Below, piece by piece: positions 1-64,000 of a stretch of DNA of 64,000 nt. A program made the position numbers and the translations under genes. The number at the start of each line of letters is the position of its first letter. Position 1 is the stretch's first letter. The notes under the pieces were generated by a model. That model was not told the DNA's origin. It ran no database searches and was given only the letters and a program-made list of their open reading frames with translations. The stretch is from Squalus acanthias (taxonomy: Eukaryota): assembly GCA_030390025.1 (NCBI GenBank), contig CM059431.1:114392001-114456000 (forward strand), given 5' to 3'.

Positions 1-35
1 CTTCAGCATGGTGAAAGGACTGACATAGAACAGCC

Positions 36-133
36 CTGACTTCAATAGAAAGGAAAATCAGGCGCAGTGTGTAACGGACAGCCGATCTGCTACAGGCCGT
101 TTTGTACCCCACCCCGAAGTTGAATTTCACCTC
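36..133. mobile_element. Right arm of a small Harbinger-type MITE
   Basis: Ends ...GTTGAATTTCACC. Roughly the reverse complement of the arm at ~54405-54490 (GTGTAAAACGGG...CCGATTTT...CCCATTGACTTCA). Confidence 0.4.
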
Positions 134-1519
134 AAATAATTGAGAGATTCTCTTTTTGATAGTTCACGCTTTCTTTTAAAACATGTTTAAAATAAATTCC
201 TCGGAGCTACTCCTGCGTTGCCAGCGTGACTTCAAACAAGTCACATCCCACGGAAACCCCATGGAGTACCGGCCGTTGCTTTGACAGTGGAGGTCACAGG
301 CAGAACTCCACGGTACCTCTAACGCTTTCACCTCCTGACCTGGGACAGGAGAGGAGAGGGGGAGAACTTGATGCTCTCCCTCATTTTCATCAACACAAAA
401 CAAAACAAGAAAGTTTTACCTCAGTAGTACAACGTTAAATTTCAAACTTGGATATTCAGTCACACCAGAACATTGTGCTGGAAACCTCTTTCAGAGCAAC
501 GTGGAATGTCTTTATCACTTGATCCCTATAAGCAGATCCTGCTAATTTGTGACTATCAGTGTGGATATAGTTGAACAATAATTGCCTTACATGTATTTAT
601 GACACAACTTAACAAATTAACAATAGATTCCACCTTAGTTGACTTACTGAATGATTCTTGCAAGTAATAATTACTAGTTAAGCTTGAAAACCAGAGGATC
701 CATTTATGCTTCACATCCACCTCTGCTGGATTCCCCAAAGTGTATCCCATCTGCTTTTGGGAGCTCTCATTGCAATATCCAGTGATTGCAGGATAAGCAC
801 ACCATTTTTTGGTCAATACTTTCCTATTAGCCTCATGGATCCATACATCATCGTCTTGCTTGCCTGGAGTGGGCTTATCTTTGTTGCAGAGGTTGGCTTT
901 GATTTATCTAACACCCAGGTTAATGAGGCATGGAGACCAGTATGGCTCCAAGGGTAATGCACTCCACTACAGAAATGCTTGAGCAGGATCAAGTGATAAT
1001 CTATAGTAGACTAAAAGGCCCTGCTCTTCAACAAATGTAACATTTGTCAAATGCTGCAACAAGACACTAATATTATCATACTATCCATTTGTATTATTTC
1101 TGACTGTAATATATTTCTCAAATATACATCCTGATGTGCAGCCTGAGCTGAATTCAGAAATTCATTAGCAAGCATCATAAATAAGCTGATAAAATTGGCA
1201 CAATTATTGGTCAGTAGTATTGATTTTTTTCCAAGTCATTAAACTCTTGCCAAGTGCTTGTTACATTTTAAATAATACTACGCTATATAAATAGTTTCAT
1301 CCACCACTTAAAATTCTCTTTGAGATGGAGCAAAAAAAATCACAAATAATATATCTTTCATTTGATGAACGAATAGGCTCAAATTTAGCTGTAAACAGTG
1401 GATGAAGTGTTTGAATGTCCTGCCACAAATAAACCACTTTGTAATATATCTGCAATATATAGCGACTGTCTAAACAAGGGAACTATATTGAATTAAGAGT
1501 GAGGTAGATGTTTTTCCAA

Positions 1520-1631
1520 CACACGCATGCACACACGTGCACGCACACACTCGCACATGCACGAACGCACATACGCGCGTGCATGCGCTCACACATTCAT
1601 CCGTGCGTGCACACACATGCGCGCACACACA
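1520..1631. repeat. Degenerate (CA/CG/TG)n alternating purine-pyrimidine microsatellite
   Basis: CACACGCATGCACACACGTGCACGCACACAC...GCGCACACACAC. Confidence 0.9.
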
Positions 1632-1859
1632 CTAGGTTCTTCCAATATTTCCCACTGCAGCCTTTCCTTCTTAAATGGAATTGCATAAATTGGCACCAAC
1701 AATTCAGGTATGTGATTGGCTAATGGAGGAGGCTCTTTTTTGGTGTACAGGAAATAGACAGAACTGGCACAAGATACATACAGCTGAGAAAGGTCTTTCT
1801 ACCCATCTTAATTAATCGATTCAGAAAACCCTACACCTGCTCCATTGCTACATCTAGTT

Positions 1860-3565
1860 TTTTTAAATGGCTTTTGCCCCTGCCACAGCACTGAAACAGT
1901 CCTAACCAAAATCACAAATGACATCCTCTGTGCTTGTAACCATGGTGCGTTATCCCTCCTCAAGTTCGCTGCAGCCTTTGTCATGGTCAACCATACCATC
2001 TTCCTCCGTTGTCCAGCTTGGTGGGATTCCCCTCGCTTGGTTCCAGTCATACCTATCTGAGTGTCAGCTGTGGCTCAGTTGGTAGCACACTTGCCTCTGA
2101 GTCAGAAGGTTGTGGGTTCAAGTCCCACTCCAAGCACTTGAGTACATAAAGCTAGGCTGACACTGCAGTACTAGTGCTGAGGGAGGGCTGTATTGTCAGA
2201 GGTGCCATCTTTCGGATGAGATGTTAAACCGAGACCCCGTCTGCTCTCTCAGGTGGACGTAAAAGATCCCATGGCACTAAGAAGAACAGGGGAGTTATCC
2301 CTGGTGTCCTGGCCAATATTTATTCCTCAACCAACACAACAAAAACAGATTATCTGATCATTATCACATTGCTGTTTGTGGGAGCTTGCTGTGTGCAAAT
2401 TGGCTGCTGTGTTTCCCACATTACAACAGTGACTCCACTTTAAAAAGTACTTAATTAGCTGTAAAGCGCTTTGAGATGTCCGGTGGTCGTTAAAGGTGCT
2501 ATATAAATGCAAGTCTTTCTTTGAGCATCTCCTGCAATGGTTTCTCTTCCTGCCCCACACTGTTATATTTTGAGTACCCCAAGAAACTGTCATTGGCACC
2601 ATGTTCTTCCTCATGTACATGCTGCCCCTTGGCGACATCATCTGTAGATATGGGATCAGCTTCCACATGTATGCTGATGGCATGCTCTACCTCTCCATAA
2701 ACCTATCTCATCTCTTCCCCTGCCTCTGTGTTATCAAATTCCTTGTCCAATATCAAATGAGCTCTAATTTCATGTAGTTAAACATTGGGAATACTGAAGC
2801 CATTGTCTTTGGTCCCTGTTGGAGCCTCGTCATCCACCTCCGTGGCCATTGTCTCAGGCTGAACCAGACTGTTTGCAATCTCTGCATCCTATTTGACCCT
2901 GAGCTGAACTTCTGACCCCATATCTTCTCTATCACAAAGACCACCTCTGCAACATTGCCCACCTTTGCCCCTGCCCGTCTGTCACTGAATCCCTCATCCA
3001 TCTCTTTGTCACCTCCAGACTTGATTATTCCAATGCTCTCCTGGCTGGCCTCCCATTCTCTACCTTCTGTAAACTCCAGTTCATCCAAAACTCTGCTGCC
3101 CATATCTTATCCCTTACCAGGTCCCACTGTCTTTGCTGACCTACGTTGTCCTTGGTCCCCAATGCCTCAAATTTAAAATGCTCATCCTCATGTTTAAATC
3201 CCTTCACGGTCTTGCCCTCCATTCCCTCCTCCAGCCCCACAACCCCTCCTCTGAACTCTCCGTTCCTCTGACTCTAGCCTTTTGTGCATTCCACCCTCCC
3301 TTCGCCCCCACCCTCTGTGGTTGTGACTATGGTGCATTATCCCTCCTCAACTTGAGGCGGTCATGCTTTCCGCTGTCTAGGCACCATACACTGGAATTCC
3401 CTTCCTAAACTCTTCCACCTCTCCAGCTCCTCTCTCCTCCTTTAGGGCCCTACTTAAAACCCATCTCTTTGACCAAGCTTAACATCTCCTTCATTGTTTC
3501 ATGTCCATTTTTGTCAAATTACGTCTCTCTAAATTGCCGTGGGACATTTTTTCTACATTAAACGT
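1860..3565 (+). mobile_element. Degraded L2-clade LINE (RT to 3' end), interrupted by a SINE
   Basis: Translates as GFCPCHSTETVLTKITNDIL and FHMYAD (YADD-like), followed by the L2 C-terminal region. Colinear with the L2 at 13700-16765. Confidence 0.85.
2059..2522 (+). mobile_element. tRNA-derived Deu-domain SINE (SacSINE1/DeuSINE-like), full length
   Basis: A box TGGCTCAGTTGG and B box GGTTCAAGTCC. Deu-like core GGTGCCATCTTTCGGATGAG...AAAGATCCCATGGCACT. L2-like tail GTAAAGCGCTTTG...GCTATATAAATGCAAGTCTTTC. Confidence 0.9.
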
Positions 3566-3589
3566 GATTTGTCATGTTCAGCCCACTGA

Positions 3590-3960
3590 CATATTTTGTC
3601 CCGTTCATTCTGTAGTTTCTGGGCTGCTTCCTTTGATTCCAACGATCTCCTAGTTTGGTATCATCTGAAAATTTAACCAGTTTGCATTGAGTTCCAGAAT
3701 TCAAGTCATTAGTGCAGATTAGAAATGGTAATAGTCCCAACACTAAGCCCTCGGGTACAACACAAAGTACTCCCCCACCCCCCTCATCGACACACACACA
3801 TACACACACCCCAACATTACCTTTCTACCCAGTAGCCATTGCTTTCCACCTTTCACCTACTTTCTTTTCTAAGTTTTTCCCCGAATCCCCATGGATTTGA
3901 GCTTATATGGTAATGTTTCAAGTGGAACTTTTTCAAATGTGTTTTGTGGACATCATTGTA
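3590..3960 (-). mobile_element. Old CR1 RT fragment
   Basis: VPEGLVLGLLPFLICTNDL...KFSDDTKLG resembles CR1 GVPQGSVLGP...KFADDTKLG. An upstream FEKVP motif is also present. Confidence 0.7.
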
Positions 3961-4604
3961 GGGTTTACCGCAGTCATTCACAAACTATTGATACATTCTG
4001 ATACAGCGAGTCAAAATGCACCTCTCACGAAGAACTGAGAATAAAAGTTGCAAAGCCTCTGTCTGGGAGCTCAGTGTTCTGCTGCGAGCACCACTGGGAC
4101 TTGTGATGTTGATTTCTTTACATATATTCTGTCAGATTCAGTCATCGGTTCTTTCCCTGGCTTTTAAAAGAAAGTCATATTTGACAAGTGGGACCCTAAA
4201 TTATGTTGTTAAGAATTGCTAACCTGTTAGCTACCTTCCACACCTGTCAAATCTAACTTATTTCCAATGACAGCTACGTTTTGTGAAATGATGGGGCTTC
4301 CTTCTGTGTGGCGCACTGCAAGAAATAACTTCACTCCACTCGAAACAATAGGTTTGAAATCCATGTCATTTTTTTTTCTCTTTAAAAATTGTTTCCATTG
4401 GTTTAACCTTGGCAGTGCTGATATTGGTGTTTTCTTTGGTGCCAAGCAGTCTGCTTTTGAGGAAACTTATAAGCTTTGGACAAATTTGCAGTAGTTACTG
4501 TGATTTTTTTTAATGAATTTCTATTTTGTGGTGAATTTTTTTGCTTGTTACAAGAAAGGATGTTAGTCCTGAGGAATGGAAAACATTTTTAGTTTTGGCC
4601 CCTG

Positions 4605-4960
4605 CTGTCGACATCAAGCGCTACCACACAAATATAGCAGAGCTTAGGTGCCTCGTACAACTCCGTCTACTCTCACCCAACAATGTACCTTAACCAAAAC
4701 TATTGGACAGGATCCACTACTACACTAGCGTGACTTTATTTTTCATCGGTGCACATTAACTATCCATTATGACCTGAGTGAGTTTGTCAATTTAGTGCAG
4801 TTTATGTTAAAGCAGTGTTGTGTGTGGCAGTTTAGCACTTGCAAAAAATAGGCTTACACTGACAAACTCATTTCACGTAGGACTTTTACAGCAATGAAGT
4901 AAGGAGTCAATAGTTCCATTAGTCTAGGCTGGTTTTGATTCTGGCAACACAAACATGCAG
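4605..4960 (-). mobile_element. LF-SINE-like ancient SINE relic
   Basis: Minus strand reads ...CCAGCCTAGACT...GTCCTACGTGAAATGAGTTTG..., matching the LF-SINE core CCTATGTGAAATGAGTT. Colinear with 36886-37240. Confidence 0.55.
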
Positions 4961-5243
4961 ACTAAACATGGCGACTTGACAGTTTATGTGTCATTTTAAC
5001 AAGATTTGTCCACAAAATATAATCCTGTGCATAATGTGAGACTTGGATTGGAAGGTCAGCATTAAGCTATACAGTTTAACAGTGCAGGTCCTTTACAGTT
5101 GACCAGACAATTCATATTGGATCTTGATTGTCCAGTAATTGTGCAGGCACTAAACAAGAGTGGGGCATGTGTCATCATGTGAACAACTTTTAGTGGTATC
5201 AAGGTATCTGTATTTAGTTTCTCTAATAATACTAGCATCCTAT

Positions 5244-5660
5244 AGTCCCACTCCAGAGACTTGAGCACATAAATCTAGGCTGACACTCCAGTGCAGTACT
5301 GAGGGAGTGCTGCACTGTCAGAGGTGCCGTCTTTTGGATGAGACGTTAAACTGAGGCCCCGTACGCTATCTCAGGTGGACGTAAAAGATCCCATGGCACT
5401 ATTTCAAAGAAGAGCAGGGGAGTTACCCCTCAGTGTCCTGGCCAATATTTATCCCTCAATCAACATCACTAAAACAGATTATCTGGTCATTGTCACATTG
5501 CTGTTTGTGGGAACTTGCTGTGCACAAATTGGCTGCTGCGTTTCCCACATTACAACATTACAACAGTGACTATACTTCAAAAAGTACTTCATTGGCTGTA
5601 AAGCGCTTGGGGACTTCCGGTGGTCGCAAAAAGCACTATATAAATGCAAGTCTTTCTTTT
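5244..5660 (+). mobile_element. DeuSINE copy, 5'-truncated
   Basis: Highly similar to 2121-2522, starting at AGTCCCACTCC. Confidence 0.9.
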
Positions 5661-6009
5661 ACTTCGTAGAGGCCAAGACTATTTAAGCTGTGCACTTTAT
5701 GGCAAGTTATCTTCTTTCGTCAGTATCCTAAAAATAACCAATATCAGCGGAGATTCTGAGCCCTGGGGTACCCGTGAACACCTTTTCATTTGATGTATTA
5801 AATGGTCTGCAACCATAGAATCTGCATAAAACCTTATAACCAAGAAGTACTGTGCCTGAAGAAATTGAACCATTCTTCTCAACAATTTGTACAGCATAGA
5901 ACACCAGGGGGAAACATTGCAGACGTTAAATTATACTCATCACAAAATCCATAACACACTGAAAGCATGGCACCAGCACAATGTGCAGAATTTATAAAAC
6001 GGCGTGAAG

Positions 6010-6115
6010 CCACAGAAATTCGCTGCTCGTACCCGACCCGCTGTCAAAAAAAAAACACTTTTCCACTCGACCCGTCACCGATCCCACCCGCTGAGCCTCC
6101 CGGAAAATTCCGGCC
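6010..6115. mobile_element. Right end of a Harbinger MITE
   Basis: GACCCGCTGTCAA...AAAATTCCGGCC, the same terminus as at ~19380-19456. Confidence 0.7.
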
Positions 6116-6148
6116 AACGTTTCAGGTCGATGAGCTTTCATCAGAACT
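6116..6148 (-). ncRNA. Minimal hammerhead ribozyme motif, truncated at its cleavage site
   Basis: AGUU-CUGAUGA-A-AGCUC-AUC-GACCU-GAA-ACGU-U. One stem II mismatch; the 3' strand of stem I is absent. Confidence 0.65.
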
Positions 6149-6559
6149 GACAGATTTTAGAGATTAACAGCTTTTAAGCAAGTACAGTGCCAGGGTAAAG
6201 GGGGGTGGGGTGGAGGGGGTGGGTGGCGGGGGGAGGTTGGAAAGAACAAAGGGGAAGGTCTGTGATAGGGTGGAGGGCAGGAGTGATTAAATGACAAAAG
6301 GCGCTGATGGTGCGAGGCCAAAGGGGGTGGTAATGGGACAAGTAAAGAAGCAAAATATGGTTCCAGAGGAGGCGTAAATGGCAGCAGCAGATCAGCAGAG
6401 GGGGAGGGAAGCATGGAAAATCTGGCAAAGAGGAGAAGGCTCCCACTGCCCAGGAATGTGGCAGAGAAAGGTAGGTAGACCCCAGGGGTGCGGACCACCC
6501 CAAGCACCAGCCCACAATTCTCCTATCCCAGTGGCTCTGGTGCAACCATCCTCCGTGAC

Positions 6560-6910
6560 TTGCCGTTGCAGATGCAACACCTGCTCTTTCACCTCCTCCC
6601 TTCCACAATTCAGGGCTCCAAAAATCTTCCAGCTCTAACAGCAACTTACTTGTACTTCTCCGAATGTAATATACTGTATTCACTGTTCACGATACGGTCT
6701 CCTCTATGTTGGGGAGAACAAATGCAGATTCGGTGATCGCTTTGCTGAACACCTCCACTCAGTCCGCAAGCATGACCCTGAGCTTCCGGCTGCTTGCCAC
6801 TTTAATTCTCCATCCCACTTCCATTCTGACCTCTGTGACCCTGGTCTCCTACACTGTTCCAATGAAGCTCAATGCAAGCTTGAGGAACAGCATCTCATCT
6901 TTCTACTAAG
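6560..6910 (+). pseudogene. Penelope GIY-YIG endonuclease remnant
   Basis: CNTC...TCTSPNVIYCIHCSRYGLLYVGENKCRFGDRFAEHLHSV...HFNS...KLEEQHLIF, with frameshifts and stops. Confidence 0.85.
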
Positions 6911-8399
6911 CACTTTACAGCCTTCCAGACTCAACATTGAGTTCAACAACTTTAGATCTTAACCGCGCTCCCATTTTCTCCGACAGCAGAGGCTGGTAAC
7001 AGAGAATGGCTGCACCAGTGCCACTGGGATTAGAGGAGGTATGGGCTGTTGCTTAGGGTGGTCTGTACCCCTGGAGTCTACCTACCTTACTCCGCCACAT
7101 TCTCGGGCAATGAGAGCCTTTTCATAATGGCCATTTTCATAACGGTGGGTTCTACTTGCTACGTTAAAACAACTATTTCATATTTTTCAAGTCAATTGAA
7201 GAGAAGTGCGTTTAAAAGGTGGTGGGTGGCACAGTATATTGGTGTTCCAATATGTTGTGCCATGAAATGGTAGGACATGGACTCACATCCGCAACTCCTC
7301 ACACGGAGAACTCCGAAGGGATATTTTTCTGATTTTGTGCTCTTGATGGCAGTCTCACTTGCCATGACCACATATTTGAAACCTGGCTATAGGCTACGCA
7401 CCATTTCATTTGAAATGGTCGGAGAATTGAGTGCCTGAATTTCCAATATATGCCCCCAATGGGCAAGGCTCCCCTATTGTGAGCGTGAAATCAGAAACTG
7501 ATCCCCTAATCTCAGCTGTGATCTCAATGGGAACTGCCAGGTAGAGCCTAGGGGCTTCTTCACAGGGAGGAAAGGAAAATCAAAAGGAATGTCATCCCAT
7601 TATGCTCTCATGCAGCACTTGTGGGCAGCCAGAGAGCACCATAGTGGTATTGATAAGTGCTTAATAGTGCAGAATACCCTGTAATCAGTTCCTTCTTATT
7701 TGGCAGTACAGAATGGATCTTCCAGCTGGTGGGATCAGTCCTGTTGGAGTGGAATATACGTGAGAGGGCCAGGAAATGCAGCAGGGAATACTTTTTGTCA
7801 GATCCCCGCCCGATTATTGCAACATACACAGAATGTGCAAGAGCTTCATTTTGAAATGATAATGGATGCTAAGAGGTCCCAGCATGCTTTCCCATCCGCT
7901 TAGGAAAGGATCCCACTGTGCTCTTGCTACTCACTCATCTGGCAAAAAGGGAAGCCCCATGTGCAGAGAAGCTCTTAAAGGGGCAGAGGCTACTTTGTAT
8001 GTTTTATTAATGGCTGTTTTCTCAAAGGCTTTTTAGTGCTAGTGTTTGTTCATTTTTTCTTTGTTTTAATTTCTCTGGCATCAGCACAGGGAAGGAATGC
8101 TTATGTAGAACCAAAAACAGCTAGATATTGTCTGCAAGGCCATTGGAAAGCCGATTGTAACAGAAGCATTTATAAGAGATCAACAAAGAGGAAGAAGACA
8201 GAGGATGAAGGGGATTACAAAATAAACCTTCACAGCACCTCAGGGAGCAACAAGGCTAACTGCAAGTTACAGAGTCCAATGCTAATTAGCAAATCAAATT
8301 AAAATAAATAATGGGGAGTGTTTTTTAAGTGCCCCAAAAACAGTATTTAGTGGTTGAAGCTGTAAAACAGTAGCCAGATTTCTCACACTTGCCTTTATG

Positions 8400-8780
8400 C
8401 CATGAGCCATATCTATAGGTCTTGACATACCCATCTGACAATGACTGAGGGCAACTATCTTTGTAGGCTTCGGGTAAGTTGCAGAACTACTACAAGAACA
8501 CCTACAGCCAATCTGTACTAAAGGCAGTCAAGGTTGCCATCACCGTCAACATTCCTGCCTCCGTGCCCTTCCAGGCTCGCAGAAAGATCATCTGCAGTAT
8601 CAGTCAATGTGCTGCCTACACATGTATCAAACAAGTGACAGATGCATTGATCAGCAGGACCAGCACTTACATCTTCCTCCCACTAAATAGTAACAGGAGC
8701 TTCGCACAGGTGCTTAATTTCACTGCATTGCTGCATTTCCAATGGAGGACAGCCATGTGGCCTGACAGGCAGCAGCTTTC
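8400..8780 (+). pseudogene. Harbinger (HARBI1-like) transposase N-terminal remnant
   Basis: AVKVAITVNIPASVPFQ...ICSISQCAAYTCIKQVTDALISRTSTYIFLP resembles the HARBI1-family ALNFFASGSFQ...GISQ...QVTDAL region. Confidence 0.75.
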
Positions 8781-9171
8781 TACTCTTCATCTGACACTTG
8801 ATTCTTCTCACCACTGCACTATCACTCATCCAATGCTACCTCCTGAACCTCACTAACTGCATCTTCTAGAATGGGTGTAGCTGTGGCGGTGCTTGCAAAC
8901 ATTAGTGAATGCAGGGAGCTGTTGTCTGGCTCTGGGCCATTGGAAATGATGGCAAGTAGCTCTTCCAAGCCGACAATAACAGAACAGGACCAAAAGTTAC
9001 AAAGCTCCCAGAAGCACCTTCAAACAAAGCTTGGACTGCAACGTACTACAAGCAATCTTTCTGTAAAAGGTGGAGACAAGACATAATAAAAGCTTGATGG
9101 CACTGGCGCTGAGCTTGGGGGAAGGCCTTCAGCTTCATCTTCCTTTATTATCTCATAGCTTTCATAGGCAA

Positions 9172-10987
9172 GGGCTTGTCATTTCTGGCTGCCCCCCAGT
9201 TGGAGTCTGTTGTCTTGTATTAAAGGCTGTGACTTTCCCTACCTCGGCGGGTCCATGGCGGGCGACATTGGTGGCGGATCCCGATCCCGCTGCTGTCTCC
9301 ATCCTGACCTCCGACATGACTTTCCCCTGATTGGGCTTGTTAAGCCCGCCCAGCGATTTTCCCAGCCAATTGAAGGAAGCGGGTCTGATGACATCATTTG
9401 ATGACGCGTCATCAGCCAGTTTCCTTAAAGGAACCATGTGCAAATTTACTTTGACATTTATGCTGTCAGTGTTCTACAGCATTGAGGTGCTGCAAACACA
9501 GACAATCACTGCACAGAGGTGCACGGCTGCACCTCGGCTCTCCCATGACTCCCTCCATATGCTAATGCAGGGTGCCACAGCACACAGGGAGGTTCTCTTC
9601 CCTTCCCATGGGTGGAAGAGACCTCCCCAGGAGATCATGCAGCCTAGTTACACATTGCAGAGGAGGGCACAAGCAGGGATGTCATCAGAAGGACCAGGGT
9701 GCAGTGGCACAAACCTTTCAATGATCTCAGTAGATTACAAAATATTACTGCAACGCCACACTCAACCTCATCCTGCTGTGCCTCTCATCACATCCCCATC
9801 ACTCTGCCTTCCCTACCCTACTCCTGCACATCCTTACTCACACCAACTTACCTTGCACCTCCACCCATCCCTCTCTATCTACATTATCACTTCCCCATCT
9901 CACTAGCCACCCCTCACACTCACCCTCGTCCTAGTGCAATCATACCAACTAACAATACACAAGGGTAGCCACTTTGTTGTTTTAGCCAATGTTCATGTGA
10001 AGTTTCTGTTATGGTGCTGTCAAACATTGATTTCTTTATTTTCAACACTTTGCTTTCTTGGACAGATTTGTGTGCACCTTTGGAAGTGGCTTAGTGAGTT
10101 GTAGTGAATGGTGAAACATAACGGTAACTCCCGCAATGCTGATGAGTGTGAAAGGAATGGCTTGGGCATTGTAGGGATACTTTATGTTGTTGGTGTGGGG
10201 TGGTGCCAACCTGGCGCATCATGTGGTAGCCAGGTTGTGCAGCGCCAAGTGAAGTAAATGTGGTCATGGTGAGGCCATCCCTGGTATCCCGGGCAGCAAT
10301 GTGGTCGGGTGCTGATGCCCTCTGTCCTGTGCAGTATCAGGTGATTGCAGACAAGGTTGGTGTGGTGCTACTGGTGTGACTGGTGATGCTGGTGTTGGGC
10401 CTGATCGTGGTCAGATTCTGAAGACCAAGGTGAGAAAGCATAAAGTGCACCCATGCTGATGGACTAGATGGCAGGTGAAGTAGAGATGACAGAAGCATTC
10501 TGTCAATGGTGGGAGAGGTAATGAGGTCAAACTGCATGGAGACTTGTGTAAAGACTTGCAGCATCCCGAATCTGTAGTGGAAATGCTGTTTAGAGATGCT
10601 AGTGCTTAAAGGAAGATATCTCAATCAGCTGGGAGCTTTGACTTGACATTTGAAGCTGTCAACTCATCAGCTGATTCAATGGCCACTGACCTCCCGCCTC
10701 AGCTTCACTGATGAGGTCTAGGCACAGCGGGAAACCGGTGGGAGACCTGTGAAAGTTAAAAAACTGGGAAAAAGGCATTGTTAAGTGGTTGTAAACAAGC
10801 CACTAATGATTTGAATTGGGTCCCCCACCACTGCCTGTCGGGTCTGCTCAGTGCTGGCAGACCCGACATTGGGAAAGTCCAGTGTGCGCGTTTTGACAGC
10901 GGGTTCCCGACCCGCTGTAATCATTTTAAATTTCACAGCTGACCTGCCACCAATCGGGTCCACTGAGCGCTGGCAAAATCGCAGCCA
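9172..10987. mobile_element. Non-autonomous Harbinger element with a Myb/SANT remnant (+) and probable transposase remnants (-)
   Basis: Termini GGGCTTG.../GGCAAAATCGCAGCC. 9740-10987 is repeated at 18176-19456. Confidence 0.75.
9510..9735 (+). pseudogene. Harbinger Myb/SANT-like DNA-binding protein remnant
   Basis: AAPRLSHDSLHMLMQGATAHREVLFPSHGWKRPP...RRTRVQWHKPFNDLSR (frameshifted). Confidence 0.7.
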
Positions 10988-11212
10988 TCTTGTCCAGCAA
11001 ATAGATTAGTCTTACAGTGACAGAGATGTGCTCAACCGATAGACTATCCTGTGTGTCAGTACATGAACATGGATCATACAACTAGGTTGAAGTACTATGA
11101 ATTGCTGTATGAAGCTCCTTAATGCTTTATAAACCCTAATCACTAGACCTTCTAAGATTTGAACAGTGCTCCAGGCTCACTGACACCTCTCTTATAGTCC
11201 AGCATGCGTTAC

Positions 11213-11654
11213 AAGAAAGAAAGAATTGCATTTATATAGAGCCTTTCACGACCACCAGACGTCCTAAAGCGCTTTACAGCCAATGAAGTACTTTTGAGCA
11301 TACAGCAACCAATTTGTGCACAGCAAGCTCCCACAAACAGCAATGTGATAATGACCAGATAGTCTGTTTTAGTGATGTTGATTGAGGGATACATATTGGC
11401 CAGGACACCAGGGATAACTCCCCTGCTGTTCTTCGAAACAGTGGCATGGGATCTTTTACATCCAGCTGAGAGCAGATGGGGCCTCGGTTTAATGTCTCAT
11501 CCGAAAGACGGCACCTCCAACAATGCAGCACCCCCTCAGTACTACACTGGAATGTCAGGCTAGATTTTTGTGCTCAAGTCTCTGGAGTGGGACATGAACC
11601 CATGACCTTCTCACTCAGAGGTGAGGGTGCTACCAACTGAGCCACAGCTGACAC
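11213..11654 (-). mobile_element. DeuSINE copy
   Basis: Reverse complement of 2059-2522, including the A/B boxes and the (CTTT)n tail. Confidence 0.9.
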
Positions 11655-11835
11655 AAGAGAAAGTTTGTCATCTGATAGGCTATCCCTTTTGCTCCTGTAG
11701 CCTTCATCCTCTCTCTCCATCAAATTTTTTTTCGCCTTTCCCTATTTTATTGACACCACTAAGATCAGGACCACTTGGAATGTTCTTCTTCATCCGCCTT
11801 CTTTCATCACCACTGTGCTCAAAGCAAGATACATC

Positions 11836-12483
11836 GGACTGGATTTTGATACTGGGGCGGGTTGGGGTCGTGTCATCCGCTTTTCGTGTTATCCACCCGA
11901 CTGCAATTGGATGTGGGAGATTGATGCAATTTTCACCTAATTGGGCAATTGAGTTCCAGCACGTGGGAACCCATGAACCAATTAGTGGTTTCAGTCTGAA
12001 AGTCGCCTCTGATGATGTCATCATTGCTGCTGCATTGAAGGTCAGAGACCGTCTGGCCTTTGCTGTGAGAGGACCTGGATGCAGAGAGAGAGAGAGAATT
12101 TATTTTGCACCACCACTCCCAGATACGGTTCCTCCATCCCAGATGCCTGCCAGCCCCAGTCACTGATAGTCAGCAATCCAAATGTGCTCCCGCCAGGTTT
12201 CACAATCGTGTTTCAGAACAGGCGTGCTTCACGGAGAACAAGGGTTAAAATCACAAAGGCCTTTCAAAATGGCATTATAGAGCCAATTTAGTGCTTGTTA
12301 AGAGCCTTAACAGCCTATCCCGTCTCTTAGAGGCGGGACAAAGTCAGGACCAGCAGACACGATTTAATGAAAATTGCGTAGAGGCGGGATGGAGGCGGAC
12401 TTGTGCCCGCCCGCCAGTTTTTGCAATTTTAACCCCCCACACGCCTCCAAACCCGCCTCCACGGGTCAATGAAAATCCAGCCC
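11836..12483. mobile_element. Harbinger-type MITE
   Basis: TIRs GGACTGGATTTT/AAAATCCAGCCC. 3-bp TSD ATC at 11833-11835 and 12484-12486. Confidence 0.85.
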
Positions 12484-12789
12484 ATCATCTCCTACTCTAA
12501 CTCGTTCTTTCCCAGGACCATAATACTGTAAAATTCCTTACTTTCCTCAGTCTTTCTTTCCTCCTACAACCTTCAAGCTTTCAAAACCTAGGTTGGCATT
12601 ATCTAACTACTTCCTGATGTTTACAGCATGGAAAGAGACAATTTGGCCCGTAAGAGATTTCTAGTCTAATTTCCACTCTACTGCTCAGTCCCCTTTAATA
12701 TTCCCCTTTTTCAAGAAATGATCTAATTCCCTTTTAAGATAATTTATAGATTCTGCTTTCACAATGGCTTGTAGTTCTAACCACCCTCT

Positions 12790-13110
12790 GTGCACTTGTA
12801 TGCTGTACTGTACCAGTACTCGGTATTTGGCCTGTATTCTGTGCTGTACTCTTTATTTTGCATTGTACCCTTTGTTCTGCATTCTTTCTGTATTATTAGT
12901 GTATCCTGTTTTGTCTTATTGTAACTGTGTTCGGTATTCCACATTGTGTCTATGTTCAGCTTTCTACTCCTTATTTCCTATTGCACATGTATTCTGCATG
13001 ATACCTGTATTCCTATTTACTTTCTGTTCTGCAGAGTATCTGTATCATATCCTGCATTCTGTATTGCACCTGCATTCTGTACTTTTCTCAATTACTTTTT
13101 CAGTCTTGGT
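12790..13110. repeat. T-rich low-complexity degenerate repeat
   Basis: Recurrent TGTATT, TTCTGT and CTGCAT units. Confidence 0.6.
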
Positions 13111-13125
13111 GCTGTTCTGGACTAT

Positions 13126-16100
13126 AGGGGTAATTTAAACTCCCCCAGCCCAGCGGAAACCGGGCAAAGCAGGATTTAAAGTGGAGTGAGTCAATTTCCA
13201 ATTCTATTCCCACCCTGTAGTGATTTCAATGCCACTGTTTTTTGAATCAGAAGGGAGCAATGTTCACTGTTAAAATTTTTCCTGCGCGGGCCCTTTAAAT
13301 TTGTTGCGCGGCCGTGCATGCGCGGTAACGCTTCCAGCGGCAGCAGCAGGTGAACAGCCTGCGCGGGACCTCGCCTTTGATGGCCTTGTAAGATAAGTGA
13401 TGTCATTTCCTTTGTTGGGGCCAGGAGAAACAGGAGTGCTTCTCCGGGCCCCACAAGAAAAGTCCATGCCTCAGAAATAAAGTCTGGGCCTCTGTTGTCC
13501 CGGGCTCCCCTCCCCCCTCCTGCAAGACCCTGCTGAACCACCGCACCCCCCCCCCCCACCTTCCGCCCCCCCCCACCACCCAACTACTTATCTGAGTGTC
13601 ATTGGGTGGCTCCAGGCATCTGCTCTTCAACTGCCGACAGCCGGTCAGCTGCCTCTTTCCGCTTGCTTCGGGCAGGCAGCTGACTGTTTTGGCGGCCGCT
13701 CCGGACCTGAGTTCCGTCACTTCTATCTCTCCCTTTTTCCTGTTTCTTCATTACCCTCCCCCAGCCTTCATGCCTCCTTTTCTTTCTCTGCCGTCATGTA
13801 CTCTACCCTCACTAACCCCCATTCTCCACCACTCATCATCCTTTCATTCTCCTGCCGCTGCTCAAGACTTGACTCCCTCCTAAATCATTCCACAGCTTCC
13901 TTCTGTGCCTCTCTTGGCATCCTTCGAAAGGCCCACCGAGGTACTTGTCGCTGCCTCCGAGCAAGCAGCAACCCAAATTGCCCTATCTTACTCTCTCCCC
14001 GCCCTAAGCGCCTGCTGCAGGCTAATCCCTCCAACCTCCTCCCTGTCCCTCCCTGCTTTGACCCTCTGGACTACGCCAGTATCATCGACCCTCACCACAT
14101 TTCCCTTCAAAATGTACGTTAACTTTTGAATAAAGGCCTTGTCATCCATGACCTTATAGCGGACGATCAAATTGACATCATGGCATTGACGGAGACATGG
14201 TTGAGGGGTGATGATACCTTTCCCCTTAATGAAGCTACCCCACCTGGCTATACTTTCCACCATATTCCACACCCAAACTGCTGTGGTGGTGTAGCCCTTA
14301 TATCTAAATCGCACCTTGGTCTGTCTCCCTACTGCTCCCGCAACTTCTCCTTTGAGCATTTCCACCCCTCATGTCACTCTTTAAAATCCTTATTCTGTAC
14401 CACCCACCAAAATACCACACCAATTTTCTCAATGAGATATCTTCTCTGCTTTCCTCCCTCTGCCTCTGCACCAAGCGACTTTGTATTCTTGGTGATTTCA
14501 ACCTCCATCTCAACTCATCTTGCTCACTCTCCTCTGAGTTCACTGCCCTCCTTTCCTCCCTTAATCTTTCACTTCATGTCAACTTCCCCACCCATATACA
14601 TGGCCACCCCCTTAATCTTGTCATCTCATGTGGCCTCATTATCCCCTCTATAACCATTACCGATAAGGCAATCTCCGACCATTTCCTTATATCACTCTCT
14701 ACCCATATTCCCCTTCCCCCTCCTAAACCCACCTTTTTGTATCCGCCCCTGGATAAAAACTCTCCCTGAAGTCTTTTACCACTGCACTTTCTAATTCCCA
14801 ACTACCTGGCCTTTGGCCTACTATTCTCCGTGACATCTCTGCAGCTACTGACTTACTAAATCACACCATCACACCATCTTTGATTCCCATTGTCCCCACT
14901 AAAATCATTACACTCTCTCACCCTAGTCATTCTTTCTGGTATACCCTTCATCTCTGCTCCCTTAAGTCCAAGGGACGCAGACTTGAATGACTTTGACGGA
15001 CAACTGATCTAATCATCCATCACCAGATTTGGCTAGATCGTATAAAACGCTATCGGGTCCTCTCTCCATCACTAAAACTGCCCACTATTCTAAGCTCATC
15101 CAGGACAGTAAAAATAACACCAGACTTCTCTTCTCCACCACTAACGGTCTTCTCAAACCACCTTTCCCTGCCTCCTCCTCCCTCAACTCCAAAAATAAAT
15201 GTGAGGAGCTCATGGACTTCTTTGTTAAAAGATCAGCATCATCTGCTCAACTGCTTCTGCTTTCAATTCCCTCCCTTCCCTTAGCCCACTGGACTTTATT
15301 CCTCTCCATTTTCCCCCTGCCCTAACCCTAAATTTGCATATTTCTCTAATTTCTCTCCTATCTCCCTGCTTGCCCTTTCAAAGTTCATCTTGTCAATGAG
15401 CCCAACCTCCTGCTCCCTCGACCGTATTCCTACTAAATTGCTGACAACCCAACTTTCCTTCCTGGCTCCCATGTTAGGGGATATTGTTAGCGGTTCTTTC
15501 TCCTCCGGTATTGTCCCCCTTTCCTTCAAATCTGCTGTCATCATCACTCTCCTCAAAAAAAACAACCCTCGACCTCTCCGCCCTTGCAAACTATCACCCC
15601 ATCTCCACCCTCCCTTTCCTCTCCAAAGTCCTTGAACGTGTTGTCGCCTCCCAAATCCGTGCCCATCTTTCCTAGAACTCCTTGTTTGAATCCCTCCAAT
15701 CAGGCTTTTGCCCCTGCCACAGTACTGAAACTGCTCTTACCAAGGTCACAAATGACATCCTAATTGACTGCGACAAAGGTAATCTATCCCTTCTCGTCCT
15801 TCTGGACCTGTCTGCAGCCTTTGACTCGGTTGACCACAAAATTCTGCTCCAATACCTCTTCACTGTCATCAAGCTGGATGGGACTGCACTCGACTGGTTT
15901 AATTCCTATCTTTCCAACCATAGCCATAGAATCACCTGCAATGGCTTCTCGCCACAAGCTCCATTCCCTTTTCACTGATTCGATCCTCTCTCCCCGGCAA
16001 CTGTGCAAGGCTGACCAAGTCTGTTCGCAACCTTGGTGTCATATTTGATCATGTATTGAGCTTCCTACCTCATATCCGTTCTATCACTAAGACTGCCCAT

Positions 16101-16850
16101 TTCCACCTTCGTAACATCGCCTGTCTCCGCCCTGACCTCAACTTATCTGCTGCTGAAACCCACATTCATGCCTTTATCACCTCTAGACTTGACTATTCCA
16201 ACGCACTCCTGGCCGGCCTCCCGAGTTCTACCCTCCATAAACTTGAGGTCATCCAAAACTCTGCCGCCCGTGTGCTAACTCACACCAAGTCCCGCTCACC
16301 CATCTCCCCTGTGCTTGCTGACTTACATTGGCTCCCAGTTAAGCAACGCCTCGATTTTAAAAGTCTCATCCATGTTTTCAAATCCCTCTAATGCCTCGCC
16401 CCTCCTTCTCTCTGTAATCTCCTCCAGCCCTATAATCCCCCTAGACCTCTGCGCTCCACCTATTCTGGACATTTGAACATCCCCGATTTTAAATACTCCA
16501 CCATTGGCGGCCGTGCCTTCAGCTGCCTAGGCCCTAAGCTCTGGAATTCCCTCCCTAAATCTCTCTGCCTCTCTACCTATCTTTCCTCCTTTAAAACTCT
16601 CCCTAAAACCTACCTCTTCAACCAAGCTTTTGGTCATCTGCCCTAACACCTTCTTATATGGCTCGGTGTCAATTGTTTTTTTTGTGATAACGCTCCTGTG
16701 AAGCGCCTTGGGATGTTTTATTATGTTAAAGGCATTATATAAATACAAGTTTTTGTTGTTGTTGTTAAAGTGGGCCGGGCCTCTCACTGCCATTCTTGGC
16801 CATGCCACTCTCTCACCCAGCCAGCTTCCTGCTCGGGTATCAAAATTCCT
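13126..16850. mobile_element. Harbinger-type MITE split by an L2 insertion (13126-13700 plus 16766-16850)
   Basis: Left end GGGGTAATTT. The AGGAGTGCT..TCCGGGCCCCACAAG motif is shared with 62650-62690. MITE-like sequence ending AAAATTCC resumes after the L2 tail. Confidence 0.55.
13700..16765 (+). mobile_element. L2 LINE, near-full ORF2 pseudogene with the RT core deleted
   Basis: APE motifs: LQNVR, DIMALTETWL, LGDFNLH, SDHFL. RT motifs: PISTLPFLSKVLE, QSGF, LLDLSAAFD. C-terminus SRLDYSN, LHWLP. Tail AAGCGCCTTGGG...TATATAAATACAAG(TTG)n. The PQG/YADD region is missing at 15950. Confidence 0.92.
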
Positions 16851-16999
16851 TTTCTGACTTTTGGCCCTTTACCTTGGCTTTTCAATTCAAAAAGAAATTA
16901 GCAGAGACATGAGATCAGCTTTTGGAAATTAATTAAATAAGCACTTGTGCATGTTTTCACAAATCAAATGAGTGCTGGATCCTTCAGTTCTTTGACTCT

Positions 17000-17268
17000 G
17001 GCCTTTTGTCTGTACCCTTTCCCTTTACCCTGCCATGTTGACTGCACTCTCTGCCACTCCTTCCCTAACCCTCTTTGCCACTTTTTTTTCCTCCCTTAAA
17101 AGCCATCTCAAAACCCATCTTTTTGACCAGGCCTTCGATCACTCCTCCTAAATTCTCTCTCTCTCCATCATTTGCCATCCATTTCCCTGTCTATTTCTAT
17201 TTGTGAATTGCCTTGAGACATTTTTCTATATATTAAAGGCACTATATAAATGTAAATTGTTGTTGTAA
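17000..17268 (+). mobile_element. L2 3' fragment
   Basis: AAAACCCATCTTTTTGACCAGG...AAAGGCACTATATAAATGTAAATTGTTGTTG. Confidence 0.7.
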
Positions 17269-17649
17269 GGCTACAAAAATATTAGATTGTAAAAGTGCAC
17301 ATAAAGCCAAAGCTTAACCACACTTCAATATTCAATTTTCTCTTGTATTACTTAGTATTTCTTTTCTATTACTGAATGGAATTTGCCTAAATATGGTGCC
17401 AGTTGCTGTCCTGTTATTACCATGCAATATACATATGCACAATTTCTCTTTAGTCACAAATGTGAATTCACTAGACTGGCCGTGGACCTCCCCAGATATT
17501 GGGGAAAGTCTGTACAGTAAGGTTAACCAGACCTCAAAATGGTAGCTTCCCCAAACCTCTCCGCCTCTCCAGCTCCCTCTCTCCTCCTTTAAGATCCTCC
17601 TTAAAACCTGCCACATTGACTGTCCGAATTTTCCATTCTTTGGCTCGAA

Positions 17650-18175
17650 AAAAGATCTACTGCCCACTGGTCTCCCTCAATTTACGAGCAAATGGACAGT
17701 CTGCACTCCCACCCGAAATAGGCAGGATCCTTATTAAAATATTTAAATTGGGGTTGAAGGAGCCTTATGCAATTTTAAAGGGACCACCACAGACCACTCC
17801 AAAAAACTAACGAGAAAGTTATGGCATTGATTTGTGTGAGCAACAAGGAGAATGAGTGCTCCTCCTGGCCCCTCAAAAATGTTCCAGTCCACTGCCAGTC
17901 TGCCATGCTCCCCCTGCAATTGCACCCCTGCCTCCCGCACCCCTTTTAAGTGACAACTTCCAGCTTGGCTCCATGGAGGAGCTGCTGCATTTTAGAGCCC
18001 CTCACCCTGCCAATTGGGAGCTACCTGTCAGCTCACATTGAGTGCTGGAAGCTTGCCGATCACATTGAAATGGGGCCTGACCATGAAATGGTTTGGACCT
18101 CTCGCTAGTACCATCGGGCGTGTGGTGCGGTGCGATCGTTCCTCCCAATGCCCACCCGGGCCACGATTTCACCTA
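17650..18175. mobile_element. Degraded MITE remnant
   Basis: Ends CGATTTCACC. Contains an AGGAG..GTGCTCCTCCTGGCCCC motif like other MITEs in the window. Confidence 0.45.
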
Positions 18176-19456
18176 CTGAAACATTACTGCAAAGCCACAC
18201 TCAGCCTCACCCTGCTGTGCCACTCATCACGTCCCCATCGCTCTGCCTTCCCTACCCTACTCCTGCAAATCCTCACTCACACCGACTTACCTTACACCTC
18301 CACCCATCCCTCTCTCTCTATCTACATCAACACATCCCCATCTCACTAGCCACCCCACTCACTCACCCTCATTCTTGTCCAATCATACCAACTAACAACA
18401 CACAAGGATAGGCACTTGGGTGTTTTTGCCAATGTTCATGTAAAGTTTCTGTTGATATGTTGCCAAATATTGAAATCTTTATTTTTCACACTTTGCCTTC
18501 TTGGGCAGATCTGTGTGCACCTTTGGAAGTGGCTTAGTGAGTTGCAGTGAATGGTGAGACATAAATTTACCTCCTGCAATGGTGATGAGTGTGAAAGGAA
18601 TGGCTTGGGCATTGTAGGGATGCTTTATGGTGCTGGTGTGGGGTGGTGCCAACCTGGCACATCATGTGGCAGCCAGGTTGTACATCATCAAGTGAAGTAA
18701 ATGTGGCCATGGTGAGGCCATCCCTGGTGTCCCAGGCAACAATGTGGTCGGGTGCTGATGCCCTGTGTCCTGTGTAGCATCAGGTGATACGGAGCAGGCT
18801 GGTGTTGTTGTTGGTGATGTTGGTGTGCCTGGTGATATTGGTGTTGGGGCTGATCATGGTGGAATTCTGAGGACCAAGGTGAGATTTTGTCAAGGGCACC
18901 GATGCTGCCAGAATAGATGGCAGGTGGAGTTGAGATGACAGAAGCGATCTGTCAATGGTGAGAGCAGTTACTCCAAGGAGGTGACAGTGGTTAGAGAGTT
19001 TACTCCAAACACTTCCAAACTGCATAAAGCTGAAAAGTGTATTCCAAATCCTGAAGTCTCCAGCTTCTCAGATTGGAAAGTGAACAGCTGTGAAATGGTA
19101 GCTTTTATACCAATTTTGCAGCTGTCAACTATTCAGAGGAATGGAGAGTCATTGACAGCCCGACCTACTTACCTGGCATGATCCCCGAGCGCCGAGAACC
19201 TTGTGAAAAAGCTGGTAAAATGGTAAGTACATGGTAAAATGGTGTTTAAGTACATTTTAACAAGCTCTTAAGTGTTTGAATTGGCTCACCCGCCGCCGCT
19301 TGGTGTCGGGTCTGTAAAGCGCAGGCAGACCCGGCACTTGGGAAACTGAGATGGAGGCGGGTTGACAGCGGGATCCTGACCCGCTGTCAATCTTTCCGAT
19401 TTTGACAGCGGACCTGCCTCCGGACCTGCCCTCTGAGCCCCGGCAAAATTCCGGCC
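18176..19456. mobile_element. Second, left-truncated copy of the 9172-10987 Harbinger element
   Basis: Long colinear similarity. Right TIR GGCAAAATTCCGGCC. Confidence 0.85.
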
Positions 19457-20404
19457 CCGGTGTGGACTATATCAGAAAATCAGCCCCATGCAGTCTGTGA
19501 TTATCAATATGAGTCCGTGGGAGGTTCTGTTAATCACTTTATTAAATCTAATAAATGATCGCGATTATACGGTGCGATCTATTATGGATACTTTTTGGGG
19601 AGTTCACATAGTGAAGATCCTCATTTAAGAAAGTTATTTACGTATAAAAATTATAGTTCGAAATAAAATGTAACCTAGGTGCAGTGTGAGTATTAGCTGC
19701 TTGTTTTGTGGAATGTCATTTCTAGGCACTGGGAATTTTTGTAAATTATGGGTCGTCGCGATGGTGCTTTGTGCAGCAGTCACTTTATTTGTCTCTGTTT
19801 AAAGCTAAGATTCTCAGCCAGCCCTCCCCTGCTGACATCCTCCAGGCAAAAGCACAGCAGATGATAGGCAGCTGGTGAATGGACCTCGGGCCACTCTCAG
19901 CTCACATGATCCCTGTCAGCTGCAAAAACAGCACAGTCTTGACACGGAGCTGGGGGTTAATTACCACTTTATTCACCGGCAATTTAACCCAGCAGGTAGA
20001 TGTGAAAGAATGAAGTGCTTCTTCCACGATTCACAAAAACACATATTATTCCACTTTAACTAATTATTCTGGCTCTTTTAATACACTGTTCAGAATTTAC
20101 ATTTTAAGTTGAAATATCTACAATGGTTTCCTCCAGGGCTCTGATTTTATGGCCAGTAAAATCACTGCTGGGTCAATACATACTGGGTAGTTCACAAAAT
20201 ATCGGCTTTATCAATGATAAACTTCATCTGCTAATGCAGACAATTTAATTGATTGGTTCTATATTATAAAACAAATTCTGCTTAATCAGTTATTGGGTCG
20301 CAGGCAGCACCAACCTTCAAACCTTGAGTTTTCACAATGATATTATGGACTCCAAACACAGTGTAGGATGTTAGCAAGAAATTGCATTGGATTTTAAAAG
20401 AATA

Positions 20405-20525
20405 ATAATGTGAACTGCTGGAAATCTTAAATAAAAACCGAAAATGCTATAAATACACAGCAGGTCAGTCTGCATCTGAAGGACCAAGACAGGCTAACAT
20501 TTTGATAAGGGAAACGTTAACCGAT
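20405..20525. mobile_element. Degraded Penelope-derived mini element
   Basis: GCTGGAAATCTTAAATAAAAACCGAAAATGCT...CAGCAGGTCAG...GAAACGTTAAC. Confidence 0.6.
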
Positions 20526-20547
20526 TTAAAATAACCATCAAATGAAC

Positions 20548-20970
20548 ATGTTCAGCTGTGGCTCAGTGGCAGCCCTCTCGCCTCAGAGCCAGAAGGTTGT
20601 GAGTCACACTCCAGAGACTTGAACACAGATTCCACAGAGGGAGTGCTGCACTGTCGGTGGTGCCATCTTTCGGATGAGACACTAAACCGAGGCCCCTCTC
20701 AGGTGGACGTTAAAGATCCCACGCCACTATTTCGAAGAAGAACAGGGGAGTTCTCCTTGTTGTCTTGGCCAATATTTATCCCTCAACCAACTGATTATCA
20801 GGTCTTTACCTCATTGCTGTTTGTGGGAGCTTGCTGTGCGCAAACTGGCTGCCGCATTTCCCACATTGCAACAGTGGCTACACTTCAAAAGTACTTCATT
20901 TGCTGTAAGTGCTTTGGGACATCCTGAGGTCATGAAAGGCATTATATAAATGCAAGTCTTTCTTTCTTTC
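20548..20970 (+). mobile_element. DeuSINE copy with internal deletions
   Basis: CAGCTGTGGCTCAGTGG head, Deu core and (CTTT)n tail. Confidence 0.88.
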
Positions 20971-21164
20971 ATTCTCTACTAATGTTGTTCATAGCCATTT
21001 CTAGTCTTATATCTCATTCCCCTTTAACTTTGGACACATGGGGCAAGGTTTCCACTGCTTACTTTTTACAGCAGAATCATAAATGCATTCTTTATACATG
21101 TATTTATAAGTTTGCTATAAATAACAAAGAGGAAATCTTCTCCCACAATTATTATCAATGTTAA

Positions 21165-21912
21165 ATATCTGAGTTTTCGCTTTGGGTGCAATCGGTGATT
21201 CCAGCGGCAATTGCAGCCAAAATTGCCTCCCATTTTTAAAAGTCTTTTCTCCCCTGAGTTTCTGCTCAAACTCATTTGCATATCGGCGAATGCAAAATCT
21301 GCCATGAACCAGCGCAATCGGGCAGCGTTTTAAAAACATAATTTAGAAAAAAAAATTGCTTTAAGAAATATTCCTTGACATATTAAGAGTGGTAACTCGG
21401 TAAAGTTTGATTAATACAGCTGAAAATGGGTTTATCACAAAAAATAAGCATTTTAAATCTCAGTGTCAATCCTCCACCTGTGAGTAATCCGATTTTAAAT
21501 GACTGAAAATGACTTAAAAACATATACAAAACTATTTTCTAGTTAGATTGGGGTACAGCAGTGAGTTCCTTAGTAATTTTTTACTAAACCTTTGAAAACA
21601 TACCTATTAGTGTCCTTACGCCCAAAAGTTCCAGCTTAATATTTGGAGGCTCCTCAAAGGCCCGCAAATTAGCGCAATTAGTGGAAACTCGCCATGGTGA
21701 TTAATTCACTCTGGAGGCGTGGCCTGTTTTGTGGGCGGGGCCTGCTTCTAGCACGATGTTTCTTAAACCGGCGCAAAAGATGGCGGAAACTCGAGTTGCG
21801 CTGAATGCAATTTGCCCTTAAAATTCCAGAATCTTTTGTACCGGTTATGCCGATATCGGGTGAAGTTGCGTGTTAAAAAAAACCAGCGTAATCGAGTGAA
21901 AACTCCAGGCCC
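21165..21912. mobile_element. Harbinger-type MITE
   Basis: Left GAGTTTTCGCTT pairs with right GAGTGAAAACTCCAGGCCC. GC-rich arms around an AT-rich centre. Confidence 0.6.
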
Positions 21913-22165
21913 TGGTAGTTTTGCTGATTTAAAACAACAGATTTCATTGTGCAATCAAATGTGTTCTGGTGTGATCCTACTCTCTCGTCAGTAATCCACT
22001 TTTGTTCCGTATTTTATCTTTGGTTTTTTATGTGTGCACCTCTCACAAGTTCATTTTCACAGTCTCTCACACGCACAGTCTCTCAAGTCTACACATTTTC
22101 TTACGTTCTCACTCACACAGGGTCTCTCTCGTGCTCTCATGCTGTAGAATCCTCCGAAAAACAAT

Positions 22166-23182
22166 GGCCTGGAAGTTGGATCATGTCTGAATCAGGGCGC
22201 GATCCCCGGTGCAACATACGCTGCCTGCGCCTAATGACACCAGCAGCAGGACCGCGGCAAATTGGTCAGCCGGCCTCATTAGGATAGTACCAGCGTGCTG
22301 CGGGCGTCATTCACAGCCCCAGAGGCAACTCGCCGGTCACGGAGCGGAGTGCGGGGAGGGTTGGGGGGGAGCGGCTGGGGCAGCAAGATTGGCTGACTTG
22401 GACGCCGGCCGAGATCCTCAGGAGAATCTACAAGATGCACTGCAGCAACTCGCCAAGGCTTCTTCGGCAACACCTCCCAAACCCGCGACCTCTTCCACCT
22501 AGAAGGACAAGGGCAGCAGGTGCATGGGAACACCACCACCTTCAAGTTCCCTCCAAGTCACACACCATCCTGACTTAGAAGTATATCGCCAATCCTTCAT
22601 CGTCGCTGGGTCAAAACCCTGGAACTCCCTCCCTAACAGCACTGTGGGAGTACCTTCACCACACGGACTGCAGCGGTTCAAGAAGGTGGCTCACCACTAC
22701 CTTCTCAAGGGCAATTAGGGATGGGCAATAAATGCTGGCCTTGCCAGCGACGCCCAGATCCCATAAGCAAATTTTAAAAAAATCTAGGGGTGAGAAAGGA
22801 AGGCAAGCGCGGGTGGCAGGGGGTGGTGGGGGGGTGGGGGGGGCTGCGTGCGAGTGGTGGCAGATTTAATGTGGAGCCAGAAGGAGCACTCTGGCTCCTC
22901 CTGGCTCCACATTAAGGTAAGTAAATCTTAGCTATCGGGTGGCAGCCTCCAGCAAACTCTTTAAGGGCCTGAAGTAACTGACTGCAACATGCTGCAATCA
23001 TTCTCAGTCCAATTTCGCAAAGGGGCCTGAAACAAGTATTAGGCCCCCAACGTGCAGAATTAATGGGACTAACATCAGTTTCAGGCGTGTTCATTGGACC
23101 CCTAGTGAACAGCTCGATCCAATATGGCATGGCGATGTGGAAAGAGTGTAAAACGGGAGCCGTGCAATCCAATTTCTAGGCC
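22166..23182. mobile_element. Harbinger-type MITE containing a LINE 3' end
   Basis: TIRs GGCCTGGAAGTTGG/CCAATTTCTAGGCC. Flanks AAT and ACT. Confidence 0.75.
22426..22780 (+). mobile_element. CR1-clade LINE 3' end (second family)
   Basis: SFIVAGSKPWNSLPNS...FKKVAHHYLLKGN*, then a 3' UTR with AATAAA. AATCTA occurs at both ends. Confidence 0.8.
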
Positions 23183-24965
23183 ACTGACTAAGTATTACAA
23201 GTGGTAGAAGAATGACATTTCTAATGAATGAAACATACCTTCAAGTTTAATTTGCAAAATATTTAAATATTGCAAAATCAATATTGTATGAATTATTTTT
23301 TCAGCAACAATGGGGAATTAAGAAGAAATTAACCTGTATTACCTTCTGCAAAAAGGTACAAATATGATTTTCCTTAGTCTGCTGCAGCCTATAAAATTTC
23401 ATTAAAAGAATGCACTCATTAAAATATTTCACTTCAATTAAGTCTTCATATTTCCGGAATTTCGATTATTTTCACACGTAATAAGAAGCCAACTTGGATG
23501 GAAACAGGTTGCATATTTCATGATATCTGTACATTTGTCAAAAGTTTCATCATTGATACTGCAATTGAATTTATCCTTTAATAATTTGGTTAGTGCCTCA
23601 GGCTCTGGAGGGAATAGTTTCTATCGCAAAAGCAGTATTGTACACGTGTGAAATGTTGCCAGCATGTAGGATGCCCTGGCACAACTTGAAACCCCAGCCC
23701 GTCAGCTCCTATGGAATAAATCAAATATTGCACTGGGGGATGGCGTGTTGCCTTTTCACTTGTACGGCATAATTTAATATATCACTTGTGCCTGCAGCAT
23801 TGGTGAGTTATAGGTCCTTCACAGCAGTGAAAGAACAATAGGATAGCCCTGTCGTCGGTATCATATCTGCTAGGAATTCTGTTAAACAAGCTGACTGAAC
23901 GACAAAGGCTTTAGCGCACTGTTTCCTGAAACAGATTTCATGGTGTTATGTGACTTTCTTAAAGAAACGAGAGACCTGATAGCATATGGTTGTGAGTAGT
24001 CACCAGATTTCACAGTACATGTGTTCCAGCTGGTCCCAGTATTCAAGGCTATGAACCAGGGCATGTCACATCTCTCCTATCTCCTGCCTCTGGCAGGTGT
24101 TTGTTAGGTGCCTGACTACTAAGTACCTTGTAATTAGCATGCCCTTGAGCGATGGCTGTCATCTTACATCTGTAACTTGCACGAGGGCACTGTTAACATC
24201 TTTATATTCATTTCTCTAATGTCCCGGACTTGGTTTTTTAGTGTAGTGCTGTCTGCAGCATCAGTGTTTGATGGATGAACCTCGAAGCAACCTCTAAACT
24301 GTATCACATAATGCTGGCTGTTCCCACTTTCATCTTCTAGGGGAGATATTGCTCGCTGCCACGATTCATCACCATTCCCACACATCAGATTGATGTTTTA
24401 AATAAAATAGTGCCATCAAAATGAAAAAAGAATTATGGTTCAAATGGGAAGGAGCCATTATGCTTCCTTCTGAACTAGTCTTAATACTTATTTATGCATT
24501 ATACTACAATTTTCTGTAGATGAGTCCAGGAGAGAGGCAAGAAGAAGAGGCACTCTCTTGCCCGAATATTAATACTGATAAATGTCAGTGAGATCATCTC
24601 AATTCTGCTCACCTCTGTCCCAGGCTTTTAGAAAGAACTTACATTACAATCTTTCACACAAAAAAGTGAAATTTATACACCTTTTTGACAATATGTGTGT
24701 TTTCAATATGTTTCTTCCTTGCTCTTGCTCGATATGTCAAAATTAGATAGTCTGATAGTCAATCATAAATACAGTTTTTGTTATCAATATTTTTTGACAT
24801 CTCTGGAAATGATCAATTTTTAAACTTCAAATTGATAAAAAGCATAAAGCCCTCTTTACAGGGGAGACTTTGAATTACCTGTTATACATAAATTCCAAAT
24901 CACCTTTCACAGTCTTTAGTGTTGCTCATCCTCATTAAGTCATAAAAGTGCAAAACCACAATTTC

Positions 24966-25400
24966 ATAGAATCATAGAATGGTTACAGCACAGAAGGAGC
25001 TCATTTGGCCCGTCGAGCCTGTGCCAGCTCTCTGTAAGAGCACTTCAGCTAGTCCCACTCCCCCCACCCTTTCCCCGGAGCCCTGCAATTTTTTTTTCCT
25101 TCAGGTACTTATCCAATTCCCTTTTGAAAGCCGCGATTGAATCTGCCTCCACCTCCCTTTCAGGCAGTGCATTCCAGATCCTAACCACTCGCTGTGTAAA
25201 AAAGTTTTTCCTCATGTCGCCTTTGGTTCTTCTGCCAATCACCTTAAATCTGTGTCCTCTGGTTCTCGACCCTTCCATCAATGGGAACAGCTTCTCTCTA
25301 TCTACTCTGTCTAGATCCCTCATGATTTTGAACACCTCGATCAAATCTCCTCTCAACCTTCTCTGCTCTAAGGAGAACAACCCCAGCTTCTCCAGTCTAT
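24966..25400 (-). mobile_element. CR1 LINE 3' end
   Basis: FSLEQRRLRGDLIEVFKI...TRGHRFK...FFTQRVVRIWNALP, with an (ATTCTATG)n tail. Confidence 0.95.
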
Positions 25401-25536
25401 AATTTGTTTCATTTTATTAAGAAAAATAAATGAAACTCAAAGAAATTACCCATTGATACAAGTGCTTGCCGTTTGCAAGTACGTTGTACAAATAATGTTA
25501 AAAAGAAGCGTACCTTCAAAACTAGCTCCTAAGAGA

Positions 25537-25730
25537 AAAAAAAGCAAAACACTGCTGGTGTTGGGAATCTGAAATAAAAACAGAAAATGCCTGAAACACT
25601 CAGCAGGTCAGGCAGCATGTGTGGCGAGAGAAAAAGAGTTAACGTTTCAGGTCGATGACCTTTCATCAGAACTCTCTCCACAGATGCCGCCGGACCTGCT
25701 GAGTGTCTCCAGCATTTTCTGTTTTTGTTT
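25537..25730. mobile_element. Penelope-derived mini fold-back element with an HHR
   Basis: 14-bp TSD TAGCTCCTAAGAGA at 25523-25536 and 25731-25744. Inverted arms AAACAGAAAATGC...CAGCAGGTC / GACCTGCTG...GCATTTTCTGTTT. Confidence 0.9.
25635..25675 (-). ncRNA. Minimal type I hammerhead ribozyme, intact motif
   Basis: AGAGUU-CUGAUGA-A-AGGUC-AUC-GACCU-GAA-ACGU-U^AACUCU: 6-bp stem I, 5-bp stem II, palindromic ACGU at stem III. Confidence 0.8.
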
Positions 25731-26047
25731 TAGCTCCTAAGAGACCTTACTCAGTCCAATTGTTAATATAACGCGCACTATACTTCCAAGAGAAAAGAAA
25801 AAAGAAACAAATATAGCCATAAATATAAGAATGTATTAACTCAATCTCCCTTCTCGCCCTCAAACAGCTGCTGGCCCATGAAAAGATTATGGTGTGGTCA
25901 CTTTAGTAACATAGTCCAGGAGCTGTGCTTTTTTTTACTGCAGTCATGAATAACTTTCAGCCTCTAATATATTAATCTTTGTCCATCACAGGCTCTATAA
26001 AAGTAGGTTTTACACCATTCTCCTTTGACGTGTCCAGAAAACATATT

Positions 26048-27675
26048 GGCCTGGATTTTGCCGTAGGAATAACGGTAGGGCTATCAGCGCTCACCGTTAG
26101 TAAGGAGTAAATTGGACAGCAACTTCCGCGGAGCATCCGCACATGCGCAGTTAAACAGGGAAATGAGGAAGTTGCTGTCCGAGTTGCCCTGCTCCTCCAC
26201 AAGCTTCGCTCAAACAGTATCTCGCCGAGAGACTCGGCATTCAAACACATGAAGGGCGTGAAGTTGGGGTACTTACCCACTGCATATCTACTAAACACGC
26301 CAAAAAAAGTTAACACTGGTGCATTCAAATGTGTGTGAATTTTTTATGGTGTGGTAAGTCTTAATTACTGCCAAACAACCTCTCTGGCACTGAAAATTTA
26401 CTTTCACAAGTATGGAGTCGCATTCCTTCAGATTTTAATTGTTGTTGGAGATTTTAAAAAATAAAAATAAAATGCTTTTTTTTACTTTTTCTTTCTGTCT
26501 CTTTTATCTCTCTCTCATAATCCCATCTTTTTTTCCCTCTCTTTATTTTGCTTTCTGTACATGACTTTATATTAAATTAAATGTTCTAACTTATACTTGC
26601 TGGTTTAGACTCTGTGGCCACGATTTTTTCAATGGATCCAGGTTGGGTGCAGGTCAGGTGGTTTCCGGCTTCCAGTCCCGCCCCCAACTGCATCCGGCCC
26701 ACAGACGTGATTTTACGTTGATTGCCCTTGTTAAGCCCGCCCTGCGGGCTTGCTGGCCAATTAAGAGGAAGCCGGTCAGATGACGTTATTTGATGACGCA
26801 TCATCTGCCGGCTTTCTTAAAACGACCACGCACAATTTTTTTTTTGACAGCTGATTTCTCAGTGTTTGACAGCATTGAGGTGCTGCAAACACTGACAATC
26901 ACTGTACAAAGGTGAGCTCTTGCACCCAGGCTCTCCAGTGATTCCCTCCATAGGCTGGAATAGATGGCAGCTGCAGGTGAGGTAACAGAAGCAATCTGTC
27001 ACTGGTGAGAGAGGTTCTCCCAATGAGGTGGCACTGGACATGGATTTCAAAATTTGTTACCTAAAGAAATGTGTAAATGCATTAAAAATGAATTTCCCAA
27101 CATATTCTTACCTCTGAGACTTACCAGTGCACCATTGGATCCTTCACACCACTTCTGCAGCTGTCATCAATGCAGAAACATTACAGCAGACTCACAACAC
27201 GCCACACTTACCTGGCGTGGTGTCCGGACGTTGGGAAACCCGAGGCAGAAGCGGCAAAATTAAAAAATAGCCTGTCAACTACTCTCAATTACCTGTTAAC
27301 TGGCAGGTAAGTGGCTTTAATCCTCTTCCCGCCGCTAGGTGTCAGGTCCATGTGCAAATCGGGGACCCGACACTTGGGAAAATTGTTTGGAGGTGGGTTG
27401 ACGGCGGGATCGGAACCCGCCGTCAATCAAAACTATTTTAACCTTTGACCCGCCTCCAAACCCGCCTTCTCAGTGACGATAAAATCACGGCCTGCGTGTC
27501 TCAGGATTCTTCAATTTGATCGGTTGAGGAGACACGCTATTGCTTGCCATGTTCACACAGGCCCCAGATCCCCTGTAGAGGGTGCCACAGTGTTTTGACT
27601 CGCTAATAATCGCAAATCGCAGTGCAATAGCCTACAGAAAGCCGTTCGTTCGCCACTGTTTGCAAAATCCGGCCC
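26048..27675. mobile_element. Harbinger-type MITE
   Basis: TIRs GGCCTGGATTTTGC/GCAAAATCCGGCCC. TSD ATT on both sides. Confidence 0.85.
26616..27492. mobile_element. Nested MITE: short derivative of the 9172-10987 family
   Basis: TIRs GGCCACGATTTT/AAAATCACGGCC. Shares CTTGTTAAGCCCGCCC and ATTGAGGTGCTGCAAACAC with 9330-9520. Confidence 0.75.
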
Positions 27676-29561
27676 ATTGGGAGGCTTATTTAAGTCGGTT
27701 CTGATGGATCTTCACATGACTACTTTACTAGCTAGCCATCTAGTCAAGTGCTAAATTGCACAGTTTACATGGCAGTTGTAGCGATTTGACACTGCACTGA
27801 TGTAATTAACAAAAAATCAGGATGCGGCTTTGGATAGGAGTTTATTTTGGTTACACGTTGGCTGCAGTAGGACTGCAATTGCTCTTAAGCGAACGCTTCA
27901 AAACTTTAACATTAGCCTTACCTGCAGGGGGTATATTTTGATCTTTAGTGCCTTGAAGCTCTTTACTGGGAGAGCGTATTGGAAATTCAGTTGCAGTCCC
28001 CTCCCCTCCCCAATTTTCCATTCTTTAATTTTAACATCAGGAGCGCTAAAGATGAAAATTTACTTCTGTCAACATTAAAAATGTCACTGGCAGTTAGAGG
28101 TCAGTGGGTGTAGCTCTGCACGTGTGTTTACATATTCTCAGTACTTTCCTCCTCCCTGTAAAACCTAGCAGTGCAGGGCTAGCAGTATAACTCGCAACTG
28201 CCAGCTCACAGCACTCAAATAGTGACTACCCTTCTCAAATGATATTTGCACTATAATTGCAGCATTAAAGTTATTGCAGCCAGTACGTGAAGCCAATTAT
28301 ATCCATCTAGCTCCAGCTGTCGGCACTGACAGGGCTTAAGAAATGCCGCAACTACTAAAAGTTTTTATTGAGGACAAAACCCTCAAGTGTCCTCCTAGCC
28401 ATATGCTCTTATAATACACCCTCAGTAAGGGCATAGCTGTTTTTGCATAATGTTCTACAAACATCAGGGGTGCACATTTAAGATGTGTTCGTATAAAATA
28501 CACGTGGTAATACAATCTCTAATTTACTTATAAAAGTGACAGTTTTATATTTCTAACCAGAGCTTAATCAAAGGCAGCTTACAAAGCTCAGATATTTAGA
28601 TGAGGCTGGCTTTAGTAGACAGATGAACAATTGACTGATTAACATTTGCAGAGGTATAAATGAGGAATGGAGGGCAAAATTGTTCCATATATCCTCCCGA
28701 TGAAGTAGTGGAGGCAGATTTCTTACAGAAATGAATCAGGGAAAACAAAAAGTGAATGAATTCCAAGGTAAGAGATATAAATGTACACAGGCAAAAAGGC
28801 TGAGATGTTAGCAGTAGTATTAAGAATTTTAAACATATGTTAGTTTAGGAATTGTTCGGGGCAATTTTCATTTCTTTACTGCCTCATTTGAAAAAAACAG
28901 GGTGCTACCCGGCAGAAAATAAAATGTCTCTTCATCCCACCCGCTTATGCTTTTTTACCCCTGTTCAGATTTTCCAGGGGACATTAATCCTGGTGACCCG
29001 ACCTCCTATCTGAAGCAGGCAGTAGACTCACGAATAAAAACAACAACCTGCATTTAATTAGGCCTAGAAATTCCCCATTGCAGCGCCAGCCGTTAAGGAC
29101 GCAGTGGTTGCCATTTTGGTGAGGGCCATAGCGCTGCTGTTGCCAGCGTTGGCCTCTCAAATTTAAATGAGCATATCGCGACATCAATCGGCATGTAACG
29201 CCTGATTTGACGCCACGACCTGCTATCTTGGACATTGCCGCACACCGTAACGCCATGTCCTAACTATGCACAGAAAGACGTGCATGAAGCAGCTCTGCAG
29301 AGATGCGGTCAGCACTTCTTAAAGGGACACACACATACACACCTTTCAGGTAAGTTTAGATTTCAGCTTTTGGACGTCTTAAAAATATTTTATTGAAGTA
29401 GTGGATTGGTGCAATACATTTAAAAAGTTGTTGAATGTGCAGGGAGTGCTGCTGGATGCTTGCAAGGCTTTGGATGGTAAAGGAAGGCCTCTGAGAAGAC
29501 AGAAAATGCTGGAAATATCCAGCAGTCAGGCAGCATCTGTGGTGAGAGAAACAGAGTTAAT

Positions 29562-30485
29562 GGCCCTGAATTTGCAGTCGGAGGCGTAACAGAAGAATAT
29601 GCCTCTGAACCGAAAAAAATCCGAAGTTACCTGGTGTCTCTGGAGTTTCGGACTCTTGTGGTCCTGGGCCTGTAGGCATATGCCTACGTAAAGGCCCGCG
29701 TATCCCAGGGGCGCATGTGGTTCGCAAGCGTCCCTGGAATCCTGTGGGCCCGGTCAACCAATCAAAAAGGGGGATTCTTATGATGCTTATGGGGATTCCA
29801 TTTATGTACGGAATCCCCAAAAGCATATTAGAAATCCCCAAATAAATAAGAATTCACATCACTGAACTCCCTCCCTAACAGCACTGTAGGAAAACCTTCA
29901 CCGCACGGACTGCAGCGGTTCAAGAAGGCGGCTCACCACCACCTTCTCAAGGGCAATTAGGGATAGGCAATAAATACTGGCCTTGCCAGCGACACCCAGA
30001 TCCCATGAACGAATTTTTAAAATGATCACATGTTCAAAATTAATTAAAAGACCCTTTAATTAAGCATTTAAAATAAAAATTTAATTTTTTGAAAAATAAA
30101 TTTAAACATTTTAAAATGGGCCATAATATACCTAAACTAAATTTAAATGTATGTGTATGTTTAAATCAATTTAAAAATGTTATTTAACATTTATCTTAAC
30201 CCTTACGCTGGCAAAAGAAGGCCTTGCACCTGCTTTCACCAGGCATAAGGGATTCGTGGGCATTCGCTGGGCATTCGCTGGACAAAAAGCCCCACTCTGC
30301 GCCAGTGCAAATGATTTTGTAGCAGATGCGAAGGATCGGTCCAAGCAGCACTTGACAGATCGCAAGTTCCGGGTTTTCGCGCATGCGCAGCGCTTGCAGA
30401 AACCCGGAACTTGCGGGGCCATTCTGAAGGCTTCCGACAGTGTACGCTGTGCCTACGCTGTCGGAAGCACCGTAATTTCAGGCCC
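29562..30485. mobile_element. Harbinger-type MITE
   Basis: TIRs GGCCCTGAATTT/AATTTCAGGCCC. TSD AAT at 29559-29561 and 30486-30488. Confidence 0.85.
29862..30020 (+). mobile_element. CR1-clade LINE 3' tail, same family as 22426-22780
   Basis: GAACTCCCTCCCTAACAGCACTGT...CTCAAGGGCAATTAGGG...CAGATCCCATGAA. Confidence 0.85.
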
Positions 30486-31609
30486 AATGTTTCAGGTCGA
30501 GATGCTGCCTGACCTGCTGAGTATTTCCAGCATTTTCTGCTTTTATTTCAGATTTCCAGCATCCGCAGTATTTTGCCTCTGAGAAGACCACTTGCTCACA
30601 GTCCTGGGGGGCACATGGAGATGAAGCAGAGGCAGCAAAGGGGACAAGCTGCTTGCAGAGGGAAGGGGAAGAAGCAGAAGAGGAGGAAGCAGAAGAGGAG
30701 GAAGCGGAAGGAAAGATGCAACCCAGGCAGCCCCTTTCTGGCCGCGATATCTGGGATCGAATCATCCGCCTGTGTAACCAATGACCACAACCCCAATTCC
30801 CCTTTCAACATTTGTCCCACACCTTACCTTCCCTCTGTTACTGACCATCACAGTGTCCTCTTGGCCACAATGCTGAAATAAAAGCCACCACAAAGCAAAC
30901 TTTCCAATCCAACTTTATCCATATATGCATCCAATATGACATCAAGAAATCAACTAATCACCCTTGTGCATTCCCTTAGTGACTATCTTGCGTCTGCCTT
31001 CGCCTATCCTAGTGTTCCTACACAGTGCTACCTCAGTGGCTGCAGCACGGCTGGTGGAAGGCTGCTGACTTTCAGTGGGGAACACTGCAGATGGCCTTGC
31101 AGGACAACCTCGAGGAGATGGTGGCTGGGAGTGTGAAATCGAATGACGGTGTTTCTTCTTCTTCTTCTTCACTCTCCTCTCCCTCTTCTTGGTCAACCAT
31201 TGGCTGGGCAGGCTGGATTTCTTGGGTGTCTGAAATGAGGAAGGCATAAGGGTAGGGTTGTGGTGAGGGGAGGGGGTAAAGCAAGAGGTGCATGCTTACA
31301 CCATGTGCGGCTTGTAAATCAGAAGGGATTGTGGGATGAGGGGGAAGTGGGATGTGAAAAGGAGGATAACGTATGAGGATACCAGCCTCTTGTATTCTTT
31401 CAGCCCTGCCGCTGGCCAAGGGCTCAGCCATACCCCTGCCAAGAATGGCCAGCACCATCTCCTCCAAGGGAGTGAGGTGAAGCTAGGATTGTGAGGTGTG
31501 CCTTGTGTTTGGTAGAGATTGTTGGTAGATGAGTGATGGGCGAAGAGGGGGGGTCGTGCATTGAGCAGTGTGCGAGGCTAGTGGTGCAGTTGGTAGGAGA
31601 CGGCTTTTG

Positions 31610-31874
31610 AAGATGCATTCACTGAGCTTGATCACTGGTCTGAGGTCATGAAACTTGTTTGGGCACTGGGGCCAGGTCCTGGGGGGCAACACTCCTGGCA
31701 GTGACTGCCTTGGTGATCTGGTCCCACATTGTGCTTTCTGGAGGGCCTCCTGGACCCCTGTGGGTAGAGGACCACTCTTCCAGTGTTGACCCCCTGCCCA
31801 ATGCTGGAGTACTGCGTGCGAGACCCTGGGTGCCCTTGTTGAGCCATTTGCGTTGGTGCTGAAGCATTTACCAT
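31610..31874 (-). pseudogene. Harbinger Myb/SANT-like protein remnant
   Basis: VLYPQGSRRP...WDQITKAVTARSVA...RTWPQCPNKFHDLR across frameshifts. Confidence 0.75.
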
Positions 31875-32304
31875 TTTTTTACGTGCAGAAGGCAGTTCAG
31901 CTTTAAGGGCTGAAGACTGCCATTTTGGAATTATTTAAAAAAAAAATTCAGAAAGCAGTTAAGCTCTAAGGACTAAAGACTGCCTATTTTTAAATGATTT
32001 TAATTATTTTTTATTTTAGAAGGCTGTTCCCCTTTAAGGACTCGAGGATGCTTTCTAAAATGACAGCCTAGCTTTAAGAAAACGGTGCCTCACTCCAGGG
32101 ATGTTACAGCCTCACTACACTGAGCCTCCCGCTGAGCGCACCGCCTGAAACAGCGCGTTGCACGGTAGGTTCTGCACTGCAATCATTTCAATCAGCAGGC
32201 AGCACCAAAATAACAGTGCTGCCTGCGCTCTTTTTACGGGCGTGAGTTAACCTCGCCCTGCGGTGGCACCGCCCGTTTTTGCGTGTTACCCGATTTCTAG
32301 GCCA

Positions 32305-32715
32305 TAGTGCCTTTAATGTAGTAAATGTCCCAAGGCACATCACAGGAATGTAATCATTGACTACTGAGCCAAAAAAGGAAAAGCTAGGTCAAAGACATAA
32401 GTTTTAAGGAGCGTCTTAAAGGAGAGAAAAATGTGGAGCATTTTAGGGAGGGAATTCTAGAGCCTAGATGGCTGTAGGTATGGCCGCCAATGATGGGGCG
32501 ATGCTTAAGAGGCTAGAATTGGAGGAATTCAGAGTTCTCGGAGGGATGTAGGGCTGGAGGAGGTTACAGAGATAGGGACGAGTGAGGCCGAGGAGCGATT
32601 TGAACACAAGGATGAGAATTTTAAAGTCGAAGCGTTGCTGGAACAGGAGCCAATGTAGGTCAGCGAGCACAGGGGTGAACGGGACTTGGTGCGAGTTAGG
32701 ATATGGGCAGCAGAC
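32305..32715 (-). mobile_element. L2 3' fragment
   Basis: TPVLADLHWLLFQQRFDFKILILVFKSL. Confidence 0.85.
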
Positions 32716-32985
32716 TATCAAATTGCAATCAAGTGACATCATTATTTTCCGATTTCACTGCCTGACTAATGGTACTTTCTGCTTCTGCCCACCAACCATG
32801 AGCAGTACAAGTCTTGAGGCAGCCATTTCAAATCCTAGTTAAAGGAATCCTCGACTGCTCAGGCTGCAGTTGTAGAGAGATTTTGGAGACATTTTTCTTG
32901 GAAAAGCTTTTGGGTTTGTTGCCCTTAAAGGATTTGCTTGTAGATGATACAATCGATCCTGAACAGTTGAGGAGCTTCTGGCACT

Positions 32986-34165
32986 TCAACAACAACTTGT
33001 ATTTATATAGCGCCTTTAATGTAGTAAAACATCCCAAGGCGCTGCACAGGAGTATTTTAAGACAAAGAATTTGACACCAAGCGACATAAGGAGAAAGTAT
33101 GAGCAGGTGACCAAAAGCTTGGTCAAAGAGGTAAAGACTTGCATTTATATAGCGCCTTTCACGACCACCGGATGTCTCAAAGTGCTTTACAGCCAATTAA
33201 GTACTTTTGAGTGTAGTCACTGTTGTAATGTGGAGAAATGCAGCAGCCAATTTGAGCACAGCAAGGTCCCACAAACAGCAATGTGATAATGACCAGATAA
33301 TCTGTTTTTGTTATGTTGGTTGAGGGATAAATATTGGCCAGGACACCGGGGATAACTCCCCTGCTCTTCTTCGAAATAGTGCCATGGGACCTTTTACGTC
33401 TACCTGAGAGAGCAGACAGGGCCTCGGTTTAATGTCTCATCTGAAAGACGGCACCTCTGACAGTGCAGCACTCCCTCAGCACTGCACTGGAGTGTCAGCC
33501 TAGCTTTATGTGCTCAAGTCCCTGGAGTGGGACCTGAACCCACAACCTTCTGGCTCAGAGGCGAGTGTGCTACCAACTGAGCCACAACTGGCACGGTAGA
33601 TTTTAAGGAGCATCTTAAAGGAGGAAAGAGAGGTAGCAAGGCGGAGAGGTTTAGGCAGGGAATTCCAGAGCTTAGGGCCTAGGCAACAGAAGGCACGGCC
33701 ACGAAAGGTTGAGCGATTATAATCAGGGATGCTCAAGAGGGCAGAATTAGAGGAGCGCAGATATCTCGGGGGGTTGTGGGGCTGAAGGAGATTACAGAGA
33801 TAGGAAGGGGCAAGGCCATGGAGGGATTTGAAAACAAGGATGAGAATTTTGAAATCGAGGCGCTGCTTAACCGGGAGCCAATGTAGGTCAGCGAGCACAG
33901 GGGTGATGGGCAAACGGGACTTGGTGCTATTTAGGACACAGGCAGCTGAGTTTTGGATGACCTCAAGTTTACATAGGGTGGAATGTGGGAGGCCAGCCAG
34001 GAGTGCGTTGGAATAGTCAAGTCTAGAGATAACAAAGGCATGGATGAGGGTTTCAGCAGCAGATGAGCTGAGGCAAGGGCGGAGACGGGCAATGTTATGG
34101 GGTGGAAGTAGGCGGTCTTTGTTATGCTGCGGATATGTGGTCGGAAGCTTATTTCAGGGTCAATT
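32986..34165 (-). mobile_element. L2 3' fragment interrupted by a DeuSINE
   Basis: PITPVLADLHWLPVKQRLDFK...GPKLWNSLP, with the L2 tail at ~32986-33050. Confidence 0.9.
33134..33594 (-). mobile_element. DeuSINE copy, full length
   Basis: A/B boxes, Deu core and tail. GGTA duplicated at 33130-33133 and 33595-33598. Confidence 0.92.
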
Positions 34166-34169
34166 TCAG

Positions 34170-34880
34170 ATGTTTCTTGATGGGGTTCCTTCTCGGAATC
34201 CCACTCTGGGAAAAAGAGGAAGAGAAGAGGAGCAAACAGAACCGCAGGTGGTGGGACAGCAAATACAAAGAGTCACATTCAGGGGAATCCTTGCCTTCCC
34301 AACTGAGTATATAGGCCCAGAACAACATACCTGCAGTTCTCTGAGGAGCAGTTCATAAGAAAGCTTTGATTCTCTAGGGAAGTTGTGACAGAGTTGTGTC
34401 ACATGTTACAAGAAAACCTGCAGCCAACTGCTGCAACTAACTCAGCATTGCCTGTTCCAGTCAAGCTCACTGCAGCCATTGAACTTCTTTGCCTGTGGCT
34501 CCTTCCAGCTTGCCACAGGGGCTATCTGCAACATTAATCAGTCTGCTTGCAATAACCAGGTGACTGATGCCTTGTTTGCTAGAGAAAACACATTCACCAC
34601 TTTCCCCTTGGCATCCAGAAGCAGCGGGATAGGGTTCTGGGGTTCGCACAGATTGCAGGACTCCCCTACGTCTAGAGCATCATTGACTGCACCTATATCA
34701 ACCTGCGGGCTCCTTTCATATAAAGTGATGACCTTCATGAATCACATTGGCTTCCATTCTATTAATATGCAACTGATGTGTGATAACCTGCAACACATCA
34801 CGCTTTTCTCTGCCTGTTTCTCTGGCAGCTGTCATACTGCCTCAATCGTCCATGCCCCCACTCTTTGCCCCTGCTCAGTA
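34170..34880 (+). pseudogene. Harbinger (HARBI1-like) DDE transposase remnant
   Basis: YRPRTTYLQFSEEQ...VTELCHMLQENLQP...NFFACGSFQ...QVTDALFAR...IAGLP..IIDCTYI...GFHSINMQLMCD...SGSCH, with stops and frameshifts. Confidence 0.88.
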
Positions 34881-34884
34881 AGTT

Positions 34885-35045
34885 AAGAACTTCCATTTAT
34901 ATATCACCTGTCACAACCTCAGAATGTCCCAAAGTGCTTCACAGCCAATGAAGCATTTTAGAAGTGTAGTCACTGTTGTAATGTAGGGAAACATGGCAGC
35001 TAATTTGTGCACAGCCAGCAATGAGATAAATGAGCAAATAATCCT
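34885..35045 (-). mobile_element. DeuSINE 3' fragment
   Basis: GTCCCAAAGTGCTTCACAGCCAATGAAG...GTGTAGTCACTGTTGTAATGT. Confidence 0.75.
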
Positions 35046-35749
35046 GGATATCGGAGCACTCATTCTCATACCCAGCCTCCAGGTAACGCCTTACAGCAGC
35101 TATTTCTCCAAGTCTCAGAGTTTCCTCATCTGATATATGACAGACATCTGCCTTCAGAGTAGTGGAAGGACCTACACAGGCAGCTTACAATGTGCCACCT
35201 ATGCTGATATTCTAGACATCCAAGTTTAATAGTGTTTATAAGGCTTTCCTGTCATCAACTACTTAGTCCAGATCCTCATGTGAGCGACTTTGTTTGATGG
35301 GATATGATGTGTGTCTATGCTGTGGTCAGGAGGATGGTGGCAATCTACTCATATCATTTATAGTGAAATACGCTGCTCACAATACCATTTGTGAAGAGCT
35401 CATGGTACTTGCAGAATGTCTAGTGAAGGCTCAAACCCGTGCTGCTGGGTTGTCTCATGACCAACTAGTGGACTAACCCCTTTGAGAGAGGAGGTGACTG
35501 GAATTTCTTTTCAGGTTGAGGTGGCTCCAAGATGATGCACCTAATGGTGGGAATTCAAAACTCTGTGACAGACTCAGTAATCCAATACCTGAGCCAAGAA
35601 GATTGGCTTTATTCCAAAGTACTGGTTATGATTGACCAGCTAGTCTGGTTCAATAATTGAATGATGTGGAGATGCCGGTGTTGGACTGGGGTGGACAAAT
35701 GTGAGAAGTTGCACAACACCAGGTTATAGTCCAACAGTTTTATTTGAAA

Positions 35750-35787
35750 TCACGAGCTTTCGGAGCTGCTGCTCCTTCGTCAGGTGA
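35750..35787 (-). ncRNA. Minimal type I hammerhead ribozyme
   Basis: UCAC-CUGACGA-A-GGAGC-AGCA-GCUCC-GAA-AGCU-C^GUGA. Confidence 0.8.
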
Positions 35788-35795
35788 AGAGTCCT

Positions 35796-35832
35796 TCACC
35801 TGACGAAGGAGCAGCGCTCCGAAAGCTTGTGA
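35796..35832 (+). ncRNA. Minimal type I hammerhead ribozyme
   Basis: UCAC-CUGACGA-A-GGAGC-AGC-GCUCC-GAA-AGCU-U^GUGA. Confidence 0.8.
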
Positions 35833-36885
35833 TTTCAAATAAAACTGTTGGACTATAACCTGGTGTTGTGCGACTTCTCAATAATTGAAAGTAGAAGGGC
35901 TGGAGAACTTCCAACTTAATCCCAGCTATCCCGGTAAATTAATGCCCTAATGGGTAGGATGGTCTTGGCTGGATAATCAGTGAGAAGTTTATCAGTGCTT
36001 TGTGATGAAAGGCTGTGTAGTTCTGGCTGGTTAAACTCCAGCAGTATCCATACACACACCCGGATGACAAAAAAAATAGTAAAAATGTATCTCTTTTCAA
36101 ATATATAATGGAGTTTCCCTTATTGATAGTCAGTAATGGAAAGTTGCACTCCATATAGCTGCGCAAGGAATTCTCCATTGAATAAAACCGGGTTGCCTAT
36201 TATTTCCAGCTTGCTGGAGTGTTTTTAATTTACACTTCACTGGCTACATGATAAAATAATTATACTAAAGCTTACAAGTAAAAAGGAATTAATTATTAAA
36301 AACAATAAAAGGTGTCGTATGCTATGCGTGTTTCAAGAAGTTATGAAGTTATCCAGGTATATGTAGATGGAAATGATTAGGCAAAGAACAGTAATTTAAT
36401 ACTTAGTGTTGTTGACCCTATCAGTGATGGTTTCTGGAGAACAACCTTGGACCTAGCAGGGGCATCTTGTTCTGAAGTCAGTAAATAAATAAATACGGTA
36501 GCAATAAGAGAACATTCAAAAACATCCCCAAGTATAAATGAGACTGACTGAAAAACAAAATAAATAAATAAATAATCCAACTTTTTCTTCAGAAATCTCA
36601 GGATATACTTGACAAGTGCTAAAGACGCCTGAGCAAGGCTCAGCTTTGACATCCAGTTGGAGTGGAATGAATATGGAAAACTTGAGTCTGGAAGCAGACT
36701 GTGCTTAATGCTGTACATATGGCATATGTTGACATGGTGTGACCTTGGTATCTTTTGTATACATGTTCCCCCTTGATTCTACCCATAATAGACAGTCATG
36801 CACTATTACAGATGGTTTCAAAATGACAGAAAGGTCAGTGTAACTCACATCTTTAAGTGACAGAGTTCAGGCATATCATCCTCAA

Positions 36886-37240
36886 GGTGACTGGATGAAG
36901 CAGTTCGGCAGAATGGTGTCCATTATCCTCTTGATTCTAGGTTCAGATCCAGCCCAGACTGGTGAAATGAAAGTCTTCCCTCTCAGGCACTGCAAGGGTC
37001 CTATGTGAAATTAATTTAAGCAGTTCAATTTCAAGCCAGTTCCCAGTAACTGTGAATCAATAGCACAAAACTGATGTGGCAATCTCACTTAGAGAAGTCA
37101 AAAGGTTGACCAGTGTGGGAAGTAGGGCAGCAGACAGTGCTTTTCCAGTGTTCCAATGAGACACGTTGATGGGGGTAGGTTGAGGAAGTTTCACTCTGCA
37201 TTTAACCTGTGTTATGCCAGATCTGAAAGTGGTTAACTCG
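36886..37240 (+). mobile_element. LF-SINE-like ancient SINE
   Basis: GACTGGATG...GGTTCAGATCCAGCCCAGACT...GAAAGTC...CCTATGTGAAAT...CCAGTTCC...GGCAATCTCA, in LF-SINE order. Confidence 0.65.
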
Positions 37241-37554
37241 ACGGAAAAGCATTCCATTTTCCAGCACTGGCATTTTTCACTTTTATGAGCATGACATTTT
37301 AAAAAACAATTAAATGTCAGTTGCAACATCAGTTTTCCAAAGTTTCCTCCACACTCACCTCCGCCTGACACACTGCCATGAAAATTGGTTGTGATGGTAA
37401 AGATGTAATGTAAAACAGGGCCTGCACTGACTTTGCAGTTTCCCCACATCCAATGCCGCAAGAGCAACGCAGTTTGATCATACATTTTTCCGTTACAGAC
37501 ACTGCCAACATGATCTTCAAAAGTTTTCCAATAGTCTGTATCAGATAATTACAC

Positions 37555-37785
37555 AGAATTACATAGAATTTACAGCACAGAAACAGACCATTTTATGCTT
37601 CCCTCGAGCCTCCTCGCACCCTACTTCATCTCACCCTATCAGCTATCCTTCTATTGCTTTCTCACTCATGTGTTTATCTAGCTTCCCCTTAAATGCATCT
37701 CTGCTATTTTCCTCAACCACTCCCTGTGGTAGCGAGTTACACATTCTAACCATTCTCTGGGTAAAGAAGCTTCTCCTGGATTCCA
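37555..37785 (-). mobile_element. CR1 3' end, older family
   Basis: Reverse complement resembles 55170-55420 (TTCTTTACCCAGAGAATGGTTAGAATGT...GATGCATTTAAGGGG). Confidence 0.8.
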
Positions 37786-39039
37786 TAATAATAAATAGTG
37801 AAATATAATCAAAACAAATTTACAAAGTGCTAATGAAATTTTTCACTTTGGTCATTCTAAAGACCTACACCTAAAAATGACTATGGAGTCTGGCAAATAT
37901 AACTGCACCAAACTGAAATGTCATCAGAATATTAACTGTTCCCTTCACAGCAACAGAACAAGGAAAGTAGAGTAGTGTTTTACATTCCAATGAAGTCAGA
38001 CAGGATAGTGTAAGATGATGCCAGCATCACACAAGAGTCAAGGGTCCCTATATATCCCTAATAAATTCTATCATATTCAGATTTATGGATTTCTAGCCAA
38101 TTTAATCTGTTATTTTATAGAACTGTGCGGCTCAAACCTTAATGCTTCATCACCAAGCTGTGAACAATGTATAAAATAATTGATTACTTATAACAAAATG
38201 TTATGTCGGTTTTAATGATGCATGAATAACATGATTTGATTTTTATAATAACTTTAATAGGCAATTGACTTGTGCAGCATTCTGTGACTGTCGACAAGGC
38301 TGTGTTAGCAGGCAACCAGTCAAAAGGATGCTGCACCGCAATCTGCCTTATTTGCCTTATATGACAAGCTTGTTTATTTTGAAGAGTTTCTTTTTTCTAA
38401 TTTTAACTTGTCACAACTTAATGGCCTGCAGTGCAGTCAGGTTCGCAGGGTAAGCGGTAGAGGGTGCTCTCATGCTGATGTGTGGATACTGCACTCAGAC
38501 GAGAGTCCTGTAGTGCCTGAGGTGACCTGGGCCTGATTGTCCAATCGGAGTTTTTTTAGGAATTGCTGAACGTAAAGACCAAGGACCATCTAATTCGCCT
38601 TCTACCATCCTGGTAGAGGCATGAAACAACGATAATGGAGTTTTTTGATGTATTTTGGACACTATCCTCATATGTGGTCCTCCCATCTTCATGTTAATTA
38701 GCTCAAAATGATCTCACATCTGATCTTCTGGCCTGGGGGAAGGCTCCTCCCCTTTGTCCAAAACAAATGGACACAAAGGTCAAGAAGCTTATTAAAGGGA
38801 AAAGGTATCTATTTTTTTGGGGGGGGAAATCTTTTTTAACGTTTCTCTGGCTGTATTTTGGTGCAAGTGTTATTTGATTCGGATAGGATGGCCTCTTTTT
38901 TTTTTTCCATTTTGTGCTTCTTTTTGCCCTCCAATATTTTTCTTCTTTTTTGGGTGGTTTCTGTTTGCTTTAAGGTGGCACCTTACAAAGAGGCAAGGAT
39001 GAGTATACCTTTGAGGGCTCCAGACATTTTGCATAATTG

Positions 39040-39235
39040 AAATGAGGAAGAGGAATTCATGAGGGACCTAAAAATGCAGATGTAATGACCCCAGCAGCAT
39101 TCCAGCCTCATCTATTGCTCCCCTAAGACCTGTACCTGGAGATGTCAGAGCAGTCCTGTCTTTGCTTTTCTGCTTCACAAGACAGGCTGCCACAAAGTTG
39201 TATCATGTGCTTCCCAGTGATTTGCACACAACATC
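39040..39235 (+). pseudogene. Very degraded Harbinger transposase N-terminal remnant
   Basis: YLEMSEQSCL...FTRQAATKLYHVLPSDL parallels the region at 34310-34430. Confidence 0.45.
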
Positions 39236-39599
39236 TGGATCATAAAATTGGGCTCGTAGTGTGAAGCTGAGACATAGAAGGTGCCCTTGGGTTGAGGTGT
39301 AAAGAGTATGCTCAGGCAGAGGTGTGGAAGGCACTCTCAGGCTGAGAGGTAGATATATTCAGGCTGACATCCTGATGGTACTCTCACCCATCCTTAATGG
39401 TCAAGGACACATCTTGCTCTCCTAAATATACACCCCTATTACCTATGTTAGTTAGTATTTTAGCACATGCACAGCAACAGCCATGTTTGTATAGTATGGC
39501 TGAATTTCCTGGGATGAAAATCAGGCGGGTTGGACAACGACAATCAGCTCTGTCCGATTACCACCCAGGCAGTGAAGGTAAAAATAGCCTCACAGATCA

Positions 39600-39760
39600 A
39601 CTTTTTAAGAAAAAGTTGGATATGTGGTTGAAGGGGATATTGGAAGAGAGCAGGCACATAGGATTAGAACTATTGCTCGTGTGGAGAATAAACACCAACA
39701 TGAAGTGGTTGGGATGAATGGCCTGTTTCTGTGTTGTCATTTCTATGTAATTCTCTATAA
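39600..39760 (+). mobile_element. CR1 3' tail fragment
   Basis: FKKKLDMWL, then GCTCGTGTGGAGAATAAACACC...GAATGGCCTGTTTCTGTG...CTATGTAATTCT. Confidence 0.75.
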
Positions 39761-40934
39761 TCTCTTTCGCAGAGCCTGGAGATTGCAATAGCCTATTTTT
39801 ACTTTTACTGTCAGTCCATTTCTGGCTAAAAAAGGATGGGAATATTACACCTTACATTCAGAGCTTCTAAGCCCTGTAGATTGACATTAGCTTGTGCGTG
39901 TTATAAATGTTATGATGCAAGCAAAAGCATTATCTTACTCAGTGACCAGCAGAAGGTCATTACAAAGTTGTGCCTTTTTCAGATTCTCGCTGCATTGCAA
40001 TCTGCCTTTTATAGTGAAATTAGTTCTTCATATTTTTACCTAAGTGTATGGGATCTCACTTGGACTTTACAAAACAAACATTTACGCCACAAAATCATTA
40101 CCCTAAATGCAGCCACAATCTGCCCAGCACAGATCTGTTTTCCTGCATATTGCATTTCATAGTGATGCACTGTATTGATCAGACTTTTCCAGGAAATAGA
40201 TTAAATGTCTTTTAACAGGCAGAAACAAAAAAAAAAGATAAGAGTAAGAAACAGTATACAGAATGTGAGAAACCTAAAAAGAGAACGCGAACAGGCAGAA
40301 ATAAGAAGGAAGAAAGAGAATAGAGAATAAGGGCAAAAGCACTGCAATGTTATTGGGAAGACCTATATTCTTTTATCTGTACGGAGTCGGACAATGTGGT
40401 AGATTGCATGCCCGTTTATCATATCAGTATCAATGATTGTATATATTCTGCTGTGATCCTCAAAACACCATTAAAGGTCAGTGAAATGTGAAAACCTGGT
40501 ATTTTCTTTTCTGAAGTGCAACCAGAAATATCGCAGTCATTAAATGGGCTGAATTCTACACCTATGGGCACTGATGGATTTTGCATTCTGTTGTCTATTT
40601 TGATGCTGATCAGTTCTGTGTGGGGCCTATTGACATGTGCCGTGTCAAAAATGGGTTGCATATCCAAAGCTATTTGCCACCTAAACAGGTGTCATGCACC
40701 TCAGGTACGTCGATCAAAAATGAAAATATATAAGATTTATCCCACTTTATCTGAGGGCCCAAGTCACAATACCCAACTCTATAGGTTTCAAATAATAACT
40801 GCCCAGTCCTGTTATTGTTATGTAACATGTCTATGGTCAAAGACACATTTGAAATATTGCTGTATCATAATTGGCCCATCCATTTATCGATGTATACTTT
40901 CTTCATGACCTTATTTTGGAAAGTGGTATTTGTT

Positions 40935-42800
40935 TCATTTTTTTAAATTTTATTATTTTTAAATTACAATACAGAATAACAGAATGCATGCTGCCAACGC
41001 AGGTACTTGCAGATACATACATGAGGGTCCCATACAGCTATTCAGTTTAACGTACGTAGTTGAAGTTATTAGTTAGTCAGCCTGAAGTTATCCCTTATCA
41101 GGAGGCTCAGGTCGCACAGGGTGGGGAGGCGTGCGGAGTGGAGATGGAGAATCAGTGTAGACAGTATCATTGTGTGCTGGGCTGAAGTGGCGCTTGGTGC
41201 GTGTGGGAAGCGAGTGAGTCACTGGGCCAGGGATCTGTCCATTCAGTGGTCAGCCGAGGGGTCCTTTTGGTTATGGGTCTTGGAGTAGGTGAGTGCTGAA
41301 CCTGGTGTTTCCCAATCCCAGGTTCAAGCTGTGCATCACTTGCTCGAAATGGCAGATGTTACATGGATTCTTTGTCCACATGTTTATTATTAGGGGTGTC
41401 AGGTTGTGCCAAAGTCCTTACTTCTTGGAATATGAGTAAAAGGTGTTTGTTCCCTTGTTGGCAGTAGACTGAGTAAACATGGAGTTGGGTCAAGGGGGAT
41501 TTTACAGCTGTTTATGATTTTGATTTCCAATTCTGGCCTCTTGCGCATCCCCAATTTCCTACGCTCCACCATTGGTGGCCGTGCCTTCAGCAGTCTGGGC
41601 CCTAAGCTCTGGAATTCCCTCCCTAAACCTCTCCACCTCTCTACTTCTCTTTCCTCCTTTAAGTCGATCCTTAAAACCCACCTCTTTGACCAAGCCTTTA
41701 ATCACCTGTCTTAATATCTCTTTATCTGTCTCGGTGTCAAATTTTGTTTGATAACACTCCTGTGCAGCACCTTGGGACATTTTACTAGTTAAAGGTGCTA
41801 TATAAATGCAAGTTGTTGTTGGTTGCCTCCAGAATCTCTGCTCAAAAGGGGTGGGTGAACAGGAAATCCACAATGTGTGCCTGAGTGTGCTCTTATGGCC
41901 ACAGTTCCTCCAGCTATCATTTCATTGGGTCAGGTGGAACTTACAATGTCTACGTCGCTCGAGGGGCTGAATGGCCTACTCCTGTTCCTGTAGGTAAGGG
42001 TGAGATATGTGCGGTAGCAAATGTTTAGCTGTCTTTTCCTTAAACTGCTACAGGTATAGGTTTTGGGATACAGTCTCTCTTTATTGGTCTCTGGGAGTGG
42101 ATAGCCCAAATCACGTTTCAAGAATGTATGTGGACTTTGTGTGTCATTTGATGAAGTGGAAGAAGGCAGTACTAAATAGAAACAGGATTATGTGCTTTGG
42201 GCGGGGAGATTTTGGGGGAGTTCACAGTGTTGCAAAGGGTCAGTTCTAATAGGGTCAGCTTGTGCTCGATTTTAAATGGCATAGCTCGGTCCAAAAGATA
42301 GTTTCAGATCTGTGGGTGGCAAAAGTCATATTGAGCATCATGAAATTTGTCAGCCAATTGCTGGAAGGGCACGATTTAGCCCTAATGTAGCAGCTTTCCT
42401 ATTTCAGTGATGCCCTTCACATGACATGCCTTGAAGCTGCTTGTGGCAAGAGCCTTTGGAATGTCATCGACAATGCTGGTGGGTCCAGGGGCACCATTAG
42501 AGAAATGTAAGATTCCCTCTCGAATGCCAAGGTTAGTGATACAGTTGGGTGTTTTCAGTCTCTAGCTGGTCTTTTCACAGGATCTGAGAAGGGGAGAATG
42601 AGCTGAGAGGTTGGTAGAGTAGCATTGATCTCCAATTCCAGCCAAAGATTTTGTGGCGCCTTGATCTAGTCAATTAACTGTACGACCCAATAGTCAGAAG
42701 TTTGACTCACTCTGCTTTCTCTCTAACAGTCATATCTTTGACTGTGTCGCTGCCTATAAGAATCATGAGTTCTATTTGTCAAGGTTGTGGAACTGTTGTA
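40935..42800 (-). mobile_element. Ancient fish-type L1-clade LINE, 3' portion
   Basis: Minus-strand peptides KGITEIG...PFQQLADKF, RDLG...QLNICYRTYLT and WRNCGHKSTLRHTLW..C...FW (CCHC-like). AATAAA and an A-rich end near 40940. Confidence 0.6.
41525..41822 (+). mobile_element. L2 3' end inserted in the L1 relic
   Basis: GGRAFSSLGPKLWNSLPK...; tail GCTATATAAATGCAAGTTGTTGTT. Confidence 0.9.
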
Positions 42801-43285
42801 CCAAGATTCAGATGGAACATGATCCGGGATGGTAGCATAATGGTTATGTTCCCAGACTAATAATCCAGAGTTCAAATCCCACCATGGCAGTTTGTGAATT
42901 TGAATTTAGTTTAGAAAGAAACAACTAATCAAATCTAGAATAAAAAGATTGTATCTGTAAAAGTGATCATGAAGCTGTAAGATTGTCGTAAAAACCCAAC
43001 TGGTTCACTAACGTCCTTCAGCGAAGGAAACCGGCCTTCCTTATCCGATCTGGTCTATGTGTGATTCCAGTCCCACACCAATGTGGTTGACTCTTAACTA
43101 CCCTTTGAAATGGCCCAGCAAGCCTCTCAATTGTATCAAGCCACTACAAAAAAGAATAAGATGAATAAAACCGGATGGATCACTCAGCTGTGACCGAGGC
43201 ATCGAATCAGGACATGACAAAGGCACACCCAGCGCAGTTGACTCTCCAATGTCCTCCACTGGTGCCAAAGTTACGAGATGTGCCC

Positions 43286-45970
43286 GCGGTATTGATTAAA
43301 GAAACTATTACAGCTGTGAGGAGGGATGATATGTTGGAGGGATCATCAAACGAGGCCATATGGGTCGAATTGAAAAACAAAAAAGGGGCGATCACACTGC
43401 TGGGAGTGCACTACAGACCCCCAAACAGTGAGAGGGAGATAGAAGAACAAATATGTAGACAAATTTCTGAGAAGTGCAAAAACTATAGGGCAGTAATAGT
43501 AGGGGATTTCAACTACCCCAATATTAACTGGGATAAAATTAGTGTGAAGGGTATAGAGGGTGCGGAATTCCTAAAATGCATCCAGGAAAACTTTTTTAGC
43601 CAGTATGTAGCAAGCCCAACAAGGGAGAGGGCGGTTCTGGACTTAGTTTTAGGGAATGAAGCTGGACAGGTAGAAATCATATCAGTGGGGGAGCATTTTG
43701 GTGCTAGTGACCATAATAATGTTAGATTTAAGGTAGTTATGGAAAAGGACAAGGATAGACCAGGAATAAAAATTCTAAATTGGGGAAAAGCAAATTTTGC
43801 TAAGCTCAGAGGGGATTTAGCCATAGTGGACTGGAAACAGCTACTTGAAGGTAAATCAGTGTCAGAGCAGTGGGAGGCATTCAAGGAGGAGATCCGGAGG
43901 GTTCAGACTAAATATGAGCCTTTAAAGAAAAAAGGTGGGACTAACAAATCTAGAGCCCCCTGGATGTCTAGAGACATACAGGGTAGAATAAAGAAAAAAA
44001 GGGAGGCATATGACAAGATAGCGAGGGCTAAATACTCCAGAATCTTTAGAGGAGTACAGAAAGTGCAGGGGTGCAATTAAAAAGGATATTAGGAAAGCAA
44101 AGAGAGAGCATGAAAAATTCTTGGCAAGTAAAATCAAGGAAAACCCAAAGATGTTTTATAAATATATTAAGAGTAAGAGGAGAACTAAAGAAAGGGTAGG
44201 GCCTATTAGAGATGAGGGTAATCTGTGTGTGGAGGCGGGAGATGTCGGTAGGGTTCTTAATGAATACTTTGCGTCTGTTTTCACAAAGGAGAGGGACGAA
44301 GCAGACATTGCTATCAGGGGGAGGAGTGTGAAATATTAGATGAACTAAACATAGTGAGAGAGGAAGTATTAAGGGGTTTAGCAGCTTTAAAAGTGGATAA
44401 ATCCCCAGGCCCGGATGAGATGTATCCCAGGCTGTTAAGCGAAGCAAAAGAGGAAATAGCAGAGGCCCTGACCATCATTTTTCAATCCTCTCTGACTTCA
44501 GGTGTGGTGCCGGAGGACTGGAGGACTGCTAATGTGGTACCCTTGTTTAAAAAGGGAGAAAAAGATAGACCGAGTAATTACAGGCCAGTCAGGCTAACCT
44601 CGGTGGTGGGAAAATTATTGGAAAGAATTCTGAAGGACAGGATAAATCTTCATTTAGAAAGATACGGATTAATCAAGGATAGTCAGCACGGATTTGTTAA
44701 GGGAAGGTCGTGTCTGACAAACTTGACTGAATATTTTGAGGAGGTAACAAGGAGGGTAGATGAGGATAGTGCGTTTGATGTAGCGTATATGGACTTTAGC
44801 AAGGCTTTTGATAAGGTTCCACATGGCAGACTGGTCATGAAGTTAAAAGCCCATGGGATCCAGGGCAAAGTGTCAAGTTGGATTCAAAACTGGCTCGGAG
44901 ACAGGAAGCAGAGGGTAATGGTTGATGGGTGTTTTTGTGACTGGAAGGCTGTTTCCAGTGGGGTTCCGCAGGGCTCAGTACTAGGTCCCTTGCTTTTTGT
45001 GGTATATATCAATGATCTAGACTTGAATATAGGGGGTATGATTAAGAAGTTTGCAGATGATACTAAAACCGGCTGTGTTGTTGACACTCAAGAAGGAAGC
45101 TGTAGACTGCAGGAAGATATCAATAAATTGGTCAGGTGGGCAGAACAGTGGCAAATGGAATTCAATCCAGAGAAGTGTGAGGTAATGCATTTGGGGAGGG
45201 CTAACAAGGAAAGGGAATACACATTAAATGGTAGGACACTGAGTAGTGTAGAGGAACAAAGGGACCTTGGAGTGCATGTCCACAAATCCCTGAAGGTAGC
45301 AGGCCAGGTAGATAAGGTGGTTAAGAAGGCATACGGAATGCTTGCCTTTATTAGCCGTGGCATAGAATACAAGAGCAGGGGGGTTATGCTTCAACTGTAT
45401 AAAACACTAGTTAGGCCTCAGCTAGAGTACTGCGTGCAGTTCTGGTCACCACATTACAGGAAAGATATGATTGCACTAGAGAGGGTACAGAGAAGATTTA
45501 CAAGGATGTTGCCGGGAGTAGAGAATCTTAGCTATGAGGAAAGACTGGATAGGCTGGGTCTGTTTTCCTTGGAACAGAGGAGGCTGAGGAGAGACCTTAT
45601 TGAGGTGTATAAAATTATGAAGGGCATAGATAAAGTGGATAGAAAGGACCTATTTCCCTTAGCAGAGGGGTCAAAAACCAGGGGGCACAGATTTAAAGTA
45701 ATTGGTGGAAGGTTTAGAGGGGATTTGAGGGGAAATTTCTTCACCCAGAGAGTTGTGGGGGTCTGGAACTCACTGCCTGAAAGGGTGGTAGAGGCAGGAA
45801 CCCTAACCACATTTAAAAAGTACTTGGATGTGCACTTGGGATGCTCTAACCTGCAGGGCTACGGACCAAGAGCTGGGAAGTGGGATTAGGCTGGATAGCT
45901 CTTTGTTGGCCGGCGCAGACACGATGGGCCGAAATGGCCTCCTTCCGTGCTGTAACTTTCCATGATTCTA
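43286..45970 (+). mobile_element. Young CR1 LINE (ORF2: partial APE plus RT), 5'-truncated
   Basis: YRPP, VGDFNYP, LDLVL, SDHN motifs; RT; 3' GGCC-GAAAT-GGCC hairpin and ATGATTCTA tail. Frameshifts near 44015 and 44320. Confidence 0.97.
44354..45889 (+). CDS. Uninterrupted CR1 reverse transcriptase/C-terminal ORF (511 aa; C-terminal portion of a frameshifted ORF2)
   Basis: KSPGPD, NYRPV, QHGF, DFSKAFD, GVPQGSVLGP, KFADDTK, RPQLEYC. Confidence 0.85.
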   Translation: MREEVLRGLAALKVDKSPGPDEMYPRLLSEAKEEIAEALTIIFQSSLTSGVVPEDWRTANVVPLFKKGEKDRPSNYRPVRLTSVVGKLLERILKDRINLHLERYGLIKDSQHGFVKGRSCLTNLTEYFEEVTRRVDEDSAFDVAYMDFSKAFDKVPHGRLVMKLKAHGIQGKVSSWIQNWLGDRKQRVMVDGCFCDWKAVSSGVPQGSVLGPLLFVVYINDLDLNIGGMIKKFADDTKTGCVVDTQEGSCRLQEDINKLVRWAEQWQMEFNPEKCEVMHLGRANKEREYTLNGRTLSSVEEQRDLGVHVHKSLKVAGQVDKVVKKAYGMLAFISRGIEYKSRGVMLQLYKTLVRPQLEYCVQFWSPHYRKDMIALERVQRRFTRMLPGVENLSYEERLDRLGLFSLEQRRLRRDLIEVYKIMKGIDKVDRKDLFPLAEGSKTRGHRFKVIGGRFRGDLRGNFFTQRVVGVWNSLPERVVEAGTLTTFKKYLDVHLGCSNLQGYGPRAGKWD

Positions 45971-46924
45971 CTCGTCAAGCAACAGCCTGACATAGTCAAA
46001 CTCACAGAATCATACCTATCAGCCAATGTCCCAGACTCCTCCACCATCATCCCGAAGTTTGCCCAGCCTCACCGGCAGAACAGACCCACCAGAGATGGGG
46101 ACACAGTGGTATACAGTTGGGAGGGAGTGGCCCTGGGAGTCCTCAACTTTGACTCTGGACCCTATAAAGTCTCATGGCTTCAGGTCAAACATGGGCAAGG
46201 AAACCTCCTGCTGATTACCACCTACTGCCCTCTCTCAGCTGATGAATCAGTACTCCTCCATGTTGAACACCACTTGGAGGAAGCACTGAGTGCAGCAAGG
46301 GCACAGACTGTAGTCTGGGTGGGGTTTGTTCCTGCCATTGTCCAAAGCTTTCCGACATTGTGGATGATAATATGGATAATATCCAGTTTCCTGATATAAC
46401 ATGCATTGTCTTCAGGCTGGCTCTAAAAGTGCAGTATAATGCTTCCTATTTCAGCCTGGCTTTGAATGTCCCAATATGAGTGAGCCCACATCCAAGCAGT
46501 GACCTTGTATTGTTTTTTCTTTGTTTGGGTGGCAGCGTAACTACAGCTGGTACAACACCCACATATTCGCTGGCTACCGCTGTTTGCCATTCTATTTTCT
46601 TCAAATTAAATAAAAGGGATGACTGTCCTTTCCGTCTCTCCAGTTAGCACTTTTAGGTGAGAAAAAAATGAAGTGGCAATTAGCTTTCTAAATTAGTTCA
46701 TTTGCATGCATGAGAATGTTTGAATGTGCATGGGTGAAAGATTTATCATGCCACCTTCCCACTGCAGTGCAAGGTGCCAGTATTCCCATTTGCACCACGA
46801 CACAAATAGAGCCAGTACGATAATGGCAAGACCAAAACAATAGGGCTAATCACCAGCTTATAGAGAGGGTCGAATGTTTTTGGAACAAGAGGAAGAAGTG
46901 AAACTTGGATATTAAATTAAGAGA

Positions 46925-47446
46925 TAAAAACAGAAAATGCTGGAAATACTCAGCAGGTCAGGCAGCATCTGTGGAGAGTTATCGTTTCAGGTCGATGACC
47001 TTTCGTCAGAATTGGAAAAAGTTAGAGATGTAACAGATTTTAAGCAAGTGCAGGGGCAGGGAAAGGGGGAGGGGAGGAAAGAACAAAAGGGAAGGTCTGT
47101 GATAGGGTCGAAGGCAGGAGTGACAAAAGGGATGATAGTATAAAGCAAAAGGAGATGGTAATGGGACAGGTAAAGAAACAAAAGATGAGTCTCGAAGAAG
47201 TGTAAATGGGAATGGCAGAATCATCAACAGCTACCATGTGGAAAAATAGGGGCAGAGGTTATGGTCTGAAATTGTTGAACTCGATGTTGAGTCCAGAAGG
47301 CTGAAAAGGGCCTAATCGAAAGATGAGGTGCTGTTCCTCGAGCTTACGTTGAGCTTCATTGGAACAGTGGAGGCTGACCTGCTGCGTATTTCCAGCATTT
47401 TCTGTTTTTATTTCAGATTTCCAGCATCCGCAGTATTTTGCAGTTG
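46925..47446 (-). mobile_element. Penelope 3' fragment with inverted pLTR end
   Basis: 15-bp TSD TATTAAATTAAGAGA at 46910-46924 and 47447-47461. Minus strand LHCSNEAQRKLEEQHLIFRLG..QPSGLNIEF. Confidence 0.9.
46977..47013 (-). ncRNA. Hammerhead motif, probably inactive
   Basis: AAUU-CUGACGA-A-AGGUC-AUC-GACCU-GAA-ACGA-U-AACU. The conserved U before the cleavage nucleotide is mutated to A. Confidence 0.6.
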
Positions 47447-47784
47447 TATTAAATTAAGAGAGTTGGCTTTCAACAAGCATTATTGAATGTGCTGGCAGCA
47501 CACTCAGGAGTATTTCTAAGAATAGACAAAATCAAAGATAATTTTTGGTGGGTATTTCCTTACTTGCTGTATTGAAGGGATAAAATCCAAACTGAACGAT
47601 TCAAATGCATTTGGAAAAATAAACATTTTGGCACAACTGACCAATTTTGAATGGGCCTGATTTTATAATAAGCTAATCAATCTCTTGTGGCATTGCACAT
47701 GAAGGGTCAAGATCAAACGCACCTTTCATGTCAAGTGCGATTAGAAGGCAGGGAGAGAATTGAACCCAAGTACAGGAGCGGAGA

Positions 47785-48890
47785 TGTGACAGATGGGAGG
47801 GGGAGGAAGGAGAGGGTAAAGAGGAGAGGGAGGGGGAAGGGTGGAGAATGTGAGGGGAAATGGATTGGAGATCTGGTGAGGGAGAGGAGAGGAGGGAAAG
47901 AAGAAATGAGAGGAGAGTAGGCAGGGGAGGAGTGGAGAGGAGAGGGGGAGATGAAAGGGGAGGCAGGAGAGTAGAGGAGGAGTGGGAGGAGAGTAGAGGG
48001 GGCATGGAGAGTGGAGGGATCGGGCAGAGCAGAAGAGAGGAGAGTAGAGGGTGAGGATGGGGAGTGGGGATGGGGTGAGGTGGAGGAGAGATGAAGAGAC
48101 AAGGGGAGTTGAGAGGATAGTAGTGGGAGAGGAGAAAAAAGGAGAGGAGTAGGGGAGGAGAAAGGAGAGGAAGAGCTGAAGGAAGAGGCAGAGGGGAAGG
48201 GAGTGGGGATGGGAGGATTGGGAACAATGTGAGTGGAGAGAAAAGAAGGGGAGAGGTGAGGAGGGGAGCTGGTGTAGAGACGAGAAGTAAAGGAAGGGGG
48301 CACGGAAAGGAGGGGATGGGAGAAGAATGGAAAGGGGAGGGGAGTGGTAGAGTAGAATAAAAGAGAGAGGGGCGGAAGCAGGGTAGAAGTAAGAGAGTGA
48401 GGGCAAAAGAAAGGGATGGGGATGGGGAGAAGAAGGGATGGGGAAAGTAGGGTGAGGAGGAAAGAGGCTTGAGGAAAAAAGGGGGGAGCGGTTGAGCAGT
48501 GGGAGAGGGAGCAGGAGGAGTAGAGGGGAGTGGAGTTTGAGAGAAGGAGGAAAGGGGATGGAAGAGAGAAGAGAGATGGAGAGAGGGGGAGGGTGTAGAG
48601 GAGGAAAAGGGGATGGGAAAGCGGGAGGAGGATGAGGAGTGGATGAGAGGAGGACAGGGGAGAAGAGGAGAGGAAAGTAGGAGATCGAGGAGTGGGGGAA
48701 AGTGGATGGGAGAGCACGAGAGAGGGTAAAGTGGGGGAAAGGAGGCAAGCGAGAAGAAATTGGGAAGGGAGGGATAGCGGGGACTGAGTAAGCAAGGGCC
48801 TATCAAGGGAAGGAGGAAGAGGAGAGAGGGATAGGGTAGAGGAAGTGGAAAGGGTAAAGGCAAAGGGAGGGGAGAGAGAAGGGGCAAGGG
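47785..48890. repeat. ~1.1 kb polypurine (G/A) low-complexity tract
   Basis: Nearly all G/A on the + strand. Source of the P/L/S-rich spurious ORFs. Confidence 0.95.
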
Positions 48891-49859
48891 GGTGTTTGCC
48901 TCAACAGGGGTGAGAAGGTGAAGTGTCTGAGTGAAACTTTTGCCTCACTGTAGGGTGTGGGGAGCTAATTTTACTTCAGTGGAAGAGTTCAGCGATGTGA
49001 TTTATTGCCTCGGCAGGAGATAGTGGAAGATTACAGTGAGCTAATTTTGCTTCAGCAGAATGGGGAGGATTGTACAGTATCTATGGTGGGGGGGGCGGCA
49101 CCTCGACAGGAGGGGGTTGGTTCTAGATTCTGCTATATTGGTTGATAGTTTGACATATTTTGATTTTCTGCATCAGTGATAAGTGATCCAGATTCCGATT
49201 TCTACCTCAGAGAGGGGTTGAGTTCATGTTTTCTTAGTCTGATCAGAGGATGGGGGGTGGGGGTGGGGGGGGCGTTAGTTTCCCAATTCTACTTCAGTGG
49301 GGGTGGGGGGGGGGGGAGAGTCAGGATGGTCATTGTCATTGGCTAGTACTTCGACTGTGTGTTTCTCTCCCGTCCATGGAAGGTTAAAGGTTTTGAGCAG
49401 TTTCCTTGTCCCCGTTGAGGAGTTTCCGAGAGTTAGTAGCATTATTCCTGGCTTGTCTCTGCACAGGTGGTTTGATGGTTTTCCTGTCGGGTTGTACAGA
49501 AGTCCGAGATATAATTACAGAGCTTTACAGCCGTTCGCTCATTTTCCTGCTATGTTATGAGAATTAATTGGCTGTGTTCCATAAGGCCTGGTTTGGTTGC
49601 AGTCAGCCGCAGGTATCTTTCAGCTCATTTCTACCATTCACTTTTTAATCCTTTTAGCAGTTCAAACCTTTTTTTCTACAATTCTTTTTTCTTCTTTCTG
49701 TGTGGTTGCAAAGGCGACTTTTTAATTTTTGCTTCAGGGTGCCGTCACATAATGTTATGTCATGTGCTGTTACGCTCACAGCGCCAACCACAGGTGATTT
49801 TTTTTAAAAGATGCAATAAATAATTGACCTGTCAGTTACTCCAGTTTAGTTTACATTTA

Positions 49860-50706
49860 CATCCCTTTCTCTCATCTGCTAAAATCATTTACTACATTCG
49901 GATCATTCTGGAAGGCAAAAGTATTCCCCAGCTTCTTTTCTGGGCAACCAACTGTCTCCTTAAACCCCACCACAAACTCCATTCCCTCACCACTGATTCC
50001 ATCCCCGTCTCAGGCTAAAGCAGACCTTTCGCAATCTCTGCATCCTAGTCGACCCTGAGCTGAGCTTCCAACCTATTACACTTTCCATTACAAAGACCAG
50101 CTACTTCCTCCTCTGTAACAACGCTCACCTCTGCTCCTGCCCCATCCCAACTGCTACCGAAACCCTTATCCATGCCACTGTCACCTCCTGACTCAACTAT
50201 TCCAATGCTCTCTTGGCTGTCCTCCCATTCTCCATCCTCCGTAAACTTCAGTTCATCTGAAACACTGCTGCGCGTATCCTATCCTGCACCAAGTCCCACT
50301 CATCCATCAGCGCCCCTGTGTTCGATGACTTACATTGACTCAATGCCTCTAATTTAAAATTCTCCTTCTTGCGTTTAAATCCCATCATGGATTCATCATT
50401 CCTACCTCTAATGTACTCCAGCTCAACAACCCTCAGAGGACTCTGTGTTCCACCACTGGCGAACATGCCTGCAACAGTCGAGCCCCAAAGCTCTGGAAAC
50501 TCCTCCCTAAAGCACTCTTCCTCTCCACCTCTCTCTCCTCCTTTAAGACCCTCCTTAAAAACGCACATCTTTGACCAAGCTTTCGATCACCCCTCCGAAT
50601 ATCTTCTTCTTTGGTTCGGTGTCGATTTTTGTCCAATTACGCCTCGGCGTAGCACTTTGGGACATTTTTCTTTTTTATAGGCGCTATATAATTGCAAGTT
50701 GTTGTT
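49860..50706 (+). mobile_element. Internally deleted L2 fragment
   Basis: 49860-49968 resembles 15060-15160, then jumps to the post-RT region. L2 tail GGCGCTATATAATTGCAAGTTGTTG. Confidence 0.8.
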
Positions 50707-51489
50707 CTTGTACCTCTGTGGTTTTAATATACTGGTCAGACACAGTAGAGCATTTTTTTTATCATTACTTATTCATTCTCTGTATTTCCACATAAGGTTT
50801 TGTAATTCCAATGGCTATTACCTTGTGACAGTTTAGTGTCAGTAGGCTATTTGGCTGTGGAAGGCACCAAGCCCAACCCAGTCCTCATCCAGTATCTGCA
50901 CAGATGTACTTGCAGTAGAGGTCATTAGATAGTAATCATAAGTAGGAACTGTGTCCTTCCCTAATTCTGGGTTATTGTAAGCAATTACCACTGCCCTGCT
51001 TGAGATCAACTAGAATGAAGCTCAATTGTCCTTCCCTTTCTATTCAATAGCTGGCATTCTGTACAGACACTTGTGTTGAATATTTTGTGATTAAGCTTGT
51101 AGCTGAAGGATTGCTACATGCTACAGTCCTGAGGGTTTTGAGATTTACAGGGTTCCGAGAAGCACACACAAACTATGCTATTAACATGATACAGCTGGCT
51201 GGAGAGAACCATTTGTTTTTTCTTGATTAGCTCCCAGTTTATGAGGCGTGTGCTTGAGATGTTGGTTGGTGTTCAGCCCCCTGCTGCTTAACAAACCAGA
51301 TCCATAGAAACATTTTCAGCTCACTGAGCAGTGATGCCTCCTTTAAAACTGCAGTGTAATCAAAATGTAAATAACACTGGAGTAACTGACAGTGCAAACA
51401 AGTCAATTATTTATGCATTTTTAAAAAACATTTTTAGTATGACATCACAGGGCCCTATTTTCTAAGAGACAGCTGCAGAAATATCATGG

Positions 51490-52300
51490 CAAATGAGTTC
51501 GAAATTGCAGTTGTAAGTGACTTGGGAGAGAGTTCTTTAAGGGGCAGATGAAGAAGGAAGTGGGGTTGGAAGGGGGTAGGGCAATGTGGATGGTGAGAGA
51601 TACGAGGAAGTGATTGAAGAATGCCTTATCAGTGATTGAGACCATGGGAGCAGGGAGGCCACAGGAGAAGGTAAGGTTGATGAAGTGGCCCTGAATATGG
51701 ATAGGAGAAAGAGAAATATGAGTATGGAGAGAGAGGTTTAGCGATGACAGGAGGGCAGTGAATTCAGAGGAGAGAGAGAGCAAAGGGAGCCGAGATAAAG
51801 ATTGAAATCACCATGGATCAGGAGTTGCTCAGTGCAATTGCTCAGGGAGGGAAGGAGGGAAGATATCTCTGGAAGAAACTTTGAGCAGTGGGGGGTGGGG
51901 GGGAATGATAGGATTGATAGACAACAAGGATTTTAAAGGAGAGGCAAGAGGGGTGGAACAGAGTGAGGTGCTGGAAGGAGGAGAAGGTACCGGAGGAGTA
52001 GGAGAAGAGACCAAGGTGTGACTTGGTGGTATGGCCCACAGCTTAGCACCAAAGTTGGACAGTATGGGCAGGTAGTGGAAAATATAGCCTGGCGTGGAGA
52101 CTTCGGCATGGTGTCGCCACCTGTGAGCCATGTTTCAGTCAAGGCCACGATGTCAACGCAATCATCCAAAATAAGGTTAGGGTTGGCAAGGGCCTTCTTT
52201 GTGAGGGAACAGATATTCTGGAGGGAAATGCAGAGTGGGGCAGTGCTTGTTAATCCACTGGCAGAGTCCAAAATGTGCAGGCAGCACGCGCACCAAACAG
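51490..52300 (-). mobile_element. L2 APE-domain fragment
   Basis: ISLQNICSLTKKAL...DIVALTETWL; LSSEFTALLSSLNLSLH. Confidence 0.85.
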
Positions 52301-52302
52301 TA

Positions 52303-52860
52303 GGCCCGAGTTTGGGCCTCAGGCCTCATTAACATTTGTTGCGCGAGCTGCCAACCTCTGTCGCACCTTCACAGGTAGCTCGCGCATTTGAAGAGGACGA
52401 ATGTCGGGCCGCTTGCCTCGCCGGCAGCAGCCCGGAGTTAAGTCCCGGGAGGGGGTTCCAGTGGACAGCGAGGGACGGGACAGACATCCTGGGAACTGTG
52501 GGGTTGGGGGAGCCCTCCCACTCCTCCTCGCTCCACAGGAAGGTTTCTTTCCTATAACGTACCTGTCGTTGGTGGCCGCTGAAGAATCCTGAGTCAGGCC
52601 GGCCCAATGCCTGTCCCCGCTTATCACTGACCAATTTCTGTGAGGGGACCTAAACCAGGCATTAGGGCCCTCATTTGCATATGTAAGGGACCTAATGCTT
52701 GTTTTCGGCAGCCGCCAAGGACGCCTAAAAAAAATGGCTCATCCCAATTTTGGGTTAAATATTTTTCAGGTGTCCTTGGGTTGCAGGACATTGGGGCCTG
52801 AAATCGGGCCTCATAATGTCCGTTTTGCGCCCGTAAAATGGACGCAACAAGGTCCAATAG
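52303..52860. mobile_element. GC-rich Harbinger-type MITE remnant
   Basis: CpG-rich, with GAGCCCTCCCACTCCTCC..GCTCCACAG and CTCATTTGCATAT motifs like other MITEs here. Confidence 0.55.
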
Positions 52861-55074
52861 TTTTTTTTAGCTTTTATTGTTGGATCCTAAGTACGTCCAT
52901 ATTTTCATTCACTTTGTACGTGAAATAGACAAGGGTTAACTTGGAAAAAGCGAAGGACAGGACTATGCTAACTGTTCCCTTGCACATAGGATTCTTTGAA
53001 TGAAACTCAGCACTTCTGCATTACCATAAGACTGGATATGTTACAAAATAAATGCTACCATAGTGCATAAAAATGCTTTGAATCTGCTGGTTATAACACC
53101 GTAGATCTTATGAACATTAAACCGTTTAAAGTGTAGTTCAAGGTACAGTATAATAAGCTTTCTTAACACTGAGGTTAGCATATGTTAAGTTATCGTTGCT
53201 GCTGCTGTGCTGCTGGCTTGGAGGCTCTTCCTTTTAGAGATTTTCTTTTTGGTATGGAGAACAAGTACTTGGAGATGTTTGCGCTGCCAAGCTGTTGACA
53301 TCAAACGCCAGTAAAGAGACACCTCTTTACACGAAAAGGTGGTTGAGTAAAAGGCCAAGCTGCCTCACTGATCTGTGCGGAGCAAAGCTGAAGGGAGCCA
53401 GAGAGCTGCCAAGTGGTTTCCCCGTATATCTGCCGTGCAGGAGTTCAGATAAATAAAAGAGCTGTCACACTGCCACTTTTGTCTTTGTGCAGCAAAACAG
53501 TCTAATCGCGCTCCGTTATTGTACATGTAATCTTCCTTTCAGTTCGACTGGCTGCAAGCCGCCCATTCTTTCTCAATGAAAGACAAGTCATTCATCCTCA
53601 ACACAAAAATGTATGTAAATAAAGGATGCTAATTGTTAATTGCTATTATTAATATGGTCTGATGCAGCTTTGTTTCCTTCCCTTTAATTGCAACATAAAA
53701 CCCTGTAGTAAAATGTTGGGCCGTGACTGGGACTGATAACCGTGGGATATACAATCACTCGAAATAGTTGTCAGGATGCATTGTACTAGACAGTGTCTGT
53801 AAAGGCCGAACCCATTTTTTCAAATGCCTGCAGGTCTTGTCAAGTACAATAATGTATTCTATTGTAGAATTGACACCTTTTTTTTTGCCATAAATTGCCT
53901 CAAATGTTGTATTTTTCTTTTACAGATTAGAACCACTTGTTTTGTTCCATTGGCACATTCAAACAATGTCACATTTTACCCCAAATCGTATTTATTTTGC
54001 AATTTTTTTTTAACGTGAAAGACAAAGCCTAATGTGTAACATACACCGTATGAAAGATTGTACTTAATCACAGCGATAGCTTAAGGACAATTCTACACTA
54101 TTTGAGTAACAATTCTGGCTAGATTATTGGATGGGAAAGGCCTTCACTAGTCTAGGGCCACCATGAGGAATAAGGCCCAGAAATTATTACTGTAGGCCCC
54201 ATAAATGTGCACAATATAAACTGTGGATAATAATTTGTTTAAAAGTCATTAATAGGAAACTGATCATAGAGATCTGATATTAAGAGTTTACCTATATAGA
54301 TTATTATTCAATCAGGCAATGATGTCCAAATATGCAGAGTGTATGATGTAATAAATGTCTTGCATGGAGGGTAATACCAGACAAATAAAATGGAAGCTAT
54401 AGGGGTACATATAGCGATAGTGTAAAACGGGTGATAGCGAATCAGCAGCCTGTTTTACATCTTTCCCGATTTTAATTCCCATTGACTTCAGAGGGGCTGA
54501 ATGGCCTACTCTTGGTCAAATGTTCCTATGATTCCTAGGGGTAGAAAGGGGACCACAAGAGGATTCTGAAGACTTTGAAAAGTACCTGATGCTAGCTACA
54601 AGAGCCATTTAGCAGTACTTTCATACAGGAGACCGTCTCCTAAATTGGTTGTGCCCACTGCATTAACTGTCCTGCCTGCATCTCCCCCATTTGTCCTTCA
54701 CCTAAAGCACCTTAAATCTTCCAGGCAAATATCACAATCATGTCATCAAACATGTCGTGTGTTGAGTGTTTATGGTTTTCTTCCATGCTGCTTCCCCATT
54801 AAACCTTGTCTGAGCTGGCTTTAGGGTCTATGGCATAAAGCGGGAGCAGGGGTACAGCTCCACTGCAGATATCCCCATGCTCCCTGGTGGACTGTGGTTT
54901 TGCGGCAATATCATTCAAGGCTGCGTAAATGCAGCTAGTGGACTCCGCCACATAAGCCATCATCTCCAGCATGCTGTTTGGCTCAGTCTCCTGTAACGGC
55001 ACAAATGCACAATGCTCCGGAAGTATCCTGCTTTGGAAAACATATCCCATCAGATTGATATCAGGGCTCATCAT

Positions 55075-55435
55075 AGGTTTTGATAGAGTGGATACAGAGA
55101 GAATGTTTCCACTTGTGGGGAAGAGCATAACTAGAGGCCATCAATATAAGATAGTCACCAAGAAATCCAATCGGGAATTCAGAAGAAACTTCTTTACCCA
55201 AAGAGTGGTAAGAATGTGGAATTTGCTACCACAGGGAGTGGTTGAAGCGAATAGTATAGATGCATTTAAGGAGGGGCTAGACAAGCATATGAGGGAGAAG
55301 GGAATAGAGGGTTATGTTGATAGATTTAGATGAGGAAAGGCGGGAGGAGGCTCGTGTGGAGCATAAACGTCGGCATGGACTGGTTGGGCCGAATGGCCTG
55401 TTTCTGTGCCGTATATCCTATGTAATCTTATGTAA
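55075..55435 (+). mobile_element. CR1 3' end
   Basis: FDRVDTERMFPLVG...TRGH...FFTQRVVRMWNLLP, with TATGTAATC tail repeats. Confidence 0.92.
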
Positions 55436-58082
55436 TCATAGAATCATAGAATGTTTACAGCACAGAAGGACACCATTTGGCCCGTCAAGCCCATGCCAGC
55501 TCTCTGCAAGAGTACTTCAGCTAGTCCCACTCCCCGCCCTTTCCCCGTAGTCCTGCAATTTTTTTTCCTTCAGATACTTATCCAATTCCCTTTTGAAAGC
55601 CACAATTGTGTCTGCCTCCACCACCCTTTCAGGCAATACATTCCAGATCCTAACCACTCGCTGCGTATAAAAGTTTTTCCTCATGTCGCTTTTGGTTCTT
55701 TTGCCAATCACCTTAAATCTGTGTCCTCTGGTTCTCAACGCTTCTGCCAATGGGAACAGTTTCTCTCTATCTGCTCTGTCTGGACCCCTCATGATTTTGA
55801 GCACCTCTATCAAATCTCCTCTCAACCTTCTCTGCTCTAAGGAGAACAACCCCAGCTTCTCTAATCTATCCACGTAACTGAAGTCCTTCATCTCTGGAAT
55901 CATTCTCGTAGATCTTTTCTGCACCCTCTCTAAGGCCTTCACATGCTTCCGAAAGTGCAGTGCCCAGAATTGGACACAGTACTCCAGTTGAGGCCGAACC
56001 AGTGTTTTATAAAGGTGCATCCTAACTTCTTTGCTTTTGTACTCCATGGGCTGGATTTTGCTAATGGGGAGCTTTTGGAGCCGGGACTCCCACTTGTCGG
56101 GTCTCAGTCCCGCCTCCATCAACTTCTGGCCAACCCACGCTGTTTTCCCTTGATCGACCTTGTTAAGCCTGCCCAGTGGGCTTAGCAGGCCAAGTAAGGG
56201 GAAGCCGGTTACAGAGAACGTCAGTGTATGTCGTTTCATCTGTCAAAAAATTTTGACAGATGAATTGTCATCGTTTGACAGCTCTGTGAAGCTGTCAAAC
56301 ACTGACATTCTCTGTAGTTTAATGAGTTCTTGAATTCAAGACCTCATCAAACCTCTTTCTTTTGCAGAAATTAGATGGTTGTTGCATTGGAGAATGCAAC
56401 GGCCATCTGTCATCTCAGCCGCAGAGGTGCGAGACTCTCCGCATACCCACCGATTGAAGCCTGCAGGAAGAAACAAAGGTAAGTACACTTTTTCTAACAC
56501 TTTCCACTTACCTCACATACTCACCTCTCCACACTTGCACCCATCACTTACCTTCACAGCGCACTTTTGCACCCCTCCGACCCCCGCAGACCCACTACTC
56601 GCCTCGGTGACCCTGGTGGGTTTCGTAGCCTTCGGGAAGCCCGCACTTGTGTGGGCAAAATGGGGATAATCCTCTTATCTGCCTGTTAACTACTTGTTAA
56701 CAGGCAGTTAAGTGGCTGTAATCCCTTCCCGCCTCCAACGAGACGGGACCCGGCACGGGACGGCTTCCTGCCTCCTGGCAAGATGGCACGGAGGCGGGTT
56801 GGGGGCGGGTTGGGCACCCGCCCCCAAATTCTGCCATTTTCCCGGCAGTCTCACCTCCAAACCCGCCTCCCCAGGGCTGGCAAAATCCAGCCCATGCCTC
56901 TATTTATGAAGTCCAGTATCCCGTTTGCTTTCTTAACCGCTTTCTCAACCTGCCCTGCCACCTTCAACGATTTGTGCACATATACCCCCAGATCTCTCTG
57001 TTCATGCACCCCCTTTAGGATTGTACCCTTTAGTTTCTATTGCCTCTCCTCGTTCTTCCTACCAAAATGTATCACTTCGCACTTTTCTGCATTAAATTTA
57101 ATCTGCCACGTGTCCGCCCATTTCACCAGCCTGTCTATGTCCTCTTGAAGTCTTCACTATCCTCCTCACTGTTCACTATACTTTCAAGTTTTGTGTCATC
57201 TGCAAATTTTGAAATTTTACCCTGTACACCCAAGTCCAAGTCATTAATATATAGCAAGAAAAGCACTGGTCCTAGTATACATTCCTCCAGTCCGAAAAAC
57301 AACCATTCACCACTACTCGCTGTTTCCTGTCACTTAGCCAATTTTGTACCCATGCTGCCACTCTCGCTCTTATTCCATGGGCTTCAACTTTGCTGGCAAG
57401 CCTATTATGTGGCACGTTATCAAACGTCTTTTGGAAATCCATATACACCACGTCAACCGCATTGCCTTTATCAACCCTCTCTGTTACCTCATCAAAAAAC
57501 TCGATCAAGTTAGTTAAACACGATTTGCCTTTAACAAATCTGTGCTGGCTTTCCTTAATTAATCCATTCTTGTCCCCGATTATCATTTCCAAAAGCTTCC
57601 ACACTACTGAGGTTAAACTGACTGGCCTGTAATTCCTGGTTTTATCCTTACACACTTTTTGAAGAAGGGTGTAGCATTTGCAATTCTACAGTCCTCTGGC
57701 ACCACCCCTGTATCTAAGGAGGATTGGAAGATTATGGTCAGTACCTCTGCAATTTCCTCCTTAACCTCCCTCAGCATCCTAGGATGCATTCCATCTGGTC
57801 CTGGTGACTTATCAACTTTAAGTACAGACAGCCTTTATAGTACCTCCTCTATCAATTTTTATCTCATCCTGTATCTCCTCTACCTCCTCTTTCACTATAA
57901 CTTTGGCAGCATCTTCTTCCTTGATGAAGACAGATGCAAAGTATTCATTTAGTACCTCAGCCATGTGCTCTGCCTCCGTGCGTAGGTCTCCTTTTTGGTC
58001 CCTAATCGGCCCCACCCCTCCTCTTACTACCCATTTATTATTTATGTGCCTATAGAAGACTTTTGAATTCCCTTTTATGTTA
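55436..58082 (-). mobile_element. CR1 LINE (RT region to 3' end), tail-to-tail with the previous copy and split by a MITE
   Basis: NYRPVSLTS, DFQKTFD, RPQLEYCVQFW; (ATTCTATG)n tail. Confidence 0.95.
56048..56893. mobile_element. Harbinger-type MITE in CR1
   Basis: Perfect TIRs GGGCTGGATTTTGC/GCAAAATCCAGCCC, inserted in CTCC-AT-GCC of the CR1. Confidence 0.9.
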
Positions 58083-58214
58083 TCAATCGGAGAGATACAC
58101 AAGCTGGTCCTCCAAACAGCAGCTTCATGCTCCTCCACTGCAGCCACCAACTGCTCCTGCTCATTCATGCTCTCTATTTCACCTATTGCATGCCCCTCTA
58201 CCTCACTATCTAAA

Positions 58215-58460
58215 ACCCTTGGGTGAATATACCTGAACTGGTGCTTGAGAGGGATAGAGTTAGTGACAGTGCATATTGTGAAGCCCTGTGCGTATTTAAC
58301 CACTTCCATTTTGTGATTGTGAATTCTGCTTCTACGTCTACCAACTCTGTGTAAAAATAAATTCTCCCAACCGCTGCTTTTGTTCTTCTTGCGATGATCT
58401 TAAATTTATGCTCTCTGGTTACTGATTCACCAAGCAGTGGAAACACTTTTTCTTATCAAA
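58215..58460 (-). mobile_element. Old CR1 3' fragment
   Basis: FPLLGESVTREHKFKII. Confidence 0.65.
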
Positions 58461-59734
58461 ATTCGTCACCTGTAGCTTCCAATAGGAGTGACATGGTGAA
58501 GAGCTTCAGCATATGCTGTATTACCAATGAGTAAACAAGAGAATAGGATAATAAGAAAGACTAGGAAAATGTGGTTAGCACAAACCTTGAGCTGAGGCAT
58601 GTCCTCCTACTTCCCTATCTCCAACCCCAGGTAGGACCTCTTTTCCCAGGATTTGCAGAAGCATCTGGTTGCCTGCTGAACTGTTCAGTTTCCAAAATGT
58701 AGGGTGTTTACCTCTTTAAGCCCCTGCAGCCTATAAATCCAGCATCAGTATGTACTTTGCCATCCAGCAACAAGATCCCAATCGCTAGTGTTTCCATGGT
58801 TGAAGCTCCCTTAGATTATGCAGTTGACCCTGACCCCAGAATTATGCATGGGATCAGCGCACGAGGGATTGGATTTTTTTCACACTGCCCCAATTCCAGT
58901 TGTACTTAAGCCCAATCAGAAAATCTCGGCTAATTTATTCGTCAAAATGTTTGTAACATAGCTGGAATGTTAGTGTGCAAGGACTCTGTATTATCCAAGT
59001 TGCTTCTGATCAATTGTCTTTTTTTTTTATTTAGATTCATCAGGGAACGTTAATTGGATTTTGGAGACTTACCAAAATTTGAATCACTATTTGTCAAAGT
59101 TCCCACTTTTTATTGCTGTTTCTTGTTTTATTTTAAATGCGCTAAAGAGCTGAGTTCACATTTCAGATCTTGAGTATGTTGACCATCTGCTTAATAAAAT
59201 TGCAAGGTTAATGATTCAGATTTCAATGTAGGGGGCATGATTAAGAAGTTTGCAGATGATACAAAAATTGAGGTGGTTGATAGAGAGGAAGAAAGCTGTA
59301 GACTGCAGGAAGATATCAATGGACTGGTCAGGTGGGCAGAAAAGTGGCAAATGGAATTCAATCCAGAGAAGTGTGAGGTAATGGGGAGGGCTAACAATGC
59401 AAGGGAATACACATATATGGCAGGATACGGAGAAGTGTAGAGGAACAGAAGGACCTTGGAGTGCATGTCCACAGATCCCTGAAGGTAGCAGGACATGTAG
59501 ATAAGGTGGTTAAGAAGGCATACGGGATACTTTCCTTTATTAGCCGAGGCATAGAATATAAGAGCAGGGACATTATGCTAGCACTGTATAAAACACTTGT
59601 TAGGCCACGGCTAGAGAATTGCGTACAGTTCTGGTCACCACATTACACAAAGATGCGATTGCACTAGAGAGGGTACAGAGGAGATTTACGAGGATGTTGC
59701 CAGGACTGGAGAATTTTAGCTATGAGGAAAGATT

Positions 59735-61374
59735 GGCCCAGAAATTAAACACTGAGGGGGAGAAATTCAGTATCGCCCCATTTGGGGCGCAATTATCGGC
59801 CGGGCGCAAAGATTAGCGCCTGGCGCTAATTATCGCCACCGACTGCAAACTTGACTTTTATCGCCCCTGGAGGTGATTGCAGCGCTATATCAGGCGCTTC
59901 ACACCTGTCTTAAGGCGCAAAGGCCGAGGAGCGAGGCGCTACCTCGGAGCGCTGGCGAAGCTCATGTAATGTCAGTCAGCAATGGAACACACACACAATG
60001 GCACGGGCCAGTTCTTAAAGGGGATGGTTAATCTTGCTTTCCATCCACATCCTGCTCATTGCAGCCTTGAATCTCGGCCTGGAGAGACCTGCACATCAAA
60101 TCTGCTGGAAAGAACAATGGAGAGTACCAGGCAAAGAGCTCAGAGTGCAGCCCCCACAGTCTCTGCTAAATCGATACAAGGAATGGCAAATCAAAATGAA
60201 CCTGCAAAGTGCTGCTCAGTACCCAAAACTCCTTCACACAACGTTGAATCTCTCCTGAAGTCTCTCCCTCTCTTTCTCAGAATGCGTAGTTCAAAAATGG
60301 CACCAACAATAAAAGGCAGGAAGCGGTCACCTTTAAATAGCGCTCCCCCTTTCCCTTCATGACTGCAGAACGCTCCCCTCAACCTGTCGTTGCTAGCATC
60401 AGGCGGTAAGGCAGGGGGACGCCACTCAATATCCGCACCGGGGCGATACCGGGGTGTTGCGCACTCGAGTGACGTCATGATCTGCCGGCGCAGGAGATTG
60501 TGGCGGTAGTGTTTAGCGCCACCGCAAAATGTCTAATTAATTTCGCGAGCGGCGCAAACTTCGTCGCACCTGGGCGCTAGATGCTTTGCGCCCCATTAGC
60601 GCCCTCTTAAGGCACTAACGGGAGGCTCAACCAACTGAATTTTTCCCCCTGAGTGTTCACGCGGGGGTAAGGCTTCCCCGCGATATCTCACTCCGCGCCT
60701 ACCTTTTTCCTCCGGGCCCACACGAACTTTAGTTTCAAGGCTGCAGCTGTGCAGTGCTTGCGTGACCCAGAGACGCAATTAGTTTGTGCAAGCTCTGGGA
60801 TCACGTGATTCAGTTAGAGCCAATGGCAGCACACCATCTTTCATTCATAGTTTTAACAGCAAGGGCTGTCAAAGCTATGAATCCTACACACCCCAAAAGA
60901 ACAGCTAAACCTCAATTAAATTTAAAAAAAAAGCCATCACATTAATAAAATAAGTATAGTTAAATAAATTAGCCACTTTAAACAAAAAATTACATTTTTG
61001 AAAAATTTAAAATCTTTTTAAAAGTTATAAAAATAAACTTACCTTTCTTTAAAGTCTCTAAAAAAGATAAACCTGTTGAAAAAAATTTAAAATAATACTT
61101 AATTAACTACTTACCTTGTTAAAAGAGGGTCTTACGCCTCCTTTCTTTATGTGTAAAATCTTCCATGCTTACCTGCGCGTTCAAAGCACTAAGTGCACTG
61201 CGTGTGCGCAGCCTGTAGCGCGCACGCGGTTCACTTAGGAACCGCCCCCTTTTGAATTCACGAAGTGCCGGTTTCCCGCGCATGCGCAGTGCATGCAGGA
61301 AACCGGCAATTGGAGACCTAAAACGCGAGAGTACACAGTGCGTACTCTTGCGTATTAGGTCTAATTTTTGGGCC
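59735..61374. mobile_element. Harbinger-type MITE
   Basis: TIRs GGCCCAGAAATT/AATTTTTGGGCC. TSD ATT. Confidence 0.88.
59756..60649. mobile_element. Nested Harbinger-type MITE
   Basis: TIRs GGGGGAGAAATTCAG/CTGAATTTTTCCCCC. TSD TGA. Confidence 0.9.
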
Positions 61375-61464
61375 ATTGGATAGGCTGGGTTGTTTTCTTT
61401 AGAACAGAGAAGGCTGAGGAGAGACTTAATTGAGGTGTGTAAAATTATGAGGGGCCTAGATAGA

Positions 61465-61843
61465 GAATCATAGAATGGTTACAGCACGGAAGAAGGCCAT
61501 TTGGCCCATTGAGCCCGTGCCGGCTCTCTGAAAGAGCACTTCAGCTAGTCCCACTCCCCTGCCCTTTTCCGGAACCGTGCAATTTTTTTTCCTTCAGGTA
61601 CTTATCCAACTCTCTTTTGAAAGCCACGATTGAACCTGCCTCCACCACCCTTTCCGGCAGTGAATTCCAGATCCTAACCACTCGCTGTGTAAAAATGTTT
61701 TTCCTCATGTCGTTTTGGTTCTTCTGTCAATCACCTTAAATCTGTGTCCTCTGGTTCTCGACCCTTCTGCCACTGGGAACAGTTTCTATCTACCCTGTCC
61801 AGACCCCTCATGATTTTGAACACCTCTATCAAATCTCCTCTCC
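61465..61843 (-). mobile_element. CR1 3' end inserted antisense into CR1
   Basis: Near-identical to 24966-25360. Confidence 0.9.
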
Positions 61844-62368
61844 TAGAATGGATAGGAAGCACCTATTTCCCTTAGCAGAGAGGTCAATAACCAGGGGTCA
61901 TAGATTTAAAGTAATTGGTAGAAGGATTAGAGGGGAGTTGAGGAGAAATTTTTCACCCAGAGGGTGGTGGGGGTCTGGAATGCACTGCCTGAAAGGGTAG
62001 CAGAGGCAGAAACGTTCATCACATTTAAAAAGTACTTAGATATGCACTTGAAGTGCCGTAACCTGCAAGGCTACGGACCAAGAGCTGGAAAGTGGGATTA
62101 GGCTGGATAGATCTTTTTCGACTGGCGCAGACACGATGGGCAGAATGGTCTCCTTCTGTGCCGTAAATTTCTATGATTCTATGATTCTAACAATTTTAAA
62201 TGGTTTTAAAGGATACAGTTAAGTATCTTATATCTTTTTCTAGAAATAATCTGGTAAGAACTGCCACTTTTATCTTTGTGTAGAATGAAATCGAATTGTG
62301 TTTCAAGCTGCAATCTGTTGGTGGGATGTCTACAATTTTCATTGACAAAAGAAAAGCAAAACCCCGGA

Positions 62369-62880
62369 GGGGAATTAACCCTATCCTGCCTGGCAGAAAC
62401 AGGGCAGGTAAGCAGTTAAAATCTCATAGGTGACTTACCCATCGTTTTCCCACCGGGGAAAGAATCCTGATTTTAACCTGCTCTCTGAGCAGGTGACAGC
62501 CTGAAGCCGGCACGGTCATTCTTTAATTAGTCAGATCCGAGTCTGATGACGTTGTCAGGCCTGAAGTTTTCCCGCCAGGCTGAAGCAGGTCAGAAGAGGA
62601 TCGAGACGTGAAAGTAAGTATTTTTACTTTATGATGTGGAGGCCAGGGGGAGCAGGAATGCTCCTCCGGGCCACACAAGGAAAGATTAGGCCTCTCCTAC
62701 CCCGGACTGCCACTCTTTCCCTCCCGCGAGACCCTACCATAACTCCCTTCGCCACACTTACCTGAGTGCTGGCGGGCGGCCATGACGGCCCGAGTTTTCA
62801 AATTGTGATGGCATCATGCTACCGCCAGGCTGGCCTGAATCAAACAGACTTCCGCGGTACCGGAAACCCTCTGGGAGTCA
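62369..62880. mobile_element. Harbinger-type MITE remnant
   Basis: GGGGAATTAAC start; AGGAATGCTCCTCCGGGCCACACAAG motif shared with 13430-13460. Confidence 0.5.
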
Positions 62881-64000
62881 TAATCAACCCTCCTGTGATT
62901 TACCCTTTTACAGTGTTATGTCCCCTCTCCTCAGTTTAAAAGGCTTGGTAGAAGGCAATGCCAAACCAACTTATGCCATCAATCTTCACACGATTCTAAG
63001 AGAGAAACAGATTGAATTTTTTGTTTCTACTAATATTTATTGAAAAGGTTCGCTGTCATTTGTCAGTGATCTGTTCATCTGTAAATCAACTTAGCAGCAC
63101 AATAAATTGGGATGTTTGGCACAATGTAGTGCTACTGAAGAGGAGAGAGTGAGAAAACTTAGGCTGCTCCAGTCCTGTGTAGAATGCTTTATAACTGCAG
63201 CCTGAGTTTAATTGTTAGCGTGTGCAATCCACGTCTCCTCCCCACCCCCCACAACCATACACAAGGCCTGGCATGTGACTTTTTAATGAGAGGTGCTGAT
63301 GTGAAATGACCCTTACCTTCCTAAACACACAGCAATCTAATTTGGTCCAGTATACCAATTACAGGCCTCGGTGGAGCACTTTGCTGTGAAACAATCAAGT
63401 CACAATAGGATTAGGACATGTCGCAGTGCATCCAAAGGGAAAGACAATTGCAGGCATAAGTGCTGATTTATGCTTTTAGAGAGTCTGTAAAGAACAGCTA
63501 TATAATCCACACTCCTGCAGCGTTGCCTCCATAAAACCTTTATTTTTATCCCAGTGCACAGGTCTTCAGTGTTCTTCATAGACTATTCGTTTGTTGTGTG
63601 TCACACAATTGCGTTATATTCTTAGTTTAGCTAGTCTGGGTAATGCTACAATAAAGCGTTGGAGGAGACAGTGATGAATTGTGACTCTATTCCCTTCCTG
63701 ACCGTAGACCCTGAAAATTATACATGCAATTAAAAGACAAAATGCTGATATTACTCATAGGAAGCTCTTACGCATCGGTAAGGGGCACCAGTCTGCTGAC
63801 ACTTTGCAACAGAGATAGCCAGCCGGGTGGTAGATTAATTGAGCATTGTAAATTTTCAGACTCAACAGATAGGGGCAGGGTAAACATGCTGTGGCAGAGA
63901 TAAATCTAAGCTATGGCCACACTGGGAGGATGTTAGGGCCCCTCTAATGTTTTAGATACTTTAGATGTGGTCAGTACATGTCTGGCTCAAAGCACTCTCT

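Follow-up and report, generated by a model that had tools for sequence, protein, structure and literature searches.

A short head-to-head insertion with a hammerhead motif on each strand in Squalus acanthias DNA, probably derived from a Penelope-like element

The palindromic unit and its borders

The window analysed here, a 64,000-nucleotide stretch of Squalus acanthias DNA (assembly GCA_030390025.1, contig CM059431.1, positions 114,392,001 to 114,456,000), contains at 35662-35880 a short unit consisting of two inverted arms, 35702-35789 (88 nt) and 35794-35880 (87 nt), joined through a 4-nt centre (35790-35793). Of 88 aligned positions, 3 distinguish the arms: two are substitutions, both CpG-type transitions, and the third is a 1-nt indel in a loop. 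A preliminary description of this DNA had recorded an inverted repeat of ~88 bp, near-perfect and with a 4-nt spacer, which is base for base what is found. It had also called the entire 219 bp a palindrome; this holds for 35702-35880 and fails for 35662-35701, a one-sided 40-nt extension that lies outside the inverted repeat and has no mirror copy.

The unit is bounded by a direct repeat. Its 9-bp core, ATAATTGAA, is found at 35653-35661 and again at 35881-35889, as already noted in that description; at its full exact extent the repeat is 12 bp long (35650-35661 and 35878-35889), AT-rich and inclusive of an ATT, with the last 3 nt of the right arm common to arm and repeat. The 12-mer occurs twice in the whole 64-kb window, each time at a border of the unit. 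The earlier reading of the locus as an insertion accompanied by a target-site duplication (TSD) is supported.

In its sense direction, on the minus strand, the left copy presents, in order, the hammerhead, an AATAAA hexamer (35739-35744, recognized by its letters only), the body of the arm and the 40-nt extension. The right copy, whose sense is on the plus strand, repeats this order (with the mirror copy of the hexamer at 35838-35843) but lacks the extension. The two copies are head-to-head, in the sense that their 5' ends meet in the centre and their 3' ends point outward. Each arm is read as a copy of a pLTR-type terminal repeat of a Penelope-like element (PLE), tail-less on the right and running on, on the left, into the extension, which is read as a PLE 'tail' at the 3' end of the minus copy. 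Both copies are shorter than 130 nt, and the unit is devoid of open reading frames. No other copy of its family is found in the window by self-comparison (93 self-matches).

Hammerhead motifs

Each arm contains stem I, UCAC/GUGA (4 bp); CUGACGA; an unpaired A; stem II, GGAGC/GCUCC (5 bp); GAA; AGCU; and N17. The motifs occupy 35750-35787 on the minus strand and 35796-35832 on the plus strand, and differ in the loop of stem II (4 nt on minus, 3 nt on plus) and in the identity of N17 (C on minus, U on plus). All the core and stem elements that had been listed in support of a complete minimal hammerhead ribozyme in each arm are present on each strand, and the predicted cut sites, when re-derived, fall where they had been placed: after 35828 on the plus strand and between 35754 and 35753 on the minus strand.

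Both motifs are recovered by a pattern scan and by a structure-aware scan. The pattern combining core and stems has 2 matches in the window versus 0 in 100 shuffled sequences; a looser pattern restricted to the core is not significant (2 matches in the window, a number reached by 11 of 100 shuffles). The structure-aware scan finds 3 motifs in the window, the two of the unit and one at 25633-25677, versus 0 in 40 Markov control sequences. Rfam, on the other hand, yields no hammerhead at gathering score in the whole window (0 Rfam matches of any kind), and its 10 matches at E<=10 over 35400-36100 also include none, the highest-ranking of them being generic miRNA hairpin models that fall well short of their cut-offs.

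Minimal hammerheads are general in the pLTRs of metazoan PLEs, and the monomer is reported not to cleave (Cervera & De la Pena 2014, PMC4209133); cleavage by dimers is attributed to Lunse et al. 2016, as cited in PMC6765202. According to PMC4209133 the minimal type is marked by an unpaired base between 9 and 10.1, by G10.1-C11.1, and by a palindrome at 15/16 that replaces stem III, and opposite-strand pairs occur 100-700 bp apart in Schistosoma mansoni. The motifs described here possess CUGANGA and GAA, A15.1-U16.1, stems I and II, the unpaired base at 9/10.1, G10.1-C11.1 and the palindromic 15/16. They resemble the published ones in being of type I, with a short stem I, the unpaired base, a palindrome in place of stem III and an opposite-strand arrangement; they differ in having a stem II of 5 bp, compared with 7-8 bp in S. 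mansoni, and in lying 8 nt apart, as opposed to about 100-700 bp (PMC4209133). These shared details support the earlier assignment of both motifs to the minimal type I hammerheads of PLE pLTRs, with activity that is predicted only. The computed fold of a hammerhead dimer has an energy of -19.1 kcal/mol versus 2 x -10.0 kcal/mol for the monomers, a difference on which the energy model cannot decide.

Other inverted pairs and repeats in the window

A second hammerhead family contributes three further TSD-flanked inverted pairs to the window, each tailed on one arm only, by roughly 30 nt. Breakpoints differ from pair to pair, and the two arms of each are very unequal. The pair at 25523-25744 (14-bp exact flanking repeat, tail on the left) retains an intact hammerhead on the minus strand at ~25633-25677, with the palindrome ACGT; its right arm begins downstream of the hammerhead. 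The pair at 29487-30587 (13-bp exact flanking repeat) is interrupted by another element of ~930 bp (~29562-30485) that breaks the hammerhead at its predicted cleavage triplet and has short terminal inverted repeats, a 3-bp duplication and several internal palindromes. The pair at 46910-47461 (15-bp exact flanking repeat) consists of a 450-nt minus arm and a short plus arm that carries the tail; its hammerhead has a palindrome with one changed base. With the unit at 35662-35880 included, one of the four inverted pairs in the window is symmetric. The sister insertions share the build of that unit, which is therefore an ordinary output of such elements here, one of them happening to be symmetric.

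The long minus arm (46921-47370) matches 6852-6977 at 84% and thereby reaches into the end of an endonuclease-like frame. This GIY-YIG-like frame, at ~6560-6962 on the plus strand, has a CX3CxxC motif (near 6564-6584), IYCI and YVGE motifs and one stop; it aligns to two GIY-YIG frames of metagenome loci, and its match to the Pfam GIY-YIG family is weak (E 0.069). Two other pieces of the second family are present: its hammerhead and 3' untranslated part at 6116-6381 on the minus strand, opposite in orientation to the plus-strand piece at ~6560-6977, and a short, decayed minus-strand piece of its 3' end at 20416-20478.

Repeats abound in the window, which is animal DNA containing LINE fragments (of 25 frames, 2 match RVT_1 and 2 an AP-type endonuclease family); the LINE-type AP endonuclease and reverse transcriptase (RT) fragments lie at 43169-45889, 57272-57685 and 14123-14653. 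Self-comparison also lists short imperfect palindromes at 22866-22915 and 56671-56715, in which the structure-aware scan finds no hammerhead.

Distant relatives in metagenome contigs

Exact-pattern scans with the arm find 0 loci in viral, metagenome and prokaryotic genome contigs. The hammerhead pattern finds 26 metagenome loci; these are distant relatives, chosen by the hammerhead pattern itself, and 22 of the 26 have no blastn match to the element. The closest, L007 and L003, are 90% identical to it over 40 nt, a match that takes in stem I and AGCU, that is, positions not fixed by the search pattern. A second full copy of the hammerhead region is present in 0 of the 26. A perfect palindrome follows GAA at 17 of the 26 loci (representing only about four families) and at 0 of the 4 among the 26 that resemble bacterial genes. 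A palindrome at L021 proved unrelated to that locus's hammerhead.

Protein-coding context is provided by a few of these contigs. At L007, which is rearranged, a GIY-YIG-like frame lies on the same strand about 750 nt upstream and carries CX3CxxC (Atlas score 0.97; no Pfam hit). An RT fragment on the contig of L003 resembles the RT of L025, and L025 itself displays a Penelope-type RT, GIY-YIG and hammerhead in that order at 623-3155 (minus strand), with RT and endonuclease in different frames. The link to PLE reading frames thus comes from distant relatives (RT, GIY-YIG) and from the second family of the window (GIY-YIG-like), not from the exact family of 35662-35880. A CX2-5CxxC linker preceding the endonuclease characterizes PLEs of the Neptune clade, as described in PMC8557442, and CX3CxxC in this position in the nearest relatives may point to a Neptune-like rather than a Poseidon affiliation.

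A family of short dispersed elements is also seen among the 26, in animal-like contigs (L002, L004-L006, L008-L010, L013, L015, L017, L018, L020-L023 and L026). Its members have a minimal hammerhead with a 6-nt palindrome, a different stem I and ~60 conserved bases downstream, in unrelated flanks.

The family in public sequencing runs

Contigs of 4 of 24 listed public runs were compared over 35450-35812. Three are genomic: X1 and X5, which come from different studies of the same organism (A), and X9, from another organism (E). The fourth, X18, is RNA by guess. In X1 the summed contig depth is 10-70 on plainly unique flank bins versus 1.2-5.0 million on tail and arm, so that arm and tail are ~10^5-fold deeper than the flank (summed contig depths not being the same as copy numbers); similar jumps are found in X5 and X9. 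The family of arm plus tail is clearly very abundant, and the depth of its tail is as high as that of its arm. A stretch of ~40 nt in the left flank (35559-35600) is raised to depths in the hundreds in the three genomic runs, and for that reason resembles another, low-copy repeat.

The outer ends of the unit recur in other copies. Loose ends with unrelated long flanks occur at 35660/35661, the tail-bearing end, in all four runs, and tail-less ends of other copies are found at the equivalents of 35697 and 35702 (listed for X5 only). A 1580-nt contig of X9 follows the flank from 35450 up to 35661 precisely, after which come 1235 letters foreign to the element; in X1 a contig at the same flank runs into the tail and stops at 35676. 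Judging from where its match stops, the contig of organism E is probably an empty site.

The centre of the palindrome behaves differently from the arms. Its depth is ~9,400-9,700 in X1, 3,500-3,800 in X5 and 325-350 in X9, which amounts to 0.2, 0.06 and 0.02%, respectively, of peak arm depth in the three genomic runs and to roughly 900, 160 and 24 times single-copy depth. The centre has another length in 84% (X1), 93% (X5) and 91% (X9) of this depth, through the loss of 1-3 letters or the gain of one; in one contig the centre is 37 nt long. Depth at the centre recurs and lengths vary, so that fold-back recurs at this place, but with different centres. Behind 35789 the loose ends are short, with a median of 8-20 nt, and have their first five letters in common, with poor agreement beyond. 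The varied centres fit repeated de novo formation better than they fit a replicating palindrome.

Variants of the hammerhead core all account for less than 3% of depth in these contigs, and most flank positions are likewise without variants; at position 35751, in stem I, 28% of X1 depth carries a variant. The loop indel that distinguishes the two arms is also a variant of the family at large (about 5% of X1 depth).

Folding of a read-through RNA

The whole unit is predicted to fold as a single hairpin with an energy of -174.6 kcal/mol (z -28.3; 0 of 200 shuffles equal it). Isolated arms fold no better than their shuffles (z 0.09 to -1.5), and for this reason folding energy is no evidence for a ribozyme. 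The long double-stranded RNA hairpin that the preliminary description had envisaged for a read-through transcript is thus upheld by the predicted fold, and would be expected if the locus were read through.

Its other proposal, that such a transcript might cleave itself as it is made, fares less well. Because the arms are head-to-head, transcription from either side reaches the antisense arm first and the ribozyme second. In 8 of 8 prefixes that contain the whole hammerhead, the predicted probability of stem I/II pairing is 0.0 and that of the hairpin is 0.9997 (these are equilibrium values; the order of synthesis points the same way). The short isolated hammerhead, by comparison, has predicted stem I/II formation of 0.80 and 0.86, and the full isolated plus arm only 0.06 and 0.10. 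With the antisense arm coming first, the hairpin probability near 1 and the hammerhead stems near 0, co-transcriptional self-cleavage is unlikely according to this model. Each transcript, moreover, has one sense ribozyme, so that it lacks a second one with which to dimerize in cis. On the same predictions, the unit in general is judged unlikely to cleave itself.

In run X18 the tail and arm are covered and the centre hardly is, with depth 28 at 35790 and 0 at 35801-35812; since hairpins assemble badly, this coverage provides no evidence on expression. Six runs on record as RNA contain 0.05-0.10 of the words.

Origin of the unit

The reading that we favour, with a probability of about 0.8, is that 35662-35880 is a single, extremely 5'-truncated insertion of an endonuclease-bearing (EN+) PLE, made up of two head-to-head hammerhead-bearing ends and likely to be a dead end. 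Of its components, the PLE parentage of the family is very probable and the de novo origin of this palindrome highly likely; whether the second arm would have come from priming at both ends of the target, in preference to fold-back of a cDNA, is close to an even bet.

The layout is one that has already been described for PLE insertions, and the unit is one more copy of that described type. PLE insertions are reported to comprise a neighbouring 5'-truncated copy in inverse orientation, together with a tail of 30-40 bp that is often limited to one end (PMC8557442; PMC8969392), and the Pen2a/Pen2 elements of Adineta vaga have an inverted pLTR, a 31-bp one-sided tail and TSDs of 8-10 bp, mostly in head-to-head arrangement (PMC3846280). 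The unit is like the EN+ PLE insertions of PMC3846280 and of Fig. 2 of PMC8557442 in its head-to-head repeats, one-sided extension, short TSD and AT-rich target; at 40 nt its tail is at the top of the published 30-40 range. It is unlike them in being an almost perfect palindrome with two whole hammerheads, its copies ending at nearly the same point. The PLE protein of the anole Anolis carolinensis (PAc, a Poseidon protein) cleaves and extends both strands of AT-rich DNA with a preference for ATT, and has two RT start sites that delimit the tail; hammerhead cleavage is dispensable for insertion in vitro (Frangieh et al. 2024, PMC11167929). The unit shares with this system a tail that would lie between two start sites, the use of both strands and an ATT target; inverted insertions are not reconstituted in the main text of that paper.

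On the favoured reading, a PLE protein acting in trans would make staggered cuts, 9-12 bp apart, in the two strands of an AT-rich target, from which the TSD would result, and each 3' end would prime reverse transcription, one from a start at the end of the tail and the other from a start ~40 nt upstream. A 3-nt match to the target may help priming at the upstream, tail-less start. The tail would be present on one side only because the two priming starts are ~40 nt apart. Both cDNAs would stop just upstream of stem I of the hammerhead, and their ends would be joined through a few extra bases to generate a variable centre. The hammerheads would be passengers, coming from the terminal repeat of the parent. 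A more specific proposal, which must be regarded as doubtful, is that the main template would be a short, protein-free RNA of ~130 nt, beginning shortly upstream of stem I and not at the site of cleavage, and that a dimeric PLE protein would copy two of these simultaneously, using both cut strands.

The alternative that survives best is self-priming: a single cDNA begun at the tail end would fold back near the 5' end of the hammerhead and be copied until resolved at the tail-less site. Palindromes at the inverted junctions of rotifer Penelope elements have been interpreted in this way (PMC3846280), and the end points of the unit's two arms at the 4-nt centre are indeed only a few bases apart. 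An arm copied from its partner should nevertheless be identical to it at birth, and these arms differ at 3 of 88 positions; the occurrence of the loop indel as a variant within the family weakly favours two templates. The very unequal arms of the three sister insertions and the ability of the anole enzyme to extend both cut strands (PMC11167929) also speak against fold-back, which is a plausible route for this unit with rather less than an even chance.

A replicating palindrome was the view of the preliminary description, which took the unit for a protein-free mobile element; it would constitute a non-autonomous family of its own, whose transcripts would be processed by their ribozymes and inserted again as a whole. 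Both hammerhead motifs are intact, as such a life cycle would have it. Fold-backs at the same centre stand well above single-copy depth in both samples of organism A and in organism E, so that the breakpoint at this centre is a recurrent one; the table of centre lengths would look no different if several master copies, each with its own centre, were replicating. Non-autonomous retrozymes derived from PLEs do exist (bioRxiv 10.64898/2026.07.22.740005), and the unit resembles these non-LTR retrozymes in being protein-free and pLTR-derived, with a type I hammerhead. The retrozymes described there are, however, head-to-tail tandem arrays with two ribozymes on the same strand, whereas the unit is head-to-head, with one ribozyme on each strand; no tandem hammerhead array exists at the locus, which has the inverted pair instead. 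That one ribozyme per strand is predicted to be buried in the 88-bp hairpin and, as a minimal monomer, is of the kind reported to be inactive (PMC4209133). Furthermore, the centre accounts for very little of the family's depth, 84-93% of its depth differs in length from 35790-35793, and symmetry is confined to one inverted pair of the four in the window. Given an anatomy that is that of a published PLE product, three sisters with other breakpoints and centres mostly of other lengths, the mobile-unit interpretation is not sustained and must be considered improbable. A search of titles and the opening lines of abstracts, in mainly open-access literature, found neither a replicating palindromic hammerhead-pLTR family nor twin priming by PLEs.

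Palindromes can also arise by local inverted duplication or as a fold-back artefact of long reads. A single terminal-repeat copy might have been duplicated in this way after insertion, or the palindrome might be such an artefact, and no listed contig covers the whole stretch; on the other side, both arms lie within the TSD, the right arm stops where other family copies also end (the 35697/35702 equivalents), the arms are not identical, such centres are crossed by contigs from the public runs, and the build recurs in three sister insertions, all of which makes this origin very improbable. Descent from a MITE or another DNA transposon with long inverted repeats, to which a short, inverted-repeat, TSD-flanked unit might otherwise point, is scarcely credible in view of the 40 non-repeated nt between left TSD and left arm (the inverted repeats are not both terminal), the retroelement-type hammerheads and the mostly non-palindromic depth of the family.

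Significance

The unit is useful for repeat annotation and of modest value as a test object. How PLEs form inverted copies is an open matter in the literature, the cycle being described as undefined in PMC8557442 and the later steps as not validated in PMC11167929. In so abundant a family, a comparison of many short palindromes, in their arms and in their centres, could tell two-template priming apart from fold-back. If the short-template proposal were true, near-perfect hairpins would be built anew at hundreds of loci and would constitute a record of two-template priming as well as a source of double-stranded RNA. Hairpin-forming insertions of this kind could feed double-stranded RNA silencing of the family.
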